A stretch of 55,190 bases of DNA, from NCBI GenBank assembly GCA_964416025.1, contig CAYQCJ010000004.1, positions 1-55,190 of the forward strand, given 5' to 3'. The position numbers were made by a program, and so were the translations under genes. This document shows positions 1 to 55,190 of the stretch, piece by piece; the stretch's first letter is position 1, and the number at the start of each line of letters is the position of its first letter. The stretch comes from an uncultured Staphylococcaceae bacterium. GTDB taxonomy: Bacteria > Bacillota_I > Bacilli_A > RFN20 > CAG-826. A model generated the notes under the pieces. That model was not told the DNA's origin, did not search any database, and saw only the letters and a program-made list of their open reading frames with translations.

Positions 1-225
1 TACATGCTTCAATGATATCAGGAATAGTTGAATGAGCTAAATTCTTGATAACTTTTACTAAAACTTGTCTTTGAATCGTGTTTCTTTCCATTTATTGCAA
101 TTCTTTCCTTATTAATAATTATTCTAAATAAGAAATAAGTAAATGTCAATATTTTTTTGAAAAAAGTGAAATAGTTTATTTTAGTTTAATTTTAATTTAC
201 AATATCCCATGGAGGAAATACCTAT

Positions 226-993
226 ATGAATAGATTAGAAGGAAAAGTTGCTATTATTACTGGAAGTAATTCAGGTGTTGGCGAAGCTACAGCTAAATTA
301 TTTAGTAAGGAAGGAGCAACAGTCGTTATTTGTGCTCGTCGTAAAGAAGCTTTAGAGAAAGTTGAAAAAGAAATTAAGGATGCCGGAGGAAAAGTTTTAG
401 CTGTTTCTACCGATATTTCAAAACTTGATCAAATTGAAACTTTATTTAAAGATACAATTGCTGCTTTTGGAAAAGTTGATATTTTAGTCAATAATGCTGG
501 TGTTTTAGACAGCGGACTTAAAGCTATCAACAAATTCTTAGATGATGATTTTGATAGAGTTGTTACTATCAATGAAAAAGGCACTATGATGTGCACTCGT
601 GAAGCCCTTAAATATATGGAACCAGCCAATAAAGGAACAATTGTTAATGTTGCTAGTGTTGCTGGACAATATGGATGTGGCGGCGCAGTTTATGTTGCTA
701 CTAAAGGCGCTATTATTGGTGTCACAAAACATACTGCTATGAGATTTACTGGAACTGGCATTAGATGTAATGCTGTTTGCCCAGGTACAATCATCACCCC
801 TATGACCACCACTCTTGATCAAAAGAGTCTTGATCAACAAATGTTTGGTGCTATGATGAAACACGCTGATATTATGCATGCTCAACCATGCCAAGCTGAA
901 GATGTTGCTAACATCCTCTTATTCTTATCAAGCGATGAATCACGTGCTTTAAACGGTCAAATTATTGTTTCTGACTTCGGCGCTGATTTATAA
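226..993 (+). CDS. Short-chain dehydrogenase/reductase (SDR family oxidoreductase)
   Basis: TGSNSGVG cofactor motif, NNAG, YVATK catalytic YxxxK; GGAGG RBS upstream. Confidence 0.95.
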   Translation: MNRLEGKVAIITGSNSGVGEATAKLFSKEGATVVICARRKEALEKVEKEIKDAGGKVLAVSTDISKLDQIETLFKDTIAAFGKVDILVNNAGVLDSGLKAINKFLDDDFDRVVTINEKGTMMCTREALKYMEPANKGTIVNVASVAGQYGCGGAVYVATKGAIIGVTKHTAMRFTGTGIRCNAVCPGTIITPMTTTLDQKSLDQQMFGAMMKHADIMHAQPCQAEDVANILLFLSSDESRALNGQIIVSDFGADL

Positions 994-1014
994 ACTTTAT
1001 AACAGTTTAAACAT

Positions 1015-1045
1015 AAAAGACTGATTGCCTCGCAATCAGTCTTTT
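1015..1045. terminator. Bidirectional intrinsic terminator between convergent SDR and PPTase
   Basis: Perfect 14-bp stem aaaagactgattgc-ctc-gcaatcagtctttt. Confidence 0.85.
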
Positions 1046-1633
1046 CTATTGTTTAATTTTGTTTATGAGTTCAACATTTATATCATCAGTATAACAAACT
1101 ATACACAAATCAAAGTCGACAATATAGAGATGGGCTTTCTTCATAATTACATGCGAAATTGGACAAATGGAGAGGCCTTTACCGGTGAATTTTGCAAAAG
1201 CTTCTTTTTTACACCATGCTTCTAGCAAGAATAAATCAGGATCTTTTGAATTATAATAATCAAATTGCTCATCAATATTTAGATAGGCTTTTACCGCCTT
1301 TTCGTTTTCTTTAATATGGTTTAAAGAATCGACATCAACTCCTAATTGACTCGATAAACTAATACCAATAAGAACAAAATCTCCAGTATTTGAAATATTA
1401 AAATTAAATCCATCAAAAAATGGTTTGCCATCATCATTAACATGAATTTCTTTAGATAATAAATCAATTTCAAAATATTTGTGCAAATAAATAGTCAAAA
1501 TTTTGTAACCAAATAAAGATAATTTTTTGTGTTTTTCATCTTTATATTTAGAACAATATTTTAAAATTGATTCATTTAATTGAATATCTAGTTCTTCATA
1601 TTTTGTTAATATCAATAATGTTTTTGGTTCCAT
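1046..1633 (-). CDS. 4'-phosphopantetheinyl transferase (Sfp/AcpT-like)
   Basis: GKPFF, FNISNT, LGVDVD and WCKKEAFAKFTGKG motifs. Confidence 0.9.
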   Translation of the reverse strand: MEPKTLLILTKYEELDIQLNESILKYCSKYKDEKHKKLSLFGYKILTIYLHKYFEIDLLSKEIHVNDDGKPFFDGFNFNISNTGDFVLIGISLSSQLGVDVDSLNHIKENEKAVKAYLNIDEQFDYYNSKDPDLFLLEAWCKKEAFAKFTGKGLSICPISHVIMKKAHLYIVDFDLCIVCYTDDINVELINKIKQ

Positions 1634-1674
1634 ACTTTTATAATATCATAATTTTAAATCATTCATATAAACAT

Positions 1675-1712
1675 AATTTATCGAAAAACCCCTGCAAAGA
1701 CCCCTTCTTTTT
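1675..1712 (-). repeat. Dispersed G-tract repeat, copy A
   Basis: Minus strand AAAAAGAAGGGGTCTTTGCAGGGGTTTTTCGATAAATT; matches copies at 10093-10131 and 21350-21390. Confidence 0.7.
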
Positions 1713-1718
1713 ATAAAA

Positions 1719-2666
1719 TTAGTTCTTTTTATATAATTTTATTTCGTTAATTTTAAAAGTAGTCTTTTGATAAACGTTGGAGTTGCCATTCGTTGCATCT
1801 TTATAATAATAGGTCGCTCCATCTATAGGAGTTCCGCTTGTTGGCATCTTAGAAGAATAATAAGAATTTACAAGATTACTAAACTCAATTGTAAAGAAGA
1901 AAATTTGCATATTTTGTGTATGTGTTGAATCGGTGGCATCGAAAGTACTCGAAATCAATTCATTATTAATTCCACTATATTTGATTTCACCCTTTGTTGA
2001 TCCCGAAACCGTTTCACCATTATCAATGTTTTCTTTTGAATCAAAATTAAATAAATCAGTTGAGTCACTAGTTTTCTTAGTAACGACACTATTTGCAGCA
2101 GTTGTAACCTCAGCAGCAGTCTTGTTTTCAGTAGCAAAAACACTGGTATAAATGTTAATTGCATCGGCCAATCCCACTCGCTTTTCAGTTACAGTATCGT
2201 CTCCAGTGCCACTTAAAACATAATTTAAAGTCGTTGTATCAAATAAATTTGAGAAGGAATTTAGGTTCATTGCAACCAAAGAATTACCATAACTAGAAGT
2301 AACTTCTAAAGCAAAAGTATATCTTGCTCCAGGAACTAAACCAGAAAAAGTAAAGTTGTAATTTGAACCTAAAGTCACAAAATCAGTTGTGTAATCTGTA
2401 ACTGTTTTACTTGGAGTAGTTAATTCTCCAGGATCGATATATCCACTCATTCCTTTACTTGTGTCGTTATTTTCATAATTACCAATAAAACTCTTAATGT
2501 TAAAAAACACTTCGTTAGAAGCTAAAACAATATTTCCTACATCCGCTTTGACAACACGATTAGAAATAAACCAAGCTAAAGTTGTGGAAAGCGTTCCAGT
2601 AAGCAGGATTATTTCTGAAAGAGAAATAATGATAATTTTTTTATTAAAATCGATTTTTTTCCTCAT
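1719..2666 (-). CDS. Secreted protein with SipW-cognate-class-like signal peptide (TasA/camelysin-like fibre subunit candidate)
   Basis: Start moved to MRKKIDFNKK (2666), just after the upstream stop; basic N-terminus, hydrophobic stretch, then TLSTTLAWF; YNFTFSGLVPG resembles the TasA-like 'nl.PG' segment. Confidence 0.65.
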   Translation of the reverse strand: MRKKIDFNKKIIIISLSEIILLTGTLSTTLAWFISNRVVKADVGNIVLASNEVFFNIKSFIGNYENNDTSKGMSGYIDPGELTTPSKTVTDYTTDFVTLGSNYNFTFSGLVPGARYTFALEVTSSYGNSLVAMNLNSFSNLFDTTTLNYVLSGTGDDTVTEKRVGLADAINIYTSVFATENKTAAEVTTAANSVVTKKTSDSTDLFNFDSKENIDNGETVSGSTKGEIKYSGINNELISSTFDATDSTHTQNMQIFFFTIEFSNLVNSYYSSKMPTSGTPIDGATYYYKDATNGNSNVYQKTTFKINEIKLYKKN

Positions 2667-2670
2667 ATCT

Positions 2671-5600
2671 CTACCAAATAACAGGTGCTCCATCAACATA
2701 GTGCCAATACCTAACAGTAGATTGTGTCTTATCTGCTGTGGTTTCGGCATAATAAATAGTTTCTTTAGTGTTTTTATTCCAAACATTGTTTACCCACTTA
2801 TTGGTGCTTGTATCAGCATAATGAAGAGCAACAAAATCGGCGTATTTATCTGATACATAAATATAAGCTTTCTTAGAATCTGTTCCGTTTCCAAAAGCTT
2901 CACTACTAATACTTATATTTGTTGAAATTGGCAAGACAACGCCAGTATAAGCACAATTTCTAAAAGCAGCTTCACCTATACTTAAGATATTTCCAGTTCT
3001 CGTTGTTTTATCATCAACGAAATTTAATATGGTACTTGCATTAGATGTTGTACCTGCTGTATCGACAGATTTAAAATTTGCTAAGTTTCCGCAACCATCA
3101 AATGTTGAGTTACTAACATACTTTAATGATGTAGGTAATGTAATAGTAGTTAAAGAACCAGAATCTTGAAATGCCCACCCATACATACTAATTAATCCAT
3201 TATTAAAATTAATGGTTGTTAAAGGCGAATTTTTGAAAAGATCCATACCAGTAATATTACATCCAGAATATGTTGAGAATGTTGTTTTAGCTCTAGGAAT
3301 ACAATATAAAACAGTTTGATTGCATGTTGTTCTTGAACTATTTACATATAAACATCCATCATAAGAAGTTAAATTTGTACCAACCAATTCAGCAGAATTA
3401 TAGGCAGTTCCTAAAGAAAAACCTCTACAATCTTCAATTCTACAAAAAACATTTAATCTTGCTGCCGTGCTCGTATCTGGAGCCTTATTAACATAATAAT
3501 TAGCATCAGGGAAATAAATATCAACAGCAGTTGGAAGTACGACATATGTTAACTTAGTTTTCATCAAACCATTATCACAAATGTAAGCTAAACTAGTTGG
3601 AAATACATAATTTGCATTATATGTTGTTCCTGTATAACCGACAATTTGTAAAGTATTATTGCATGCATAAAAACCAGATAATCCAATAAACGAGATTGTA
3701 TTTGGTAATTCAAATTTCTTAACGCTTGTGTCACCAGCAAATGCACCTTGTCCAATTTCAGTGACAGTATAAGAATTCCCATTATATACATGAGTTTCAG
3801 CAACTTTTATTGTTGCTGCATTTGCTGTTAAACCTAAAAAGGCATTAGTTTTAACATATCCCGTAATTGTAATGTGATTACCATTAGGTTCTTTCGTATT
3901 TTCTTTCTTTGTAGCATCATCAAAAATATAATAATAACCTTGGGTAGTTTCGCGCATTATATTGGTTTCAGCACCAATATTATAGTAAATACCATTTTTT
4001 AATGAACTAAATGGAGCACCATTATAGGACGATCCTTGATTTTGAGCATTACCATCAATTTTTCCATATGAACCAGTTGCACCTTCAAAATAAATAGTTA
4101 ACATCGAATTACTAGCAATAGAACCATCGATTTTATTTATCGATAAAGGAATATAAACATAAGGTAATTTTTGACAAGTGCCAAAAATATTGCCACCTAG
4201 TTCATTAACCCAGTTACCCCAATTAATCTTGCTTAAATTAGTACAAGAATCAAAAGCATTATCATTAATTTTGGTAGCTGAAGTTGAAGCGAGCGTTGCG
4301 TTAGCAGCATCTTTAAAAGTTAAAGTTGTGAAAAAATTACAATTTTGAAATGCATTGTTACCAATTCTTTTGTAATAACTAGTAGTACCAGTATTATCCA
4401 TTAAACTCGAAGGAATAATAAGTTCCACATTTTTGGTTGGAGTTATGCCTTTACCACAACTATTAAAAGCATTAGTCCCAATCGAAGCTAAATTACTTGT
4501 ATTAGTAGATGCCCCTTCAAACTCTAAAGAAGCAACTTTATATGTGTTTTGAAAAGCGCTATCTTCGATTGTAACAACCGATTTAGGAATTTTAAGACCA
4601 GTAATAGCAGTACAATTTAAAAACGCTTCTTTCTTAATTGTAATAAGAGAAGAAGGAAAAGTAACTGTTGTTAAAGCAGTACAATTATTAAAGGCGTCTT
4701 CGCCAATTATAGTTAATGAGGTAGCAGCACTCATATCAACAGAAGTAATTTTATTATTGTAATAAAAACTTTCTTTTCTAACTTCAACAACTGGTTTTCC
4801 ACCGATTGTAGCTGGAATTGTAATAGCTGTTCCATAACCAACATATCTAGTAATATAAGATTCTTCACCTTGCGAAATATATATAAAATCATTTTCAGTT
4901 CCGATAGCATCAATGCTCAAAATTACTTGAAGATAAGCAGTTGAATCGGTCGATGTACCGGTTTTATTTCCAATTCTATTCCAATCAGTATTGTAAGTTG
5001 TAGGAATAGCATCGGCTTGTAAATAAATTTCCGCTCCACTAATTCCCCTAAAAGCATATTTTTCAATGGTTACTGTAGAAATATTAGGTATATGAATATA
5101 GACAACACTCTCACAATGATAGAAAGCGTTCTCTCTAATTGTGGTAACTGTTGTTGGAATAATAATATCTTGTAGATATGTGCAATATGAAAATGCACTA
5201 GAACAAATCTCAATTAAACCATTTGGTAATTTGAAGTTTCCTACTGTGCCATCGTTAAGTCCGCCCAAATAATCGCAACCAGCAAAAGCATGATCCCAAA
5301 TCTTGGTAACAATCGAAGTATCAGCAAAACTAAAATAAGTTAAGTCTTTACAATCCTCGAATGTTCCTGGAAATATCTCAGTTGGTCCGCTAGGAAAAGT
5401 AAACGAAGTAAAGTTTGAATGCGTAAATGCTTGTTTACCCATCACAGTTAAATTAGTAGGCCATTGTGAAATGCTGACAAAATCAATATTACTAAAAGCA
5501 TTATTAGCAATCGAAGTAATTGTGTAAACTGTTCCTGCATCATCAACATAAGTATCTGGAAGTTTAATATAAGTTGTTTCAGTAGCATCTCCATAAGCAA

Positions 5601-5853
5601 CGGAACAAACATTATTTCCACTACCATCAGTCGCTGTTACGTATTTAAGGCCTTTAGTGTAGTCGCCTGTCGCATTATTTTCATATCGCACAGTGCCTTT
5701 TTGTTCAAATAATCTATTAGGGTTTCCATCTTCACTAACTTTCATTAATTCTTCAACTGAAAGCTCTGTATTAGTGCAAGCAGATAACATACTTAAACTT
5801 ACAACAGATAAACCAAACATCAACTTAACTTTTAAATTAAACATATTTTTCAT
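2671..5853 (-). CDS. BspA-type leucine-rich-repeat (LRR_5) lipoprotein, 1060 aa
   Basis: Lipobox LSMLSAC (Cys26); many 'I..xAF.xC..L..i.iP..v.tI' repeats. Confidence 0.9.
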   Translation of the reverse strand: MKNMFNLKVKLMFGLSVVSLSMLSACTNTELSVEELMKVSEDGNPNRLFEQKGTVRYENNATGDYTKGLKYVTATDGSGNNVCSVAYGDATETTYIKLPDTYVDDAGTVYTITSIANNAFSNIDFVSISQWPTNLTVMGKQAFTHSNFTSFTFPSGPTEIFPGTFEDCKDLTYFSFADTSIVTKIWDHAFAGCDYLGGLNDGTVGNFKLPNGLIEICSSAFSYCTYLQDIIIPTTVTTIRENAFYHCESVVYIHIPNISTVTIEKYAFRGISGAEIYLQADAIPTTYNTDWNRIGNKTGTSTDSTAYLQVILSIDAIGTENDFIYISQGEESYITRYVGYGTAITIPATIGGKPVVEVRKESFYYNNKITSVDMSAATSLTIIGEDAFNNCTALTTVTFPSSLITIKKEAFLNCTAITGLKIPKSVVTIEDSAFQNTYKVASLEFEGASTNTSNLASIGTNAFNSCGKGITPTKNVELIIPSSLMDNTGTTSYYKRIGNNAFQNCNFFTTLTFKDAANATLASTSATKINDNAFDSCTNLSKINWGNWVNELGGNIFGTCQKLPYVYIPLSINKIDGSIASNSMLTIYFEGATGSYGKIDGNAQNQGSSYNGAPFSSLKNGIYYNIGAETNIMRETTQGYYYIFDDATKKENTKEPNGNHITITGYVKTNAFLGLTANAATIKVAETHVYNGNSYTVTEIGQGAFAGDTSVKKFELPNTISFIGLSGFYACNNTLQIVGYTGTTYNANYVFPTSLAYICDNGLMKTKLTYVVLPTAVDIYFPDANYYVNKAPDTSTAARLNVFCRIEDCRGFSLGTAYNSAELVGTNLTSYDGCLYVNSSRTTCNQTVLYCIPRAKTTFSTYSGCNITGMDLFKNSPLTTINFNNGLISMYGWAFQDSGSLTTITLPTSLKYVSNSTFDGCGNLANFKSVDTAGTTSNASTILNFVDDKTTRTGNILSIGEAAFRNCAYTGVVLPISTNISISSEAFGNGTDSKKAYIYVSDKYADFVALHYADTSTNKWVNNVWNKNTKETIYYAETTADKTQSTVRYWHYVDGAPVIW

Positions 5854-5865
5854 ACTTGCTCCTTT

Positions 5866-8727
5866 CTAAACATTTGGATAGAAATAATATTTCTTTCTTG
5901 AAACTAATGTATCACCAAAATAATAACTATTTGACGTATATTTTGAATTTAAAACAACAGCATTAATCAGTGAATCATTGAGTGTTACATGTAAAACTGC
6001 ATTGGCATCAGTGTAAACCTGATACAAAGTGCTCGCTGATGTAAAATAAACTTCGGTATAAATTCCAGCTTTAGTATTTTCGGTAGAAGCAACTAAAGTT
6101 TCGCGTGGATCATAAAGCAAAAAGTCTAAATATTTAACGCTATCAAAATCAGTATAAACAACCTCATTTTCTCCAGTATTTCCTTCTAATTGGCCTTGAG
6201 CAGCCACATAATATATCTTCATTGAATTAGATGGGCAAGCAATAAAATATTCTCCTTGAGGAACAAAGAAAGTATGAGCAAATAATCTTTCTGTAGCATT
6301 GGTTTCAATAGTAGATTGTGTAGTTGTAGTTCCATTATCTGGATTATAAGTAAAATAAGAAAATCCATCAACATCACTCCCTATTCCAGGAATAAAAGTT
6401 GAATACATTGGTCTTAAAGCCGCTTGGTTAATTTTTCCAGCCCCAGCTAAAGATTGCTCTTTTTTATAAAGAGAAACATATCTTCCAGTATTTCCGTAAT
6501 TTGAAGCCATTACGGTAATATTAGCTCCGTTTTCATTTGAAACTTTACAATAAATAGATGAAGAAGCATAAGTATTATTGTCATATGTAATAGTTGAAAA
6601 ATCGTTTCCAGGAGCAGAAATCGACAAATAAGAATCAAGAGACGTTATATTTGTTTCAGTTCCGTCAGTTGCTACGTTTCTTACCATGACTCCAAAATCT
6701 GGATCTAATGGCTCGATTTGTTCGCCTTTTTTATCTCTCAATTTATATTTAAAATAATTTTTCAATAAATCACAATTAGTATTGTAAAAATAATTGCCTT
6801 TTATTGACGATGAAAAAGGCGATTTAATTATGTAATTAATACGCTTTTCATAACGAGAATTCCAAGTATATTCATCAGAATATGTTGGCATATGCGTTTG
6901 TTGTTCAATACGATATTTATTAGCACTGATCGAATTGGAATCCATTGTCCAAACGCTAGATTCAGATACGGCTGGAGTATTTGTGGTTGTATCAGTAGGA
7001 ACATATTCAGCAGTCGTATAATAAAATTCTGTAAATTCTTTGTTCGCTACTTTTGAAACATTATAAGATCCAAATCCATCAAGATAATAAGTAGCTAAAG
7101 GGTGACCATCATAGCCTTTATTATCGTAATTTGCCGTTGCTAACTTAAAAATACCTAATCCACGGTCTTTTGTCGAGGTATCTGAAATAACTTGTTGTCC
7201 AATATAATCAAGAGTATTAGAAGCATTTGTTATGTATTTAAAATTAGTCATATCTCGACGTAAGAATTCATCAAATAATCCTGAATCTTGAGGTTTGTAT
7301 GTATAATACGCATATTGATTTCCTTTAGAATCGGCTAAATTACTCGCTCCTTTTGTGGCTTCAGCAGTTCCTCTAATTGTGTTATACATTTCAGTAAAGT
7401 TAATAACACCAGTATCACCTGATTTTTCATACATTTCTGAAGGCGAGAATCCATTTAAAATATTGACACCAACTTCACCAATTAAACCGATTGATGATTC
7501 AGCTTTTAAGTGTGTATAAGTTGAGGCAGTACCATAATTTAAATGGATTCCGCCTTGATCTTTTGCATTGTAAACATAACAATTTTGAACGCTACCGTCG
7601 GTATGTCCAACAATGTAACCAACATTGTTTCCGTGAGCATATTCGGTATATGTTCCTTCAGTTCCACTAACATAATCTCTATAGGCTTTCATTGTAATTA
7701 CAGGTTTATCGTTTGTATCAAAATTGTTAATAAATTTAATCAAATAACTCGATAAAACCTTTGAATAAGAAACATAATTTAAGGTTCTAGAAGCCGTTAA
7801 TGAAATACGAAAATCAATTTCACTATGATTTGTTGTCATGAATGTATTGGTTGCTGAATCATTAATAAATTGCGCAGTATCGATTGAAACAACATTATTT
7901 TCATAAGGTAAAACAATACTTGAAGAACTCTTTACTGATTTCTCATAATCAGGAGATAATGTAGGAAAAACCGCCGTAAAAGTTCCACCAGTAAACGCAC
8001 TTTGAGAATAGATGGCGGTGCCAGTAGATGGAATTTCAGTAGGTGTTCCGCCATTTTCAGTAAAACTTAAAATGGCACCAGTTGCTGCATCATCTGCATA
8101 TAAATAGCCCATTTCATTGGTGTTATAACCATCGTTATAAACATTTAAAGAAGAGAAAATACAGTTCTTGACTAAAGCTTGGGAAGCGACATAACCAAAA
8201 ACTCCAACATCTTCAGGAGATGAATGAATTGTTAAACCAACAACCGGAATATTCTTTCCATCATATTGACCATAAAATGGGACAGATTCACTACCGATTG
8301 AAAGTAAATTACTAGAATAAGTGTCGCCACTCATATCTAAATATGTTGAATATGGATCGGCATCACTATCGACCGATGAGTCAGTTTTATAAACTAAATA
8401 AACACCTGGTTGATTAGTTGGATCTAATTCATAACCGAGTTGAAAATAAGTTTTAGTTCCGAAAACACCGAGGTTTTGTAATCTAGTTAAATTATAAAAA
8501 TGAATTGGACGAGTGATAACATATGGTTTTTCTGCCGTTCCGTCTCCGACATAGCTTGCTGAAGTATGGAAGTAATTTCTTAAACCAACTTGTCCTTCCA
8601 TGTTGTAACTAAATTCAGTTTTTGTAGCGTAATAATAGGCAAAACTCAAAGAAACAGCTAATGCTGATACTCCACTAAGGATTACCAATCCTTTCAAAAA
8701 TGTTTGCTTTATAAATCTACTATTCAC
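5866..8727 (-). CDS. Large secreted protein with SipW-class-like signal peptide and GLUG-type beta-helical adhesin region, 953 aa
   Basis: N-terminal LAVSLSFAYY; GDGTAEKPYVIT, FYGQYDGKN, VGVFGYV and VGYIVGH motifs typical of GLUG-containing surface proteins. Confidence 0.65.
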   Translation of the reverse strand: MNSRFIKQTFLKGLVILSGVSALAVSLSFAYYYATKTEFSYNMEGQVGLRNYFHTSASYVGDGTAEKPYVITRPIHFYNLTRLQNLGVFGTKTYFQLGYELDPTNQPGVYLVYKTDSSVDSDADPYSTYLDMSGDTYSSNLLSIGSESVPFYGQYDGKNIPVVGLTIHSSPEDVGVFGYVASQALVKNCIFSSLNVYNDGYNTNEMGYLYADDAATGAILSFTENGGTPTEIPSTGTAIYSQSAFTGGTFTAVFPTLSPDYEKSVKSSSSIVLPYENNVVSIDTAQFINDSATNTFMTTNHSEIDFRISLTASRTLNYVSYSKVLSSYLIKFINNFDTNDKPVITMKAYRDYVSGTEGTYTEYAHGNNVGYIVGHTDGSVQNCYVYNAKDQGGIHLNYGTASTYTHLKAESSIGLIGEVGVNILNGFSPSEMYEKSGDTGVINFTEMYNTIRGTAEATKGASNLADSKGNQYAYYTYKPQDSGLFDEFLRRDMTNFKYITNASNTLDYIGQQVISDTSTKDRGLGIFKLATANYDNKGYDGHPLATYYLDGFGSYNVSKVANKEFTEFYYTTAEYVPTDTTTNTPAVSESSVWTMDSNSISANKYRIEQQTHMPTYSDEYTWNSRYEKRINYIIKSPFSSSIKGNYFYNTNCDLLKNYFKYKLRDKKGEQIEPLDPDFGVMVRNVATDGTETNITSLDSYLSISAPGNDFSTITYDNNTYASSSIYCKVSNENGANITVMASNYGNTGRYVSLYKKEQSLAGAGKINQAALRPMYSTFIPGIGSDVDGFSYFTYNPDNGTTTTQSTIETNATERLFAHTFFVPQGEYFIACPSNSMKIYYVAAQGQLEGNTGENEVVYTDFDSVKYLDFLLYDPRETLVASTENTKAGIYTEVYFTSASTLYQVYTDANAVLHVTLNDSLINAVVLNSKYTSNSYYFGDTLVSRKKYYFYPNV

Positions 8728-8732
8728 GATAA

Positions 8733-9551
8733 TTACCCGTTATTTTGCCTTACATCGATGGAAAAACCGTAATCCATGTAGAATTTATATTTATCAAGAA
8801 TTTGATCATCAGAATATTTGCTTAGTGAGTCTTGGTTATAATCAAGATTAATGTATAAAGTTGTAACTGTCGTTAAAGATGTGTCAGTAACAACCGGTCC
8901 ACTAACAGGAGACGTCGACTCAATTAAGGCAACTTTATCAATGGTAGTTTCACCAGTTCTAAAAGATTCTTTAGTTGTTGTTGTTTTTTCGGCGTATTGT
9001 TTTGCTTTATAAAAAATATTGTCGTTAGCAGTTGGATTAACGTTTGTTATTGTTTCTGCATCGAGGGTTTCTTGATTTAAACAAACAAAATCTAAATAAT
9101 TACCGACTCCATCAGTATATCCAGTTGGTTTGTTTGCTATTTTTCTATTAGCATAAACATTAAAATCATAACCACAATTAGCTGTTACAGTGATATCAAG
9201 TTTTAAAACAAGATTTGTTTTTAATTCTGATAAAGTAACGTCTTTATAGATAGTTAAATAAACCGGATCATATAAATTCATAATGCAATCGTCGGTTGCA
9301 TGGGTATTTACAGAACCTTTTGTGTAATCAAAAAATCCAGTATTAGTGCCTATTTCTTCAAAATCATATCTATATGCAGTAGTTTGAATTGAATCAATAC
9401 TTAATGAACCAGCTTCAATCTCAATCAAATCAGTGACTTTTTTGTTAGCAATTAACCACGCAAAAGTAGTTGAACAAATCATTAAACCAATAACAGATAT
9501 ATTCAACAAACAAATCAAGCAAACTTTGGTCTTATTAAATTTCTTTTTCAA
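8733..9551 (-). CDS. Secreted protein with SipW-cognate-class-like signal peptide, 272 aa
   Basis: MKKKFNK + hydrophobic helix + CSTTFAWL, followed by IEAGSLSI. Confidence 0.7.
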   Translation of the reverse strand: MKKKFNKTKVCLICLLNISVIGLMICSTTFAWLIANKKVTDLIEIEAGSLSIDSIQTTAYRYDFEEIGTNTGFFDYTKGSVNTHATDDCIMNLYDPVYLTIYKDVTLSELKTNLVLKLDITVTANCGYDFNVYANRKIANKPTGYTDGVGNYLDFVCLNQETLDAETITNVNPTANDNIFYKAKQYAEKTTTTKESFRTGETTIDKVALIESTSPVSGPVVTDTSLTTVTTLYINLDYNQDSLSKYSDDQILDKYKFYMDYGFSIDVRQNNG

Positions 9552-9808
9552 CTTTTTTTCCGCTCAAAAATCTTGTTTTCAAGTTTTTAGATTATACATT
9601 AATAAACCTAATATTTACATATATATGTTATATATATAAAATTACTATACCTAATAAATTGACAAAAAATTAATAAAAAATTATGATGAACTCGGTAAAA
9701 TTTACCAAATATTAATATGTAAAAATATAATTAAAATATTTATTTTTATTAAATAATACTAGTCGTTTTCTACGAAAGTGTTTATAATTTTTCTAGGAGG
9801 ATTTCAAT

Positions 9809-10033
9809 ATGAAATGGTTTAATAGTTTACCAAGATTAGTCCAAATACTTCTTCTTCTTATTCCAGGTGTCAACTGGGTAGTCGAAATTGTAGTTAGATG
9901 GAGTGCCGCATTAACTCATAAAGATGTCGGTCATATCTTAGTTGCTTTATTAGTCACCATCTTCGGCGTCGTTGTCGGTTGGCTCGATGTCATTTGGTGC
10001 TTATTATTCAAACATTTAGTTTACGCTAAATAA
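9809..10033 (+). CDS. Small integral membrane protein, 74 aa
   Basis: AGGAGG RBS; almost entirely hydrophobic helices; own terminator downstream. Confidence 0.8.
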   Translation: MKWFNSLPRLVQILLLLIPGVNWVVEIVVRWSAALTHKDVGHILVALLVTIFGVVVGWLDVIWCLLFKHLVYAK

Positions 10034-10058
10034 TTGAATCAACAACAAATTGAAACAT

Positions 10059-10085
10059 AAAAGAAACTCGTATAGAGTTTCTTTT
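10059..10085. terminator. Intrinsic terminator
   Basis: aaaagaaactc-gtata-gagtttctttt between convergent genes. Confidence 0.8.
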
Positions 10086-10092
10086 ATTTTGG

Positions 10093-10131
10093 AAAATAAG
10101 GGGTATTTGCAGGGGTTATTGATAAATTTCC
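10093..10131 (+). repeat. Dispersed G-tract repeat, copy B, overlapping the stop codon of the E2-like gene
   Basis: AAAATAAGGGGTATTTGCAGGGGTTATTGATAAATTTCC. Confidence 0.7.
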
Positions 10132-11009
10132 TTAAGAGAAGCCGTTCCTTTTTCCATTAAATAATCATAATTTTCTAAAATATTTTTAAATACTTTTAAT
10201 GATTTAGCACAATAAAATCCATCATTAATTCTTTCATCAACTGTAAATCCAATTGGTAACATCAAAGACATTTTGTATGTTCCATCTTCATTATATTGAG
10301 GTTCATATTTTGCTTTTCCAACAAGGGCAAAAACAGAATTGGTTCCTCTATTAGCTAAATGATGATAACCACTACCCATACCAAGAGAACCAATATTAGA
10401 TAAAAATACACTAGAATAATCTACATCACCTTTACGGATACTTTTTGGTTCGTGTCCCTTCTTATCAAGGAAATTCATAAAATTAACATAAGCACCAACT
10501 ACAAATCTTGGAAGTATTGAGGCAAGTTTTAAAGAGTCTTCTCCGGCGGTTTGTTTGCCACTTCTTTCGTTAAAAACCTCGCTTAAAATTATGTTATAAA
10601 CATCATTTAAATTCACATCATTATCAAATTTTAATAAAGCCAATCCTTCTTGAGAATGATCAATAAATTGTCTTCGAATAACGAATGAGAGCGAAATATC
10701 ATCTCTTTGAAATAATTTTTTGTTTTGCACAAAACGATTCATATAAGGTCTTAATACAAAAGTTTTAATTAAAGCTGTGCAAATACAATGAAAATAAGTA
10801 AGGTGTTTTTCTTTTGGTAAATCTTTATTAAATTCTTCAAGTTTACCCTTCAGATTCGTTACATCAATTTTGATATTTATAAACGCTTCATTTGAAACTC
10901 GATCTTTATACATGTAAGGCATAATTATGTGTAAAGGATCAGCATCACGAACTAAAGTGGCATCAAAACGATCGCCAAATCTTTTCTTTTTTGAATTATT
11001 ATTTTTCAT
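10116..11009 (-). CDS. Stand-alone 2-oxoacid dehydrogenase E2-like acyltransferase catalytic domain
   Basis: TYFH..ALIK...P.MN, SVFLSNIGSLG, FTVDERINDG (DHRxxDG-equivalent); no lipoyl domain. Confidence 0.8.
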   Translation of the reverse strand: MKNNNSKKKRFGDRFDATLVRDADPLHIIMPYMYKDRVSNEAFINIKIDVTNLKGKLEEFNKDLPKEKHLTYFHCICTALIKTFVLRPYMNRFVQNKKLFQRDDISLSFVIRRQFIDHSQEGLALLKFDNDVNLNDVYNIILSEVFNERSGKQTAGEDSLKLASILPRFVVGAYVNFMNFLDKKGHEPKSIRKGDVDYSSVFLSNIGSLGMGSGYHHLANRGTNSVFALVGKAKYEPQYNEDGTYKMSLMLPIGFTVDERINDGFYCAKSLKVFKNILENYDYLMEKGTASLKEIYQ

Positions 11010-11138
11010 AAAAACCTTTCTTTTAATTATTTACAACTAAAATTATAACATAAAATCTATAAAATTTTATGGGGTTGAAAATCACTTATTTGGTTAAAGT
11101 AACATATTTTTATTCTAATTTTTACATTTTTATCAGAC

Positions 11139-11585
11139 TTAATAATGCTTATATAATCGCGATATTTCGCCATCATCACAATTTACTTCACAGCAAAACT
11201 CCCACCCATATCTTTCATAAAAAGACGTGTGATCAGTAACTAAATATAGAGGAGATATACCTTTGCTTTTCATATCTTCAACCGCTAAATTCAATAATTT
11301 TCCTGCAATACCTCTATTTCTATATTGTTTTAATACAAATACTGCACAAACATTAGGTGATAAATCAGTTCTCTCGTGAAAGTCATTGTCGATCACACCT
11401 AAACCTCCAACAATTTCTTCTCCATTTAAACAGAGATACCATCCATTTTTAGTTTCTCCATTTATGTATTTATTCATACATTCATAATAAGCATCTTGAG
11501 GTATACCCCATTTGTCAGAAAACCAAATTGATGCATCTTTAATTAAATCTTTTCTATCTATAAGTTTAATAAATGATAAGTCCAT
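11139..11585 (-). CDS. GNAT family N-acetyltransferase
   Basis: VFVLKQYRNRGIAGKLL acetyl-CoA motif; FYERYGW. Confidence 0.9.
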   Translation of the reverse strand: MDLSFIKLIDRKDLIKDASIWFSDKWGIPQDAYYECMNKYINGETKNGWYLCLNGEEIVGGLGVIDNDFHERTDLSPNVCAVFVLKQYRNRGIAGKLLNLAVEDMKSKGISPLYLVTDHTSFYERYGWEFCCEVNCDDGEISRLYKHY

Positions 11586-11852
11586 TATTAGTAATTCCTT
11601 TTCTTTAATATAATAAGAATGACTTATTTTCTCAAGAGATGATTATTAGTTTTTATAATAAACATCAATAATTATGTAACAATCAACTTATTGATGATAA
11701 ATAAAGATTATTTATTATCGACTTTCATATAGGATGCAATGAAATAAAAGTCAGGCACTTTAGGGTAGAGTTAACAATTTCCAATACAATTGATACAATT
11801 TTTAAGGTCTTATAAATAAAAAAAGTCCGATAAAATCGAACAAATAATTTAT

Positions 11853-11926
11853 TGGTGCCCCCTCGCAGAGTCGAACTACGCATTGATCCTTACCATGGAT
11901 CCGTTATACCGATTAACTAAGGGGGC
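11853..11926 (-). tRNA. tRNA-Thr(GGT)
   Basis: Cloverleaf: acceptor GCCCCCT/AGGGGGC + ACCA, D-stem GTTA/TAAC, anticodon stem GATCC/GGATC with loop ATGGTAA, T-loop TTCGACT; downstream hairpin GTTCGAT/ATCGGAC + U-tract. Confidence 0.95.
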
Positions 11927-12002
11927 AACGCCTTATTAGTATATAGAATTCGTCTATTAAAAACAACAAAATTTTTATACTTAAAGAATACAAAACATAA
12001 GA

Positions 12003-12031
12003 GCTTTATTGTCGCCAAACGACAATAAAGC
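12003..12031 (-). terminator. Terminator hairpin after the ABC substrate-binding gene
   Basis: Perfect 12-bp stem gctttattgtcg-ccaaa-cgacaataaagc. Confidence 0.75.
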
Positions 12032-12046
12032 AATTATTTATTAATT

Positions 12047-13216
12047 TTAAGCAAAGAAAGTCTTGGTATCGATTTGTTGATAACCACCATAACTAAATGT
12101 TTTAGCTTTAATTTCATCATTTAATTCTTGACCTAAGAAAGCTTTGGTAACTTTATCGGTTATAGTTTCGATGTTATATCCACTAAATTGCTCAGGATAA
12201 ACCACCATTGCATTATAGTAAGTATTTATTAAAGCAATTTCTAAATTTGTGTAGTAAGCATTATAGGCCATTTGAAGATAAACCTTACCTTCATTCCAAG
12301 CTTTACAAGAATCAAAAATTGTATTATCAGCTTTATATAATGGCTTAATATTTTTAATTGAAGCGGCATCTAAAATCATGATATCAATGTTTTCACCCAT
12401 ACTTACAAACTTTTCAATTTCGATGGTTTGAGTTCCATCTTTTATCAAATTCCCCTGCGAATCACATATATTTTTAATATTTGCTACATTAAATGGTTCG
12501 TAATTTTTAGCAGTTGTTAAGTAAGTAGTTGTTCCCCAATTACCTAATCCACCAATATAAACATTCTTCTTATCGCTATCAGCAATTGCGCTTGTTTTAG
12601 ATGATATTTCTTCTTTACTATCACTAATAAATTTATTTAATGTTTTAGCTTTTTCAACTTTATCAAAGATCTTTCCTAAATTAGTAATACTTGTAGCAAC
12701 CTTGGTATCAAAGACTCCTTCAGTTCCATACCCCACAGTAAAAACTGGAACACCAATTTGTTTACTTAAAGCATCGGCTTTATCTTTATCTTCATATTCC
12801 GAGATAACAATATCTGGTTTACAAGTTAAAATCTTTTCTGCTTCCGCAGTTTGCGCTTGTGGTCCACCAACTCCACACGATGGTAAAGTGTTCAAAATTG
12901 TTGAATTTGCCATCACATAAGGTCTAGCAACTGCATCAAACATCTTTGGTCTAGAAGAAAGTGATTCGTTATCAATATCTTCAACACCACTCAGTAAATT
13001 CATATCACCAACATAAGAATATAATCTTAAGGCTCCAGCTCCAATGCAAACTACTTTTTTATAACTTCCAGCTACAAGTGTCATTTCTCTACCAACTGAA
13101 TCAGTGATAGTAAATGCATCGTCTCCATCGTTATTTCCACCATTTGTAGCACAACTAATAAGTGATACTCCTAATAAAGCTACTAATCCAAACAATACTT
13201 TTTTATTCATTTTCAT
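12047..13216 (-). CDS. Iron-chelate/cobalamin ABC transporter substrate-binding lipoprotein (TroA-like superfamily)
   Basis: Start reassigned to MKMNKK after GGAGA; lipobox LISC; KVVCIGAGALRL, AEKILTCKPDIVI. Confidence 0.85.
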   Translation of the reverse strand: MKMNKKVLFGLVALLGVSLISCATNGGNNDGDDAFTITDSVGREMTLVAGSYKKVVCIGAGALRLYSYVGDMNLLSGVEDIDNESLSSRPKMFDAVARPYVMANSTILNTLPSCGVGGPQAQTAEAEKILTCKPDIVISEYEDKDKADALSKQIGVPVFTVGYGTEGVFDTKVATSITNLGKIFDKVEKAKTLNKFISDSKEEISSKTSAIADSDKKNVYIGGLGNWGTTTYLTTAKNYEPFNVANIKNICDSQGNLIKDGTQTIEIEKFVSMGENIDIMILDAASIKNIKPLYKADNTIFDSCKAWNEGKVYLQMAYNAYYTNLEIALINTYYNAMVVYPEQFSGYNIETITDKVTKAFLGQELNDEIKAKTFSYGGYQQIDTKTFFA

Positions 13217-13973
13217 TTCTCCAATACAATATAATTTTCTTCCCATCGATATATTTTATTTCACAAGGAACATCGAATACCTCGTTAACTAATTCACAAG
13301 TAACAAAATCTTTATTGCCACTAGCAACCAATCTTCCTTCTTTAAGGAACAAGAAGTGATCACCAACTTCTAAAGCAATATTTAAGTCATGAATTGCTAT
13401 TAAGACACTAATCTTTTTAGTATCTACCAACTTTTTAATCATCTTTAATAACTTTAATTCGTTATTTATATCCAGATTGCTCGTTGGCTCATCAAACACG
13501 ATTATTCGTGGTTCTTGAGCCAAGGCACGAGCAATCGCCACTCTTTGTTTTTCGCCTCCACTCAATTCATCAACACTTTTGAAAGCCAATTTTTCTAACC
13601 CCATTTCTTCAATGACATTAGCAACAATCTCTTTATCTTTTTCACTTGCTGAGAAATTGAAGTAAGGCAATCTACCTAATAAAATTGAATCAAATACTGA
13701 TAAATTTCCGAAGGTAATTTGTTGAGGAACATAAGCGATTTTTTTGGCTCTTTCTGGCTTTTTAATTTCGCTTAAATTTTCGCCATCTAAACAAATTGAG
13801 CCACCCTTTACCGGTAATATTCCAACAATGGCCTTAAATATTGTACTTTTTCCAGCACCATTTGGACCGACTAAAACCGTGACTTTTCCATCAGGAATTT
13901 CAAAGCTTACATCATCAATAATATTAGGTTTTTTCTTGCCATATGAAACCTCTAAATGCTTAACTTCTATCAT
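13203..13973 (-). CDS. FecE/BtuD-type ABC transporter ATP-binding protein
   Basis: GPNGAGKS, LSGGEKQRVAIARALAQEP, DEPT, IHDLN. Confidence 0.95.
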   Translation of the reverse strand: MIEVKHLEVSYGKKKPNIIDDVSFEIPDGKVTVLVGPNGAGKSTIFKAIVGILPVKGGSICLDGENLSEIKKPERAKKIAYVPQQITFGNLSVFDSILLGRLPYFNFSASEKDKEIVANVIEEMGLEKLAFKSVDELSGGEKQRVAIARALAQEPRIIVFDEPTSNLDINNELKLLKMIKKLVDTKKISVLIAIHDLNIALEVGDHFLFLKEGRLVASGNKDFVTCELVNEVFDVPCEIKYIDGKKIILYWRNENE

Positions 13974-15085
13974 ATAAATTTTCTCCTATTTGAAAAAATT
14001 AAGTACAAGAAGAAAGGCGCACCAATTAATGAAGTTATAGCTCCTACTGGAAGAGCGGTTCCATTTCCAATACCTCTACTTAAGGTATCAGCAACTAATA
14101 AAAGTAAACTACCAGCCATAATTGAAGATGGAATTGTATAGCGATGATCGTTCCCAAGAATACGTTTCATTGAATGTGGAGCAATTATACCTACAAAGCC
14201 AATAATGCCCAAAAACGACACGCAAACCGCTGTTATTAAGGAACTAAGCAACAATGAAATGAAACGCAAGACGTTTACGTGAATTCCTAAACTATTTGCG
14301 ACCATATCTCCACCTAATAAAGCATTATATTTCCAAGAACATATTGCAAAAAAGACCACCCCAACAATTACAACAACTGCCATTATTAAATCAGTTTCGT
14401 AAGTGGCTCGACCAAGATCACCAAAATTCCAAACTGTTGCAGCACTTAAACCGACATCAGTTGCAAAAAATTGTAAAAAAGTCGTGCCAGCTGTCCAAAC
14501 AGAACCAATTGCAATACCCGCTAAAACAACGGTATTTGGCGAAAAATCTTTTAATCGGCACAAACCTAAAATAACCAAAATTGAGATAAATGAAAATATA
14601 AAAGCCATTAAAGAAGTCGCATAAGGATTTGCTCCATTAGAGAAATCTTGAACATTATTTCCTAAAGATAAAAAGCCACCAGCAAAGGCGATTATTGATA
14701 AATTGGCACCAAAAACGGCAGCATTTGATACACCTAAAGTTGATGGAGAAGCCATAACATTACCTAGTGTTGTTTGCATAATTAATCCGCTTATTGCTAA
14801 ACCAGAACCAGCAAGTAAAGCCGCTAAAATTCGTGGAACTCTAATATTCCACATAATTCTAATATTGGTAGCGTCTCCTTGTCTAAAAAGAGCCATAAAG
14901 CTTTCGCCTATACTCATATTTGAACTTCCAACAAATAAACATACGAAAGTCATGATAATAACTAAAAGGAAAATAACTAACATGGTAATTAGTTTCGATT
15001 TTTTAGTTTTTGCATACTCTTTTCGCAAATTTAATTCATATTTATTAACTAAATTATTGGGTTCCATACTCAAAATAATACACAA
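13970..15085 (-). CDS. FecCD-family ABC transporter permease (true start may be 15067, MEPNN)
   Basis: IRVPRILAALLAG, Q...N.MASP..LGVS..A, IGFVGIIAPH, LPVGAITSLIGAPFFLYL. Confidence 0.95.
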   Translation of the reverse strand: MCIILSMEPNNLVNKYELNLRKEYAKTKKSKLITMLVIFLLVIIMTFVCLFVGSSNMSIGESFMALFRQGDATNIRIMWNIRVPRILAALLAGSGLAISGLIMQTTLGNVMASPSTLGVSNAAVFGANLSIIAFAGGFLSLGNNVQDFSNGANPYATSLMAFIFSFISILVILGLCRLKDFSPNTVVLAGIAIGSVWTAGTTFLQFFATDVGLSAATVWNFGDLGRATYETDLIMAVVVIVGVVFFAICSWKYNALLGGDMVANSLGIHVNVLRFISLLLSSLITAVCVSFLGIIGFVGIIAPHSMKRILGNDHRYTIPSSIMAGSLLLLVADTLSRGIGNGTALPVGAITSLIGAPFFLYLIFSNRRKFI

Positions 15086-15190
15086 TTAAGTATGGTTTTT
15101 ATACTAATTTGATAAATATTTCGTTTAAAGTTTCATTCGAAATATTTGTTACTTTCATTTTTCGAAAAAAACGCCAATTTTTAAGATCGA

Positions 15191-16489
15191 TTAGGCTTCT
15201 TCGCCATATAAATCATAAACAAAAGCGTTCGTAATTTTAATTAAAACTTCATCACCAAGCTTATGTTTTTTAGTATTTTTTAAGAATACATTTCCATCAA
15301 TATCATCAGGTGCATTATAAACACATCTTACTAAATAATCGCCCTTATCTTCGCCGATTATAATTCCTTTAAAAACCTTACCAACCAATTCCTTATTAAG
15401 TGAATAAGAAATCTCTGCTTGAAGTTGCATTACTTCATCTTTTCTCTTATCTTTAGTTTTTTGTTGTAATTGATGAGGTAAATTATAAGCTTTAGTACCT
15501 TCTTCTTTAGAATAAGTAAAAACACCAAGATGATTAAATTTAACTGTTGAAATAAAATCCTTTAATTCTTGAACATCTTTTTCGGTTTCGCCAGGAAAAC
15601 CAACAATAACAGTCGTTCTTAAAATAGCATCAGGTATATATTCTTTAATCTTTTTAAATAATGCTAACATCGATTCTTTTGTATCTCTTCTATTCATAGA
15701 TTTAAGAATTTTGTCATTAGCATGTTGAATTGGGACATCAAAATAATGTGGGAATTTAGGGCTACTAGCGATTAATTTTAACAAATCATCACTAATTCCT
15801 TCTGGATAAAGATATAAACATCTAATCGATTCAATTCCTTCAATATCATTTAAACGAGTTAATAAAGTAACTAAATTAACATCCTTGTCTTTTAAATCTT
15901 TTCCATAACTTGTTGGATCTTGTCCGATAACAACAATTTCTTTTACGCCTTCTTTAGCGATCTTTTTAGTATATTCAACAAGCATATCTTCATCGTAACT
16001 AACGAAACGACCACGAATAAATGGGATCGCACAAAAGGCACAAAAATTATTGCATCCTTCACTAATTTTTAAATAAGCAGTATATTTTGGAGTGCTTAAA
16101 ATACGACTTGAAAAGTCAATATCCCCTGCAAATCCCCCTTCTTTTTTATTAAATAGCTTATTTATTAATGTTGGAAGATTCTTATATTCTTCTTTAAAAC
16201 GAATCCATAAAGAGACTTCAGGAATTTCTTTTTTAAGTTCATCGTAATATCTTTCAACTAAGCAACCAGTAACAATTAATTTCTTTTTATATTTAGTGGC
16301 ATCTAAAATTGTATTAATACCTTCAATCTTAGCACTAAGAATAAATCCACAAGTATTTATGATGATGGCATCACTTTCGTTAGGGTTAGAAACGATTTGA
16401 TAACCATTCATTTTTAAAGAAGCTAAAATAGCTTCACTATCGACAGTGTTCTTAACACAACCTAAAGAAATTAAACAAATCTTTATCAT
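15191..16489 (-). CDS. rimO: Ribosomal protein S12 methylthiotransferase RimO
   Basis: SLGCVKNTVDSE, INTCGFI, KISEGCNNFCAFCAIPFIRG radical-SAM motif, LRTTVIVGFPGETE, C-terminal TRAM region. Confidence 0.95.
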   Translation of the reverse strand: MIKICLISLGCVKNTVDSEAILASLKMNGYQIVSNPNESDAIIINTCGFILSAKIEGINTILDATKYKKKLIVTGCLVERYYDELKKEIPEVSLWIRFKEEYKNLPTLINKLFNKKEGGFAGDIDFSSRILSTPKYTAYLKISEGCNNFCAFCAIPFIRGRFVSYDEDMLVEYTKKIAKEGVKEIVVIGQDPTSYGKDLKDKDVNLVTLLTRLNDIEGIESIRCLYLYPEGISDDLLKLIASSPKFPHYFDVPIQHANDKILKSMNRRDTKESMLALFKKIKEYIPDAILRTTVIVGFPGETEKDVQELKDFISTVKFNHLGVFTYSKEEGTKAYNLPHQLQQKTKDKRKDEVMQLQAEISYSLNKELVGKVFKGIIIGEDKGDYLVRCVYNAPDDIDGNVFLKNTKKHKLGDEVLIKITNAFVYDLYGEEA

Positions 16490-16490
16490 A

Positions 16491-17939
16491 TTATCTCTTA
16501 TATTTTTTCACTAATTCTAATATATAAGGAATAAGAGCTTCAAAATCAACGAAATCTCTTAATTTAAATTCCCAGTTTGGACTTCCTAAAGTTCCTGGTA
16601 AATTCATTCTAGCATCCTTATCAAGACCTAAATAATCTTGAATTGGAATAATACAATAATCACAATTGCTCTTAAAAGCAGTCTCAATCATTTTCTTATG
16701 AATTGGTTGCTTTAAATCAATATTATGAACTCTAAAAATAACCTTAAGTTGTTCTTTTTGTTGATAAGTTAATTCATTAAACCAGCCAACTACTGGGTCA
16801 TTATCGTGATTTCCAGTATAGACAATTTGGTTAGGAATATTTTTAAAATTAGGATCAAGAATTGTAAATTCAAGAATATTCATACCTTTCATTTTATATT
16901 TATCACGTAATTCACCAACACTTGGGAATAATTCACCTAAATCTTCAGCAACAATTTCACTACTTAATTTATTTTTATATAACATTCCGAAGAATTCATC
17001 ACCATAAGAATTGGCCCAATTACCAATTTTAGCAGTAGGTGAAGAAGATGGAATCATGTAATATGTATCGAAAGCTCTAAAGTGATCAATACGAACAAAA
17101 TCAAATAATTTCATCGCAAAATTAACTCTTGAAAACCAAAAAGTATATTTATCATCTTTCATGAAATCCCAATCATAAATTGGATTCCCCCATCTTTGGC
17201 CATCTGCAGAAAATAAATCTGGTGGACATCCAGCAACAAAAGTAGGAGCTCCGTTTTTATCTAATAAGAAATTGTCTTGATTGCTCCAACAATCACTACT
17301 ATTGCCGCCAACATAAAATGGAATATCGCCCATCAATAAGATTCCTTGTTCATGAGCATAAGCTTTTAATTCAAAATACTCTTCATAAAGAATAAATTGG
17401 CACCATTCATAAAATAAAATATCTTTTGCATATTTAGATTTATCAAAATCCTTATTATATGTGGCATTTTTTTCATCTTCTGGCCAATCACACCACTCTT
17501 TATAATTGTTCTTAAGAAGTAAGACCATAAATAAAGCGTAGGTTGGACACCATGTATTTTCTTTAATGAATTTCTTAAATTCAGTTCCGTTAGTATCTTT
17601 TTGCTTTTTAAAAGCTTGTTCAAGATACTTTCTCTTTAAATCAATAACGGCTTCATAATTTACTTTTTCAGCTTTGCTATTAAATTCCATTGGTTCAGAA
17701 ATTAATTTTCTTCTAAATAGATCATTTAAAGAAACATAATTCAAATCGATAGCTTCTCCACAACTGGATTGATAAGGACTTGCTCCAAATCCGATCGGAT
17801 TTAATGGTAATAATTGCCAAATCTTAATATGGGCCTTCTTTAATAAATCAATAAATTCGTATGCTTCTTTATCAAAACTACCAATCCCATATTTACTTGG
17901 TAAAGATGATAACGCACATAAAATTCCGTTTGTTCTCAT
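16491..17939 (-). CDS. malQ: 4-alpha-glucanotransferase (GH77)
   Basis: WQLLPLNP, GDIPFYV, GQRWGNPIYDW, RIDHFRAF, AEDLG, YTGNHDN. Confidence 0.95.
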   Translation of the reverse strand: MRTNGILCALSSLPSKYGIGSFDKEAYEFIDLLKKAHIKIWQLLPLNPIGFGASPYQSSCGEAIDLNYVSLNDLFRRKLISEPMEFNSKAEKVNYEAVIDLKRKYLEQAFKKQKDTNGTEFKKFIKENTWCPTYALFMVLLLKNNYKEWCDWPEDEKNATYNKDFDKSKYAKDILFYEWCQFILYEEYFELKAYAHEQGILLMGDIPFYVGGNSSDCWSNQDNFLLDKNGAPTFVAGCPPDLFSADGQRWGNPIYDWDFMKDDKYTFWFSRVNFAMKLFDFVRIDHFRAFDTYYMIPSSSPTAKIGNWANSYGDEFFGMLYKNKLSSEIVAEDLGELFPSVGELRDKYKMKGMNILEFTILDPNFKNIPNQIVYTGNHDNDPVVGWFNELTYQQKEQLKVIFRVHNIDLKQPIHKKMIETAFKSNCDYCIIPIQDYLGLDKDARMNLPGTLGSPNWEFKLRDFVDFEALIPYILELVKKYKR

Positions 17940-18052
17940 AATGCAATAATTTTATAATAAACCGACATGAATATAAAGACAAAACACCTACATTTTCACA
18001 ATATTTTGTATAAAAATTGAAATAAAAATCAAATAAATTGTGTTTTAAGTGG

Positions 18053-18090
18053 TTATTTTCTGAAAATCATTAATCATTTTCAGAAAATAA
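18053..18090. promoter_or_regulatory. Perfect 15-bp inverted repeat, candidate operator (Fur-box-like core)
   Basis: TTATTTTCTGAAAAT-cattaatc-ATTTTCAGAAAATAA between divergent promoters. Confidence 0.6.
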
Positions 18091-18112
18091 TTAAAAAAGT
18101 TGTGGAATTCAC

Positions 18113-18140
18113 TTGCATAAATAAAAAAGGCGTGTATTAT
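18113..18140 (+). promoter_or_regulatory. Sigma-A-type promoter of the small ORF
   Basis: TTGCAT-16 nt-TATTAT. Confidence 0.55.
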
Positions 18141-18210
18141 ATAGTGTCCTGCTGGTTTTCTTTATAACCCTAAAGAAAAATACTTGGTAGGAATTTGAAA
18201 GGAGATAATT

Positions 18211-18345
18211 ATGAAATTACTTAACAAAAAAGTAAGAATTCATGATCGCAACTCCAAAAACGTAAGACCAAACAGAAATGAAAGTGGGTTTATGAATTTT
18301 GTAAACGATCTTGTAACTTATTCTGATTTTCCAACACAAAACTAG
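18211..18345 (+). CDS. Unannotated 44-aa protein with a basic N-terminus (MKLLNKKVRIHDRNSKNVRPNRNESGFMNFVNDLVTYSDFPTQN)
   Basis: Strong RBS GAAAGGAGA upstream of ATG, upstream promoter, downstream terminator; missing from the ORF track because of its length. Confidence 0.7.
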   Translation: MKLLNKKVRIHDRNSKNVRPNRNESGFMNFVNDLVTYSDFPTQN

Positions 18346-18367
18346 ATAACAATTCTTACAAAAATCT

Positions 18368-18400
18368 ATCTCAGGCAAAAGCCTGAGATTTTTTCTTTTT
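18368..18400 (+). terminator. Intrinsic terminator after the 44-aa ORF
   Basis: atctcaggc-aaaa-gcctgagat followed by a U-rich tract. Confidence 0.9.
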
Positions 18401-18441
18401 TAAGGCCTAATAACGTTTATATTTGCTATAATATATCAAAG

Positions 18442-19707
18442 GTGATTATTATGGGCGAAAATACAAAAGAAAATTTAAATACGAATGGCAAATACTTATT
18501 TGTCAGTGGAGTTGCACCACTTAAACAATTCAGAGTAAGAACAGCGCAATTAATAAACGGAATTGCTTGTCACTTAATTCCTTGGAAGTCTCCAAAATTG
18601 CTTCCAAATTACGATTATTTGGTTAAAAAATACAAAGAAAAAGGAAAGAAACATGTTTTAATTGTGGCTGATAAATCTGTTTATCAACTTGGCTTATTAA
18701 AATGTTTGTTAGTTGCCTTAGATAAAGAGAAAATAAAGTACTCAATTTTTACTGATATCAACCCAAATCCAACCATTACTAATATTAATAATGGAAAGGC
18801 TTTTTATTTGAGTGAAAAATGTGACTCAATAATTACAATTGGTGGAGGATCAGCTATGGATGCTGGAAAATCAATCGGCATTCTTATAACAAATAAAAAG
18901 CCAATTAATAAATATAAAGGATTATTTAAAGTTAGACATCCTTTACCACTTCTTTCAGCGATTCCAACAACTTGTGGCACTGGTTCTGAAACCACTTTAG
19001 CTGCAGTTATTTTAGATGATTCCACTGGAAAGAAATATCCAATTGAATCTAATAGAATTGTTCCATCATTTGCTTTACTTGATGTAAATCTAATTCGCGA
19101 TTTACCAAAGAGTGTTTTTGCTCAAACTGGTATGGACGCTTTAACCCATGCAATCGAAGCTTATTTAAATAATCACGGAACTCACAAAACTAGACAAATG
19201 GCTTTAAAAGCAATAAATATTATTGGTCAATATATCGAAGTTGGTTATTTTGGTGATATCCACGCAAGAAACGAAATGCTTAAAGCTTCTTATTTAGCTG
19301 GTAAGGCCTTTAATCGTGCGATGGTTGGCAATTGTCACGCAATTGCTCACGCAATTGGTGGAAAATATAATCTTCCTCATGGTTACTTAAATGCTGTTAT
19401 TTTACCTTTTGTTTTAACTACTTATTACACAAGAGCTACTTCAAAACTTGATACCATCAGTAAATCATTTGGTGTTCAAACAGGACACGACAAAAAACAA
19501 AATGCGATCAATGTAATTGAGCGCATTCAAGAATTAAATAGATTATTTGGTATACCAACATATATCGAACAAATTAAGGACGAAGACATTCCTCAATTAG
19601 CACAATCTGCTTATAAAGAAGCAGTACCACTTTACCCAACTCCTTTAGTTTATTCTTATAAGGATTTTGAAAGAGTTATTAAATTCTTGCAAACTAAAAA
19701 AGATTAA
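18442..19707 (+). CDS. Iron-containing alcohol dehydrogenase
   Basis: IGGGSAMDAGK, AIPTTCGTGSETT, GMDALTHAIEAY, HAIAHAIGG...HG. Confidence 0.95.
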   Translation: MIIMGENTKENLNTNGKYLFVSGVAPLKQFRVRTAQLINGIACHLIPWKSPKLLPNYDYLVKKYKEKGKKHVLIVADKSVYQLGLLKCLLVALDKEKIKYSIFTDINPNPTITNINNGKAFYLSEKCDSIITIGGGSAMDAGKSIGILITNKKPINKYKGLFKVRHPLPLLSAIPTTCGTGSETTLAAVILDDSTGKKYPIESNRIVPSFALLDVNLIRDLPKSVFAQTGMDALTHAIEAYLNNHGTHKTRQMALKAINIIGQYIEVGYFGDIHARNEMLKASYLAGKAFNRAMVGNCHAIAHAIGGKYNLPHGYLNAVILPFVLTTYYTRATSKLDTISKSFGVQTGHDKKQNAINVIERIQELNRLFGIPTYIEQIKDEDIPQLAQSAYKEAVPLYPTPLVYSYKDFERVIKFLQTKKD

Positions 19708-19734
19708 CAAAATAATGGGGATTGACAAGGGATT

Positions 19735-20457
19735 TTAGAATTGTTTCTTTTTATATATTCTAATTGATAAGAAATAAAAGAAGATTCCAACAGCAAGAAC
19801 AACCACTGATAAAGGAACCATAACTGCATATGAATAAAGAGCATTGCTTCCATTCATAAATGAAAGTTCGTAACTAAAAACTATTCCACCAATATAAATT
19901 GCGATAATAAAAATAGTAGTAAAAATACTTATTACTCTGGTTTTTACACTGCCTAAAGCCGTAGTAAATAATAAATTTAGAGTTAATAAAAATAATCCAA
20001 AAGATACAAAACCAATAAATGAAGAAATAGCATAATTTACATCAAATACTGGATAACCTTGAACTCCACTAAAGAAACAAGGTAAAAATAAGCAAATAGT
20101 TCCTAAAACAAATGGAACTGCAAAGCTTATTAAACCTAAAACTACTTTAGAATTTACAATTAACTTACGATCAACTCCCGCACTGATAATAAATTTATCA
20201 AAATTACATTTTTCATCTAATTCGTTAGAGATTGGAATAATAATTGAAGAGATAACAAGTAAATAACCTAAGCAAATAAACGATCCGCTATAGATTGCAC
20301 TTCTAATAATTTCTTCATTAGTTAATGTTGCAAAATCTTTATTAGGACTAGTAATAAAAGTAATTAAATAAACAGCAAATAAAAAAACATCAATAAGATA
20401 ATAAAGAATCATGAAATTCTTTAAATTATACAATTCTTTTAAAATTAAGCCTTTCAT
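19735..20457 (-). CDS. ABC-2 type transporter permease (about 6 TM)
   Basis: MKGLILKE start, DEKCNFDKFIIS.GVDRK.IVNSK motif; overlaps the ABC ATPase stop. Confidence 0.85.
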   Translation of the reverse strand: MKGLILKELYNLKNFMILYYLIDVFLFAVYLITFITSPNKDFATLTNEEIIRSAIYSGSFICLGYLLVISSIIIPISNELDEKCNFDKFIISAGVDRKLIVNSKVVLGLISFAVPFVLGTICLFLPCFFSGVQGYPVFDVNYAISSFIGFVSFGLFLLTLNLLFTTALGSVKTRVISIFTTIFIIAIYIGGIVFSYELSFMNGSNALYSYAVMVPLSVVVLAVGIFFYFLSIRIYKKKQF

Positions 20458-21305
20458 AATGTCTTCCCTCTAATCATAAATACCATGATATCTTCAATAC
20501 TTGCTGGCTTAACATTTTCACCAGTAAATACACCCTTTTTAACCAAAATCTCCGTTGAATCCCCAACGGATTTAATTCTAATGAGGTTTTCTTTATCTAA
20601 TTTTGTGACTTCTTCAGTAGAACATGACATAACATCATATAAAGATAAAAGAGTTTTCTTATCTTCGTTAATCATAATTTTTCCATCATGAATAATCACG
20701 ATATGATTACAGATTTTCTCTAAATCACTAATAATGTGACTCGATATTAAAACGCTATGTTCTTTATCTTTAACAAAATCAACTAAGATCTCCATAACAT
20801 CATCTCTAGCCACTGGATCAAGTCCATTCATTGGTTCATCAAGAATTAAAAGTTTTGATTTATGGGAAAAGGCGATTGATAAATTTAATTTAGCTTTCAT
20901 ACCTTTACTTAAATCAGATATTTTCTTATCTTCTGAAATACCAAATCTCTTTAAATAAGAACTGAATATTTCATCAGACCAATTTTTGAATATATTAGCA
21001 AAAACCTTCTTTAATAGTTTAATAGGAAGCTTTTCAGGTAAACAAACTTCATCTAAAACAACACCAATATCTTCTCTTTCGCTTGGAGTTAAATCTTTTA
21101 AAGGCTTACCAAAAACATTAATAGTTCCACTATCAAATTTAATAAGATCAACAATACTCTTCATTGTGGTTGATTTACCAGCTCCATTTTCGCCAATAAA
21201 ACCAACAATACTGCCAGCAGGAATTACAAAAGATACATTTGAAAGAGTAAATTCCTTATACTTTTTCGTAACATCAATTAATTCAATAAAATTTTCATTT
21301 GTCAT
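20454..21305 (-). CDS. ABC exporter ATP-binding protein
   Basis: GENGAGKST, LSKGMK, LDEPMNGLD, SSH. Confidence 0.95.
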   Translation of the reverse strand: MTNENFIELIDVTKKYKEFTLSNVSFVIPAGSIVGFIGENGAGKSTTMKSIVDLIKFDSGTINVFGKPLKDLTPSEREDIGVVLDEVCLPEKLPIKLLKKVFANIFKNWSDEIFSSYLKRFGISEDKKISDLSKGMKAKLNLSIAFSHKSKLLILDEPMNGLDPVARDDVMEILVDFVKDKEHSVLISSHIISDLEKICNHIVIIHDGKIMINEDKKTLLSLYDVMSCSTEEVTKLDKENLIRIKSVGDSTEILVKKGVFTGENVKPASIEDIMVFMIRGKTL

Positions 21306-21349
21306 ATTTTCTATTATATAACAACTACCTTAATTTTAATACATTAATA

Positions 21350-21404
21350 GGAAATTCGTCAAAAATCCCCTGTAAAAACCCCTTATTTTTGGAAATAAGG
21401 GGTT
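21350..21404 (-). repeat. Dispersed G-tract repeat, copy C, with an extra inverted arm forming a hairpin
   Basis: Minus strand AACCCCTTATTT-CCAA-AAATAAGGGGTTTTTACAGGGGATTTTTGACGAATTTCC. Confidence 0.7.
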
Positions 21405-21424
21405 AATTTTAGAATTTAGTAATA

Positions 21425-22825
21425 TTAGAAGAATCTTGAAATTAAGTCTTTAGAATATTCGGCAGTTTCTTCCATATCGCCGAAACTCATTACCTCTCCA
21501 GCATAATATGTATGACGCTCACCTTGTTTGGCTTCGACTTTATCGTACCAACCAGCAGCATAGTCTTCACTATACACATGTGGGCAATAATACCATTCAG
21601 TTTCTTTAAATACTTCTTTAACTTCGACTCCACATAATTTCATATCTTCAATCGTCCAAACTCTACCATCTTCATATTTAATATCTTCATCATCTTTATG
21701 ATTTAATAAAGTATATGTAGTAATAGGTTGAACTTTAATATCAGACCATCTGTGGTAATAAACCATTAAATGACCACGTCTATCTGGAGTCATATTATCA
21801 AAGATATAAGCCGAAATTTGTGGTTCTTGGCCTTCAACTTGTCTTGTAGCCATTGAAACATATCTTTCATGAACAATCTTGGAGAATAATTCTTTTTCTT
21901 CTTTGTCGGCATCAGCAAATTTAGCAAAATAATCTAATGGAGTAGTAACAATTAAATCATCGAATGTATTGGTGTGTTCACCATCTTTATCTTTAATTGT
22001 AACTTTGACATCTTTATCGCTACGCTCAACTTTAATAACTTGAGTATTACAAATTGTTGGTTTATTTAACTTCTTATCAACACCTTGCCATATTGACATA
22101 GTTCCATCTTTCCATGTCCATAATCTCATAGCAACGAATTCTAATGTTGTTTCAACATCGAGATATTTAAGAACATAGGCAGCTGGCATCTCATCAAAGA
22201 AACCATATCCGAAACTTGTAAATGGAGCAATCCAAACTCTCATAACAGGTTCAATTTTATTTAATTTACAGAATTCTGTAAATGGTAAGCATAAATCTCT
22301 TAAATTTGGGTTTTCGCCTTTAATACGTGGCATTTCTTGAGATGAAGGTTGAAGTCCTTCATATTTACCACTAGCAACTCCTCTATGTCCGCAAACATCA
22401 TAACCGGCGTATTTAGTCTTCATCAATTTAGCTAATTTCTTAACACAGTTCTTCATGTGTATTAAGCCAAATACTTTACCATTTAAAATATTCTTTTTTG
22501 GATCAAATGGGAATATCTCTTTACCTTCAGCATTTTTATAAATTCTACCCATTCCTGGACCATCGTGTTTAGTTCCACCAAACATTTCCGCATCATGAGT
22601 TGCGTAATAAGTTTTAGCACCCATAATAGCACCCATTTCAATAGTACGTTTCTCTCCAGTTTTTGGATCCATAACTACAGTTGGAGAATAACATTTTCCA
22701 CCTACATGATCGTCTTTTTCATAAATAGTAACATCTTTGTATCCTTTTTGTTGAAGATACATTGCAGCCATAACACCAGCTGGACCTCCACCAATGATAC
22801 AAATCTTCTTATCTAATTTAGCCAT
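21425..22825 (-). CDS. FAD-dependent polyunsaturated fatty acid (linoleate) isomerase, PAI-like
   Basis: End-to-end recognisable similarity to Cutibacterium acnes PAI: HVGGKC, EMGAIMG, PFTSFGYG..D..PAAYVLKYLD, LWTW.DGT, GHLMVYYHRW, WYY.PHV.SEDY.AGWY.KVE..QG.R.TYYAGE.MSFG. Confidence 0.88.
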   Translation of the reverse strand: MAKLDKKICIIGGGPAGVMAAMYLQQKGYKDVTIYEKDDHVGGKCYSPTVVMDPKTGEKRTIEMGAIMGAKTYYATHDAEMFGGTKHDGPGMGRIYKNAEGKEIFPFDPKKNILNGKVFGLIHMKNCVKKLAKLMKTKYAGYDVCGHRGVASGKYEGLQPSSQEMPRIKGENPNLRDLCLPFTEFCKLNKIEPVMRVWIAPFTSFGYGFFDEMPAAYVLKYLDVETTLEFVAMRLWTWKDGTMSIWQGVDKKLNKPTICNTQVIKVERSDKDVKVTIKDKDGEHTNTFDDLIVTTPLDYFAKFADADKEEKELFSKIVHERYVSMATRQVEGQEPQISAYIFDNMTPDRRGHLMVYYHRWSDIKVQPITTYTLLNHKDDEDIKYEDGRVWTIEDMKLCGVEVKEVFKETEWYYCPHVYSEDYAAGWYDKVEAKQGERHTYYAGEVMSFGDMEETAEYSKDLISRFF

Positions 22826-22960
22826 ATTATTTGGCCTCCTTTTTTGTATACTTTAATTATTATAGGACTTAAAAAATTAGATATAAAGCGAATATTTAAT
22901 TAATTCAGTATTATTTTACTTAAAAGCAAAAAGAGGTTAAAAAGTAATTATTTCTAAAAT

Positions 22961-24613
22961 TTATTTTTCATATTGCAAATCGACACAATAAGATATGATT
23001 TTGTGAACTTTGCTATCCATAGAAGGATTATTAACACCAACAAAATCCAAAAATTTGAATTTAGCATCCCCCTGTAATGAATTATTTTTTATATCAATCC
23101 GTTCTTTTTTAATCCTACTGAGTATTTTTCCTTGATTATCTTTTGAAATCTTTTTTAAAAATTGCATTTTGAATTTTGAAAAATCTAAAATGCTATTAAC
23201 GTTATAGAAAAAGATTTCAAACCATGCATCTATCAAATAATCTAAATCAAATGATGTCAAATCATTTTTTAAATTGTATTCTTCACATGTTGTTTCAGAT
23301 TCATAAAAGTTATCGCCACCGGCAACATTATATATATGCAAAAAATCAACCAGCAATTCTACCAGTTCCGCCCCATCAAAGCAGCCTATATTGTTATGCG
23401 CTTGTTCCTTTAAAGAAGAACTTCCATAACTTAAAGAACTATCATTGACAAAACTGTTAATATTTTTAAATGCAAACTTATTATTAACCAATTTAACGTT
23501 AATGACGTAACAGAAAAAGGTTAGCCAAAAATAAATTAAATAATCTGGATGCTTATCATTATAATGGAAAAATACGTTTTCATCTCTTGCTTTATTTAAA
23601 AACCATACATCGTTATTTAATGTAGAATAAACTAGCATTTTAGTAATAATTGCCAATGACAAATCTCTTGATTTAGAATTTTCAAATAAACACTCACATA
23701 GTCTATAAACAATCAACTCTCCATAACTGTCAGCACAATCTTCCCCTTCAAAAAACTTAGTTATTTTGTTAATAAAAATGATGCTAGTTGTATATTTGCA
23801 TACTATGTTATCAATTTTTAAAGAATCAAGATTTTTTTCATTATCATATTTTCTTAAAAAATAGGAATAATTTTGAAAACCATTTTCTATTATATCAAGG
23901 ATTGAAATATCAAAAAATGAGTTACGATATGGATTTTTAGAACTCTTTATTTCGTTATTCAATAACTTTAAAAAATCATTTTGAAAATCAAATAATTTTA
24001 AAAACAAATAATCTTCTTCCGTGTTATTACTTTTCAAAACCTTATATGTATATTCAATTCCGTTTGTAAAAATCACGTTTTGTATTACTTTTTTTAATAT
24101 AACAAAACTATCATCATTTACATTGTTTGTATAATTTTTTGAATAAATTTTAAATTTATGAGAAATTGTCTGATTAATCCTTTTTTTGTTATACATTAAG
24201 TAAGGGACCTCTTGAACGGAAAACAAGGTAGCATAAAATAATGCTATAAGATCTAATGTAATCATTGAAATTGTCAACTTAAAAATCGAAAAATATGTAT
24301 AAAAAGCAAAAGATAGAATCACTATCAATATCATCGACAAAAAAGAAAAATTAAAATCACTTTTAAGCTTATTAAAATCTACCCTTGATACCCCACATAT
24401 AGTTTCTTTATTAATCGATAAAACTATTGAAATTATAGTTACTATTGCAGGAAGTAAAACCAAAACACCATTCACCTGAAATTCGTTAATACATATTCCT
24501 ATTCTATTAAATTGCTCAAGAAACAAAATGACTATTAATCCTATAAATAATAGTAACTTCAACAAATTGCAAAGGATAGAATGTAAAATAGGTTTTTTCT
24601 TGTTTTTAATCAT
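22961..24613 (-). CDS. Hypothetical protein, N-terminal multi-TM region plus large soluble domain, 550 aa
   Basis: About 4 hydrophobic helices in the first ~140 aa; very AT-rich; family not recognised. Confidence 0.7.
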   Translation of the reverse strand: MIKNKKKPILHSILCNLLKLLLFIGLIVILFLEQFNRIGICINEFQVNGVLVLLPAIVTIISIVLSINKETICGVSRVDFNKLKSDFNFSFLSMILIVILSFAFYTYFSIFKLTISMITLDLIALFYATLFSVQEVPYLMYNKKRINQTISHKFKIYSKNYTNNVNDDSFVILKKVIQNVIFTNGIEYTYKVLKSNNTEEDYLFLKLFDFQNDFLKLLNNEIKSSKNPYRNSFFDISILDIIENGFQNYSYFLRKYDNEKNLDSLKIDNIVCKYTTSIIFINKITKFFEGEDCADSYGELIVYRLCECLFENSKSRDLSLAIITKMLVYSTLNNDVWFLNKARDENVFFHYNDKHPDYLIYFWLTFFCYVINVKLVNNKFAFKNINSFVNDSSLSYGSSSLKEQAHNNIGCFDGAELVELLVDFLHIYNVAGGDNFYESETTCEEYNLKNDLTSFDLDYLIDAWFEIFFYNVNSILDFSKFKMQFLKKISKDNQGKILSRIKKERIDIKNNSLQGDAKFKFLDFVGVNNPSMDSKVHKIISYCVDLQYEK

Positions 24614-24692
24614 AAAAACTCCTTTTTATGTAAATTGGATCTTTTAAAAATTAAAATTAAATGTTCTAAATAATTAAAATATCAATTGTTAT

Positions 24693-24733
24693 AAAAAACG
24701 CTTAACTAATTGGTAAATTCAATTAGTTAAGCG
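24693..24733 (-). terminator. Terminator of the giant lipoprotein gene
   Basis: 14-bp stem cgcttaactaattg/caattagttaagcg with a U-tract on the minus strand. Confidence 0.85.
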
Positions 24734-24818
24734 CCTATAATTAAATTAACTTTATTAAGTTTATTTACTCAAATTTTAATAACCAGTAATGAATAACAAA
24801 CATAGCAATAATTAAAAA

Positions 24819-27800
24819 CTATTCATAAACAATCTCAATAGATGTAATTTTGTTACCTGCAGTAGCTGTAAATGTAACTGATGTTGCATCAACTACAATA
24901 CTAGTATCAGATGAAATAGCTTTATTAGCAGAATCTTTTAATTTAACAGCAGTGCCAACGATTTTAATTGTTTTGATTTTTTTACCATTATTAGCTGTTA
25001 TATTAAGGTTTCCTCCGGTATAGATTCTCCAGTTTGTTCCTGAAACGTAATACTTTGGATCTAAATCACCGCCTTTTGTAGCAGAAACAGTAACGTTATC
25101 ATCTCCAGTTGGCAAATCAGTGACAACCTTAGCGTTAGCCCAATTATTTGCTTTTGCAATATCAGCAACAACTAAATTTAATGTTGTTTCTGTAACAACC
25201 GGTGCACTAATTACAACATGAACAACTAATGAATTATATCCACTCTTTGCAACTGTAACATCAGTTTCGCCAGCAGCAACAGCGTGAATCTTATTATCAA
25301 CAATTGTACAAATTGTTTCGTCTCCAGAAGTCATTGTATAGTCAGGAACAGCAACACTATCACTTGTAATTGTTAATGCTTGATCAGCATCACCAACTGT
25401 AAGAGCAACGCTAGTAGGATCAGAAACCATATCAGTTAAAGTAGCATCAACAACACTTAATGTAAATTCAGCAGATGTATATCCTTCGTAAGTTAATGTT
25501 ATTGTGGCTGTTCCAGCAGTTAATCCAGTAACTAAACCACTTGCATCAATAGAAGCAATAGTTGAACTTTCTTCGCTTACTGCCCAGGTAGCACCTGTAA
25601 CGGATGCTCCTCTTCCATCTAAAGCACTTAATTGAAGAGTTTCGCCCAGTTTAACAGAAGTTGCATCTCCAGCAGCACCAATAACTAATTGTGCTTTTAA
25701 TGGGTCAATAACAGTAATTTCAACTGGAGCACTTGTTAAATCACCATATTTAGCGACAACATTAGCTCTTCCAACTGAAGTTGCACTAACGACATTGCCA
25801 GCAATTGTGGCACCAGTTGTTCCAGCATCACTAACTTCATAAGTTATAGCACTAGCGTCAACTGAACTGTTCCAAGCACCAGTAGATGTAGTACTTAAAG
25901 TAATTGTTTCGTTTAGATCAGCTGTTTTGCCAAGTTGAATGATTGGTTTATCAGCAACACATTTAATTGATTCAGGAGCAATATTTGTCTTTGTGATTGT
26001 AGTTGTTGATAATAACAATAATTGAATAGTAGAATAATTGTTCGAAATAACTGTATTAATTTCAACAAAATCATTTACGGCTAAACCAGTTAAAGCATCT
26101 TTAGAAATATTTGAATTTCTATACATTTTAATTGATTTTCCATCAACTTCTAAAGTGGTCAATCCACTTTTAGTAACATCACTTGTATCAAGTGCGATAA
26201 TTTTAGCTTGAACTTTTACTTTATTACCACTATTTGCAAGCACGAAATTTTCTGTAGCACTAGCATTATCGTTAATGACTGTTTCAGTAACAGTTATTTC
26301 ATCTGTTATTTCTTTAATATATGAAGTGGAAGATTTTACAAGTTCAACAGTACTGTTAAATGTGTCCTTACTAGCATAAACATCGTAAGTTTTTCCTTCT
26401 TCCATACCATGACTACTAATAAACACTAATACACCAGTATTTCCGTTTTGAATATAAGCACTACCAGCATTTTTAACATAAGTACATTTACCTTTGACTC
26501 TAACCATTGTATTGTCAACAACAGTTTTAGCAGCAGCAATTGTGCTTACTTCAATTTCTGTGAAGGTGGCTCCAAAAACATAGGAGTGTCTATCTTCAGT
26601 TGTAAATTTATAAGCAGTTCCAGTAGCTATAATTTCAGTTTCTTCGCCACCATCGACTTTAACCCAAACTTTAGTTAATAAATAACTTTGATCTGGAGTA
26701 GCAGTAATTGTAACTTCACCTACTGCAATATCAGTTCCAGCAACAGGAGAAATTTCAACAGTTCCATTTGTAATCGATGTTGAAACTGAAGTTGTACATT
26801 TTTCAATGTGAGTAGCTGTAATTGTAATTGTATTAGATTTAAGATCACCAATTTGACCATAAACTTTAATTGTTCCGGCCTTGGTAACAGTTAATACTTT
26901 ATCACTAATAGTTCCAGTTCCGGTACTGTTAGCAGTATCAATAACATATTCAAATCCAGTTGTATCTCCATCAGTTGGATTAAATGTTTCACTAAATGTA
27001 ACTTTTTCAGTATCTTCAATTTCAGTCTTATCAGCTGCAATGGTAATTGTTGTAACGGTTGGAAGAACAGCAGTAATACTAACTGGCTCTGAAACGATTG
27101 AGCCAACAGTAGCAATAACATTAATTGTTCCAACTCCAGTAATAGTTAATACATTACTTTCGATAGTTCCAGTTCCGGTACTTCCTTCTTTAATGGAATA
27201 AACAATTCCACTAATATCAGCAAGTTCAGGAGAAGCTTTAGCAGTAAATATAACTTCTTCGTGTAAAGCAGCACTGGCTTTATCACTAGTAATTGATAAA
27301 CCAGTTAATTCAGGAAGAGTTCCAGTAATTTTAATTTCGTTAGAAACGACATCACCAACTTTAGCAACAACATAAACATCACCAGCTCCAGTAATTGTTA
27401 CAGAATTTCCTTCAATTGTTCCTTTTCCAGTACTCTTATCTAAAATAGCTAAAGAAACTTCACTAGCATCGCTAGTTTCTGGAGTAGCTTCATACGTAAA
27501 GTTAAATGTAGTGCCAATGACACCAGTTGAATCAGCAGAAGTTAATTTAAGTTCAAGAGCAGTGACATTTGGTTTCTTAGCAGTAAATTCAATAACATTT
27601 GATTTAATTTCACCAACATTAGCTTGAACTTTAATAGTTCCTTCTTTAGTAATTGTTAATTCATTTTTATTTGTTTCATCAAATGTTCCGGCTCCAGTAC
27701 TATCTTCTAATAAGGAATAAGTAAGTCCTTCTAAGGAAGCAAGTTCAGGGCTTTGAACACTTGTAAATGTTACTTTATTACCAATTCGAGGATCGCTTGA

Positions 27801-29246
27801 AACATCGCTTGATAAAGTAATAGCAGTTAATTTAGGTAAAGCAACTTTAATGGTAACAACATTAGATTCAATAGTACCAACTTTAGCACTAACTAAAATA
27901 TCGCCTTCTCCAGTAACAGTTAATTTATTTCCGTTGATGGTTCCGCTTCCGGAGCTTTTATCTTTTAAAATAGAATAAGTAATTCCACTTAAAGAAGCAT
28001 CTTTAGGTGAAGCAAAACTTGTAAATTCAACAACATCATTAATTACAACATTTGTCTTATTAGCTTCAATATTAATACCAGTTAATGCAGGTAAAGAAGC
28101 AGTAATTGTAACTTCGTTTGAAGTAATATTTTTAACTTTAGCAACAACCTTGATTGTTCCGACTTTAGTAATAGTTAAAACATTTTTATCAAATGTTCCA
28201 TTTCCAGTACTATCACTAGTAACTTCGTATTTAAGACCAATAATACTAGCAATTTCAGGAGTTGGAAGAGCAGTAAATATTACTTCATTTCCAAGGATTG
28301 CTGTTGTTTTATCAGCACGTAATGTTAATGATTTTAAGTTTGGTAAAGAAGCAGTAATTGTTAATTTATTAGAAACAATAGTTCCAACAGTAGCAGTGAC
28401 TACAATAGTTCCTTCTTTAGTAATTTTTAATTTATTATCTTTAATAGTTCCAGCACCTGTTGAACTCTTTTCAATATTATATTTAAGCCCTTCAATACTA
28501 GCAATTTCAGGATTTGGAGTAGCTGTTAAAGTAATCTCATCTCCAATAACACCACCATTACTCGTGGCAGTTAAATTAATTGATTTTAAATTTGGTAATG
28601 AAGCAGTGATAGTGACTTTATTAGAAACAATTGTTCCAACACTAGCACTAACAATAATTGAACCTTTTTTGGTAATAGTTAATTTATTATCTTTAAGAGT
28701 TCCAGCACCAGTTGAATCTTTTTCAATCTTATATGTAAGACCAGTAATTACAGAATTAACTGGAGTTTGTTTTACAGTAAATGTAATAACGTCTCCAATA
28801 ATTCCAGCACTTGCTGAACTAGTTAAGGTTAATGATTTAAGATCTGGAGCGACAACTGAAACACTAATTTCAATCTTGATTCCGCCACCACTTACAGTAA
28901 TTTTTGTTGATCCCGCTTTAAGAGCAGTTAATTTTAAACCATTAACGCTAATGACAGTTGAATCATCAATGGTAATTTTAATTTTGCCATTCTTAATTAA
29001 AGTACTTATATCAAGAACACCACCTAAATCATCAAAACCACTTAAATCAACGCTTCTTTCGTCGCCAATTATCCACTTGGCCTCTAATGAAGTTTTATTA
29101 TTGACTGTTAAACTTCCGAATTTCTCTTCTTCGACTGGTGTTTGTTCTGAAATGATTTCACAGCCAGCTAAGCTACTAACTGCTAATGCACTAAAGAGCA
29201 AAACACTACTCGCCATCACGACTCTTTTAAATTTTCCTTTTGACAT
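24819..29246 (-). CDS. Giant surface lipoprotein, 1475 aa, with ~8 tandem Ig-like (Big_2-type) repeats and OB-fold-like segments
   Basis: Lipobox SLAGC (Cys29); repeats starting PDLKSL/LPNLKS/LPNLKS/LPALTG/LPKLTA/KPNVTA/LPELTG/LPTVTT; STIAAAK...VRVKG...AYIQNGNTGVLVF. Confidence 0.85.
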   Translation of the reverse strand: MSKGKFKRVVMASSVLLFSALAVSSLAGCEIISEQTPVEEEKFGSLTVNNKTSLEAKWIIGDERSVDLSGFDDLGGVLDISTLIKNGKIKITIDDSTVISVNGLKLTALKAGSTKITVSGGGIKIEISVSVVAPDLKSLTLTSSASAGIIGDVITFTVKQTPVNSVITGLTYKIEKDSTGAGTLKDNKLTITKKGSIIVSASVGTIVSNKVTITASLPNLKSINLTATSNGGVIGDEITLTATPNPEIASIEGLKYNIEKSSTGAGTIKDNKLKITKEGTIVVTATVGTIVSNKLTITASLPNLKSLTLRADKTTAILGNEVIFTALPTPEIASIIGLKYEVTSDSTGNGTFDKNVLTITKVGTIKVVAKVKNITSNEVTITASLPALTGINIEANKTNVVINDVVEFTSFASPKDASLSGITYSILKDKSSGSGTINGNKLTVTGEGDILVSAKVGTIESNVVTIKVALPKLTAITLSSDVSSDPRIGNKVTFTSVQSPELASLEGLTYSLLEDSTGAGTFDETNKNELTITKEGTIKVQANVGEIKSNVIEFTAKKPNVTALELKLTSADSTGVIGTTFNFTYEATPETSDASEVSLAILDKSTGKGTIEGNSVTITGAGDVYVVAKVGDVVSNEIKITGTLPELTGLSITSDKASAALHEEVIFTAKASPELADISGIVYSIKEGSTGTGTIESNVLTITGVGTINVIATVGSIVSEPVSITAVLPTVTTITIAADKTEIEDTEKVTFSETFNPTDGDTTGFEYVIDTANSTGTGTISDKVLTVTKAGTIKVYGQIGDLKSNTITITATHIEKCTTSVSTSITNGTVEISPVAGTDIAVGEVTITATPDQSYLLTKVWVKVDGGEETEIIATGTAYKFTTEDRHSYVFGATFTEIEVSTIAAAKTVVDNTMVRVKGKCTYVKNAGSAYIQNGNTGVLVFISSHGMEEGKTYDVYASKDTFNSTVELVKSSTSYIKEITDEITVTETVINDNASATENFVLANSGNKVKVQAKIIALDTSDVTKSGLTTLEVDGKSIKMYRNSNISKDALTGLAVNDFVEINTVISNNYSTIQLLLLSTTTITKTNIAPESIKCVADKPIIQLGKTADLNETITLSTTSTGAWNSSVDASAITYEVSDAGTTGATIAGNVVSATSVGRANVVAKYGDLTSAPVEITVIDPLKAQLVIGAAGDATSVKLGETLQLSALDGRGASVTGATWAVSEESSTIASIDASGLVTGLTAGTATITLTYEGYTSAEFTLSVVDATLTDMVSDPTSVALTVGDADQALTITSDSVAVPDYTMTSGDETICTIVDNKIHAVAAGETDVTVAKSGYNSLVVHVVISAPVVTETTLNLVVADIAKANNWANAKVVTDLPTGDDNVTVSATKGGDLDPKYYVSGTNWRIYTGGNLNITANNGKKIKTIKIVGTAVKLKDSANKAISSDTSIVVDATSVTFTATAGNKITSIEIVYE

Positions 29247-29478
29247 ATTTGTTCCTCCTGTTTAGATATGTTGAAAAAACATCATGTTCGATGTTAAAAA
29301 ATTAATTTAAAAAATTCGTACATTTGTACGATAAGACTTTATTAGCCATAAAAAAAGATCTTTCATCAAGATGAGTATAACAAATTAGATTTTAGGTATC
29401 ATCCCCAAAATGCGTTTTTGTATTAAGTTAATATTAATTTATGCGAAAAACTAAGCAAGTTAATATAAAAATTACATT

Positions 29479-29877
29479 TTATAAATCTTGAAGGTAGTCC
29501 ATTATCTCGTCTTCAGCAACTTTAATCTCGACAACTTTTCCATCCTTTATTTTATATAAAGAAGGAACGAAATAATAATTAACTTCATCTATTTTATCTT
29601 TACCAATTGATTCCTTTACATAGCGAGAAATAAATTTTTCTCTACTTTCGTTTGGTAACATTTCGGTATCTGCAAATAAATCAGCATCTTTTTCGCCATC
29701 CATACAAATAAAATTGATATGTAAATCAGGATTATTCTTAGCAAAACCTAGTACATATTCCCTTATCGCATTGCAGTGTGGGCAATAAGTAAAATATAAA
29801 TAAACGTAATATTCTTTTTCTTTTTGATTAAAGAAATCTTTAACTTCAATATGTTTTAAATCTTTATAATTGAGCAT
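29479..29877 (-). CDS. Thioredoxin-fold protein
   Basis: YFTYCPHC (CxxC) and VPSLY cis-Pro loop. Confidence 0.8.
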   Translation of the reverse strand: MLNYKDLKHIEVKDFFNQKEKEYYVYLYFTYCPHCNAIREYVLGFAKNNPDLHINFICMDGEKDADLFADTEMLPNESREKFISRYVKESIGKDKIDEVNYYFVPSLYKIKDGKVVEIKVAEDEIMDYLQDL

Positions 29878-29941
29878 AATTTTATCTCCTCAATATTAAT
29901 ATAACCAAACGCAAAAATTGAGCAAGTTTAATACTTAAAAA

Positions 29942-30634
29942 TTAAAGGTCATTTTTATTATTTTTATTAATTTTTCTTCTTGTTAATGAAGCAGGTAAAT
30001 ACAATAAACAAGAGATGCCATAATCTCCACCAATTATTACAATTATCCAAATAATTGACATATATACTGGTTGAGAATTAACTTCTAAAAATGGATAAGG
30101 AGCTGTAATTAAATTACTAGCAACAAGACTAATAATGATGATTGCATAGATAAAAGTAGGTATTAAAGGATAAAGAGTTTCTTTAAATTTAGTCTTCAAA
30201 TCAACTTCAAATAAAACATAAGAAATAATCGATAAAACAGGGCATAAAAAATGATGATATAACATCGATCCATGAGTTAAAAACATCCAATAAGCACCAG
30301 CTTGTTGTGATTCATAAATTGGTCCTAAAACTGTGATCACAACAATAAAAGTCAATGCTAAACAAGTTGTTGAAACATACTTTAATATCGATAACCAATG
30401 AGGTATTTCACTCTTTTTATAAACAAAGAATTGAATAAGCATTGTAACTATAAAAATTAACGAAGTGGCCCAAGCAAGTAGATTGCTATCTTGGGTATAA
30501 TAAGTAAAATATCCAGAAGGATCAAAACTAACCGTTTGAATTAGGGCCACTATTTCAAAAACAATAATTAATAAATTGATTCCGAGAGCAAAAAACATTT
30601 TATTTCTCACATTAAAAAACTTTGTATTTAACAT
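29942..30634 (-). CDS. Integral membrane protein (Pr6Pr/YwaF-like)
   Basis: About 6 TM; YYTQDSN, LYHHFLCP, PYPFL motifs. Confidence 0.7.
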   Translation of the reverse strand: MLNTKFFNVRNKMFFALGINLLIIVFEIVALIQTVSFDPSGYFTYYTQDSNLLAWATSLIFIVTMLIQFFVYKKSEIPHWLSILKYVSTTCLALTFIVVITVLGPIYESQQAGAYWMFLTHGSMLYHHFLCPVLSIISYVLFEVDLKTKFKETLYPLIPTFIYAIIIISLVASNLITAPYPFLEVNSQPVYMSIIWIIVIIGGDYGISCLLYLPASLTRRKINKNNKNDL

Positions 30635-30686
30635 AACTTCACCTCAACTCAGTAATTATAAAACACATCTTAAAATCGCAAAAGAA

Positions 30687-31556
30687 TTATTTATAGGCGA
30701 TTTTAAGTCTTTCTAAAGAATCAATAAAATATTGTTTAGACCAATTTAATAATGAATTTTGTTCTTCAATAAAGTCTTTTACATCGTTCTTTGCTTCTTC
30801 ATAATCAATTACGTTAAATTTATCGGTTAATAATTGTTTCAATAAATCCAAATCTAATATAGTAAATTGTTCAATTAATTTGGCCTTAATCAAATTATTT
30901 TCTAAATATTTTAAATTTATAGAAGCGCCTTTACCTATGTAAAATAGATAATCATACAAGTCTCTTCCTTTAACTCTATTTTTCCAAGGCCTAGATAAAA
31001 TGGCCGAAATCTTTCCAGCAAACAAAGACGGAATATCTAAAGTTTTAACATCGCCAAAAAATGGCTCACTCACATTCAACCAAGAATAATTGGCGCCATA
31101 TGGTGGTTCAATATCTACCTCAAACTTTACTTTTATAAGTGAATTGTGATTAATATTTTTAATCTTCATATCTGGAAAAAGAACTGTAAGAGTTTCAATA
31201 GTGTTTTCTTTTAAGAAAGCGCTTCTTGTATCACTAGCAACAATTTTTTCTCTTTGTTCTAGAGTTATTTTTAATCCGTAAATATCGAATATTTTTTTAA
31301 TTTCTTGAAAATATCTATCCCAAGAGAATTTTTCATCTTTTGCAATTAAACAAAAATCTAAATCTTCCGAAAATCGTGGTAAACCATAAAAAATTCTTAA
31401 ACAAGTACCGCCATAAAAGGCAGCATTAGAGAAAAAATTTGTCTTAGCTAATGAAGCTAAAATAGTTTCTTGAACCACTTCTTTAATTTTGTTTTCTAAT
31501 TCAACATCGTTGCGCGGATTTTTAGATAAGACCATTTCAGTTAATTTGTTGTTCAT
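30687..31556 (-). CDS. abiEii: AbiEii-family nucleotidyltransferase (type IV TA toxin)
   Basis: AFYGGTCLRIFYGLPRFSEDLDF, KGRDLYD; start reassigned to MNNK after GGAGA. Confidence 0.9.
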   Translation of the reverse strand: MNNKLTEMVLSKNPRNDVELENKIKEVVQETILASLAKTNFFSNAAFYGGTCLRIFYGLPRFSEDLDFCLIAKDEKFSWDRYFQEIKKIFDIYGLKITLEQREKIVASDTRSAFLKENTIETLTVLFPDMKIKNINHNSLIKVKFEVDIEPPYGANYSWLNVSEPFFGDVKTLDIPSLFAGKISAILSRPWKNRVKGRDLYDYLFYIGKGASINLKYLENNLIKAKLIEQFTILDLDLLKQLLTDKFNVIDYEEAKNDVKDFIEEQNSLLNWSKQYFIDSLERLKIAYK

Positions 31557-32127
31557 CGTTATCTCCAATCATTTTTAAAAGCAAATTAGTGTTTTTGCAT
31601 TTGTATTTTGGCAGCAAAAATCTAAGATCTTTTTTCGAAAGTTTATTAAACTCATATATATCAATTCTTAAATCCACAAATAGCAAATTCTTTAGTATCT
31701 TAAGTGAAGATACAGGTTTTAAAGTATACAAAAAATCAGCTAAAGCTTTTTCTTTGCTTGCAATTTGAACTCCATTTTCTATAGTTGTAACACCAAAAGG
31801 AAAACATATTATTGGTATATTTTGATACCTATATAATCCGAAGGGTGTTTTGTATTGTTTTGATTTATGTTTTCCAGTAATTGCGCTAGTAATCAAATAT
31901 ACTCTTTCAGGAATTAAACCATAAAAAGACAAGGCATAATCAAAAGAAATGTAACTTGGGCGAATTATTGCATTAGCAATTTTTTTAATATCTTCATTTG
32001 TATTGTCTGAATACAAATTTCGGCAAATTCTAATTAAGCGACCGCTCAAAATTTCTGTTTCAATCTTACTATGTAAATTAGAATAATCTTTAAATTTATC
32101 ATTTAAATATTTAGTATTAAAAATCAC
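31537..32127 (-). CDS. abiEi: AbiEi-family antitoxin / transcriptional regulator
   Basis: LIRICRNLY, PSYISFDYALSFYGLIPE, IASKEKALAD; overlaps abiEii. Confidence 0.9.
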   Translation of the reverse strand: MIFNTKYLNDKFKDYSNLHSKIETEILSGRLIRICRNLYSDNTNEDIKKIANAIIRPSYISFDYALSFYGLIPERVYLITSAITGKHKSKQYKTPFGLYRYQNIPIICFPFGVTTIENGVQIASKEKALADFLYTLKPVSSLKILKNLLFVDLRIDIYEFNKLSKKDLRFLLPKYKCKNTNLLLKMIGDNDEQQIN

Positions 32128-32200
32128 GTTTTTGCTCCACTAACATCAGTATAACTGATTTATTTGGAGCAAACAATATCAAAATATCGTAATAAAATAA

Positions 32201-32680
32201 TTATTTTTTAATTGCATCAATAAATTGATCTTCACATAAACGATATAAATACCACTCATTCATTTGTTTTGCTCCAAGTGAATTATAGAAATTAATACTA
32301 TTCTCGTTCCGCTTCAAACAAGTCCACTCAAGACGACCTGCACCCATCTTTATAGCTTCATTAATAACTTCTTTAAATAAGGCCTTTCCATAACCTTTAT
32401 GTCTTTCATTTTCATCAACATAAAAGTCTTCTAAATGGATTCCGGCTTTGCCATTAAAAGTCGAAAAATTATAAAAATACAATGCAAAGCCCACTTCTTT
32501 TTGATTTTTAACAACAAAAATAACTTCACATAAATGTTTATCAAAGAGCCATTCTTTAAGAGATTTTGTAGTAGCAACAACCTCAGATTCTAGATGCTCA
32601 TAAACAGCAATTTTATTTATAAAAGATAATACTAATTCAACATCATTTATATAGGCTTTTCTAAAGGTAATTTCATTCAT
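32201..32680 (-). CDS. GNAT acetyltransferase (spermidine/spermine N1-acetyltransferase-like)
   Basis: FYNFSTFNGKAGIHLEDFYV...RHKGYGK, RLEWTCL, FYNSLGA. Confidence 0.9.
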   Translation of the reverse strand: MNEITFRKAYINDVELVLSFINKIAVYEHLESEVVATTKSLKEWLFDKHLCEVIFVVKNQKEVGFALYFYNFSTFNGKAGIHLEDFYVDENERHKGYGKALFKEVINEAIKMGAGRLEWTCLKRNENSINFYNSLGAKQMNEWYLYRLCEDQFIDAIKK

Positions 32681-32785
32681 AAAAGTATATTAACACAAAA
32701 ATAGTTATATATTAAAAACAACATACTTAATGTATTAACTGTTTCATAACAATTTCCAAAATCAATTATAAAAATTTTTTTAACA

Positions 32786-34771
32786 TTAATGCATGTTCTC
32801 TGTATTTTTAATGTCATCTACAAATATAATTTTTTTATAAAATGTTTTTTCTAAATTGTTTTCGTTAGTTGCTGGTTTTCCATTGATACCAACTGTAATT
32901 TCAGTACTTACATTCTTAATAAATTCCTTTTTTGTTCCTGGATAAACCAACTTTTTAAAAGGATTAAAATTATTATTTTCAGGTAAATTGACACAAAGTG
33001 TTTTCAATGTTTTTGGTAAATAATACACACAAGACAAAAATTTATGTAATGAACGCATATCAATATTTTCGCAAGATTCACTAAATATAAACTTTTTAAG
33101 AGTTCTATTTTTGGTACTACAATATGCGCAATTAAAAGCAAACTCTTTTGGAACTTCGAAATCATGCATTTGTGGATTGAAACCAAAAATTATGTTTTTT
33201 TCTTTACTATTTACATCTATATTTTGAAATAAAACACCTTTAAAAGAACTAAAGCACTCATTTCCTTCTTCAACTTCATATGTCGTAACATATTTAAATA
33301 CATTTTTAAGAATTATCTTCGTTTGTTTAAATATTTTTAAAGGTGTTTTAATTTTATCCACTACTCCAACAACTTCATTTTTATCTTTCGTATAAATATA
33401 GTTATTGACTTGTATATATCGATTATTATCAATACTATGACCACAATAAATCTCAAAATCTTGATACCATCCCCATTTGTGTTTCAAATATTTTGAAAGA
33501 AATATTTTTCCGGTTGGAGAATAAAGACCTAAACGAGCCTCATCGCATAGAGTAACTTTATTTGGAAAAATACATTTTTTCTTATAATCTTTTAAGTTAT
33601 TATTTTTAATGCTTTTCGGAAGAACAGATACTAAATTATCGCAATAATTAAAAGAATTATAGTATGAAGATTTTAAGTTATTTGGTAAGAAAACAACCTC
33701 TAAATTGGAATTAAAGAATGCATATTGAGCGATGTATTGAACTGAATCAGGAACATTATAAACATTTTTATTTCTTCCAAAATAATAAAAAAGAGTTTTC
33801 ATGTCTTTTGTATATATAGCATCATCAAAAACTTTATATTTATTATTATTTTGCCTAATTTTTATGTTTGATATATTCACATACCCTTTATTTGTATAAT
33901 TTTGTTTTAAAAAATCTAAATTCTTTAAACTATTTGGAATAGTAACATCACTATTATTAAAGATAATATTTACTTTCTTATCAATATATTTAATATTTGA
34001 ATTGCTGAATTCGGTTGAATCTAAACATAAAGTAAATTTACTATTTCGTTTTTTATTTTGAGTTATAGCTTCTAAACTTTTAGGGATTTTACCTATCTTT
34101 ATTGTTGTTCCCAGATTTAAATTAATGGGGTTTACATATAGCACTTTAACATGATCATTTATTCTAATTTCGTTATTTTCAAAAATACAAAACATTTTTG
34201 TTTTATCTCTTGAATAAATTCCGTATTCATCCATACAAAGATATTTATTATCTGGATCAATAATAATATTTTCTCTATTAAGATACTTATTAGGTCCATC
34301 AAAAGTAATTGTTTTAATATTTTTATTTATAAATAAGACATCTATTTTTTCGTCCTGCAATTTATTTAAATTTATTTCTACCTTACTAATTGCTTTATAT
34401 CCTATTAACATTGGAATAATAATCGGTGATTTATTTGGGGTCAGATAGCATTTATTATTTTCGTATGTTGACGAGCAAAAGAAATCAGTTTCGTTATTTG
34501 TTAATTGTAAACGAGTTTGCATACGATAATAATTTAACTTCATATGATATTCATCATAAATTGACATTTTGGCAGTTAAATATTTAATAATTTTATTATT
34601 TTTATATATTAGGCACTTTACTATATAATCCCCAATTTCGCGTTTATTGTTGCCAATATATTTAAAGAAGTATTCAGAGACAGTCGGGCCTTTAATAAGA
34701 ATAGAGTGTTCCTTTCCATCATAAATAAATATCTTATTTACGAATGTGAAATTTTCAAAAACCATTGCCAA
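32786..34771 (-). CDS. Degenerate BspA-like LRR protein without signal peptide, 661 aa
   Basis: YNVPDSVQYIAQYAFFNSNLEVVFLPNNL, DDAIYTKDMKTLFYY; N-terminal YDGKEHSI..G segment; no hydrophobic leader. Confidence 0.65.
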   Translation of the reverse strand: MAMVFENFTFVNKIFIYDGKEHSILIKGPTVSEYFFKYIGNNKREIGDYIVKCLIYKNNKIIKYLTAKMSIYDEYHMKLNYYRMQTRLQLTNNETDFFCSSTYENNKCYLTPNKSPIIIPMLIGYKAISKVEINLNKLQDEKIDVLFINKNIKTITFDGPNKYLNRENIIIDPDNKYLCMDEYGIYSRDKTKMFCIFENNEIRINDHVKVLYVNPINLNLGTTIKIGKIPKSLEAITQNKKRNSKFTLCLDSTEFSNSNIKYIDKKVNIIFNNSDVTIPNSLKNLDFLKQNYTNKGYVNISNIKIRQNNNKYKVFDDAIYTKDMKTLFYYFGRNKNVYNVPDSVQYIAQYAFFNSNLEVVFLPNNLKSSYYNSFNYCDNLVSVLPKSIKNNNLKDYKKKCIFPNKVTLCDEARLGLYSPTGKIFLSKYLKHKWGWYQDFEIYCGHSIDNNRYIQVNNYIYTKDKNEVVGVVDKIKTPLKIFKQTKIILKNVFKYVTTYEVEEGNECFSSFKGVLFQNIDVNSKEKNIIFGFNPQMHDFEVPKEFAFNCAYCSTKNRTLKKFIFSESCENIDMRSLHKFLSCVYYLPKTLKTLCVNLPENNNFNPFKKLVYPGTKKEFIKNVSTEITVGINGKPATNENNLEKTFYKKIIFVDDIKNTENMH

Positions 34772-34784
34772 TCCCCCTTTAATT

Positions 34785-36023
34785 TTAATTTTTATCTAAA
34801 AATACATATTCTCCAACAGTTGGTTTATTATTTATTTTGTCAGTAAAAACATATAGTAAAGAACGGTCTTTTATCGTTTGACTAGAAACAAAATTGCTAC
34901 AACCATCTGTTAGAATAATCACTTTTTTAATATCATCTATACTTTCTTTTTCCATATACTCAAAAATACATTTATAAGATGTTCCTCCACGCCCCACACA
35001 TTTAATTTTGTTAATATTAAAATTATCATTAATTTCATAAAAACCATGTAAAACACAATCAAAGATTGCTAAGTAACCTTTTAAATGCCCATTATATTGT
35101 TCAATTGCACTTTTGACTTCGAAATAACACTTAGAAATATCAGCAATATCCATCGATCCAGAAGTATCAATCGCGAACAATATCCCAATAGGCACTTCTT
35201 CTTTTTCACTATAAGAAGGGAGAAGAATATCTGAATCTTGAAATCTTTTATCTGGATTTAAAAACGAATAATCATTAATCTCATCACTTATATAATTATT
35301 TAAAATAATGCGCCAATTCACAGGATTTTTGGTAATATTTTGCAGTTCTTCTTGTAAATTTAATGGTAAATTACCGCATTCTTTACTGTTCTTATATGCA
35401 CTATTTAATCTTTCATTAAAATAATCTTTGTAGTTGTTAATGTTCTTTCGAATCTCATCCCATAATGAATGGTCATCAATCTCTCTTTTTTGTAAATTGG
35501 CGAAATCGGCATTCATATACTTTGAAGATGATTCGTTTTTAATACTGAGCAAGACATCATATATTTGCTCACTAGACTTATTATCTGAAGGAATGTCTAT
35601 GCCTATACTTTTCAGCGAATACATCAGCGAATGTCCGTCAATAGATATAGAGGAACGATCATTAGAGTACATAGTCAATATAGTTTGGTTTACTTTTATA
35701 TCACAAGCGATATTGTATAGAAAATTGTTTTTACCAATACCTCTTTCTATATGATTAAAAGCGATATGCATTACTTCATGAAGCAAAACAAATTGAAGCT
35801 CATTTTCAGTTAATTTATCTAAAAATTTAGGATTAAAATATAGATTGATTCCGTTTGTTGCTGCTGTATCAATATTATCAGTCAATTCTTGTTTTAGAGA
35901 TAAAGCGATAATGCCAAAAAAACCAAAATTAATAATGAGTTTAGTGATTGCTTTAGAAAGCTTTTTAATAATTTTGCTGTTGTTAAAATCTTCATTCACA
36001 AAGAAACTCCTCAATTTGTTCAT
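34785..36023 (-). CDS. Putative metallopeptidase + vWA-domain protein (DUF2201-like)
   Basis: TAATNG, LHEVMHIAFNH (HExxH), IDTSGSM MIDAS, GRGGTSY, LTDG. Confidence 0.9.
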   Translation of the reverse strand: MNKLRSFFVNEDFNNSKIIKKLSKAITKLIINFGFFGIIALSLKQELTDNIDTAATNGINLYFNPKFLDKLTENELQFVLLHEVMHIAFNHIERGIGKNNFLYNIACDIKVNQTILTMYSNDRSSISIDGHSLMYSLKSIGIDIPSDNKSSEQIYDVLLSIKNESSSKYMNADFANLQKREIDDHSLWDEIRKNINNYKDYFNERLNSAYKNSKECGNLPLNLQEELQNITKNPVNWRIILNNYISDEINDYSFLNPDKRFQDSDILLPSYSEKEEVPIGILFAIDTSGSMDIADISKCYFEVKSAIEQYNGHLKGYLAIFDCVLHGFYEINDNFNINKIKCVGRGGTSYKCIFEYMEKESIDDIKKVIILTDGCSNFVSSQTIKDRSLLYVFTDKINNKPTVGEYVFLDKN

Positions 36024-37095
36024 AGTCTTCTTGGAATATTGGATTCAGGAGCAATTTATTGATAATGGCATCACACAACATTAAGTCTCTTATAATTTTA
36101 GCTTTAAATTCCACCGGTAAATCCCCAATAAATTGAAGTGCGTTATTAACTTTAAAATTATCTTCGATATTATTAATAATCGCAATCGTTATAGAACTTA
36201 CAAGAGCATATAAAGTAGAAACATCCTTTGGTATTTCAACTTTATCACCATTAAGGATGTCAGCTATACTTGGAAGATTTTTATAAATTTTAATATATGT
36301 TAGAAATTCAACATAGACACCAGTTGATATCAAACCTTTAATAAGCAAAGCATTACTATTAATATCTTTTTTACTATTATTCAATATGTTACTTACTATC
36401 TCCCAACTTCTAGGAGTAGCAAATACTAAAGAATCATTACTAGAATCAAAAGTATTAAGTAGTTCGGGCCTAAATGACAAAAAACCCAGCACTTTCTCAT
36501 TAATATTATGGTTAATAGCCCATTTTTTCCACGATTCAAAATCTATATCAACTTCAAAATGAAGAAATCTGTTGCTTAAAGCTTTGGGCATTTTATAGAC
36601 TACAGATTTATCAGTTAACCTATTACCAGCTGCAATAATTAAGCAATTCTCAGGAAGTTTATGCTCCCCAATTTGTCTATCGAGAGTAATTTGGTAAGCA
36701 GCACTTTGAACAGATTGCGGAGCTGAAGATATTTCGTCAAGGAATAATATATTGATGCAATCACTACTAGGATTCATATCAAATATTTTAGGTCTTAACC
36801 AAATAGCAAATTGTTTATTCACATCTGCAACAGGAATTCCTCTTAGATCAATAGGATTAAATAAGAGAAGTCTAACATCAGTAATTACTACTCTTTTTTT
36901 AGTGTTTTTTTTCAATAACCCCTGCAATTCCCAAACGCTTTGGCTTTTTCCAATGCCGGGTTGTCCCCATAACATTACAGCCGGAAAATCTTTTAAAGGA
37001 ATCCTTTCATTGATATATGTCGAATAAGTTTCGCTCAAAGTATCAATAATTGTACCAATCGATTCACACCCCATTTCTTTTAATTCTTTTGCCAT
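35992..37095 (-). CDS. MoxR-like AAA+ ATPase
   Basis: WGQPGIGKS, DLRGIP, LFLDEI, AAGNR, ALSNRF, TPRSW; start reassigned to MAKELK. Confidence 0.9.
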   Translation of the reverse strand: MAKELKEMGCESIGTIIDTLSETYSTYINERIPLKDFPAVMLWGQPGIGKSQSVWELQGLLKKNTKKRVVITDVRLLLFNPIDLRGIPVADVNKQFAIWLRPKIFDMNPSSDCINILFLDEISSAPQSVQSAAYQITLDRQIGEHKLPENCLIIAAGNRLTDKSVVYKMPKALSNRFLHFEVDIDFESWKKWAINHNINEKVLGFLSFRPELLNTFDSSNDSLVFATPRSWEIVSNILNNSKKDINSNALLIKGLISTGVYVEFLTYIKIYKNLPSIADILNGDKVEIPKDVSTLYALVSSITIAIINNIEDNFKVNNALQFIGDLPVEFKAKIIRDLMLCDAIINKLLLNPIFQEDYEQIEEFLCE

Positions 37096-37402
37096 TAATA
37101 TTTTTCTCTCTTTCTTAAGATAATAATAAAGATTAAAGTAAATTAATTTTTTTAGATTATTAATCAACCAACTAGGATAGTAATTTTCGCCTCAGTCTTC
37201 TCGGTGAGGCCTTCTGCCATATAACATATCATTCACCTATTTCTATGCAATTTTATACATTATTTTCGAATAACCCATATGGATTAGGTCATCAAATCTT
37301 TTAAATTATATGAACTTCCCATTATTGTTCTACACGCCCCGGGAAGTTTTTTTAGGGAGCAATTACGCTATTTAAATAAATTTTACCTCACCTTCATCTC
37401 AT

Positions 37403-38662
37403 CTATTTCTTTTCGTTTGCTAATGCGGTAGCTTCTTTTTGCATAACTGGTAAGCTTTCTTTTAACCCACCATTTCCAGAAGCGTAAAGCTCATTAGCGT
37501 ATTCTAATAACTCTTTTTTGTGTTGTCTCAGATAACGCATCACTTTTTTCTCTCTTTTATTGACTATTTTAAATATGCCAGTTTCACGTCTATTAAGCAT
37601 CTTTTGGCTAGCACATGAACTACCTTCATAGTAGTATTTTTTGCCATAAATCAGTGTGCGAGTTAATAGCCTATCAGCAAGGTCATGCGCCTTTATATTG
37701 TCGCTAAATGCACCAATTTCTATTTTTCCAAATATTATCTTTTCCGCACACTCACCACCTAGAATAATGTCAATCTTTTCGAATCTTTTTTCTACTGTGT
37801 CTTTCTTTTCATCAGTGTCGTAGATATTGGCAACACCACCGGTACTATTAAAGTTAGTCTTGAAACACTTAAAGTCTTTGCTATATTTCATACTCACTAG
37901 GTAATGCCCAGCTTCATGGATTGCTACATTATAATCCTTTTTGTTACTCGTATTAGACACATATTCATCTAGGACGATTCGAGAATACGACTTTTCTAAG
38001 TCTTCTAGACTTGCATTACTTTTGTGTAATAAATATGCATCGTTACATATTTGCTTGATATCAATGCAACTCACACCACAACAAATCAAGCTGATATATT
38101 TGATTTCATCTTCCTTTAGGTTGATACCAAGATTTGTTAGCATCTTCTTAAACAATAATCTTTTGGTATTCGTATCAGGCTTTTCGATAAAGATTCGACG
38201 ATCTATCCTGCCGTTTCTAAGTAAACTGCTTGGCAATTCTAATGGGTCTCGGTTTGTTGCTGCTATTGAGAAAACTATTCCACTATTGTTATACCCATCT
38301 AATTCAGTCTGTAAAGCTCTTAGACATCTTTGATCGTTAGTAATAAGATGATCGATTTCATCGATTATTACGACTGCTTTTTTGCATTTTCTCGCGGCGG
38401 CATACTTATTAGTTATTTCACCATAAGTATCTTGGGTATTTTCAATTACGAATGTTTCGCAATTGAAAGCTTTGGCAAATTCTCTCATAATAAGAGTTTT
38501 GCCGCACCCTTGGTCTCCATAGAGTAATAAACCTCTTGGGAGACTGATTTTTTTATTGTTCAATAATTCATCATCATTAAACCATTCACATATCGTCCCT
38601 AATTCCTCTTTGACATCATCGTATCCAATTACGGTGTCCAAAAAACTATTATCAAGTTTCAT
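37403..38662 (-). CDS. Membrane-less FtsH-like AAA+ ATPase / M41 metalloprotease, copy 1
   Basis: GDQGCGKT, IIDEID, LLRNGRIDR, HEAGH, GAFSD; no TM segment. Confidence 0.85.
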   Translation of the reverse strand: MKLDNSFLDTVIGYDDVKEELGTICEWFNDDELLNNKKISLPRGLLLYGDQGCGKTLIMREFAKAFNCETFVIENTQDTYGEITNKYAAARKCKKAVVIIDEIDHLITNDQRCLRALQTELDGYNNSGIVFSIAATNRDPLELPSSLLRNGRIDRRIFIEKPDTNTKRLLFKKMLTNLGINLKEDEIKYISLICCGVSCIDIKQICNDAYLLHKSNASLEDLEKSYSRIVLDEYVSNTSNKKDYNVAIHEAGHYLVSMKYSKDFKCFKTNFNSTGGVANIYDTDEKKDTVEKRFEKIDIILGGECAEKIIFGKIEIGAFSDNIKAHDLADRLLTRTLIYGKKYYYEGSSCASQKMLNRRETGIFKIVNKREKKVMRYLRQHKKELLEYANELYASGNGGLKESLPVMQKEATALANEKK

Positions 38663-38739
38663 ATTTCTTGACCTCCTTAAAAATAAATTATTATTTATAA
38701 ACTGTATTAAGAATAAATTAGCAAACCAATGACTACTAA

Positions 38740-39279
38740 CTAATCATCAGCTAAGAACCTTTTCTTTAATTTCGTTGCCTCCTCTTTAATATTGTCTTCT
38801 AACGTTACATAAGTTCCATCATCTTTGAAGAATTTGCCATAACTCTTTGGGCCATCACTTTTCATTTGAGCATAGTTATTTTTGACTCTAGCTTCACTTA
38901 AGAATTCTTTATCTTGACAGATATCAAGACACTTAGTCATAAGATCTGTAACTTTTACCGGGCCTTTATCACTAAGTAAAAAATAACTCTTCAATAAGCG
39001 ACTACATATAAAAGAATGATTCATAGACCATCTTCTAAGTCTTACGTATTCACGAGAAACAGTATAATCTGTAGGATTATCTAAAGTAGTGAATTTAAGA
39101 ACATTCGAACTCATACTGTTATCATTAGAAGCATATCTTCTCGCTTCCCTAAGAAAGACTCTAGAGATATAGGATTTAACTAAGTTGTCTAAGGCCTTAT
39201 CTTGTTCTTCATGAGCTAACTCTAATGCAAGTTTGAATTTACCATAAGTTTCTTCATCTAATTCTATACTGATGTTCAT
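38740..39279 (-). CDS. Hypothetical protein with an N-terminal ribbon-helix-helix-like DNA-binding segment
   Basis: MNISIELDEETYGKFKLAL...ALDNLVKSYI pattern; GGAG RBS. Confidence 0.55.
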   Translation of the reverse strand: MNISIELDEETYGKFKLALELAHEEQDKALDNLVKSYISRVFLREARRYASNDNSMSSNVLKFTTLDNPTDYTVSREYVRLRRWSMNHSFICSRLLKSYFLLSDKGPVKVTDLMTKCLDICQDKEFLSEARVKNNYAQMKSDGPKSYGKFFKDDGTYVTLEDNIKEEATKLKKRFLADD

Positions 39280-39629
39280 ACTAAGCTCCTTTATAATAAA
39301 TGAACCAACGACGTGAAATAAAATGATATTTAGTATTTTTATTTTTTAGTGGATATTTATTTTTAGTTTTTATATTATATGCACTGATTTTTGATAAATC
39401 AACAAATTTAACATTATTTCACATATTTTTTAAATTTATACCTTGATTTACATCATTTAGTTTTTAGTAATATTTAGTAATATATTAAATTTTAAAGTGA
39501 TTAGGCACCAATAGACTTTTTTATTTAAATAGAGTAGGTCTGCTTCTTATTTAAGTTTTCATTATCTTAAAATAAGTACTTTGAATGCGGTTTCTAGAAT
39601 CCACACTTTATCAATCAATAATTATTCAC

Positions 39630-39941
39630 TTAATTAACAAGGATTGACTATTGCTTTTCTTTTTCTATATCATAAGCAAGTTCTCATAAAATTCTTGGTT
39701 CAATAAATTCTTATTCATCGTAAACAAAACACAGAAAAATATTAAACTATAGAACTCATTATCATTTTTGCAATGTATATAGGAAAAATCACCAATTTCA
39801 TAATTAATTAAAAATCTATATTATGACTTAAATTAAATATATCAACACTGCTTTTTGTTGTTTCATAAAGTATTTGGTTTCTCCAAAATGGATCTTCTTC
39901 ATTTACAACACAACTCATACATTTAAATATCTCATATTCAT
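39630..39941 (-). pseudogene. Decayed small ORF directly downstream of the S-box-like leader
   Basis: Strong RBS TAAGGAGG then ATG, but the frame stops after 6-8 codons; protein-like text continues in shifted frames (MSCVVNEEDPFWRNQILYETTKSS..., LINYEIGDFSYIHCKNDNEFYSL..., EFIEPRIL*ELAYDIEKEK). Confidence 0.45.
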
Positions 39942-39968
39942 GCCTCCTTATTTCTTAACATAAAGAGG

Positions 39969-40000
39969 AATATAAAAGCCCATCGTAATGATGGGCTTTA
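39969..40000 (-). terminator. Riboswitch expression-platform terminator
   Basis: AAAGCCCATC-ATTAC-GATGGGCTTT-TATATT; its 5' arm CCCAUCAUU is complementary to the aptamer 3' end AAUGAUGGG. Confidence 0.85.
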
Positions 40001-40019
40001 TTTAATAATTTAAACATAT

Positions 40020-40106
40020 CCCATCATTCAAGCTTTAGCACTTTGCTACATTGTAGTAAGTTGCTGACGGATCATCGGGCTTGCCCCTAACCGTTCTCTT
40101 TATGGT
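40020..40106 (-). ncRNA. SAM-I (S-box)-like riboswitch aptamer lacking P4
   Basis: Manual fold: P1 CCAU/AUGG, AAAGAG junction, P2a/kink-turn (GAACGG/CCGUC, GAUGA), P2b GGG/CCC with loop CAAG pairing to CUUG (pseudoknot), P3 AGCAACU/AGUGCU. Confidence 0.75.
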
Positions 40107-40113
40107 AATTCTT

Positions 40114-40141
40114 AGTATAAATGTTAAATCTAGAATTTCAA
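40114..40141 (-). promoter_or_regulatory. Sigma-A-type promoter for the riboswitch leader
   Basis: TTGAAA-16 nt-TATACT placing +1 near 40107, at the start of P1. Confidence 0.65.
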
Positions 40142-40178
40142 CTTATTTTATTTTTAAAAACAAATATCGTTTATGTTT

Positions 40179-41597
40179 CTAATTTGTTTTTTTAGGATTA
40201 TTAAGATTATAAATCCTATTTTTAAATCTTTTTTGCGCATCGATATCGGCTTGATTTTGCATTTCACTAGTTAAAGCATTCATTGCTTTGATAAACTGAT
40301 TAAAATTATCTTTGTCTTGCTCATCAATTTCTGAATTCAAAGATTCAAGATTATCATAAACTACATTATATTTGATTAAATTATAATTCTCACCAAACAG
40401 ACTATTTTTAATTTCATCACGCATAATATCAGCTCTATAATTTGGGCAAAGAACAAAATAATGGGTACTTTTGTTTGATTCAAGTTTCTTTTTTTCAGTA
40501 ATTAAATAATATTTTGCTAGCTGATTAATATTAATGTTTTTTGTTCTGCAATTATTAAATTGTTCTTGAAAAACACGCCTTTGATTTTCGTCTTCAACAT
40601 TATTTATCTCTTTTTGTACTCCATCGCAAGTTCCGTTTAATAAGGACTCAACCTTATTTTCAATAACAATTATTTCTTTATCCGTTTCTATCAAAAGATC
40701 GATATTGTTTTTTTCTCTAGTCACCAATATATTGTTGAAATCTCTTCCCTCAAAATCTTTATTTAAACAAATTAAAAAATTATCAAAAACACTTTTTTCA
40801 TTTTTTATAAAATATGCAAGCATGTTAGAAAATGCTTTTTCTTGTTTTTCGTTTCCGGTGATTTTGAAAATATTCCACCATTTATCTTGTTCAAGTTCTG
40901 TTGGACATGATAATTTTTCTGCAAACTTTCCTTTATCCCAATTCGCTTGCTCATCAATAAAATCTAATAGCTCTTGGTTATTTTTACCATTTAAATATGA
41001 TTTTAAAGATTCTTGAGCAAGATTTATATTTATTTTAATACTGTTCTGCTTATCTTGAGTTTTAAAACCAATAATGAATTTTGGTTGGCTTATTTTATCA
41101 ACTGTACCATTTGGTTGGCTTATTTTATCAACTGTACCATTTGCTTTAAACGTTATAAAAATATTTGTCTCAGGTTTGGAAACTTCATTTTCGCTCATTA
41201 TATCACTTAAAAACTGACCACCATACTTAATACCTTCTTTTTTAATTTCTTTAATTTGAATACCGTTATTTGTCTCATTTTTTCCGAGTTTCTCACCAGT
41301 TATTGAACCAGGAAAAAATTCAACATTACGAGCAACGCCAAGAATTTGAAAGCGATCTTTATAATCTTTGTTTTTAACAACAAAAAGAACATCAATTTGG
41401 CAGTTACTATAGTCAATGCCCTTCAAATTCTTGTTATCTTTCTTAAAAAAACCATTCGCATTTAAATAAATATAATTTTCCTCATTATCCGCCTTATAAA
41501 AATTTATTATTTCAAATCCAATATTTTTTTTATTTAAAAGAAAACTTGAATTTTCAGGAAACAGCCTGTCTATAACAATAATTCTATCTTTGCTCAT
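40179..41597 (-). CDS. PD-(D/E)XK nuclease family protein (PDDEXK_4-like) with an N-terminal extension
   Basis: EKAFSNMLAYF, REKNNIDLLIE...IIVIENKV, QLAKY; start reassigned to MSKDR. Confidence 0.8.
   Translation of the reverse strand: MSKDRIIVIDRLFPENSSFLLNKKNIGFEIINFYKADNEENYIYLNANGFFKKDNKNLKGIDYSNCQIDVLFVVKNKDYKDRFQILGVARNVEFFPGSITGEKLGKNETNNGIQIKEIKKEGIKYGGQFLSDIMSENEVSKPETNIFITFKANGTVDKISQPNGTVDKISQPKFIIGFKTQDKQNSIKININLAQESLKSYLNGKNNQELLDFIDEQANWDKGKFAEKLSCPTELEQDKWWNIFKITGNEKQEKAFSNMLAYFIKNEKSVFDNFLICLNKDFEGRDFNNILVTREKNNIDLLIETDKEIIVIENKVESLLNGTCDGVQKEINNVEDENQRRVFQEQFNNCRTKNININQLAKYYLITEKKKLESNKSTHYFVLCPNYRADIMRDEIKNSLFGENYNLIKYNVVYDNLESLNSEIDEQDKDNFNQFIKAMNALTSEMQNQADIDAQKRFKNRIYNLNNPKKTN
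41081..41140. repeat. Exact in-frame 30-bp tandem duplication
   Basis: ttggttggcttattttatcaactgtaccat x2, encoding NGTVDKISQP twice. Confidence 0.95.
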
Positions 41598-41787
41598 AAT
41601 TAATAATTCCTTTCTCAGCAACAATTTATATGTAATCGTAAACTTTTATAAAAGAGTTTTTCTTTTAAAAATTCATAGTCACAATAATTCAATAATTTTA
41701 TCACCACCACATTTTTATCTATCAATCACAACATATCTTTTTTTATATTCTTCATGCCTTCCTATGTTGCTAATTATTATGTTGAAA

Positions 41788-42558
41788 CTAATCACAATCA
41801 ATATCAAAAACAAGCGTTTCAGAATTTTTTGAATGAAGAGTTTTTATTGAAAATACATTGTTTTCAACATGATTTACAACACTATTAAAAGCTTCATTGT
41901 TTTTTGAAGCAATATCTTTAAAGTCGCTCATAACAAAAAAATAAATTCCAAGATTCTGAGATAAACTAAATAAATTTTGAAGTTCTGTTCGTTGCGATTC
42001 AGACAATTCATTATTTAAGGACTCAAAGTTTTCAATCATAACAACAATAAAAGGCAATTTGTTTTTATTCTTTGAGTTAAATTCATCAAGAAATTTAGCA
42101 TCGCTCTCTTTTAACAGTTCTTCTCTTTCTTGTGCTAAAGATGTAAGTTTAGAAATACAAGCATTGGCTTCTTCTTTGGTTTCGATAACAAAAGTTTTTT
42201 CACTCTTATTTTTATACTTATTATTTTTTGAGAAAAGATAAAGATTAGTGTCGCCAAAAGTATCGCATCTAATTCCACTTTCATCAAATAATTGATCCAT
42301 AAGAATATTGAAAGCATCTTTTGAATCGGAACTAAAAAGAATTGGAGACAATATATTAATTTGACCGTAAGAGATAACTTTTCTTACATTGTTCTCAAAT
42401 ACGGATTTGTATAAAACAATAGGATAATAATTAGTATTTTGATAATTTTTTTGAAAATTTTCAAGTTCTCCTTTGAAAAAACTAGTAGCAAAGACGCCAT
42501 TTTTTGAATCATATTTTGTGATTGGTTTTGTATTAATCATTTTTCTCCTTCTACACAC
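41788..42558 (-). CDS. Degenerate FtsK/HerA-like P-loop fragment protein
   Basis: KLPFIVVMIENFESL...LSQNLGIYFFV resembles the FtsK Walker B region (LPYIVVVIDEFADL...ARAAGIHLI); no Walker A seen. Confidence 0.5.
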   Translation of the reverse strand: MCRRRKMINTKPITKYDSKNGVFATSFFKGELENFQKNYQNTNYYPIVLYKSVFENNVRKVISYGQINILSPILFSSDSKDAFNILMDQLFDESGIRCDTFGDTNLYLFSKNNKYKNKSEKTFVIETKEEANACISKLTSLAQEREELLKESDAKFLDEFNSKNKNKLPFIVVMIENFESLNNELSESQRTELQNLFSLSQNLGIYFFVMSDFKDIASKNNEAFNSVVNHVENNVFSIKTLHSKNSETLVFDIDCD

Positions 42559-42784
42559 AAAAGATAAATAAATTTATTTTTTGTGTTTTTATCATTATTA
42601 AATAAATAAGATTTAAAATCAAATCATATTAAAGTTTTTATGAAAACTAGAAATTACTAACATAAGCAATGTCCTCAGAAAATAAAAATAATAATGATAA
42701 AATATATATAACATACTTCGACATTTGTTGCTTATTCTTATTATCAAAATTATTGGTAATATTCAAATTCTATGAAATTACATT

Positions 42785-44029
42785 TTATATATTCCAATTC
42801 TCTGGAATATCTTTATAATCTATACTTCCTTTTTTATACAAAATATCAGCTAAAAAACACAACTCTGACTTATGTTTTTTCAGATATCTATAAGTTTGTT
42901 TACTCAGTTTATTTAATAAGATAGCTGTCTTTTTTCTTATTCGACGATTAAACTTAAAATCAACCAAATCAATGTCACTAGAATTAGGTGAGCCGCTTTT
43001 AAAATCGTCTAATTTATATATGCAAGTCCTAGAAATTAATCCGATGCACTCTTCATGAGCGGAAAATAAATCACGATACGAACCAACATCTTTAAATCCA
43101 AAAATTATTTTTTCTGCATTTAATCCCCCTAAACTAATCCTTATTTTATCTAATCCTCCTTCTATCGAATTTCTTTCGATCTTGCTATTTGCTATAGTCA
43201 CTCCTCCACAATCATCAAAATATGATTTATAAAACATTGCTGTGTCTTTTGCTTTTAAGGACATCAAGATATGCCCCGCTTCATGAATCGCTACTCTTTT
43301 ATCTTTATATTTTGTTGGATCAGAAAATGAGTTATTAGCTATCATATCCATCGATTTGTTTATATCTTGATTACTTAATTTTTTGCCATTTCTTAAATAA
43401 GCATCATTTATAATATTTCTTAAAATAACTGGATTTTTTCCACTTAATAAATTAGAAAGAATATCCAAATCAATATTTGTCTTATCGACACAAAATTCAT
43501 CCAAATATTTATTTAAGAAATAATTGGTTTTCTCACTATCTAACCTAGAAAAACAAAATGTGCGATCAATTCGGCCATTTCTTCTTAATTCTGCAGGTAT
43601 TAGAGTGATATAATTAGCTGCTAATAATACTAATATATGACCACTTTTATCAATACCATCAAGTTCGCTTTTTAATAATCTATTAATCTCTTCTTTCTTA
43701 CCTCCAGCCATTAAACTATCTAATTCATCTATAGCGATAATTGCTCCTATATCCTTCCTGGCTTTTTTAAATATGGTGCTAATCTCTTTTAAAATGTTGT
43801 TATCACTTCCATTCAATATGTAATGAGGATAATCAAATTCCTTGATATATTCCCTAATTATTAGGGTTTTACCACATCCAGCCTCACCATAAAATAAAAT
43901 ACCTTTTGGTATATTAACATCCTTATTGTTATAAATATCTGGATCTATAAACCAATCATGAATCACTTTTAATTCTTTCTTAATTTCATAGTTCCCATAC
44001 ACGTTTTTTAAAAACTCATCTTCACTCAT
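42785..44029 (-). CDS. Membrane-less FtsH-like AAA+ ATPase / M41 metalloprotease, copy 2
   Basis: GEAGCGKT, IAIDELD, LRRNGRIDR, HEAGH, GSYRD; start reassigned to MSEDEF; no TM segment. Confidence 0.85.
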   Translation of the reverse strand: MSEDEFLKNVYGNYEIKKELKVIHDWFIDPDIYNNKDVNIPKGILFYGEAGCGKTLIIREYIKEFDYPHYILNGSDNNILKEISTIFKKARKDIGAIIAIDELDSLMAGGKKEEINRLLKSELDGIDKSGHILVLLAANYITLIPAELRRNGRIDRTFCFSRLDSEKTNYFLNKYLDEFCVDKTNIDLDILSNLLSGKNPVILRNIINDAYLRNGKKLSNQDINKSMDMIANNSFSDPTKYKDKRVAIHEAGHILMSLKAKDTAMFYKSYFDDCGGVTIANSKIERNSIEGGLDKIRISLGGLNAEKIIFGFKDVGSYRDLFSAHEECIGLISRTCIYKLDDFKSGSPNSSDIDLVDFKFNRRIRKKTAILLNKLSKQTYRYLKKHKSELCFLADILYKKGSIDYKDIPENWNI

Positions 44030-44049
44030 TTTAATTATTCCTTCTTTTC

Positions 44050-44838
44050 TTAATTTAATAATAACCAACCATTTTTATAGACATGAATATCATCTCTATT
44101 TAAATCCACGATAAGCCAAGTTATATCTTTTATGCCTCTCATGTTTTTAAAAATATTAACGATATTTTCTATGCCTTTTTTCCACTCATTAACACTAGTT
44201 ACCCACTCTTTATGGTATTCCGTATGTGTATAATCATTAGCAAAACAAATATATACTAACTTAGCCTTAGCACCATTTCTTTTTAACATATTAACTAAAC
44301 ACAATCTGTTTGCTAATTGATAATAATCACTATCGATATATTCATCTGATCCTACATATTTTCTTAAAGATTCTTCGATGAGTAAAATCGAATCTATATT
44401 CGTCGCTAAACATGGCCCAAGCGATTCAGTTATATGGGATTTAGCTTCTATTACATAAATAGTTTTGCTCTCTCCAATACCAAATCCATCAAGTTTTGGA
44501 CCTCTTTCAGGCCAAAACCTACTCCAATCTATTTTGTTTTCTATAGCTTCAGATAAAATTTGAGCACTATATTCTTTAAATTCATCTTTAATAATTGGAG
44601 AGTAGATTTTTATTTCATCTTTAATGTGTTTTCTAAGGAAACCTCCATTTCCGATATTATGAAGATATTCATTAGTAAATATTTGTAGTTCAAATTGACT
44701 GCCCCTATCCGCTCTATAGTCTGATTCGTACACTTCATCATAAACATAACTAGTCTCATTGTGCATTTCTTCAGTAGCGATTTTCGTACCATCGCTATCA
44801 TTTCTAACACCTTCCTTGTTGTTATTTTTATAAAACAT
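44050..44838 (-). CDS. Putative PD-(D/E)XK-fold nuclease (conserved hypothetical)
   Basis: GSQ, FWPERGPKLDG...YVIEAKSHITE, YYQLANRL; AGGAGG RBS. Confidence 0.7.
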   Translation of the reverse strand: MFYKNNNKEGVRNDSDGTKIATEEMHNETSYVYDEVYESDYRADRGSQFELQIFTNEYLHNIGNGGFLRKHIKDEIKIYSPIIKDEFKEYSAQILSEAIENKIDWSRFWPERGPKLDGFGIGESKTIYVIEAKSHITESLGPCLATNIDSILLIEESLRKYVGSDEYIDSDYYQLANRLCLVNMLKRNGAKAKLVYICFANDYTHTEYHKEWVTSVNEWKKGIENIVNIFKNMRGIKDITWLIVDLNRDDIHVYKNGWLLLN

Positions 44839-44982
44839 TTATAATCCTCCTTGTTTTATTTTTTTACTTTTTATATACATATTTTCCCTAAATCTCACGT
44901 TTTAATTAAAAACAATGTTCTTATTTTCCGTTTGATAATGTTTATAATAAAAACTCTTTTTAAGAGTTATATATTATTGTTT

Positions 44983-45888
44983 TTAGTCTAATTTCTTTAG
45001 CTTTTGACTATAAAAACCAGCAAATTTTACCTCACAATTATTCATCTTTTGATTACAAGATTCTATAAAATCAATATAATCTTTAGACTCAACAATTTCC
45101 TTAGCCGATTCTAAATATTCGGATAAGCCTTGATTAAATATCTCTCCTCCGTTTATATGAGTAGGATCAAATATAAAGTAAATAAAGAATATTTTTTTAT
45201 ACTTTTTCTTTGAAAAATTGCTAATTATTCCCAATAAATGGCATATATTTTGTTTAATATCATATCGACAATTTTTAAATTTATTCGTGAATACACTTTG
45301 ATTCATATTTGTAAATACATCATCTATTGGTCCGTTTTCATAAAAATATTGTTCAGACAATTTATTTGTTGCATTTTTATATATTTCCTTCATTTTTGCT
45401 TCAATACAAATAGCATATTCTTCATTGTTTACACTTAAAACACAATCTAATTGGCTTGGTGGTCCTTTAATACCTTTAATTTTGTTTGAATACTCAAAAA
45501 TCGTTTCTATTTTATCTATCTTAATATTAGGAATGTTGTTATCTTCAAGAACCTGCTTCGCTAATTTTGATGCATTGTCTTTATTAGCTAACATTTCAAA
45601 AACAAACCTTGATGAACCAAATAATGGGGAATTGTGATTATAATTGAATTTCTCTATGGCTATTCCATTAAATATTAAGTTGGCTCTTTTAGCCCAGAGA
45701 TCAAAATTATCATCGCTTAAATATCCAAATAAATGTTTTGTCTTTCCGCTTTTTTGTTTATGAATCGTAACAATTTCATAACTTTCAGCTTCTAAAAAAG
45801 GGCTTTCGGTTATTGAATAAATTTTCTTTAAATAATTTAGCGAATTTTTCTGATAGATAAACTTTTGAAATTCCTTATCTAAATCCAT
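44983..45888 (-). CDS. Putative restriction-endonuclease-like protein (PGN_0703-like)
   Basis: SPLFGSS.F, FEY, PPSQLDCVL...ICIEAKMKE, DIKQNICHLLGI. Confidence 0.7.
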   Translation of the reverse strand: MDLDKEFQKFIYQKNSLNYLKKIYSITESPFLEAESYEIVTIHKQKSGKTKHLFGYLSDDNFDLWAKRANLIFNGIAIEKFNYNHNSPLFGSSRFVFEMLANKDNASKLAKQVLEDNNIPNIKIDKIETIFEYSNKIKGIKGPPSQLDCVLSVNNEEYAICIEAKMKEIYKNATNKLSEQYFYENGPIDDVFTNMNQSVFTNKFKNCRYDIKQNICHLLGIISNFSKKKYKKIFFIYFIFDPTHINGGEIFNQGLSEYLESAKEIVESKDYIDFIESCNQKMNNCEVKFAGFYSQKLKKLD

Positions 45889-46283
45889 TATTTTTCCTTC
45901 ATATAATAACTGGCACTACTTAAAACATATCTTTCTTCAAAAGGATATTTTTTTTGCATTGCTTTGTACTTTATATTAAATTTATCAGCTAAAATAAATT
46001 TAAATAGATAACCAAAATATGCTCCAATATATTGTTTTTTATTACGGTCATTAGCAACATCACTAGTAACAACATCTTTGTTCTTTCTAGTAAAATAATC
46101 TGATGGAGGTATAAAATAATTATCATTTAAAAATACCATTTCATCGATATTTTTCTCATCATCAATCCGCTCTAAAAACCTTATATAGATTGGATCATCT
46201 TCTCTTACTTTTTTACAATATTTAGATTCAAAATCTTCTTTATCGAAATACATATTACCATAGTTATACAACATTATTAGCAA
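45888..46283 (-). CDS. Hypothetical protein, 131 aa, translationally coupled (TAATG) to the downstream nuclease-like gene
   Basis: Open frame; stop overlaps the start at 45888. Confidence 0.65.
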   Translation of the reverse strand: MLIMLYNYGNMYFDKEDFESKYCKKVREDDPIYIRFLERIDDEKNIDEMVFLNDNYFIPPSDYFTRKNKDVVTSDVANDRNKKQYIGAYFGYLFKFILADKFNIKYKAMQKKYPFEERYVLSSASYYMKEK

Positions 46284-46361
46284 TATGTCAAATTTCCTTT
46301 TGATTTTAAATAATAAATTGCTATTTATAGTTTATAAAAATTCCTACAAATCAAGTTTACA

Positions 46362-47450
46362 TTAACTATCGGTTTTTAATTTTGTATTTTTATATTCATC
46401 AACAATTTTCTCTAATCCACAACCAAATACATTATAAAAATCACTTATATATTCTGTTATTGTATTTATTAGAGCTTCTTGGTTGGTAAATGTAAACTTA
46501 GTTTTTGCTTTAGCGATTTGTTTTTTGTTATAACCATTTATAAACATTTTGCTAAAATTTTTAATTTTCCAGCGAAGAGCATTTTCTTCTTCTTCAGTTA
46601 AGATTACTACGCTATCTTTACCATTTGTAGAATACCCACATTTTTCAATTAAGCATCCTGTTAAAACGATCCATCTAAAGCAAAAATTCAAAGAAAGTTT
46701 ATAATCTTTTATTTTAGAAAAATGAATTTGAACTGAGTAACCCGCATATCTACCATACGAACACCAAGAACCATTCCAATAATTCCAATCTTTCGATAAG
46801 CTATCCCAATCGTTTTTCTTAATAATAGCCAATTTATCGATTTCATTATCGCAAAAAGCAAACCAATTACAAATATCCCATTCATCAATTGGTTTAGTAG
46901 ATACAGTTGTTAAAGATTTGTATTTTAATTCAACATGCTCAATATAATCCAATAAAATATTATTTTTAATATTTTTAATATTTATTTTTGAAAAAAACTC
47001 ATAAATAGACTTAATGTCAAAAACAAACCAGCCATTTTTTTGAATAGTTGTTCTATCACTCTCCCACACAAAATTTAGTTTGTAAAAAACAAATTTAATT
47101 CTATTAGAGCAACATTTATCAGCAAAACTATTTGTGATATTATTAAAATATTTATTCGTTTGATTGAAACCTTCGTTGGCATCAACCTTATCTTCAATAA
47201 TTAAGATATATTTCTCACCATTTATCAATAACTCAGCCAATATGTCGGTATGTTTAAATTGTTTCCTTATCGATTCAATTTTCAAAGATTTTATATCATT
47301 TTTATAACCTAAAACTAATTTAATAAAAGCTCTACCAATACTTTTAACATCTTCATATTCGTTGTTATCATCTCCACTATTAGTAATCAACCAACACAAA
47401 AAAGCATCTTGTTCCAACTCTTTATTTGCATATTGAAATAAATTGGTCAT
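46362..47450 (-). CDS. PD-(D/E)XK nuclease family protein (PDDEXK_4-like)
   Basis: NLFQYANKELEQDAFLCWL, KQFKHTDIL...ILIIEDKV, QTNKY. Confidence 0.85.
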   Translation of the reverse strand: MTNLFQYANKELEQDAFLCWLITNSGDDNNEYEDVKSIGRAFIKLVLGYKNDIKSLKIESIRKQFKHTDILAELLINGEKYILIIEDKVDANEGFNQTNKYFNNITNSFADKCCSNRIKFVFYKLNFVWESDRTTIQKNGWFVFDIKSIYEFFSKINIKNIKNNILLDYIEHVELKYKSLTTVSTKPIDEWDICNWFAFCDNEIDKLAIIKKNDWDSLSKDWNYWNGSWCSYGRYAGYSVQIHFSKIKDYKLSLNFCFRWIVLTGCLIEKCGYSTNGKDSVVILTEEEENALRWKIKNFSKMFINGYNKKQIAKAKTKFTFTNQEALINTITEYISDFYNVFGCGLEKIVDEYKNTKLKTDS

Positions 47451-47462
47451 TTTTAATTTGCG

Positions 47463-48071
47463 TTATTTCTCTATAGCTCTAGCTTCTTCAACGATTTCAT
47501 CAATCTTTTCATCAATTGAGTCGCATTTATCACTCATTTCTTGATTGTAAATCGAATCATTATTTTTTTCTTTTTTTAACTTCAACAAACAAACAATTCC
47601 TGCCACCAAAAGAAAAGAAAAAACAAAAATTATCATTGCTCCAAAAAGCGCATTAAAAATACAAAAAATAATGCCGATAAAAATTGCCACTATCGAACTA
47701 ATTGTTAAAACCCATACTAATATATTTAAATCTTCATATCTCTTAATTTTCTTATCATCTTTTTTTGTAATATTAAGCACGGATTCAGCGTTTTCATGTA
47801 CAAGTTTTTGTATATTTTCCCGTAATTCATCTAATTTTTCACGATTCTTAATATTGGAATCTCTTTTAAATGTTAAAGTGTAAGACACTTCACATTCTTG
47901 GTGACTTGTTTCAGCAATGTGTCCATATAAATCTTTGCTCTTTTCCTTATAAGTTTTTATTGTTTCATCTTTTTTGGAATCGACACATTCCCAACCAAAA
48001 GCTTCATAAGTTGATATTACATGATTTTTATCATCACCATCTACACTGTCTATTATCTTAGTTTCAATCAT
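47463..48071 (-). CDS. Hypothetical 2-TM membrane protein
   Basis: YEAFGWE N-terminus, two hydrophobic helices, coiled-coil-like tail. Confidence 0.7.
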   Translation of the reverse strand: MIETKIIDSVDGDDKNHVISTYEAFGWECVDSKKDETIKTYKEKSKDLYGHIAETSHQECEVSYTLTFKRDSNIKNREKLDELRENIQKLVHENAESVLNITKKDDKKIKRYEDLNILVWVLTISSIVAIFIGIIFCIFNALFGAMIIFVFSFLLVAGIVCLLKLKKEKNNDSIYNQEMSDKCDSIDEKIDEIVEEARAIEK

Positions 48072-48144
48072 AAATTAAAATTCCTTTATTTAATTATATA
48101 AGCCGAAAAGCAGAAAACAAATTAATTTTGCAAGATTAAATCAA

Positions 48145-49065
48145 TTATAAAGAATAAAGATAGTCTATATCAGCTTCCCAACAAGAAATAGCACGAATAA
48201 ATTTTTGATTATTTTGATTTCTATCAATTAAATACAATAAAAAGCTTACAACTTGTACTTTAGTGAGAATATTTTCATTAATTATATTAAGCAAAATTGT
48301 ATGTCTTTGATATGCGGTCAATCCTTTCGATTCAGAAACTGTATAGCCTTTTTTATAAAGAATTGATTGAGTTTGCCCGGGCGTTAACTCTTTAAAAACC
48401 GTTTTTATTTGTTTAGAATCCTTTTCAATAATTTTATTACCCAAAAAACTGTACTTTTCATTTTCAAGAATTGTATCTTCCATAGTTTTTGTAATTGCAA
48501 AAGTGTTATCTGACTCTTTATAGTAAATGTAATCTTTAATGGTCACAATTTTTTGATTATACTCATTATCCAAATTAATAACGGCATAAACCAATTTATA
48601 TTTGGCTTTATCCTCATATTTTTCAATATCGTCATAATAAAAAACGACATCCTCTTTATATAATTCAATTTCGCAACCATGCCCAGAAACCGAATGTGTT
48701 ATTTTATCAATAGGATCAATTGAAAAATCATCATCGAATTGAATTAATTCGGTCAAGTCACTTATTGTAGAATCTAATGAATATACAGGAGCATTATCAA
48801 GAAATTGACCATCATAATTTTCTTCCAATATACTTTTTTCAACTAATTCACTAATTGCTTCGTCTAAATCATCACTAAACAATGTTTCAAAAACCCCAAC
48901 AATATTTCCTAATTTTGGTCTATATTTATCAATCGATAATTGTTGAGCAAGACTGAATTTGTCTGTTAGTAAAAAGTAAATATTATCAAATGTTGGCAAA
49001 AAATCATCATCCTCAATGCTTTCCAATTGGTAAACGGCCAAAATAATCGCAGTCTCTAAGTTCAT
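48145..49065 (-). CDS. Hypothetical acidic protein, 306 aa
   Basis: Open frame; helical N-terminus; C-terminal SILYKKGYTVS...QRHTIL...AISCWEADIDYL. Confidence 0.7.
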   Translation of the reverse strand: MNLETAIILAVYQLESIEDDDFLPTFDNIYFLLTDKFSLAQQLSIDKYRPKLGNIVGVFETLFSDDLDEAISELVEKSILEENYDGQFLDNAPVYSLDSTISDLTELIQFDDDFSIDPIDKITHSVSGHGCEIELYKEDVVFYYDDIEKYEDKAKYKLVYAVINLDNEYNQKIVTIKDYIYYKESDNTFAITKTMEDTILENEKYSFLGNKIIEKDSKQIKTVFKELTPGQTQSILYKKGYTVSESKGLTAYQRHTILLNIINENILTKVQVVSFLLYLIDRNQNNQKFIRAISCWEADIDYLYSL

Positions 49066-49067
49066 CC

Positions 49068-50441
49068 TTAATTTTCCTCCTTTAAGAATTCGTTAATGTA
49101 ATTAACACCAGACTTTACTTCCTCTAATAATTTGAATTTCTTTTCTTTATCTTTATTAAATTTTTCGTACCTTGTTTGTGCATAAAAAATTAATTCATCA
49201 GTTTTAGTTAAGATGAAAGAAAATAATTTCTTAGATAAAGACTTCATATCATCTTTATATTTAATCAATTGTCCAAAAGAATGGACCATTCTACAACTCA
49301 AGTTATAAATATGCAAAATATCTTCATCGTTTTTGATAGCTTCTTTAGCTACGATTGTAAAAGAAACATTCTTCAAAAAGACGAGATAAAGGGGATTTTT
49401 TGCACTTATACAAAACTCATAAAAGTTTTCTTTAACCAAATTTTTGTATACTGATTCATATACTTCCTTAAAATAGTTTCTATCTTCATCATTATTTAAA
49501 TCCATCATCATTACTATTAAATAGATCTTTGTTCTTATATCTCTATCGACTGGTTGAAGTTTCATCAATGATAATTCCACAGATATCAATTCAATATAAG
49601 TTTTGGCACATAACAAAATTGATTCGTATTCTTTTGTTACATATAATTTTCCAATTTGTTCTATAAAACAATTTGAAATACGAAGAATAGAAATGTCTGC
49701 TACATAGTACTTATTTAAATCTTCGCACATCTCTTCAAAAGGATTAATAACTTTATCATATATTAATTTCATTAATTCAGATTGTTCAAGGATATTTTCT
49801 GGATTTGGGGTAACAATTTGCTTGAATTGTTTATAATATCTTTTTGATTTACTTTTTGCTTCTTCCAAATAGATTCCCTTAAAAGTTGAAACCAACTCTT
49901 TAATTTTATTTTCTATTGAGCCATAAATGGGCACAATTGAATTATGAGCAAATATTCCAAAGGCACGATAATTATTTGCTTCCACTTCATCATCAATCAT
50001 ATTAGTAATTTTATTTTCGCTACCTAAAAACTGAAATAAGAAAAAATCATCATCTTTTGCTCTCGAATTCACTAAGCTTCTTGGAATATTAAATTTAGAA
50101 CCCACCATTTCTCTTTCTTTTTGATCAGGAAAACGATCATTAATAGCAACCTTAAATAATAGAAAGTTTTCATCCTCAAATTTTGATCCTTTATTCAAAA
50201 AAGCATTTAAGATTACAAAATCTTCTATAAATTTTCGATAAATTAGAAATGTTGTTGGAACCATTGAATCATCATCATTTAAGCAAATTGCTTTAGCGAG
50301 CGTACTCAATTCGTACACAAAACAGGCTTCAAACAATTCTTTATCGGAAGTTTTTCTAAAATCTGTACCTTTTATAAGATTACAAACGTCATTAAATTTT
50401 CGATAATATTGAACATATTTATGATCGATTTTTGTGTTCAT
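49068..50441 (-). CDS. DUF5677/HEPN-like helical protein, possibly two tandem domains
   Basis: YRKFIED ... YRAFGIFAHNS and KTYIEL ... YNLSCRMVHS motif pairs. Confidence 0.5.
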   Translation of the reverse strand: MNTKIDHKYVQYYRKFNDVCNLIKGTDFRKTSDKELFEACFVYELSTLAKAICLNDDDSMVPTTFLIYRKFIEDFVILNAFLNKGSKFEDENFLLFKVAINDRFPDQKEREMVGSKFNIPRSLVNSRAKDDDFFLFQFLGSENKITNMIDDEVEANNYRAFGIFAHNSIVPIYGSIENKIKELVSTFKGIYLEEAKSKSKRYYKQFKQIVTPNPENILEQSELMKLIYDKVINPFEEMCEDLNKYYVADISILRISNCFIEQIGKLYVTKEYESILLCAKTYIELISVELSLMKLQPVDRDIRTKIYLIVMMMDLNNDEDRNYFKEVYESVYKNLVKENFYEFCISAKNPLYLVFLKNVSFTIVAKEAIKNDEDILHIYNLSCRMVHSFGQLIKYKDDMKSLSKKLFSFILTKTDELIFYAQTRYEKFNKDKEKKFKLLEEVKSGVNYINEFLKEEN

Positions 50442-50650
50442 TCTTTTAAGAAATCCTTTCTCTTAAAACTCTTCACTTTTAATTATTTTTAAAAGAAAAG
50501 ACTAAATTAATATGACTGCTTTTATATATTATAACATGATTATATGGCTGATATATTGTAAAAATATCGATAAAACTCGATAAAATAAGAAATATTTTAA
50601 ATTGGTTTTCCTGTTATAAAAATTTAATTTATATCAAGATTTTTTAAGAA

Positions 50651-50696
50651 AATAAAAGACCAACTGCAAGTTTAGAGACCATAAACTTGCAGTTGG
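50651..50696 (-). terminator. Strong hairpin terminator
   Basis: 15-bp stem ccaactgcaagttta/taaacttgcagttgg; U-rich tail on the minus strand. Confidence 0.8.
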
Positions 50697-50865
50697 AAAT
50701 CAAAATATGATTTATTTAAAGAATAAACCTTATTATTTAATTAACATTGTGGAAGCCATATCCTATATATGTTGAATTTCCGTAAAAGTCGGTAGATATA
50801 TCAATGTTTTTTTATAATAACAACCAATTTTTCTAACTAGCATTTTGGTCTCTAAGGATACTTTT

Positions 50866-50940
50866 CACATTTTTAGTATAGTTTTTAGTTAGATTTTGCA
50901 CATTTTTAGTATAGTTTTTGATATCAAAAAGCACATTTTT
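50866..50940. repeat. Direct repeats at 33-bp period with an embedded 16-bp palindrome
   Basis: cacatttttagtatagttttt at 50866 and 50899, cacattttt at 50932; tttttgatatcaaaaa at 50915-50930. Confidence 0.8.
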
Positions 50941-50948
50941 CAGAAATA

Positions 50949-53465
50949 TTAATAAAAATCTTTCTTTGAAACAGGGACATAATCAGTAGGATTATATTTA
51001 GTTGTGCTCGAGATTGAGCCACCACCAGTGATATTTCCAAACATCTCACCCCAGCCACCATAATAATTTAAATATTCTTGGAAATCATTGTAATGATTGT
51101 AAGTATAGAAAAGATATCTACTGTTTGTATCAGTAATATCTTTATTGTTAGAATCATAACGAGTATAGACAATACGCGCTGCTCCTCTAGTTATCTTAGT
51201 TCCAGTATTATATAAAGCTGGTGTATAACCTGAATCGCAATCGGTACCAGTGGTACCAATATCTAATTCATAGTATTTATATTTACCATTATTTATTCCA
51301 TAGCAATTAGGCATCTCTGGTTCATAAGGATAATTACTAGTATCTCCACTATAATAATTATGATTTAATCTTAAATATTTTCCCCACACACTCTTAGATG
51401 GTGAAGTGCTTTTGAGGTGGTGTAATTCGCTGGAACATCATTAAAAGCCCAAACATAAGCCGTAACTTCCTCTAATGTAATATAAGCTCCACCTTTATAA
51501 ACAGTCGTTACAATGTGACCATTATAATCACAAACGCTAAAACTATTCTTATCGGTGCTATATCCGTTCTTAGTATTTTTATAAAAAGCATTATCATTAG
51601 CCGTGTCTTTTGGTTGAAATGAAGAAATAGTAGGTGCTTGATCAGGAACTGTTATCGAGCCACTCATAAAATTATGTATTCCTCTATAATATGAATCCAT
51701 ATAAGAAGTAGCTGGAGTATAAGAAGCATAGAATTCACTAGCAGTAGTTGTTAAATAAGGATCTCCACTAGCTTCTGTTACAGTGATTGTTAATTCATTA
51801 CTAGTAATCGAACCGATAGTTGCGACCACCGTAGCAGTACCAACATTTAAAGGAGTAATAACGTTGTTAGATAAAGAAATAAAGGCACTTCCACCGGTGA
51901 TTTTGTAAGTTAAGCCAGTATCACTTGCTCCAGTTGGATTAAGAATTACGCTTAAAGTTGCACTACCATTTAATGGAATTGTAGTGTTAGAGGCTGATAA
52001 AGAAATACTTTTTAAATCGGGTTTAGTTTCTTCATAACTAGCAACAAATAACTTTACTGTTCCATCACTTACATAACATAAATAACCAGTAATATTTAAA
52101 TAAGTATTATCTGAAGGTAGATTACTAACCTTCATATCAGCTACGATTTTGGTGAATCCACCAAAATCGAAATAGGTTCCACTACTATTGAGTCCATAAT
52201 AAACCTTAGCTAAAGTAACATACTGAAGAGGATCACCATTCTTAAAATTAGATAAAGTTTCAGCGGTCGCAATAGTTGCTTCTTCACTATAATTATTGGT
52301 GATAGGATTTTGAGCTAAATAGACAATATCTATATGATTTCCCGTGTCTTTTCTTTCTCCAAAGATAAAATAGGTACTATTTTCTTCATAAGAATAATAA
52401 CCTCTAAAGATATAAGTTTGACCCACTTTAAACTGAGATAAATCTTGATAAACATCAGTTTCACCATTACGGACATAACCCAATTCCGAACCATCAAAAA
52501 TAATCATTGAAGAGTAACTGATATCAATAATTTGAGCTTTAATACTTAAGGCATCTCCACTCTTAAAATTATTGATATCACTGTATTTAGTTAAATTAGG
52601 TAAAACAAAGCTTCCACCAAATACATAGGAGTGATTAGCAAGTGTTGTATAAGTATATTTTTTTAGTTAAATTATTAAAAGGGACTTCAACATTATCTTT
52701 TCCATCAATACTAACAAGTAAACGTTCTAAGATATAATCATTTTCTGATACAGCACTTATTGAAATAGTACCAGGAATAACATCATTTCCAATACCATTA
52801 GTACCATCACTATTAGTGATCGAAATAACTCCATTATTTATATTTGAGGCCACATTGACCGAGGATTTTGAAATATCTGAATAAACTCCGATACTTAAAT
52901 AAGCAATATATTCTTTACTATTTTTATCAGCATATTTGATTGTTAATGTTGATGTTCAAACTTCTTTACAAGTTAATTTTGTTTTATCAGTTGTATCTAA
53001 AATAATTGATGATCCGTCTATTTGAATAGAAGTTGGAACAACACTATTTTCATCTAAACTAACTTTTAAAGTGAGTGAGTTGCCAACAATTGGAGTTCCT
53101 TCATAACCCACTTTAAATTCACTAATAACTTCTTTGTCTTTTAGAATAACTTCAATATTTACATCTTAATCAGGCATGGTAAAAGTAAATGTAGGAACAA
53201 TTAATAACGAAGTTCCGTCCTTTAATACTTTATCTATTTCTTTATTAGTATTAGTTACATTAATTGAGAAAGATACTTTATCGCCTTTCTTATAACCATC
53301 ATTATTTAAACCAATAATTTCAAAGTCTTTACTATCATTAAAAGTAACATTATTTATTCCATTATTTAAGTTACAACTAGTTAAATTAGCTGATACTGTT
53401 GAGAGTAATACAAATGAGGTCGACAAACACAAAAACAACTTTATTTTTCTATAAGATTTTTTCAT
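50949..53465 (-). pseudogene. Pseudogene of an ~838-aa surface lipoprotein with Ig-like domains and a C-terminal barnase/RNase Sa-like ribonuclease
   Basis: Four ORF fragments join into one frame: TAA at 53166-53168, TGA at 52956-52958, +1 in T7 run 52658-52664, -1 at T4 run 51410-51413; lipobox LTSC; YYELDIG...RGAARIVY...FYTYNHYNDF. Confidence 0.85.
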
Positions 53466-53529
53466 AAATTAAATTATACAACATCGAGATTTTAAGAGCA
53501 AAATAAATAACAAACCACAAAAATTAGAA

Positions 53530-54112
53530 CTATTTAGCTTTCTTTTCTTCCAAAACATTTTCAACAAATAAATTAACTATGTCTGAATATGGGTCATCAT
53601 TTCCAATATTATTTTGCGAAATGGTATTTTTAATTGCTATTTCTCTTTTATTCTTTAATAAAGAAAATACATCCTTACTTTTCTTGTATTCAGGTATATT
53701 TTTTCTTAACTCAATTAATAATTGTGCTGAATTTAAGCTGTGTGAATGGCTTACAAAGTGATTTAAAAACCATAATTCAAAACAAGGATTAGAAAAAACG
53801 ATGGTTATATCTTTTGGAAGAAATTTCTTTATTTCTTTTATTTTAGCAACCTCAATTTTGTCATCATCACCATCAACAAAAATGAGTGTTTTATCCGTTT
53901 TTGTATTGTATCCATAATATTTTCTTTTTGTAGTTATTGCTTTGATAATATTTTCACAATTTGTATCGTTTGTAGGCAAAAAACATAATACTATAATTTT
54001 TATCAACCGGTTCAAAATGATTTAAATATATGTTCTCGGTTTTATTAAACTTACCTTCAAAAGATATTATTATCAAACTCCTTTGTTTAAACTTTTTGCC
54101 CACCTTCATCAT
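53530..54112 (-). pseudogene. rloB: RloB-family (AbiLii-like TOPRIM) gene split by a +1 frameshift
   Basis: Upstream frame from ATG 54112 gives ISFEGKFNKTENIYLNHF and switches at the T6 run 53978-53983 into the frame with FVDGD and SNPCFELWFLNHF. Confidence 0.8.
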
Positions 54113-54113
54113 C

Positions 54114-55190
54114 TTATTTGCTTCTCATTTCTAAAGAATCAATATTTGGAGAAGTATTAAATCTTCCGACAACATAGGCTTTTTCTAAATTTTCAGAACT
54201 TCTTAAATGAAAATCACTTAACGATCTAATATATGTCGAACATTTTTCAGAATCTTTATAAACAAAATTAATTTGTTCTCTTCTAAATAAATTTAAGTCA
54301 AGCAAAGAAACTTCGTGAGAACTAAATATTAACTGAGAATTAAAGGTATTAATATTTTCATCAAGGAAGCATTGAATTATAAATTTTGTTAAATCAGGAT
54401 GAAAAGACGATTCTAATTCGTCCACTATTAAAACTGAAGGCATCGATAGAACGCGATATAAAAACTCAGAGAGAATTAATATTTTACGTGTTCCTAAAGA
54501 TTCGTTTGTAAATTCTAAAGAATATTTTTTATTACCAACTTTGTGATCAAAATATAAAAGATTGGAAGGTTGAATTATAAACGGAATATTTTGATTAATA
54601 TCTCTTTTATTCTTTTCTATATGAAAATCATTAATATTAAAATCAGCAGCATTTAGCAACTTTATCGTAAATTCTTTTAACTTTTCATCGATATTCTCAG
54701 TTTTTGGAAAAGCATTAAAGTTACTATCAAACACTGGTGTAATATTTATTAATCTATTGGCAAAAAAAGCATAAGCATCTGATAAATCATCAATTTCGAA
54801 ATTAGCAAACATCGATAAAAAAGTCTTATCTGGTTTAATAGAAACTTTAAGGGCATTTAATAATTGGATATTAGAAACATTGGACCCAAAGACTACATTT
54901 ATCGAATTGTCAGTATCAATTTTTCTTTCAAAAATTAAAGAAAACTTTTGTGAAGTTAATTTTTCTAAACGTTCAAATAAAATTTTTGAAGCATCATACT
55001 TAACAAAATATTTAAATATAGTCGACTCTTCATTATCTAAGGAAAATTCTATTCCGAAAGATATTGGCTTATTTTTAATATCACAAAAAGCAAAAGGAGT
55101 ATAAGGCAAAGGATTATTCGGCAAAAGAGGAACAACTAGTTCTCTGAGTGCCGCAAAAGATTTGATAATATTACTTTTTCCAGAAGCATT
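54114..55190 (-). CDS. AAA_21 / RloA-like ATPase, 5'-truncated by the window end
   Basis: Frame is open to the window edge with NASGKSN (Walker A); ESLGTRK signature, VDELESSFHP, QLIFSSH. Confidence 0.9.
   Translation of the reverse strand, partial: NASGKSNIIKSFAALRELVVPLLPNNPLPYTPFAFCDIKNKPISFGIEFSLDNEESTIFKYFVKYDASKILFERLEKLTSQKFSLIFERKIDTDNSINVVFGSNVSNIQLLNALKVSIKPDKTFLSMFANFEIDDLSDAYAFFANRLINITPVFDSNFNAFPKTENIDEKLKEFTIKLLNAADFNINDFHIEKNKRDINQNIPFIIQPSNLLYFDHKVGNKKYSLEFTNESLGTRKILILSEFLYRVLSMPSVLIVDELESSFHPDLTKFIIQCFLDENINTFNSQLIFSSHEVSLLDLNLFRREQINFVYKDSEKCSTYIRSLSDFHLRSSENLEKAYVVGRFNTSPNIDSLEMRSK

Follow-up and report, generated by a model that had tools for sequence, protein, structure and literature searches.

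We describe a four-gene surface protein operon located within a 55,190-nucleotide stretch of DNA on contig C4, hereafter referred to as the window. With modest confidence we favor the interpretation that this operon is an exchangeable, SipW-processed adhesin or tip module of a surface-fibre system that is linked to a McrB-like GTPase (a CoCoPALM-type system). The best explanation of the data is that the operon represents a detached second copy of a front module comprised of an a-type gene, a b-type gene of ~950 aa, a BspA-type LRR gene and a c-type gene. The core of the system would be located elsewhere in this genome, on contig C1, where genes d through h occur with a membrane-anchored McrB-like GTPase, a partner gene and a SipW-type peptidase.

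The operon consists of four minus-strand genes with intergenic gaps of 5, 12 and 4 nt, as established by ORF reading of the window, which bears out the tight packing described in the initial annotation. The first gene, p1 (8733-9551), has a TTG start and encodes a small leader-bearing protein of 272 aa (an a-type subunit) with predicted cleavage at A31|W32. Its leader, read from the sequence as residues 1-31 (9459-9551, minus strand), is comprised of KKKFNKTK, a hydrophobic helix and S-T-T-F-A | W-L, and homologue P0002 supports the N-terminal extension that begins at the TTG codon. The second gene, p2 (5866-8727, GTG start), encodes a large b-type leader-bearing protein of 953 aa with predicted cleavage at A30|Y31. 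This gene is followed by p3 (2671-5853), which encodes a BspA-type LRR lipoprotein of 1060 aa, and by p4 (1719-2666), which encodes a small c-type leader-bearing protein with predicted cleavage at A31|W32. We read p4 as 315 aa, although its longest frame is 355 aa, because homologues begin with MRKK or MKQK, which supports the shorter form. Each of the four proteins has a single hydrophobic segment that is N-terminal, and none has a C-terminal hydrophobic segment. The AT-rich region of about 260 bp upstream of the operon (9552-9810, minus strand) is without a riboswitch, and an Rfam search of window positions 1-12000 at E<=0.1 returned just one tRNA.

When p1 through p4 were searched against NCBIfam and Pfam, LRR_5 in p3 was the sole family match. 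The p3 repeats match PF13306 at E 2.4e-79 in seven stretches and, together with the lipobox L23-S-A-C26 (5776-5787, minus strand, read from the sequence), they confirm the annotation of this protein as a BspA-type lipoprotein. No Pfam or NCBIfam match was obtained for p1. The earlier assignment of p2 as a GLUG adhesin (PF07581) was not confirmed, as this protein has no Pfam match at E<=1 except for a spurious match to YdgV. Homologues of p2 form more than 120 clusters, none of which contains a Pfam domain, and share a conserved N-terminal block, GLRxYF..GDGTxxxPYVIxRPxHFYNLTRLQNLG. Comparison of the p2 profile with PDB sequences gave an insignificant match only (3n6z, a putative IgA1 protease, E 0.035).

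The initial annotation was correct that the window contains neither sipW nor a sortase. A sortase (PF04203) has no match anywhere in the genome, and neither a PBP transpeptidase nor FtsW/RodA was found in it; surface structures therefore need to be tethered to the membrane in what is, judging from these sequence data, apparently a wall-less, gut-type bacterium. The operon is thus unlike sortase-assembled Gram-positive pili, both in the absence of a sortase from the genome and in the lack of a C-terminal hydrophobic segment in p1 through p4. With cell-wall genes lacking, membrane tethering would be the normal route of display, which also suits a non-fibrous alternative that we regard as rather unlikely. 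According to this alternative, p1, p2 and p4 would form a non-polymeric, membrane-anchored adhesin complex with the LRR lipoprotein that is typical of wall-less bacteria, with their helices being either uncleaved anchors or leaders that are cleaved for soluble release. The observation that the LRR partner in relatives always has a lipobox or an N-terminal hydrophobic segment likewise favors such a complex.

Our preferred reading of a SipW-processed module draws on the leaders of p1, p2 and p4. As had been noted, these have basic residues and a single hydrophobic helix that ends in [TS]-x-A followed by W/Y-F/L/Y and are SipW-class-like (S-T-T-F-A31|W32-L in p1, L-S-F-A30|Y31-Y in p2 and S-T-T-L-A31|W32-F in p4). 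Of the 86 p4-family members compared, 82 carry T or S at position -3, all 86 carry A or S at -1 and W at +1, and 85 carry F or Y at +2. The leader motif exceeds chance, and a genome-wide scan located genuine examples only in the window operon on contig C4 and at a single locus on contig C1. Additionally, at least three families that otherwise differ have the leader and the first ~25 mature residues in common, as observed with the p1-family alignment A3 against the p4-family alignment A2 (hhalign probability 96.7%, E 3.5e-10) and with alignment A4 against A2 (96.3%). Comparison with TasA was undertaken with the TasA sequence itself, once its mature start at A28 had been checked against the mature chain in PDB 8aur. 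In the hhalign register TasA GGGTWA|AF aligns with the family T-y-A|W-F and the TasA cleavage point coincides, so that the point at which SipW processes TasA corresponds in the family to T-x-A with an aromatic residue and F after it. These similarities support the assignment of the p1, p2 and p4 leaders to the SipW-substrate kind. A match to TIGR04088 that the initial annotation led us to expect was not obtained for any window protein at E<=1, with the best score in the genome (16.7 bits for C1 protein d) being below the 19-bit cut-off.

These leader properties argue in several ways against a complex that does not form a fibre. Specifically, the motif, strictly [TS]-x-[AS]|W-[FY], conforms to the -3/-1 rule and lines up with the TasA cleavage site, genes of the leader family show tight linkage to those of the SipW type, and conservation of the ~25-residue post-cleavage segment in at least three different families is unexplained by a role as an anchor only. 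The donor strand of TasA is formed by its first 11 mature residues, which TapA shares (PMC9674648), and the different proteins of the present system resemble TasA and TapA in that they also share their first mature residues. Type IV pilins are unlike these proteins, as the class III leader (short and basic, with G|F/M-T-L-x-E) is absent from all of the window and C1 leaders that were read. The conserved site furthermore lies at the C-terminus of the hydrophobic helix and not, as in type IV pilins, at its start.

Beyond the leader, the similarity to TasA does not extend into p4. The p4 family is comprised of 134 representative clusters among 1.84 billion proteins, and an AF2 model built from 86 sequences (pLDDT 90, pTM 0.83) predicts an N-terminal helix followed by a beta-sandwich; an earlier model from 6 sequences (pLDDT 63) gave uninformative Foldseek results. 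The pLDDT-90 model has no PDB match below E 1e-3, no TasA among its top 50 Foldseek PDB matches and no structural neighbour in BFVD. Mu-adaptin, the top-ranked structural match, was disregarded given a TM of about 0.1. A comparison of the p4-family profile with PDB sequences likewise returned nothing. The proposal of a TasA/camelysin- or pilin-like fold is thus not upheld for p4. Window proteins also do not match PF12389 (Peptidase_M73), a domain for which one of the 86 p4-family members gives E 0.0099, which is chance level, and for which 250 genomes of the class give 2 partial matches only. With hhalign, the probability of a match to TasA is <3% and the alignment is confined to the leader. 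From the lack of a PDB match to the p4 model, TasA included, we therefore view the system as SipW/TasA-like in its operation at the leader, with proteins that do not belong to the TasA family. The absence of a pilin or TasA neighbour for the p4 fold is also in line with the non-fibrous complex, as is the AF2 prediction of residues 7-35 of p4 as a single unbroken helix that runs through the proposed cleavage site, which would also fit an uncleaved signal anchor.

A SipW-processed module needs a peptidase, and a search for sipW elsewhere in the genome located one on contig C1 beside paralogues of p1, p2 and p4. This locus has 11 genes, namely a (268 aa), b (824 aa), c (284 aa), d (337 aa), e, f, g, h, a McrB-like gene (505 aa), a partner gene (517 aa) and SipW, with about eight of the products bearing leaders. 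Genes a, b and c are diverged paralogues of p1, p2 and p4. For example, p2 matches b with E 4e-14 (29% identity over about 230 aa) and p4 matches c with E 9e-9 (26% identity over 324 aa), while p1 is paired with a through leader and synteny. The C1 peptidase is the one type I signal peptidase in the genome and is SipW-type, of the archaeal/ER kind (S26B) (TIGR02228 at 53.4 bits against a cut-off of 51.85; NF046067 SipW at E 3.9e-17). It is active-looking and retains its catalytic Ser and His motifs, with DSMEP and THRV present. The neighboring GTPase is McrB-like (PDB 6hz4, E 9e-5; PADLOC PDC-M26A, E 2e-36; AAA_5 match) and has an N-terminal membrane and coiled-coil segment; the partner gene has no Pfam match. 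Two c-di-GMP riboswitches are present at the C1 locus, with the c-di-GMP-I class found both there and at the G014 orthologue. The window operon has no such riboswitch, unlike its relatives, which counts against the reading that we favor. These links to a CoCoPALM-type McrB-like GTPase core and to c-di-GMP control were missed in the initial annotation.

The presence of a single type I peptidase raises the question of whether p1 through p4 are merely ordinary secreted proteins, four unrelated neighbors whose motif reflects the general site preference of the only such enzyme of the lineage. This reading is consistent with the peptidase searches, which gave no type I enzyme other than that of the SipW type in this genome, a LepB-type enzyme being missing here and from most of the 8 relatives checked, and also with the lack of a TIGR04088 match. 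However, the motif is restricted genome-wide to the C1 and C4 loci, gene order is kept across many contigs at 28-60% protein identity, and the window genes are paralogous to the C1 front genes and co-occur with the McrB-type core, which leads us to regard ordinary secretion as highly improbable. It does follow that linkage to SipW within a single genome is a weaker sign of a dedicated enzyme, because SipW is the sole type I peptidase.

Analysis of relatives provides further evidence for a conserved module. The order of a small protein, a ~950-aa protein and an LRR_5 protein recurs on distant metagenomic contigs. An LRR_5 gene follows a p2-type gene in L005, L023, L024, L046, L049, L050 and L051, and the p1-p2-LRR_5 module recurs in L005, L023, L046, L049, L050 and L051. 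Relatives keep the order of the four genes, with the LRR lipoprotein among them, which supports the initial annotation. In one case, L051, the module is contiguous with the peptidase/McrB core, with genes in the order pilin-like, McrB, DUF2357 (McrC), SipW, EAL, PNP, p1, p2, LRR, EAL and p4. The leader family is located within 10 kb of a SipW-type gene in at least 13 of 22 relatives with matches, with no such gene within the window, and ORF reading adds G038 as a 14th case. G038 had been considered as a counter-example that lacks SipW and was dismissed as such, as its core locus encodes an intact 279-aa peptidase; a SipW with 4 stops in G056 was similarly dismissed, as its 181-aa ORF is intact. 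A McrB-like gene of the C1 kind is present in all nine relatives that bear p2-type or full-length p4-type genes, eight of which are within a close-orthologue group of 11 of 61. In the nearest relatives the orthologous cassettes are decaying (L005 has p1 broken into pieces, a TAA stop interrupts p2 in G014 and UBA4855 carries a fragmented LRR gene), and the module is therefore dispensable.

The C1 locus fits the published description of CoCoPALM. This class was named by Bell et al. (eLife 2024, PMC11090510) without further description and is otherwise unstudied; their paper is silent on cargo proteins, LRR partners and c-di-GMP riboswitches. The likeness includes a McrB-like GTPase with a membrane/coiled-coil N-terminus, a partner gene and an adjoining signal-peptidase-family gene. 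The partner is of the DUF2357/McrC type in L051, while that of C1 is without a Pfam match. The window operon differs in that it is without the defining genes, and is best considered a satellite of structural genes and not itself a CoCoPALM locus. Bell et al. term the peptidase-family proteins likely "pilus assembly factors" (PMC11090510), which would suit a new type of helix-bundled pilus in which subunits keep their helix, in the manner of type IV pilins, the membrane-anchored McrB-like GTPase extracts them from the membrane and stacks them, and the SipW-type proteins are assembly factors and not leader peptidases. A single N-terminal hydrophobic helix with a beta domain, an N-terminus that is conserved across subunit families and a core locus that always has a membrane NTPase are compatible with such a pilus. 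We consider it improbable, as a prepilin-peptidase site (G|F-T-L-x-E) is found in no leader, the peptidase retains its catalytic Ser and His motifs, and the small residues conserved at -3 and -1 speak for genuine cleavage.

The SipW-processed module that we favor also resembles the tapA-sipW-tasA system of Bacillus subtilis, both in its basic hydrophobic leader with T-x-A, an aromatic residue and F in the TasA cleavage register, and in that the SipW-type peptidase is encoded with the paralogous C1 genes. It differs from that system in that neither Peptidase_M73 nor TIGR04088 is matched, the p4 fold is not TasA-like, subunit types are far more numerous, a McrB-like GTPase and an LRR lipoprotein are present, and no cell wall is available for attachment. 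The TasA-like fibre reading of the initial annotation is supported with regard to SipW-kind leaders, a SipW in the genome and a conserved gene order, and is not supported with regard to TIGR04088, GLUG, the p4 fold and profile similarity to TasA. With its seven LRR_5 stretches and lipoprotein signal, p3 resembles adhesins of the BspA/LrrA type (Tannerella BspA, HupY/LrrG). It differs from these in that the LRR gene has a fixed place beside two or three genes for SipW-leader proteins in a module that is conserved, and we know of no description of such a module for BspA-type proteins.

Based on these data we propose that Sec would export p1 through p4, with p3 being lipidated at Cys26 and held on the membrane. 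The only type I signal peptidase of the genome would then cut p1, p2 and p4 in trans between [TS]-x-A and W/Y, and this cut would bare a conserved, strand-like N-terminus that is common to the C1 subunits. Through this shared segment p1, p2 and p4 may enter the C1 assembly, where p2 with p1 and p4 as adaptors would provide an alternative adhesive head and the LRR lipoprotein p3 would be a co-adhesin or a membrane-proximal partner.

If this interpretation is correct, it would provide a context for three protein families that have no Pfam or NCBIfam match, with p4 also having no PDB structural neighbour. In uncultured gut and digester Bacilli they would act as the structural cargo of a peptidase-plus-McrB-GTPase system that is widespread and experimentally untouched. 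The T-x-A|W-F site would additionally define, for SipW-type peptidases outside of Bacillus, a specific set of substrates that can be tested. That the module is consistently paired with a BspA-type LRR lipoprotein suggests a way for bacteria without a wall to mount adhesins and to vary them, and the c-di-GMP enzymes and riboswitches that recur are suggestive of a switch between sessile and planktonic states in organisms not known for one. More tentatively, and with considerable doubt, novel-fold subunits that are cut by a SipW-type peptidase, are joined through an N-terminal strand that they share, are assembled or gated by a membrane-anchored McrB-derived GTPase and are under c-di-GMP control may represent an undescribed filament route in wall-less gut and digester Bacilli, with the p1-p2-LRR-p4 operon as an exchangeable adhesive tip cassette that would equip one shaft with different heads. 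An appendage made in this way would belong to a class new to prokaryotes and would be the first in cells of the Mollicutes-like type.

The operon consists of four genes, p1 to p4, arranged head to tail on the minus strand with intergenic gaps of 5, 12 and 4 nt. The first gene, p1 (8733-9551), encodes 272 amino acids from a TTG start that is backed by a 49% identical homologue likewise having a hydrophobic N-terminus, and is followed by p2 (5866-8727; 953 aa, GTG start), p3 (2671-5853; 1060 aa) and p4 (1719-2666; 315 aa, a form supported by homologues that share its start position). Each protein contains a single hydrophobic segment, which is N-terminal, and the same check revealed no C-terminal anchor in any of the four. 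The leaders of p1, p2 and p4 comprise basic residues and a helix that runs into S-T-T-F-A↓W-L, L-S-F-A↓Y-Y and S-T-T-L-A↓W-F, respectively (arrow, putative cleavage site), while p3 has a lipobox (L-S-A-C26) and seven BspA-type LRR_5 stretches (E 2.4e-79). As gene layout, leaders and the LRR lipoprotein nature of p3 are all as the initial annotation described them, its account of the operon is accurate. Two of its family labels were not confirmed, with HMM searches giving no GLUG match for p2 and no TIGR04088 match for any window protein at E≤1. Additionally, the p1, p2 and p4 families are without any match in Pfam and NCBIfam. An AT-rich stretch of ~260 bp lies upstream of p1, and this upstream region is faced by a divergent small gene (about 9812-10030, plus strand) that has a strong GGAGG ribosome-binding site and encodes a hydrophobic protein (MKWFNSLPRLVQILLLLIPGVNW...). 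Directly 3' of the operon, past the p4 stop, is the G-tract word AAGGGGTCTTTGCAGGGGTTTTTCG (1680-1712, minus strand).

The leader motif is genuine and specific. Among 1.84 billion proteins, 134 representative clusters belong to the p4 family, and an alignment of 86 sequences has T or S at -3 (82/86), A or S at -1 (86/86), W at +1 (86/86) and F or Y at +2 (85/86). The same pattern is present in the p1 and p2 families and in those of genes d, g and h from a locus on contig C1 of the same genome. When all 1.44 Mb of the assembly were scanned for the combination of basic residues, helix and motif, genuine cases were confined to the window operon and this one C1 locus. The sole type I signal peptidase found in the genome is of the SipW/archaeal type (C1:142511-143035), with DSMEP and THRV catalytic motifs, a TIGR02228 score of 53.4 bits (cut-off 51.85) and an NF046067 SipW match at E 3.9e-17; a SipW gene was thus present elsewhere in the genome, where the initial annotation had proposed to look. 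A LepB-type signal peptidase was not found in this 91%-complete assembly and is missing too in most of the 8 relatives checked. That these are ordinary secreted proteins bearing the general cleavage site of the lineage is highly improbable.

The peptidase gene is the last of 11 genes in the C1 locus (C1:128000-147000, L003). Genes a to h have T-x-A↓W-F leaders and include a (268 aa), b (824 aa), c (284 aa), d (337 aa, the top TIGR04088 match of the genome at 16.7 bits), e (a small membrane protein), f, g and h. These are followed by a 505-aa McrB-like GTPase and by a 517-aa partner. The GTPase combines a membrane and coiled-coil segment at its N-terminus with an AAA_5 domain, and its only PDB relative is E. 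coli McrB. The locus is flanked by EAL-domain genes and contains two c-di-GMP-I riboswitches (57 bits each), located before a and before f (L003:2136-2209 and 8274-8350). There is similarity of p2 to gene b (E 4e-14) and of p4 to gene c (26% identity over 324 aa, E 9e-9), with p1 resembling gene a through leader and synteny; p1, p2 and p4 and the C1 genes a, b and c are paralogues that have diverged from one another. McrB homologues with an FtsB-like membrane/coiled-coil fusion are reported to associate with signal-peptidase-family proteins, with a description announced as forthcoming (PMC11090510). The C1 locus fits what is published on this CoCoPALM class (Bell et al., eLife 2024, PMC11090510), which is named but without description, while none of its defining genes are in the window operon. 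A second, diverged McrB-like/partner pair with a 921-aa frame occurs at C8:33919-35390 (38-40% identity to the C1 GTPase), has no leader-bearing genes nearby, and has long McrB-like counterparts in five relatives (G007, G022, G036, G053 and G056).

Among 61 relatives surveyed, 22 genomes have hits to the leader-bearing family, and in 13 of these the hits lie ≤10 kb from a SipW-type gene, with ORF reading adding G038 as a 14th case. A McrB-like gene of the C1 kind is present in all nine genomes that carry a p2-type or a full-length p4-type gene, eight of which belong to an 11-genome close-orthologue group. The C1-type core is kept gene for gene in G038 and at locus L043. The gene order of the module also recurs in relatives, LRR lipoprotein included, as the initial annotation had suggested checking: a small protein, a ~950-aa protein and an LRR_5 protein follow one another across contigs at 28-60% protein identity (for example L023, L024, L026 and L046, with p1, p2 and the beginning of a p3-like gene at L010). 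Since this order is found on many contigs, the LRR lipoprotein counts as a standard component of the module rather than as an inserted gene. The position of the module varies, being within the core locus, beside it, or elsewhere in the genome. At L049 and L050, GGDEF/EAL/HD-GYP genes come after the module, with d- and f-type genes behind them, while at L051 module and core are contiguous, in the order pilin-like, McrB-like, DUF2357 (McrC-type), SipW-type, EAL, PNP, p1, p2, LRR lipoprotein, EAL and p4. We know of no description of either the fixed LRR partnership or the detachable-module behaviour. The window operon is very probably a satellite front module of the C1 system.

The initial annotation had proposed a TasA-like fibre. 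The TasA sequence used was verified against PDB 8aur; its mature chain in the fibre begins at A28, which places SipW cleavage at G-G-G-T-W-A↓A-F, and hhalign puts this site in register with T-y-A↓W-F. Outside the leader hhalign gave no TasA alignment (probabilities <3%), and the Peptidase_M73 HMM had no match. A p4 model built from 86 sequences (pLDDT 90, pTM 0.83) has a helix at residues 7-35 followed by a beta-sandwich, without a significant neighbour in PDB or BFVD and with TasA outside the top 50, so a TasA/camelysin-like fold is not borne out for p4. Thus, the leader appears to work like that of a SipW substrate, yet the window proteins fall outside the TasA/camelysin family. Cleavage of the leader is likely. 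A pilus of bundled helices, driven by the GTPase, is highly improbable. In G056, the neighbour of a 181-aa SipW-type gene encodes a 162-aa protein (L054:2021-2509) whose leader (GLGAGVFAKYNS) resembles that of TasA; the two form a second, smaller SipW/substrate pair separate from the McrB-linked locus.

In TasA the donor strand is formed by the first 11 mature residues, which TapA also has (PMC9674648). The window and C1 families offer a parallel, in that the leader together with some 25 mature residues is the one segment found in common among otherwise different families (hhalign probabilities of 96.7% for p1 versus p4 and 96.3% for d/g/h versus p4). Hydrophobic residues in this segment prefer even positions (+2, +8, +10 and +12), and by analogy it looks as a common assembly strand would. 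Entry of the window proteins into a true polymer is somewhat doubtful. A membrane adhesin complex, uncleaved or cleaved but non-polymeric, is a rather unlikely alternative. We modestly favour, as the most likely mechanism overall, a trans-cleaved adhesive head or adaptor set on the C1-encoded structure. All four proteins would be exported via Sec, p3 would be lipidated and remain at the membrane, and p1, p2 and p4 would be cut in trans by the C1 peptidase and join through their common N-terminal segment, with the window copy serving as an alternative to the C1 a-b-c set.

Two observations count against this mechanism. First, a riboswitch was not found at the window operon (Rfam, window 1-12000), unlike in relatives. 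One of the nearest relatives (G014, L005) has p1 in pieces, p2, a 1091-aa LRR protein, a c-di-GMP-I riboswitch (L005:9873-9955, 58 bits) and p4, with the riboswitch located in the 378 bp that separate the LRR gene from the p4 orthologue, a spacing of only 4 bp in the window. Second, orthologous cassettes are decaying in the nearest relatives. For example, p1 is broken into 102- and 96-aa pieces (L005:2870-3404), a TAA stop interrupts p2 in one assembly (G014:C3:32112-35006), and the cassette of the nearest named relative, 'Bacillales bacterium UBA4855', has its LRR gene in three pieces and lacks p1 and p2 (L038:6929-10948). Sortase, PBP transpeptidase and FtsW/RodA genes were not found in the 91%-complete assembly, and the organism is probably wall-less. 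Its surface structures would consequently have to be membrane-held, which makes a lipoprotein partner such as p3 a sensible component.

Follow-up and report, generated by a model that had tools for sequence, protein, structure and literature searches.

[quoted passage not shown] To our knowledge, the isomerase PAI of Cutibacterium (Propionibacterium) acnes, for which the structures PDB 2B9W, 2B9X, 2B9Y, 2BA9, 2BAB and 2BAC are available, is the sole genetically defined enzyme of a t10,c12-CLA producer. Liavonchanka et al. (2006/2009) reportedly worked out the PAI mechanism, which is the source of the analogy used here, and are said to have identified Arg88 as carboxylate anchor and gate and Phe193 as a gate residue. 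The MCRA or fatty-acid hydratase types (CLA-HY, LAI) and the Bifidobacterium BBI share with PAI the theme of gut-bacterial CLA and belong to unrelated families; their routes involve hydroxy or oxo intermediates, or a membrane protein.

When 28 cultured rumen species were tested, C. acnes alone formed t10 products, and the rumen numbers of this species are too low to account for the trans-10 shift (PMC7339423). Sharpea, a member of the Erysipelotrichales, has been reported to form trans-11, not trans-10, products, and a 2026 review calls the hosts and enzymes of the biohydrogenation steps “poorly resolved”. In 2023, PAI-like genes were reported in rumen MAGs (Lachnospiraceae, Oscillospiraceae and unclassified) through BLASTp matches of at least 40% identity to PAI ADE00997, and one of these MAGs correlated with milk t10,c12-CLA (PMC10019597). 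That study did not divide its sequences into clades and offered neither residue-level analysis nor biochemistry; the general idea of PAI-like genes in uncultured bacteria is nonetheless already published at the metagenome level. Two further papers were set aside: in a Mycoplasma hyopneumoniae modelling paper, the terms “PAI”, “Arg88” and “Phe168” refer to residues of a NusB model, and a Fusarium “FgLAI12” paper offered no usable link to PAI homology.

Here, a PAI-like gene was analysed in a 55,190-nucleotide stretch of DNA (the window) from an uncultured bacterium. Its features, all on the minus strand, are listed below in the order of transcription.

22859..22887, minus: promoter-like TTTATA-17-TATAAT, 10/12 consensus match (a consensus match only)
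22835..22840, minus: Shine-Dalgarno sequence AGGAGG, 9 nt ahead of the ATG, read from the sequence
21425..22825, minus: open reading frame of 466 aa, ATG start, TAA stop
22775..22792, minus: GGGPAG, residues 12-17, dinucleotide-binding GxGxxG motif, identical or nearly so to PAI in the alignments
22691..22708, minus: HVGGKC, residues 40-45, following Glu36, likewise identical or nearly so to PAI
22649..22678, minus: first insertion region, VVMDPKTGEK, residues 50-59, about 7 aa beyond PAI after PAI Y51 (a gap in PAI)
22544..22546, minus: codon of Arg94, aligned with PAI Arg88
22307..22384, minus: second insertion region, RGVASGKYEGLQPSSQEMPRIKGENP, residues 148-173, about 23 aa between PAI H133/Y134 and E139
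22211..22213, minus: codon of Phe205, aligned with PAI Phe168, in the family-wide F-G-Y-G motif
22136..22138, minus: codon of Phe230, aligned with PAI Phe193
21584..21586, minus: codon of Cys414, replacing PAI Phe371 (WYYCPHV versus WYYFPHV), clade-specific
21479..21508, minus: YYAGEVMSFG, residues 440-449, C-terminal, present in PAI as FYAGEIMSFG
21374..21404, minus: terminator-like hairpin (12-bp stem, 4-nt loop, U-run), 21 nt past the stop codon

The gene, with a GC content of 34%, forms a self-contained, stand-alone transcription unit, as PAI does. Promoter-like sites are no more frequent in the window than in shuffled sequence. A simple terminator scan did not report the hairpin 3' of the stop codon; RNA folding supports it, with a fold of -14.8 kcal/mol (z -2.5 versus shuffles). 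Like that of PAI, the N-terminus of the encoded protein lacks a signal peptide and any membrane segment; a Rossmann strand begins at residue 7.

The preliminary description had presented the product as a 466-aa flavoprotein colinear with PAI, and the open reading frame and its full-length, collinear homology bear this out. Among solved structures, the best phmmer match was C. acnes PAI (2b9w, E 1.1e-111), with the next match at 3e-07. BLASTP against PAI covered residues 5-466 with 44% identity and 58% positives (E 3e-123); identity is 44% when gaps are counted and 48% on aligned columns. At 377 bits, PAI would rank second among the 50%-identity cluster representatives of a 1.8-billion-protein library, and it is the nearest characterised protein. 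An AF2 model of the protein (pLDDT 84.6, pTM 0.87) has a predicted three-domain flavin amine-oxidase-type fold that superposes on 2B9W in Foldseek with TM 0.96/0.87, an rmsd of 2.8 A and E 1e-48. The term “close homologue” in that description therefore holds in that the homology lies far beyond chance, but it needs qualification at 44-48% identity; other non-propionibacterial proteins stand closer to PAI (54-63%).

The FAD-binding motifs of the family are all in place: the GxGxxG...E segment, HVGGKC and the C-terminal YAGE. Within 49 members of the clade to which the protein belongs (the query clade), residues G12, G14, G17, E36, G42, G43 and K44 are invariant, as are G443, E444, F448 and G449 of YYAGEVMSFG, a segment with a putative role in FAD binding by analogy with the amine-oxidase fold in general. 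The sequence segments quoted earlier were all located (DGPGMGRIY at 88-96, TSFGY at 203-207, YLDVETTLEF at 221-230, together with the two insertion regions), and the equivalences that had been proposed for Arg88 and Phe193 proved correct. HMMER, BLASTP and MAFFT alignments independently paired R88, F168 and F193 with R94, F205 and F230. Arginine occupies the PAI-88 position in 116/118 members of the query clade, 107/107 of a related clade of about 451 aa and 9/9 of the PAI group, against only 10/102 of the remaining family members. Phenylalanine is found at PAI-193 in all members of the same three groups (118/118, 107/107 and 9/9) and in 9/102 of the rest, and at PAI-168 in 118/118, 107/107 and 9/9. 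The channel-gate and carboxylate-anchor positions, plus Phe168, are thus kept, the roles of the residues being those attributed to them in PAI.

Neighbour-joining (not maximum-likelihood) trees join the query clade and PAI as a single subfamily, apart from the other members of the family, with a bootstrap of 99, and of 87 in an independent sampling. This subfamily has three forms, a short form, a 451-aa form and a 466-470-aa form. PAI belongs to the short-form group (bootstrap 81), which also has an Oscillospiraceae member, while the window protein, on its sequence, falls in the sister long-form group (bootstrap 71), outside PAI's own clade. An orthologue of PAI would lie within the short-form clade and lack insertions; the window protein is of the long form, with +7 and +23 aa. 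The alignment and tree accordingly uphold the conserved Arg and Phe and the joint subfamily, but not orthology. The 451-aa clade, which is sister to the query clade inside the long-form group, shares the second insertion and the Arg/Phe/Phe triad with the window protein, and differs from it in having no first insertion, Phe at PAI 371 and a slightly higher identity to PAI (49-53%). Its members are uncharacterised and come from MAGs of Solobacterium, Bulleidia, Erysipelotrichales, Lachnospiraceae and Eggerthellaceae.

Taken together, the window protein is probably a PAI-type polyunsaturated fatty-acid isomerase. With a probability of roughly 0.6, it would be a soluble cytoplasmic FAD enzyme of the PAI subfamily whose likeliest activity is the conversion of the cis,cis diene of a free C18 polyunsaturated fatty acid to a conjugated diene. 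Following the PAI analogy, the substrate would be the methylene-interrupted cis,cis diene of free linoleic or linolenic acid, which would enter a hydrophobic channel with Arg94 and Phe230 at its mouth, in the place of Arg88 and Phe193 in PAI. The Arg at the channel mouth would grip the carboxylate and thereby place the bis-allylic C11 over flavin N5. A hydride would then pass from C11 to the flavin and on to C9, so that the 10-trans,12-cis isomer would form in a reaction that is redox-neutral overall and needs no external cofactor. Substrate and isomerase chemistry are here proposed by this analogy, and since the window protein lies outside PAI's own clade, the t10,c12 product in particular would be an extrapolation.

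The two “extra segments” pointed out earlier are real insertions relative to PAI. The first is predicted to be a beta-hairpin extension (strands E49-53 and E58-61 in the AF2 model) and is restricted, with lengths of +4 to +9 aa, to the sub-clade of the window protein. The second, at +22 to +24 aa, is present in 50/50 sampled long-form members and in none of the PAI group. Its residues G149, A151, G153, G157, G170 and N172 are invariant in the 49 clade members, and the model gives it three short predicted beta-strands (E145-148, E154-158 and E167-171; pLDDT 81-89). As it sits between Arg94 and Phe230 in sequence, it could reshape the channel mouth. In addition, 11 fixed differences, mostly conservative, separate the query clade from the PAI group over 202 conserved positions, among them the replacement of Phe371 by Cys414 beside a family-invariant Pro-His. 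Cys occupies position 371 in 97% of query-clade proteins, as opposed to Phe in 99% of those of the 451-aa clade and also in the PAI group, and this change may speak against a t10,c12 product.

These differences bear on a serious, if unlikely, alternative: that the protein carries out the same FAD-mediated double-bond migration with a regiospecificity or preferred substrate unlike that of PAI, for example giving a c9,t11-type product, preferring 18:3 or longer polyunsaturated acids, or binding in a register shifted by the insertion and the Phe371-to-Cys change. The separation of long-form and short-form groups into distinct clades, the conserved 23-aa insertion between the two gate residues and the fixed Phe-to-Cys are consistent with such a change, and specificity would not be safely assumed at 44-48% identity. 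Erysipelotrichales such as Sharpea are reported as rapid trans-11 makers, most rumen isomerisations have no known genes, and C. acnes itself forms several 18:3 products. However, no evidence links the Sharpea activity to a PAI-like gene, the strictly conserved anchor and gate residues argue for the same binding register, and the query clade agrees with the PAI group, in at least 90% of its members, at 133/202 (66%) of the latter's conserved positions.

A quite improbable reading is that only the scaffold is shared with PAI and that the protein is a net-redox enzyme of the flavin amine-oxidase fold (an oxidase, dehydrogenase or desaturase) acting on another hydrophobic substrate. Public annotations read “FAD-dependent oxidoreductase” or “protoporphyrinogen oxidase”, and the other characterised members of the fold, with which the protein shares the superfamily architecture and the GxGxxG...E FAD domain, are oxidases: CpaO (beta-cyclopiazonate dehydrogenase, PDB 9KP8/9VEX), PPOX, monoamine oxidase and the nicotine and putrescine oxidases. 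CpaO, which binds FAD covalently (PMC13003489), was the Foldseek match after PAI, with TM 0.72-0.77 and 16% identity. These enzymes are only 11-16% identical to the window protein with TM 0.6-0.77, versus 43-48% and TM 0.96 for PAI, and they perform net oxidations with unrelated substrate domains. The window protein also keeps the Arg and Phe specific to PAI. The name protoporphyrinogen oxidase, given by JGI to several homologues, was rejected, as the models score far under their cut-offs (TIGR00562, 29.7 bits versus 97.85; NF008845, 33 versus 560) over short matches at residues 6-52, the N-terminal dinucleotide-binding region, and residues 236-308, respectively. Membership of the MCRA/fatty-acid hydratase “linoleate isomerase” family was also rejected, with no MCRA domain among the 14 Pfam families matched at E <= 0.01 in the window protein.

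The gene neighbourhood bears on the same question. In Lachnospiraceae and Eubacterium loci, the next gene after the PAI homologue encodes a large GltD-like Fe-S flavoprotein, which might serve in electron transfer. In contrast, no redox partner gene was found in the window or in the sub-clade of the window protein, where the PAI-like gene is always a singleton, an arrangement that fits a cofactor-neutral isomerase. No lipid-pathway neighbour was found within the window either, and in an all-against-all BLAST of 14 loci searched for a conserved lipid-pathway neighbour, nothing recurred outside closely related genomes. The 79% homologue has genes for glycerol-3-P dehydrogenase, an FAD-linked oxidase and DagK upstream; this trio was rejected as conserved context, since it occurs neither in the window nor with the 78%, 68% and 61% homologues. 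An inactive relic or a mis-called open reading frame, for which no supporting point was found, is effectively refuted by the intact frame with its strong Shine-Dalgarno sequence and terminator-like hairpin, by about 130 residues invariant over 49 homologues of 56-79% identity, and by chromosomal synteny kept across related genomes.

The placement in a non-propionibacterial, low-GC genome was confirmed, with a GC content of 29% and a RimO protein closest to those of uncultured Bacilli, “Mollicutes” and Ca. Onthovivens MAGs; the host is thus a low-GC uncultured member of the Bacilli, unlike the actinobacterial host of PAI. The nearest homologues of the window protein are 77-79% identical, and their source records name no host. 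A scan of genome contigs, which used peptide patterns derived from the query and covered close relatives only, gave 9 loci. Nothing ties the window organism to the rumen, as homologues from ruminant-gut MAGs were found only at about 57% identity. Lachnospiraceae bacterium FE2018, a Hungate strain in culture, has a homologue of 57% identity. The window protein is not special: similar proteins number in the hundreds, and the long-form group is very large, with members in uncultured Bacilli, Erysipelotrichales, Lachnospiraceae and Coriobacteriia. Its members are named only “FAD-dependent oxidoreductase”, and no assay of any of them is reported in the searchable literature. The suggestion of an unrecognised producer lineage is only partly true: PMC10019597 had already proposed PAI homologues in uncultured Firmicutes as a t10,c12-CLA source, and the window protein would count as “PAI” under its identity threshold.

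What is added here is one more uncharacterised member of the PAI subfamily, a definition of its clades (short, 451-aa and 466-470-aa forms) and a set of residues to mutate. The physiological role of a PAI-type isomerase in this organism would likely be the handling or detoxification of exogenous unsaturated fatty acids by an anaerobic host- or waste-associated bacterium. It is also possible, if somewhat doubtful, that the long-form clade, common among uncultured Bacilli, Erysipelotrichales and Lachnospiraceae of gut and rumen, is the main enzymatic source of trans-10 biohydrogenation intermediates, or else a PAI-fold isomerase with another specificity (e.g. c9,t11), one to which no gene has so far been assigned, brought about by the insertion and the Phe-to-Cys change. 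Should the long-form proteins prove to be active isomerases, the organisms that carry them would become candidates for the trans-10 shift and their gene a marker of it, and new biocatalysts for isomer-pure CLA would be gained.

The gene occupies 21425..22825 on the minus strand as an unbroken reading frame from ATG to TAA encoding 466 aa, and tblastn found only this one copy in the window. Its GC content is 34%, compared with 29% for the window. The peptides quoted in the preliminary description were all found in the product (DGPGMGRIY at residues 88-96, TSFGY at 203-207 and YLDVETTLEF at 221-230), as were the two extra segments, VVMDPKTGEK at residues 50-59 and RGVASGKYEGLQPSSQEMPRIKGENP at residues 148-173. 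Several signals flank the gene:

22887..22859, minus strand: promoter-like TTTATA-17-TATAAT, a consensus match only
9 nt 5' of the ATG, minus strand: AGGAGG, read from the sequence
21 nt 3' of the stop codon, minus strand: hairpin with a 12-bp stem and U-run (-14.8 kcal/mol, z -2.5)

The downstream ABC-transporter gene has a separate promoter-like site of its own. Judging by these flanking signals, the gene looks like its own transcription unit.

Homology to PAI, the Cutibacterium acnes linoleate isomerase that yields trans-10,cis-12 (t10,c12) CLA, is established. In a search of all PDB chains, PAI was the top match (E 1.1e-111, 377 bits) and the runner-up reached 3e-07; the PAI entries, 2B9W and five siblings, were deposited under the name 'putative aminooxidase'. 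The PAI sequence was rebuilt from this alignment, and its natural cluster (P0271, 424 aa, 677 member sequences) was recovered later. BLASTP aligned residues 5-466 to PAI with 44% identity, 58% positives and 10% gaps (E 3e-123), or 48% identity when only aligned columns count. Both proteins contain the FAD motifs GGGPAG, Glu36, HVGGKC and YYAGEVMSFG. An AlphaFold2 model built with 49 homologues as input (pLDDT 84.6, pTM 0.87) predicts a fold whose best structural match is again 2B9W (TM 0.96 PAI-normalised, 0.87 normalised to the window protein, rmsd 2.8 A, E 1e-48), followed by CpaO (TM 0.72-0.77, 16% identity) and by nicotine, putrescine and monoamine oxidases and PPOX (11-16% identity). As Pfam returned the generic Amino_oxidase and NAD_binding_8 alone and no NCBIfam model scored above cut-off, current annotation gives the protein no specific name.

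The family is large: when 1.84 billion cluster representatives were scanned exhaustively, 1703 homologues emerged at E <= 1e-3, with 772 of them at <= 1e-10 and 158 at <= 1e-30. The PAI score would rank second in that scan, which puts PAI among the nearest relatives at the 50%-cluster level. In a PAI-seeded search, the most PAI-like sequences were the C. acnes cluster, then short-form proteins of 421-443 aa (one labelled 'MAG: Oscillospiraceae bacterium'), then a very large ~451-aa clade with 49-53% identity to PAI and MAG names including Solobacterium, Bulleidia, Erysipelotrichales/-aceae, Lachnospiraceae, Eggerthellaceae and Coriobacteriales. The window protein's own relatives are 462-470 aa long, with the MAG names Bacilli, Erysipelotrichaceae and Lachnospiraceae. 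In a neighbour-joining tree of 73 sequences (200 bootstraps), the PAI-like subfamily (bootstrap 99) splits into two sister groups, A and B. Group A (bootstrap 81) is short-form, includes PAI and has no insertions, and group B (bootstrap 71) is long-form, with insertion 2 (the residue 148-173 region, +22 to +24 aa) in 50/50 sampled members. Group B divides over insertion 1 (the residue 50-59 region): the 451-aa clade is without it, and the window protein's lineage (bootstrap 86) mostly has it, at +4 to +9 aa. Independent broader sampling agrees, with bootstraps of 94 for this lineage and 87 for the clade including PAI. Because the protein falls in the long-form group, these trees assign it to the PAI subfamily but outside PAI's own clade. 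Nor is it the closest non-propionibacterial relative, as the short-form proteins reach 54-63% identity to PAI. In the PAI group (clusters P0271 and P0274-P0281), the sole named source other than C. acnes is the Oscillospiraceae MAG. Given these short-form companions and a subfamily dominated by Firmicutes, horizontal transfer may have brought PAI into the actinobacterium C. acnes.

The proposed residue equivalences were correct in all alignments: PAI Arg88, Phe168 and Phe193 correspond to Arg94, Phe205 and Phe230. Arg88 and Phe193 are the PAI gate residues. Loss of this substrate-gating Arg/Phe pair was not seen; both are kept.

Residues matching PAI at three positions. Counts for the rest of the family come from a separate analysis.
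PAI Arg88 position: PAI group 9/9; 451-aa clade 107/107; window protein's clade 116/118 (two His); rest of family 10/102
PAI Phe168 position: PAI group 9/9; 451-aa clade 107/107; window protein's clade 118/118; rest of family 42/102
PAI Phe193 position: PAI group 9/9; 451-aa clade 107/107; window protein's clade 118/118; rest of family 9/102

Since Arg88 and the gate Phe are near-universal in the subfamily and infrequent elsewhere, they are a subfamily signature rather than a general fold feature. The homology, fold, motifs and gate residues are all shown, and the substrate and t10,c12 product are inferred from them; on this footing we put at roughly 60% the probability that the protein is a PAI-type FAD-dependent isomerase of free polyunsaturated fatty acids, which by analogy would shuttle hydride through flavin N5 as PAI does.

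Of 202 positions at least 88% conserved in the PAI group, 133 keep an identical residue across 90% or more of the window protein's clade. Eleven differences between the two are fixed (L36Y, K54R, V64A, M74E, L86M, F90Y, L121M, I226V, Y247F, F371C and D409E), most of them conservative. The notable exception, Phe371 to Cys414, is specific to this clade and lies immediately before the family-invariant Pro-His (WYYFPHV to WYYCPHV). Insertion 2 has invariant G149, A151, G153, G157, G170 and N172 across 49 homologues and three short strands in the model (pLDDT 81-89), and is therefore predicted to be ordered and not a floppy loop; as it falls between both gate residues in sequence, it may lie near the channel mouth. 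Insertion 2 and Cys414 could change the substrate or its register while leaving PAI chemistry intact, an alternative we consider unlikely though deserving of some weight.

Four features surround the gene in the window, and none of its neighbours is lipid-related:

18442-19707, plus strand: iron-type alcohol dehydrogenase
19735-21305, minus strand: ABC-2 transporter pair
22961-24613, minus strand: 550-aa protein without family match
24819-29246, minus strand: 1475-aa surface-type protein with many ~90-aa repeats (Big_2-type by eye only)

In other genomes, the 79% homologue (loci L010:1858-7822, L001, L011 and L012) and the 77% homologue (L005) adjoin an anaerobic glycerol-3-phosphate dehydrogenase operon (DAO+Fer2_BFD, Pyr_redox_2, DUF1667), and the 79% group also has a FAD_binding_4 (FAD-linked) oxidase and a DagK/YegS lipid kinase on the same strand upstream of the PAI-like gene. 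This dehydrogenase context hints at glycerolipid metabolism; the arrangement is not conserved beyond the closest homologues. In Lachnospiraceae bacterium FE2018 and ruminant-gut Eubacterium MAGs (L006:8137-11283, L007:7417-10200, L009:7416-10199), the gene directly after the PAI homologue, in the same orientation, encodes a GltD-like Fe-S flavoprotein of 930-1050 aa (Fer4, Fer4_20, Pyr_redox_2; NF009410 at 417 bits, under its cut-off). This flavoprotein might serve as a redox partner, or even be a candidate for a CLA reductase, but its domain set is generic and the window has no such gene.

The 78%, 68% and 61% homologues lie in a conserved core block of inositol monophosphatase (divergent), the PAI-like gene, FBP aldolase (convergent), HARE-HTH, ArgS, IspF and YchF, always alone between opposite-strand neighbours, and one contig with this block is 1.63 Mb. 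This gene order shows the gene to be stably chromosomal and to lack an operon partner, in line with what a cofactor-neutral isomerase would need. More doubtful still is a net-redox flavoenzyme with some other lipophilic substrate, like CpaO and the amine oxidases elsewhere in the fold. The conservation pattern rules out an inactive relic.

As the preliminary description had it, the host genome is low-GC (29% in the window) and non-propionibacterial; its RimO relatives mark the host as an uncultured member of the Bacilli. Host RimO has 89% identity to a metagenomic protein and 59-66% to its named relatives ('Bacilli bacterium', 'Mollicutes bacterium', 'Candidatus Onthovivens sp.'). Homologues of the PAI-like protein at ~57% come from roe deer and goat jejunum (ruminant-gut) MAGs and the cultured rumen isolate Lachnospiraceae bacterium FE2018. 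Two further large surface-type proteins, typical of host- or community-associated anaerobes, are encoded in the window:

2671-5853, minus strand: 1060-aa BspA-type LRR protein
32786-34771, minus strand: 661-aa LRR_5 protein

The window is strongly co-oriented, as on Firmicutes/Mollicutes leading strands: the minus strand carries nearly every long ORF, and GC skew stays negative from end to end. A SAM riboswitch (RF00162, 45.7 bits) lies at 40018-40108 on the minus strand, and no ORF of at least 40 aa occurs in any frame across the ~740 nt between it and the next gene at 38740-39279 (window 39280-40108); it may be orphaned, or its downstream gene may have decayed. At 30687-32127 on the minus strand, an AbiEii nucleotidyltransferase toxin (PF08843, E 5e-29) and an overlapping, weakly AbiEi antitoxin-like upstream ORF form a type IV toxin-antitoxin or abortive-infection pair. 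Two FtsH-like proteins (AAA + Peptidase_M41; 37403-38662 and 42785-44068, minus strand), at 419 and 427 aa, are too short for the usual N-terminal membrane part; they lie amid AAA_3, DUF2201 metallopeptidase-like and PD-(D/E)XK genes, which suggests a possible defence or mobile region.

Reviews to mid-2026 still list PAI as the lone 'group I' isomerase (PMC13365329). Among 28 rumen species screened, only C. acnes gave t10 products, and the authors judged it improbable that this species is the sole or principal producer in vivo; the paper also notes trans-11 intermediates from Sharpea (PMC7339423). An August 2026 review describes the hosts and enzymes of specific steps as poorly resolved (PMC13464031). 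A 2023 BLASTp search of rumen metagenomes with PAI (at least 40% identity) reported 'PAI' in seven MAGs (two Lachnospiraceae, one Oscillospiraceae, four unclassified), and one Lachnospiraceae MAG correlated positively with milk t10,c12-18:2 (PMC10019597). Our literature search found no published biochemical test of a PAI homologue outside Cutibacterium. The observation is confirmed and its interpretation partly supported: PAI-like genes in rumen MAGs were already published, which weakens the proposal of an unrecognised producer lineage. The value of the finding is lowered as the idea is already out at the metagenome level, as we only infer the product isomer, and as a rumen link of the window's organism is not demonstrated, the records with 77-79% homologues naming no host. 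The protein adds an uncharacterised member to a known kind of enzyme and represents a structurally distinct long-form clade widespread in anaerobic Firmicutes; its importance is as a candidate, open to testing, for answering an old question.

Follow-up and report, generated by a model that had tools for sequence, protein, structure and literature searches.

Two soluble FtsH-like AAA-M41 proteases in a variable island of a gut Bacilli chromosome, and a SAM-I riboswitch that accompanies their family

Genes and features of the locus

The window (the whole stretch of DNA that was analysed, 55,190 nt) carries two genes for AAA-M41 proteins, proteases A and B, listed with their neighbours in Table 1. 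The preliminary description of this DNA had placed here open reading frames of about 415 to 420 aa that keep Walker A, Walker B, the second region of homology, HEAGH and a downstream Asp. Both frames were confirmed at the coordinates given, on the minus strand, and so were the motifs. The motifs of A are GDQGCGKT (residues 49-56), VVIIDEID (97-104, with the Walker B DE at 101-102), AATN (134-137), LLRNGRIDR (147-155, with R149/R152), HEAGH (249-253) and GAFSD (317-321, with D321); those of B are GEAGCGKT (48-55), IIAIDELD (97-104), LRRNGRIDR (148-156), HEAGH (249-253) and GSYRD (316-320). Walker A and B, sensor-1, the arginine fingers, HEAGH and the third-ligand Asp are intact in both. The two proteins are 35% identical, and each passes the Pfam thresholds for AAA (A 73.5 bits, B 69.9 bits, above the gathering score) and Peptidase_M41 (48.2 and 33.0 bits; cut-off 29.9). 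Residues 10-334 of A align to Aquifex FtsH (6gcn, E 1.5e-33), and an AF2 model of A (pLDDT 86) resembles the cytosolic regions of AFG3L2 and FtsH (Foldseek TM-score 0.72-0.77). A strong Shine-Dalgarno sequence precedes each gene (AAGGAGG 8 nt 5' of A, GAAGGA about 9 nt 5' of B); for B, an alternative TTG start at 44068 is also in the open frame.

Table 1. Coordinates of the two proteases and the features around them.
Feature	Position	Strand	Remarks
DUF2201_N metallopeptidase/VWA-like protein	34785-36023	-	downstream of A
MoxR-like AAA_3 ATPase	35992-37167	-	downstream of A
Protease A, AAA-M41, TM-less FtsH-like	37403-38662	-	419 aa
Partner gene of A, cluster c8	38740-39279	-	179 aa; 77 nt upstream of A
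36-aa ORF	39808-39918		
Expression platform	39939-39999	-	terminator hairpin 39974-39999; SD-sequestering hairpin (SD 39943-39949); ATG 39939-39941
SAM-I (S-box) aptamer	40018-40108	-	short-P4 variant; same strand as protease genes
PD-(D/E)XK-type protein	40179-41624	-	481 aa; IDLLIETD...IVIENK; partial PADLOC PDC-S26 matches, 2e-8
Degenerate FtsK/EssC-like ATPase domain protein	41788-42558	-	256 aa; Walker B region IEN, not DE
Protease B, AAA-M41	42785-44029	-	414 aa from ATG; same motif set and pore-loop deletions as A
262-aa gene	44050-44838	-	PD-(D/E)XK-typical D117...E131-A-K133, motif only
Three co-directional genes upstream of B	44983-47450	-	301 aa, 131 aa, 362 aa
301-aa gene	within 44983-47450	-	D...EAK motif by eye
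PDDEXK_4	46362-47450	-	362 aa; PF14281 3.1e-6; PDC-S26 3.5e-8

The c8 gene is found again immediately 5' of the nearest AAA-M41 relatives, in loci L001 and L092. Its product has an N-terminus that looks ribbon-helix-helix-like, by eye only; the protein found no match in Pfam, PHROG, NCBIfam or PDB, and its single-sequence AF2 model was unusable. The MoxR and DUF2201 genes on the other side of A accompany AAA-M41 genes in L004 and L019 as well, where the pair is headed by the same riboswitch, and L221 has a different pair nearby, AAA_5 with VWA.

The interval between A and B holds the 179-aa gene, which is not a nuclease gene, a non-coding stretch of about 900 nt that includes the SAM riboswitch, a PD-(D/E)XK-type gene and a degenerate FtsK-like gene. 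The idea that the proteases flank nuclease genes is true of the 481-aa PD-(D/E)XK-type protein alone; the PD-(D/E)XK-like genes of 262 and 362 aa are upstream of B and not between the two. The 481-aa protein contains a 10-aa tandem duplication (NGTVDKISQP twice), and the 256-aa protein is weakly similar to small FtsK/SpoIIIE ATPases of AAA-M41 loci L009, L022 and L105. The 262-aa gene ends 20 nt before the ATG of B, an operonic spacing. Its sole homologue elsewhere is not beside an AAA-M41 gene, and no conserved linkage of this partner to AAA-M41 was found.

A clade without membrane anchor or pore loops

Neither protease has a hydrophobic 19-mer (maximum Kyte-Doolittle values are 1.28 and 1.47, whereas canonical FtsH exceeds 2), which agrees with the earlier view of them as cytoplasmic AAA-M41 proteins without N-terminal TM helices. 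That view also held the FVG pore loop to have been replaced, by IENTQDT and LNGSDNN. It has instead been lost: the 6-residue stretch MFVGVG of pore-1 is deleted in A and B, and a further 12 residues are deleted from the pore-2 region after Walker B in the A/B subclade. With neither pore loop present, a machine that unfolds and degrades its substrates as FtsH does is hard to envisage.

The TM-less AAA-M41 proteins form a clade that is monophyletic against FtsH in the tree; clustered at 50% identity, it yields no fewer than 75 groups. None of 75 short representatives has a TM segment or MFVG, and 74 of them have HExGH; the catalytic residues are invariant among members at 21-53% identity, with the Asp and the arginine fingers conserved. 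The clade is shown by these comparisons to have lost the membrane anchor and the substrate-threading loop pore-1 (and, in the A/B subclade, pore-2) and to have retained all the residues for ATP binding, ATP hydrolysis and zinc proteolysis. It is a large, widespread, conserved family of putative soluble FtsH-like AAA-M41 zinc proteases, without a name for clade or system in PADLOC, NCBIfam, PHROG or the literature, and no known defence family fits it.

Scores against the FtsH equivalog models are low (134 and 119 bits; cut-off 600), and together with the absence of the N-terminal and pore regions they could be taken to mean that both proteins are decaying, functionless duplicates of housekeeping ftsH, an outcome that had been named beforehand. 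Both ORFs are intact, however, with strong ribosome-binding sites; the same deletions are common to at least those 75 groups, the catalytic residues are invariant at that divergence, the clade is monophyletic and the fold prediction is confident. Decay is scarcely credible, refuted in practice by conservation across the whole clade.

Neighbourhoods of the clade

Genes within 7 kb on either side were compared between 29 TM-less loci and 65 canonical FtsH loci. WYL regulators were found at 12 of the 29 TM-less loci and none of the 65 canonical loci (p = 1e-7), WYL or its relative c5 at 15 and none, PDDEXK_4 nucleases at 4 and none, and ADP-ribosylglycohydrolases at 6 and none. The profiles behind these counts were derived from the test loci themselves, and the loci, being MAG or metagenome contigs from related gut taxa, are only partly independent of one another. 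When three genes to either side were taken, 230 PADLOC families were hit at TM-less loci as against 59 at canonical ones. The enrichment near defence genes that had been set as a check was seen relative to canonical FtsH, with significant associations to WYL, PDDEXK_4 and many PADLOC families; PADLOC names no such system.

Of 31 protease genes that were tabulated, almost every one is tightly spaced and co-directional with hypervariable neighbours, and the clade has a patchy, hypervariable distribution. Close coupling of a PD-(D/E)XK gene to the protease gene is seen independently in L101, L218 and L013, protease-nuclease linkage extending to only about 4 to 6 of the 29. Type I R-M genes, TerY-P-like VWA/PP2C/kinase genes, an integrase, a resolvase and transposases lie near relatives. 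The window has AbiEii (AbiE), RloB with AAA_21 and PDC-S26-like genes, and no WYL gene; the proteases lie there in an island that is variable and of conflict (defence) type, on a low-GC chromosome of gut Bacilli/Mollicutes-like character. No single partner gene conserved across the clade was found, so the proteases may have a stand-alone or housekeeping role.

WYL-type regulators stand within a few genes of the protease at 12 to 15 of the 29 loci, in both subclades, and in the window, L001 and L092 the gene immediately 5' of the protease encodes 160-179 aa with an RHH-like N-terminus. Both facts would suit a switch like ImmA/IrrE or CapP, in which a signal leads the protease to cut the small DNA-binding-like c8 protein or a WYL repressor and the island is derepressed, the protease itself being the switch and not an effector. 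ImmA/ImmR and CapP/CapH are precedents for regulator-cleaving proteases, and a non-threading architecture suits site-specific cleavage. But many loci have neither c8 nor WYL beside the protease, DNA binding by c8 is read by eye from a protein with no Pfam or PDB match and no usable model, and WYL regulators respond to ligands without proteolysis. I regard such a switch as distinctly unlikely.

The SAM-I riboswitch and the division of the locus

The aptamer scores 45.7 bits with Rfam RF00162 (gathering score 44.4) and 111.6 bits with a model made for the present analysis, and covariation across 7 copies supports it. Behind the riboswitch lie only an 8-codon ORF and the 36-aa ORF, which is probably what is left of a c34-like gene, and the 179-aa gene begins only after a gap of 734 nt. 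Control of protease A here may be counted as a candidate only, the following ORF being decayed and the gap of that length.

The association of SAM riboswitches with the protease family is unexpected: the same variant occurs in 7 copies in 6 TM-less loci, as against none in 1.59 Mb of controls. It directly heads the AAA-M41 operon in two loci (L096 and L097), and other operons that it heads encode MoxR/DUF2201, small c34-like proteins, or C5 DNA methyltransferases with McrBC (L222). Since the same leader stands directly 5' of protease operons in related loci, the cassette A gene set is plausibly SAM-linked, and expression of at least part of it is probably tied to a fall in S-adenosylmethionine.

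S-box leaders are a classic mark of methionine/SAM metabolism, not of immunity. An alternative would make the proteases part of a wider S-box regulon of gut Bacilli/Mollicutes-like bacteria that are auxotrophic for amino acids; a fall in SAM would then induce them for protein recycling or proteome remodelling, and the island location would be incidental. Consistent with this are the leader's positions, directly before the two AAA-M41 operons and upstream of cassette A, its absence from control loci, the metK gene that follows the MoxR/DUF2201 block in L004, and the multi-copy FtsH families of related phytoplasmas (PMC6981957). Yet the loss of both pore loops makes bulk degradation unlikely, the co-regulated neighbours (WYL, nucleases, ADP-ribosylglycohydrolase, HAD_SAK_2, FtsK-like ATPases and C5 methyltransferases/McrBC) are not Met/Cys genes, and the family is patchy and hypervariable, with integrases and transposases nearby. 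I consider a role in SAM economy unlikely.

The riboswitch also bears on whether A and B belong together. The preliminary description saw in the two paralogues and their surroundings one candidate undescribed defence system, whose proteases could activate or degrade neighbouring PD-(D/E)XK proteins. Two AAA-M41 copies within 10 kb do recur, in 4 of about 29 loci (the window, L012, L015 and L034), PD-(D/E)XK genes are abundant in the window, and the 262-aa gene is operonic with B. Nevertheless A and B probably do not make up one two-protease system, because a complete SAM-I leader with terminator, amid the non-coding DNA, divides them, because cassette A (the 179-aa gene and its protease) recurs elsewhere without B or nucleases, and because the two copies of a double-copy locus come from different subclades and enclose different genes from one locus to the next; moreover, B's partner is unlinked to AAA-M41 elsewhere. 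A single system is improbable. Of that proposal, the cytoplasmic AAA-M41 proteins and the defence-type setting are supported, and the single module is not.

Proposed role of the proteases

The reading I favour, with a probability of roughly 0.45, is that A and B represent two independent cassettes and would be ATP-gated, non-threading, site-specific proteases of conflict islands. They would most likely assemble like FtsH and work in a nucleotide-gated, non-processive manner, cutting one particular protein, a partner or an invader, at a site that is accessible, without bulk unfolding and degradation. The likeliest substrates would be a phage protein or whatever the adjoining variable genes encode, such as PD-(D/E)XK nucleases, small DNA-binding-like proteins or WYL regulators, and cleavage would switch on an effector or operon. 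Cassette A, followed by MoxR and DUF2201/VWA, sits behind a complete S-box leader, and at least part of this gene set would be expressed as SAM falls. Judged from sequence, both proteins are good candidates for a regulated immune protease.

Comparison with known systems

FtsH/HflB (MEROPS M41; TIGR01241), AFG3L2 and YME1 share with A and B one classical AAA module joined to an M41 HEXXH...D zinc protease, the same fold, by the TM-scores given above, and conserved Walker A/B, sensor-1 and arginine fingers. A and B differ in having no N-terminal TM helices, periplasmic domain or pore-1 MFVG and, within their subclade, no pore-2 segment; they fall far under the equivalog cut-offs and are accessory, multi-copy and island-borne, whereas FtsH is a single-copy housekeeping protein. 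Phytoplasmas, which are low-GC Mollicutes, carry more than one diverged ftsH paralogue in a genome, in some cases with a link to mobile units, but the eight FtsH of the Flavescence doree phytoplasma all keep a membrane anchor (two TM, or a signal peptide and one) and the pore signature (PMC6981957), which A and B do not. The leader agrees with classical S-box (SAM-I) leaders in its aptamer, terminator and anti-terminator logic and passes the Rfam gathering score; it differs in its short P4, in the extra SD-sequestering hairpin that follows and, across the related loci, in the operons it heads, which are not Met/Cys/SAM genes.

IetAS, a plasmid TA and anti-phage system whose anti-phage mechanism is not known (PMC13069673), likewise combines a classical-clade AAA ATPase (IetA) with a protease (the subtilase IetS) in a defence/TA setting. 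The IetA HMM matches the two proteases weakly (1.4e-15 and 1e-8), and with NF042959 (IteA_antiphage), the NCBIfam model of the IetA family, the score is 48.6 bits where 510 is the cut-off. In A and B, by contrast, a single polypeptide carries both ATPase and protease, and the latter is a metalloprotease of family M41 where IetS is a serine protease. The proteins adjacent to A and B all went without a Pfam assignment, so no IetS-type subtilase is evident there.

The MoxR-vWA ternary systems also place an FtsH-type AAA protein beside a MoxR ATPase and VWA in conflict-type loci, as in the window, L004, L019 and L221. As described by Kaur et al. (2020, PMC7159879), the third component of these systems lacks M41 and has a pair of FtsH-type AAA domains, of which the N-terminal is inactive, and the hosts are multicellular actinobacteria, deltaproteobacteria and planctomycetes, whereas the proteins considered here have a single AAA and an M41 domain with intact catalytic residues and come from gut Bacilli and Bacteroidales.

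In the immune loci Hachiman, AVAST and canu, a protease gene is welded to a nuclease gene, and proteolysis has been tested and found to unmask the nuclease, the proteases being trypsin-like or caspase and the nucleases MBL-fold (Tuck et al. 2026, PMC12799240); the activation of nucleases proposed in the preliminary description mirrors this mechanism. Here the protease would be an ATP-dependent M41 enzyme and the partners PD-(D/E)XK proteins, a genetic pairing seen at only about 4 to 6 of 29 loci. Protease-activated pro-nucleases in immunity (PMC12799240) may nonetheless serve as a precedent for the proposed reading of the A and B cassettes.

The two proteases and their clade

I will argue that proteases A and B are functional members of a clade of FtsH-like AAA-M41 proteins that lack a transmembrane (TM) segment and are associated with conflict islands, a reading to which I would give a probability of about 0.85. 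The features on which the argument draws are collected in the table; loci designated L are those of homologues elsewhere, and c designates clusters of neighbouring proteins.

Coordinates of the features considered, in the window unless another locus or residue numbering is indicated
Feature	Position	Strand	Description
Protease A	37403-38662	-	419 aa
Protease B	42785-44029	-	414 aa
Walker A	A residues 49-56; B 48-55		GDQGCGKT; GEAGCGKT
Walker B	A 97-104; B 97-104		VVIIDEID; IIAIDELD
Second region of homology (SRH)	A 147-155; B 148-156		LLRNGRIDR; LRRNGRIDR
Zinc site	A 249-253; B 249-253		HEAGH in both
Third-ligand Asp	A 317-321; B 316-320		GAFSD; GSYRD
AbiEii toxin gene	30687-31568	-	nucleotidyltransferase, PF08843, 4.6e-29
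AbiEii and overlapping upstream gene	30687-32127	-	upstream gene 196 aa
Very large surface proteins, and LRR_5 protein after MoxR/DUF2201 pair	1719-9551, 24819-29246, 32786-34771	-	1060, 953, 1475 aa; BspA-type LRR_5, Big_2 domains
DUF2201 gene	34785-36023		DUF2201_N + VWA-like DUF2201 (Pfam), downstream of A
MoxR-like gene	35992-37167		AAA_3 ATPase (Pfam), downstream of A
179-aa gene	38740-39279		cluster c8; protease A follows 77 nt later
ORFs behind leader	39808-39941	-	8 codons; 36 aa
Leader	39939-40108	-	riboswitch to start codon region
Terminator	39974-39999	-	canonical hairpin with U-run, 3' of riboswitch
SAM-I riboswitch	40018-40108	-	RF00162, 45.7 bits (gathering 44.4)
481-aa gene	40179-41624	-	PD-(D/E)XK-type, downstream of B; partial PDC-S26 matches (residues 246-327 only, 2e-8)
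256-aa gene	41788-42558	-	degenerate, resembling C-terminal half of FtsK/EssC ATPase domain; downstream of B
262-aa gene	44050-44838	-	D...EAK motif; 20 nt upstream of B
PDC-S26-like gene	46362-47450		PDC-S26 at residues 53-159 (3.5e-8); PF14281, 3.1e-6
RloB-like and AAA_21 genes	53530-55124	-	adjoining, at contig end; RloB 1.7e-16
Leader, L092	584-678		heads eight-gene run ending c5 - c8 - AAA-M41
Leader, L096	848-944		119 nt before c13 - c14 - AAA-M41 - ADP-ribosylglycohydrolase
Leader, L097 (first)	6545-6643		120 nt before 208 aa - AAA-M41 - HAD_SAK_2 - ADP-ribosylglycohydrolase
Leader, L097 (second)	11535-11629		before c7
Leader, L100	12097-12191		before c34 - c7
Leader, L019	10320-10414		before c34 - MoxR - c26 - DUF2201
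Leader, L222	13132-13170	-	downstream genes to about 5950
Operon of ~470-aa subclade, L097	7415-12489		example
c13 genes	L096 1063-2031; L100 6810-7787; L019 182-1180		about 325 aa; HELGH
ROOL RNA (RF03087), L012	12991-13540	-	201 bits; between two AAA-M41 copies
ROOL RNA (RF03087), L034	1387-1956	+	195 bits; immediately upstream of AAA-M41 gene

Both genes are preceded by a strong ribosome-binding site, and both products exceed the Pfam gathering score for the AAA and Peptidase_M41 domains (PF00004 and PF01434). The set of Walker A and B motifs, SRH arginines, HEXXH and third-ligand Asp is complete in each. Aquifex FtsH can be aligned to residues 10-334 of A (E = 1.5e-33), and an AlphaFold2 model built from a 25-sequence family alignment (pLDDT 86.1) superposes on the cytosolic regions of AFG3L2 and FtsH with TM-scores of 0.72-0.77. 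The AAA core begins about 10 residues after the start of either protein, the periplasmic FtsH_ext domain (PF06480) finds no match in A or B, and a hydrophobic segment is absent, the top 19-residue hydropathy being 1.28 and 1.47, as compared to values above 2 at canonical loci. Since the motifs, the FtsH-like alignment and model and the absence of a hydrophobic segment agree, the initial observation of two TM-less AAA-M41 proteins with ATPase and protease motifs is confirmed. The preliminary description also had the FVG pore-1 loop replaced by other residues, and this must be amended: the alignment shows a deletion of six residues (MFVGVG), in A, in B and in every aligned TM-less relative. The subclade of A and B has lost 12 residues more, the pore-2 segment after Walker B. 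A and B are 35% identical to each other, and A is 53% identical to its homologue P0002.

About 30 TM-less relatives, 410-460 aa long and 24-53% identical, came from a word-indexed search. A profile search, exhaustive over 1.84 billion representatives, gave short single-domain proteins as 75 of the best 150 matches listed (all above 414 bits). Walker A is present in all 75 and HExGH in 74, and none has a TM-like segment or an MFVG-type pore loop ([ML][FYW]VG). In 71 of the 75 (P0085-P0217) Walker B reads DD (hhhhDD) and not the DE of the window's subclade, which suggests that the DD members may be slow or switch-like ATPases. The long top matches (740-2100 aa) were considered as fusions of the clade and rejected, as they are canonical or multi-AAA FtsH/CDC48-like proteins with scores summed over domains. 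Two Metamycoplasmataceae loci (L062, L065) that seemed TM-less were set aside, because decoding of TGA as Trp would truncate their ORFs under table 11.

All TM-less proteins form one clade in a neighbour-joining tree, separate from canonical FtsH, and the columns invariant in the 25-sequence alignment are the P-loop glycines and lysine, the Walker B Asp, R149/G151/R152, H249/E250/G252/H253 and D321. The size of the clade, the invariance of these catalytic columns, the near-universal HExGH, the common loss of the pore loop and the single branch in the tree argue strongly against the notion that A and B are ftsH duplicates in decay, whose probability is close to negligible. The relatives with named hosts come from gut metagenome-assembled genomes (Bacilli, Erysipelotrichaceae, Anaeroplasmataceae, Bacteroidaceae, Lachnospiraceae). 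IMG/VR holds no close relative of the proteases, only giant-virus FtsH at 25-31% identity, and the only matches in PLSDB plasmids are canonical FtsH, with an identity of at most 31%.

Genomic neighbourhoods of the clade

To characterize the surroundings of these genes, 29 non-redundant TM-less loci were set against 65 canonical FtsH loci that the same scans had yielded, using profiles of recurrent neighbour clusters searched up to 7 kb on each side. WYL-type regulators occur at 12/29 TM-less loci (Fisher p = 1e-7), or 15/29 if the distant WYL relative c5 is included (p = 8e-10), ADP-ribosylglycohydrolases at 6/29 (p = 6e-4) and PDDEXK_4-type nucleases at 4/29 (p = 0.008), as against 0/65 canonical loci in every case, a contrast that is stark despite profiles derived from the test set itself and loci drawn from related gut taxa. 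The enrichment is supported by Pfam and PADLOC scans of three genes on each side, which found WYL domains with six or seven members, ADP_ribosyl_GH with five and HAD_SAK_2 with three. The PADLOC matches include components of DRT, PDC-S06, UzuA, AriA, PtuA and MADS, and 230 PADLOC families were matched at the TM-less loci versus 59 at the controls. A defence-type context of the homologues is supported.

Nearly all of the 31 tabulated protease genes are packed tightly and co-directionally with neighbours specific to the locus. Directly coupled partners include PDDEXK_4 proteins (L101, L218), Cas4 with DUF2779 (L013), an AAA_13 ATPase (L012), a UvrD helicase (L085) and an SPFH protein (L095). Other members lie beside a type I restriction-modification (R-M) system (L007), a VWA/PP2C/kinase set with transposases (L002), or an integrase and resolvase (L217). 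A supposed 106-aa gene downstream of AAA-M41 (L007, L009, L022, L218) proved to be a coincidence of length between unrelated proteins.

A subclade of about 470 aa (L096, L097, L100, L019, L022/L105) has a conserved operon of its own, with HAD_SAK_2 (plus an FtsK_gamma-like region), an ADP-ribosylglycohydrolase and the unknowns c16 and c7, joined in L022/L105 by a small FtsK/SpoIIIE ATPase; the set suggests a conflict or repair system connected with ADP-ribose. The c13 proteins, which have a zincin-type motif and no Pfam match, occur in three of these loci, and the one in L096, encoded by the first gene after the riboswitch, is a putative second metallopeptidase in an AAA-M41 operon. ROOL RNAs were found at two further AAA-M41 loci.

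The island and its cassettes

The contig, 55,190 bp in all and coextensive with the window, has a GC content of about 28% and carries almost all of its genes on the minus strand. Its left part is ordinary chromosome, with an alcohol dehydrogenase of the Fe-ADH family, ABC transporters and BspA-type LRR proteins (by Pfam) and MiaB/RimO-like genes, MalQ-like genes and lipobox-bearing surface proteins (recognised from translations only). From about 29 kb to the contig end runs a series of accessory genes that includes A, B and several PD-(D/E)XK-type genes. At one end of the series is an AbiEii toxin gene, of which the overlapping 196-aa gene may be the AbiEi-type partner, and at the other is the RloB-like/AAA_21 pair, a candidate two-gene defence system of the OLD/Abi type. 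Some of the very large surface proteins bear lipoprotein-type signal sequences, and an LRR_5 protein directly follows the window's MoxR/DUF2201 pair; LRR_5 genes are found in four AAA-M41 loci as well.

The 179-aa gene and protease A make up cassette A. The same gene, of 160-179 aa, lies directly upstream of the closest relatives of A as well, in L001 and L092, and the two genes therefore constitute a conserved unit, one that occurs without B and without nucleases. The MoxR and DUF2201 genes downstream also lie beside AAA-M41 genes in L004 and L019 (a nearby pair in L221 differs, consisting of AAA_5 and VWA). Around B, the 256-aa protein has a degenerate Walker B region (VVMIENFE) and a weak kinship to the small ATPases of FtsK type encoded at other AAA-M41 loci. 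The 481-aa protein contains, at residues ~163-182, a perfect tandem duplication of 10 aa (NGTVDKISQP-NGTVDKISQP). The 262-aa protein has one detectable homologue (L216), not linked to an AAA-M41 gene; the pair was tried as relatives of PDDEXK_4-type proteins, and hhalign showed no relation, so that the assignment of the 262-aa protein as a nuclease is by motif only. Homologue searches with the 179-aa and 262-aa proteins returned essentially nothing, a PDB profile search with the former gave no match (its single-sequence AlphaFold2 model, pLDDT 41.7, is unusable), and four uncharacterized neighbouring proteins, searched by sequence against the PDB, had no match either.

Between the 481-aa and 179-aa genes are some 900 nt without real ORFs, and these contain a complete SAM-I riboswitch, which lies 734 nt upstream of the 179-aa gene. 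The proteases had been said to flank nuclease genes: a PD-(D/E)XK-type gene does lie between them, but so do the riboswitch, the 179-aa gene and the FtsK-like gene. That A and B with their nuclease neighbours form a single two-protease system, as first proposed, is highly unlikely. The riboswitch and terminator split them, cassette A occurs without B, and where two AAA-M41 copies lie within 10 kb elsewhere (L012, L015, L034) the partners belong to different subclades and the intervening genes differ. For the same reasons I read A and B as two independent cassettes accumulated in one island.

A recurrent S-box leader

The same SAM-I (S-box) variant, with a short P4, reaches the Rfam gathering threshold in L092, L096 and L097. 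The four copies were made into a covariance model, which was run over 533 kb of TM-less loci, where it picked up seven copies at six loci, and over 95 canonical FtsH loci (1.59 Mb), where it picked up none. With the Rfam model the three additional copies fall just short of the threshold, at 37-41 bits. Taking all seven together, 97.7% of the base-pair cells hold a pair, compensatory double changes occur at seven pairs, and the covariation score was not matched by any of 500 shuffles. By its score, compensatory helices and terminator platform the window element qualifies as RF00162, and it is predicted to bind SAM.

In the window, the terminator is followed by a hairpin sequestering the Shine-Dalgarno (SD) sequence and then by a start codon with only eight codons. 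Leader, terminator and SD hairpin are conserved up to the SD in the window, L019, L100 and the second L097 copy and are divergent beyond it. All copies lie on the coding strand of the protease gene and head operons of non-metabolic genes; the leader acts like a regulatory unit that can be moved about. In the window, the 36-aa ORF that lies behind it has a PFWR motif in common with c34, but it was rejected as a firm c34 homologue, the similarity not being significant, and is therefore only a probable remnant: a decayed c34-like gene. In L222, an IMG/VR sequence, the leader stands ahead of a c34-like gene (115 aa), a gene whose 78-aa product has a TM segment, two genes for C5 DNA methyltransferases (FxGxGG/PCQ/ENV) and a pair that is McrB-like and McrC-like by motif, an arrangement that, as judged from sequence, puts a predicted SAM-sensing leader before SAM-using R-M genes.

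Proposed mechanism and significance

An aromatic residue of pore-1 is needed for substrate translocation in AAA+ proteases, and its deletion throughout the clade therefore implies that substrates are not threaded or unfolded. Binding and hydrolysis of ATP would instead gate the assembly or conformation of the pore-less enzyme, which would cut exposed sites in specific targets. To judge from context, the targets may be products of adjacent genes (nucleases, small regulators, WYL proteins) or proteins of an invader, and expression of several AAA-M41 operons may be tied to low SAM. The chance that A and B act as regulated proteases in defence against phage or mobile genetic elements I put at slightly less than even; that they do so specifically by activating a nuclease next to them is unlikely. 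What survives of the first proposal is a soluble, ATP-dependent protease in a defence-type context, sometimes welded to PD-(D/E)XK genes; the module has to be redrawn as two independent cassettes and the enzyme as a non-threading one, and the S-box had escaped notice.

The leader invites two further readings. One, rather unlikely, is that the proteases serve proteolysis during SAM starvation. The other, for which the odds are longer, is an immunity gated by SAM, in which the portable leader would silence modules of the defence island at high SAM and release them once the SAM pool crashes, as it might if methylation-dependent host defences came under attack by a phage SAM lyase. Such modules would include soluble, pore-less AAA-M41 proteases together with their partner nucleases or regulators, MoxR/DUF2201 blocks, and C5 methyltransferases with McrBC, and the ATP-gated protease would activate effectors nearby in a site-specific manner. 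A switch of the ImmA/CapP type that cleaves a repressor, for which the frequent WYL neighbours would be conceivable targets, is decidedly doubtful.

FtsH is usually treated as a membrane-anchored, single-copy quality-control protease that threads its substrates. Here a large clade has shed anchor and threading loops while its ATPase and protease chemistry is kept, and its genes lie among WYL regulators, nucleases and enzymes connected with ADP-ribose in hypervariable islands. The proteolytic switches known in bacterial immunity are growing in number and include caspase-like and trypsin-like proteases, Lon-SAVED and IetAS; if the clade is an immune component, an ATP-dependent metalloprotease would join them. 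The recurrent leader is unexpected, and makes it testable whether cells read the SAM pool as a signal of infection or stress.

Comparison with known systems

In the library searched, queries on M41/FtsH-like defence systems found no description of the clade or of its link to an S-box leader, and no paper was found that links SAM riboswitches with anti-phage defence. No NCBIfam, PHROG or PADLOC family claims A or B, the only defence-related matches being partial ones to IetA.

Canonical FtsH is kin in architecture, but A and B lack its TM/periplasmic region, its pore loop and its equivalog score (134 and 119 of the 600 bits required by TIGR01241; 73.6 and 61.7 of the 1008 required by PRK10733). 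The FtsH expansions of phytoplasmas differ as well: the eight copies described for Flavescence doree phytoplasma have retained both membrane anchor and pore signature, neither of which A or B has. IetAS, a pair of protease toxin and AAA antitoxin with an unknown anti-phage mechanism, resembles them in concept only. The protease class differs, the scores with NF042959 (IteA_antiphage) are 48.6 and 27.7 bits where 510 are required, and no IetS subtilase was found beside A or B, Pfam having assigned no family to any protein adjoining either protease gene. The FtsH-type MoxR-vWA ternary systems (Kaur et al., 2020) share MoxR and vWA neighbours with cassette A only; they occur in phyla other than those of the clade, and their FtsH component lacks a peptidase and carries two AAA domains, of which the N-terminal is inactive, whereas here a single AAA domain is joined to M41. 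The pro-nuclease/protease pairs of Tuck et al. (2026) unite a trypsin-like or caspase protease with an MBL-fold nuclease that becomes active on being cut by it, where the present loci have M41 with PD-(D/E)XK-type or unknown partners, and those pairs are a tested precedent for the nuclease-activation mechanism first suggested for A and B.

Follow-up and report, generated by a model that had tools for sequence, protein, structure and literature searches.

Analysis of a 55,190-nucleotide stretch of DNA (the window) identified on its minus strand a SAM-I-like riboswitch that lacks the P4 hairpin and is laid out to turn expression off when its ligand is bound. SAM riboswitches are known from textbooks as regulators of sulfur metabolism. 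This one stands before a gene for a protein of 179 aa (p179), a gene for an FtsH-like protease of 419 aa (FtsH419) and a MoxR/DUF2201 gene pair. We favor, at a probability of roughly 55%, the reading that it is a P4-less SAM OFF switch in working order that still gates read-through into p179 and FtsH419 and possibly into the MoxR/DUF2201 pair. The window copy is a partly orphaned example; of greater interest is the recurrence of the arrangement, with leaders of the same subclass preceding genes outside methionine metabolism.

Results

A SAM-I-like aptamer without P4

The aptamer occupies positions 40108-40018 of the minus strand (91 nt) and is the sole Rfam match across the window. It scored 45.7 bits against RF00162 (Rfam SAM), with a gathering threshold of 44.4 bits and an E-value of 2.6e-7, and 80.2 bits against R1, a model of our own built for P4-less leaders. 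The RF00162 alignment spans the whole model, with 17 P4 positions deleted. A degenerate core pattern (at most 12 nt from GUGCNAA to AANRAU) matched once in the window and in none of 100 shuffles. Other RNA families gave no more than chance-level matches between positions 38600 and 40300. A first-pass annotation of this DNA had described a promoter, P1, a kink-turn P2, a pseudoknot and P3 in an RNA missing P4, and had proposed a covariance-model search as a check. All of these elements were found on the minus strand where it had placed them, and the search passed the RF00162 threshold.

P1 pairs positions 40105-40102 with 40024-40021 and has only four to five standard pairs. It is followed by J1/2 (AAGAG), by P2a, the kink-turn and P2b (40094-40066) and by P3 (40065-40037), whose loop measures 3 nt (AAU). 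The kink-turn P2 (UUAGGG...CCCGAUGAU) is joined by an L2:J3/4 pseudoknot in which CAAG of the P2 loop (40083-40080) pairs with CUUG of J3/4 (40032-40029). Where SAM-I has a four-way junction with a P4 hairpin, the window has only the 6 nt AGCUUG between GUGCUAA and AAUGAU. Because it lacks this junction though it is caught by the Rfam model, the RNA was filed as a variant of the SAM-I clan and not as a plain member. The reading of AUA-AAGAG in place of the canonical AUC-AAGAG, made in the first-pass annotation, is correct and proved to be a hallmark of the whole subclass described below. The window core carries A8, G24 and G64, and a few of its tertiary-contact positions depart from the SAM-I consensus; G24 is a minority variant inside the same subclass. 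Changes in P3 are compensatory (C-G to U-A) and are common to two other leaders, L094 and L148. The aptamer scores near the bottom of its family (rank 74 of 78 with R1; 45.7 bits with Rfam).

Comparison with described SAM riboswitches places the window RNA closest to SAM-I (RF00162), with which it shares P1, J1/2 AAGAG, the kink-turn P2, the L2:J3/4 pseudoknot, the P3 motifs GCAAC and GUGC, the SAM-contacting bases and an OFF logic exerted through a terminator and antiterminator. It differs from SAM-I in its missing P4 and three-way rather than four-way junction, its short P1, A8 in place of the usual C8-G pair and a second, SD-sequestering platform complementary to the P1 5' strand and J1/2. 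With most of its subclass, it also differs in preceding genes that are not methionine genes. SAM-IV (RF00634) and SAM-I/IV (RF01725) likewise have a SAM-I-like core without P4 inside the junction. SAM-IV possesses an extra 3' hairpin (P5), a second pseudoknot (PK-2) and a four-nucleotide turn replacing the kink-turn, and SAM-I/IV has an undivided P2 without PK-1 (PMC6890682). The window aptamer keeps a six-nucleotide kink-turn and PK-1. The 3' hairpin and the pseudoknot between P3 loop and 3' tail that characterize SAM-IV are absent from the window, where the antiterminator/terminator region lies directly 3' of P1 and the P3 loop, with its 3 nt, leaves no room for a second pseudoknot; RF00162 also stays the best family in Rfam clan competition. 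As to SAM-I/IV, defined by an undivided P2 and no L2:J3/4 pseudoknot, the window P2 is split by the kink-turn and its pseudoknot covaries.

Covariation among P4-less leaders

A scan for the core pattern through one genome per GTDB species returned at least 119 loci. Among the matches listed, 68 loci besides the window are P4-less (at most 7 nt between J3/4 and P1). Another 18 metagenome loci and a viral contig came from a scan specific to the subclass; the viral match, the single one from the search of viral contigs, is the leader of an IS1595 transposase. The resulting collection comprises about 70 distinct leaders without P4. In a MAFFT alignment of 56 leaders, 94.8% of the cells in P1, P2a, P2b, P3 and the pseudoknot were paired, against 30-37% in slid controls, and covariation reached 0.383, a value attained by none of 500 shuffles, which gave 0.136. 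Alignment of 78 leaders (70 distinct) to the model gave 95.1% paired cells and a covariation of 0.360 against 0.116. P2a was 99.7% paired in the larger set; the pseudoknot was 99.5-100% paired over the two alignments and 100% in the larger one, and three of its four pairs covary across the 70 distinct leaders. Conservation is partly imposed by the search pattern, which left P1, P2a, two variable pseudoknot pairs and the base of P3 free to vary, and these unconstrained elements covary. The covariation supports every helix and the pseudoknot of the P4-less leaders. The RF00162 threshold was passed by 26 of the 27 related leaders tested (46.9-78.8 bits). The subclass to which the window belongs was defined by A at position 8 together with the CAAG:CUUG pseudoknot and holds 50 distinct leaders among the matches listed. 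The P4-less SAM-I subclass is common in gut and rumen anaerobes.

A transcriptional and translational expression platform

A promoter-like site (TTGAAA-16-TATACT, 40141-40114, minus strand; 10 of 12 consensus matches) ends 5 nt before the aptamer begins, a position that is the sole argument for it, as promoter-like sites are at least as frequent here as in shuffled sequence. At the other end of the aptamer, the switching strand AAUGAUGGG (40028-40020), which comprises J4/1 and the P1 3' strand, is complementary to CCCAUCAUU (39995-39987), the 5' arm of an intrinsic terminator. This complementarity is the OFF-with-ligand layout that the first-pass annotation had outlined. The resulting 9-bp antiterminator has a folding energy of -16.1 kcal/mol and is the structure of lowest energy when the leader is folded without constraints. 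The terminator, AAAGCCCAUC-AUUAC-GAUGGGCUUU followed by UAUAUU (39999-39969, with its stem at 39999-39975), folds at -15.3 kcal/mol, so that the two structures are near-equal in energy. Its U-rich tail runs to position 39969, and related leaders carry homologous terminators at the same place. A generic scan for terminators passed over it, since such a scan takes the A/U extension for part of the stem; visual inspection and folding both show a good intrinsic terminator.

A second, translational layer, absent from the first-pass annotation, lies beyond the terminator. The strand CCUCUUUAUG (39968-39959, minus strand) is the reverse complement of CAUAAAGAG, that is, of the P1 5' strand and J1/2, with a 9-nt complementary run. 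It is also complementary to an SD, AAGGAGG (39949-39943), which starts 9 nt past it and agrees in position and sequence with the regulated ribosome-binding sites of homologous leaders, where a full-length gene begins 7-9 nt after the SD. The hairpin of CCUCUUUAUG with the SD folds at -11.0 kcal/mol. This anti-SD layout is present in most related leaders and covaries, CCAUAGAGAG going with CUCUCUAUGG. When the 11 nt ending at J1/2 were compared with the downstream 100 nt, the best complementary run averaged 7.8 nt over 68 leaders, against 5.87 +/- 0.15 for shuffled 5' strands.

From this arrangement we infer dual control, in which the SAM-bound RNA would both terminate transcription and hide the SD. 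Binding of SAM would hold P1, the pseudoknot and P3 together and let the terminator form, and in any transcript that escapes termination CCUCUUUAUG would pair with the SD. At low SAM, the P1 3' strand would instead pair with the terminator 5' arm as an antiterminator, and the freed strand of P1 5' and J1/2 could capture the anti-SD and leave the SD exposed. As far as sequence analysis can establish it, the window RNA is confirmed as a real SAM-I-like OFF switch of the P4-less type, which presumably binds SAM.

The locus in the window

The window is chromosomal DNA of an uncultured, low-G+C lineage of gut Bacilli, whose RimO protein is 63-66% identical to those of MAGs labelled Bacilli, Mollicutes and Candidatus Onthovivens. 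Genes for AbiEii, for RloB with AAA_21 and for PD-(D/E)XK proteins surround the switch, in keeping with the defence-island-like setting first ascribed to it. The absence of Met/Cys/SAM genes, also claimed at first, was upheld by a MetK tblastn search and by Pfam analysis of 43 of the 52 ORFs of at least 100 aa, so the window switch does not share the usual SAM-I position upstream of such a gene. A displaced metK further downstream was considered as well; neither the window nor the downstream DNA of three other loci with leaders (L016, L029 and L099) gave a MetK match.

Two ATG codons (39941 and 39935) follow the regulated SD and open a vestigial ORF, M(NM)RYLNV and a stop (39941-39915, minus strand). 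It ends after 6-8 codons at the stop 39917-39915, and an ORF of 36 aa (39918-39808) overlaps its end. Beyond it lies an AT-rich spacer of ~635 nt (39914-39280; roughly 25% G+C) with stops in all three frames of the minus strand. The terminator scan and folding revealed no strong terminator in the spacer; folding gave two weak hairpins with U-rich tails, and a promoter-like TTGATT-17-TATAAT (39402-39374, minus strand) lies within it, upstream of p179. A decayed gene was sought in this region with the three-frame translation of 39975-39280, with tblastx and blastn against the fetched loci and the window, and with tblastn using every leader-proximal protein, IS1595 transposases included; nothing recognizable was found. 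From the terminator it is about 690 nt to the start of the next intact gene. With a dead ORF at the regulated SD and the next gene this distant, the switch could act on the island genes only through transcriptional read-through.

That next gene, p179 (39279-38740, minus strand), has no match in Pfam, PADLOC, PHROGs or the PDB, and its single-sequence AlphaFold model has a pLDDT of 41.7. An exact look-up retrieved two short contigs, with L001 identical to the window, and a homology search retrieved p179 alone. At another locus, L122, a p179 homologue (54% identical) lies directly upstream of a protease 53% identical to FtsH419, its closest relative, which makes p179 and the protease a conserved pair; the L122 contig starts within this p179 homologue and shows nothing of what lies upstream. 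FtsH419 itself (38662-37403, minus strand) is a soluble FtsH-like AAA+/M41 zinc protease (Pfam AAA, 2.9e-20; Peptidase_M41, 1.5e-12) with intact Walker A, Walker B and HEAGH motifs. With FtsH it has in common the AAA+ module and the HEAGH zinc site of M41. It differs from true FtsH, to which it is 27-29% identical, in lacking the N-terminal FtsH_ext domain (PF06480), which 672-aa FtsH relatives carry. After a gap of 235 nt follow genes for a MoxR-type AAA_3 ATPase (37167-35992) and a DUF2201 metallopeptidase/VWA-like protein (36023-34785), both assigned by Pfam and on the minus strand; this pair recurs in L099, which also has a leader and an FtsH-like module. A search of PADLOC-DB 2.0 matched the downstream genes to no described defence system. 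In that collection p179 had no match, MoxR and DUF2201 had none that was meaningful, and FtsH419 had AAA-domain matches to IetA only (1.4e-15); no IetS-type partner, as in IetAS, is present.

Upstream of the switch lies p481, a gene of 481 aa (41624-40179, minus strand) with weak PD-(D/E)XK-type matches (PADLOC PDC-S26), which ends 37 nt before the -35 box. The terminator scan detected no terminator between them, as had been noted at first for this nuclease-like gene, and read-through from upstream would therefore enter the switch. In another locus (L162), a homologue of p481 with 25% identity sits between a leader and an FtsH-like gene. Further upstream, Pfam and blastp identified a second, paralogous module (44838-42785, minus strand) of a 262-aa gene and a 427-aa FtsH-like protease (FtsH427, 35% identical to FtsH419), which gives the upstream gene order p262-FtsH427-p256-p481.

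Leaders before FtsH-like modules

Beyond the window, subclass leaders precede an FtsH-like protease gene in five further loci (L016, L029, L099, L162 and L164), as judged from tblastn with the window proteins and other short FtsH-like proteins as queries. In a Ruminococcaceae MAG (L016) and in Anaerovoracaceae (L099), the leader is followed by a gene for an LRR protein of 212-220 aa (50% identical between the two) and then by the protease. The leader of an Erysipelotrichaceae MAG (L029) is followed by three small ORFs and the protease, and in L162 the leader stands at the head of a long array of genes on one strand, the p481-like gene and the protease among them. At L164 only 66 nt separate the aptamer end from the protease start codon. 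One additional locus, L166, has a terminator and a SAM-like leader below threshold (26.9 bits), with P2 replaced, at the head of an operon that ends in a protease gene.

Short FtsH-like proteins (roughly 410-480 aa) form about two dozen clusters at 90% identity among the FtsH419 matches. Judged informally from the rarity of this soluble protease family, six co-occurrences among the 50 listed leaders look well beyond chance. From the protein side, none of nine FtsH-like proteins had a subclass leader in the recovered DNA, L166 offering only its sub-threshold leader; several of these contigs, including that of the closest relative, end too near the gene to judge. Plasmid and phage collections yielded only distant true FtsH proteins (27-31% identity). 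Leaders and FtsH-like genes are associated repeatedly, though not as a general rule.

A wider non-metabolic regulon

Proteases are one of several groups of genes found behind subclass leaders. The counts given here were taken among the matches listed and are biased by the exact-match patterns used. IS1595-type transposases follow at least 10 distinct subclass leaders, their proteins being 35-70% identical, and Sel1-repeat proteins follow at least 7 (38-44% identical), with two Sel1-gene leaders only 3 kb apart at L159. FGase-family amidohydrolases were found behind subclass leaders at four or more loci, and an alpha/beta-hydrolase was found as well. Pairs of homologues behind such leaders include an AAA_2 ATPase (52% identical), SseB-like proteins (29%) and a 300-aa family of unknown function (39%). 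Subclass leaders also head an ADP-ribosylglycohydrolase gene and an operon running from DUF6508 to a poly(A)-polymerase-like gene. The leader of L103 heads an operon of MoxR (AAA_5), two further genes and, in last place, a divergent MetK-like gene; the same four genes adjoin an FtsH-like gene in L125.

Scores with R1 were as high for leaders of non-methionine genes as for metK leaders, and the leader has been kept in front of homologous genes whose products are now only 29-52% identical in amino acids. Retention of the leader across such divergence of the genes argues for function rather than accident. The first-pass annotation had recognized that homologues sitting only before methionine or SAM genes would mark the window copy as a displaced relic. 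The survey of downstream genes shows otherwise, and since homologues also precede other genes, a displaced relic of a methionine gene fails as a general explanation. The pattern suggests that low SAM may turn such non-metabolic genes on.

Evidence for SAM as the ligand

The nucleotides that we take to contact SAM (A6, U7, G11, C44, A45, U57, G58, A87 and U88, in the numbering of the T. tengcongensis structure) are all present in the window aptamer, at the level of its alignment to the Rfam consensus. Genes found behind related leaders point the same way. Among the matches listed, metK is the first gene after 20 of 61 P4-less genome leaders, and other first genes include those for homocysteine S-methyltransferase (3), PALP enzymes (4), MetQ, MetN and parts of MetH/MTHFR. 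Within the subclass itself, 8 of the 50 distinct leaders listed head metK, in the genomes of 8 species; one of these metK leaders, L094, has an aptamer with the unusual P3 of the window. Results of this kind make it probable that the window RNA binds SAM.

Discussion

According to the reading we favor, the cognate gene of the regulated ribosome-binding site has decayed, and the remaining output of the switch would be transcription across the ~635-nt spacer into p179, the FtsH-like protease and possibly the MoxR/DUF2201 pair. Such transcripts could arise from the promoter of the switch itself or enter by read-through from p262-FtsH427-p256-p481. That a leader should remain intact beside a coding region decayed beyond recognition suggests that the leader is still under selection. 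In the wider subclass, a fall in SAM would bring FtsH-like modules and other accessory or selfish genes to expression together with metK. Against this reading stand the promoter-like site at 39402-39374, the dead ORF, the distance of ~690 nt to the next gene, the low aptamer score, the two weak hairpins of the spacer and the eight FtsH-like proteins that show no subclass leader in the DNA recovered around them.

Several of these same observations would be expected of an orphan relic, a leader that terminates most of its transcripts and regulates nothing useful, with p179 and FtsH419 expressed from a promoter of their own. The ORF that stops after 6-8 codons and the following 635 nt or so without a long ORF, the TTGATT-17-TATAAT site upstream of p179, the low score of the aptamer for its family and the eight other FtsH-like proteins without a subclass leader in the recovered DNA all accord with such a relic. 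Against a relic, promoter, aptamer, terminator, antiterminator, anti-SD and SD are all intact and the P3 changes are compensatory and common to L094 and L148, while the adjacent coding sequence has decayed past recognition, which argues for selection on the leader. The synteny of leader and FtsH-like gene, moreover, is found again in five other loci. We consider the relic unlikely, though a serious competitor.

A nutritional logic is the next explanation to be weighed. In this view a cytosolic AAA+ protease and its helpers would belong to an extended regulon for Met/SAM starvation, switched on by scarce methionine or SAM so that amino acids are recycled. The presence of metK behind leaders of the same subclass fits this proposal, as do the hydrolases that could serve salvage (the amidohydrolases of at least four loci and the alpha/beta-hydrolase) and the divergent MetK-like gene that closes the L103 MoxR operon, the same operon lying beside an FtsH-like gene in L125. 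We regard the proposal as unlikely. The ORFan partners of the protease modules vary, the modules stand among RM, WYL, PD-(D/E)XK and AbiE genes, and IS1595 transposases and arrays of Sel1-like paralogues are hard to read as salvage.

Phages are known to deplete SAM, and a collapse of SAM disarms RM or BREX. The switches might accordingly guard the SAM pool: a phage SAM lyase or MetK inhibitor would lower SAM, termination and SD sequestration would be lifted, and FtsH-like cassettes, perhaps with Sel1-like genes and MoxR-MetK-like operons, would come on as conflict modules that are normally silent, IS1595 elements adopting the same stress cue. This idea of defence against SAM lyase is compatible with the island context, and we regard it as speculative and improbable. 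In the literature searched, no paper connected SAM riboswitches with defence islands, with SAM lyase or with IS1595. Nor did that literature describe a P4-less SAM-I, a dual platform or a non-metabolic regulon, which is weak evidence of novelty.

A role in trans is very improbable. The SAM riboswitch elements SreA and SreB of Listeria reportedly act in trans as small RNAs, and the terminated leader of about 140 nt, which after loss of the cognate ORF would be the main product at normal SAM and whose promoter and terminator are intact, might do likewise; the homologous leaders, in contrast, all have the placement of ordinary cis-regulators, directly before genes. A ligand other than SAM, for which the missing P4, the core residues A8, G24 and G64 and the few tertiary-contact positions unlike the SAM-I consensus could be cited, is scarcely credible, since the subclass controls metK in 8 genomes, other P4-less leaders precede further Met/SAM genes, the nucleotides taken to contact SAM are all kept and G24 is just a minority variant of the same subclass. 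Of the interpretation offered in the first-pass annotation, the P4-less OFF switch, the lack of methionine genes and the island context have stood, and its alternative of another ligand has not.

Under the favored reading of a SAM OFF switch still in working order, the window provides an example of a minimal P4-less SAM switch with a combined transcriptional and translational platform, a type kept by selection before non-metabolic genes. The 91-nt aptamer is a natural minimal SAM-I core and could serve structural work. If the genes behind these leaders respond to SAM, a classic riboswitch regulon would be much wider in gut Bacillota and neighboring phyla than has been assumed, and cells and mobile elements alike would have a simple way to read SAM depletion.

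Genomic setting of the riboswitch and the FtsH-like modules

The host lineage of the window was assessed from its RimO methylthiotransferase gene (15191-16489), which lies in the same stretch as a tRNA-Thr(GGU) (11853-11926). Its best named relatives, with 63-66% identity, come from Bacilli, 'Mollicutes' and Candidatus Onthovivens MAGs, which assigns the window to an uncultured gut lineage of low-G+C Bacilli. The block in the window is flanked by an RloB-like protein and an AAA_21 ATPase on one side (53530-55124) and by an AbiEii nucleotidyltransferase on the other (30687-31568). These bracketing genes support the "defence-island-like" label used in the first-pass annotation.

Within the window, two paralogous modules (42785-44838 and 37403-39279), each composed of a small ORFan and a soluble FtsH-like protease, are separated by 3.5 kb, and the riboswitch falls between them. 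The two proteases share 35% identity; their partner proteins are unrelated. Eight contigs from different samples (L138-L145) carry protein P0041, and in all of them the sequence upstream of the FtsH-like gene is only 214-277 nt long. This shared starting point suggests that a repeated sequence just upstream broke the assembly. In L140, the one contig of the eight inspected for it, no riboswitch remnant was visible in the retained bases. Three unrelated loci (L016:5832-7853, L099:3090-5132 and L125:243-2285) each have an AAA protein of ~675-680 aa close to an FtsH-like module, and its recurrence hints at a larger conserved island. The L099 copy is a 680-aa ORF; a domain scan of the L016 and L125 proteins identified an AAA_lid_6 domain in both.

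Genes associated with SAM leaders at other loci

A SAM leader heads a conserved four-gene operon in L103 (661-5064) encoding a MoxR (AAA_5) protein, proteins of ~140 aa and ~450 aa, and a divergent MetK-like protein. The L125 copy of this operon (7511-11754) adjoins an FtsH-like gene without a leader. The MetK-like proteins of the two loci are 49% identical to each other versus ~27% to true MetK. A sub-threshold SAM-like leader was detected at L166:205-325, scoring 26.9 bits with the Rfam model and 18.8 bits with R1, our covariance model of P4-less leaders. Its P1, J1/2, P3, a tiny P4 and the terminator are recognisable, but another hairpin takes the place of that part of P2 which holds the kink-turn and the pseudoknot. 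Downstream follow, in order, genes for a 105-aa protein, an AsnC-type HTH protein, an RNA-polymerase-alpha-CTD-like protein and an FtsH-like protease.

Sel1-repeat paralogues (38-44% identical) are each preceded by their own SAM leader (L159, L048, L149, L150, L153, L154 and L161). L159 carries two such leaders on the same strand, spaced 3 kb apart (2094-2180 and 5100-5186). Their identical expression platforms and the identical 5' coding ends point to segmental duplication of leader and gene.

SAM leaders upstream of transposase genes

At ten loci (L018, L019, L067, L077, L146, L147, L152, L155, L157 and L163) a P4-less SAM leader, complete with terminator and anti-SD, lies 45-115 nt upstream of an IS1595/ISXO2-type transposase gene, as exemplified by L077:3925-5253. 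These transposases share 35-70% pairwise identity, and one copy sits on an IMG/VR viral contig. Leaders also occur on contigs from bins labelled Escherichia coli (L082) and Methanomethylophilaceae archaeon (L067). Both are of the type found in gut Bacillota and Gastranaerophilales MAGs, and L067 has exactly the same leader as the unclassified bacterial MAG L083; mis-assigned contigs are probably present in the two bins. From its arrangement, transposase expression at the leader-headed IS1595/ISXO2 genes looks to be under riboswitch control.
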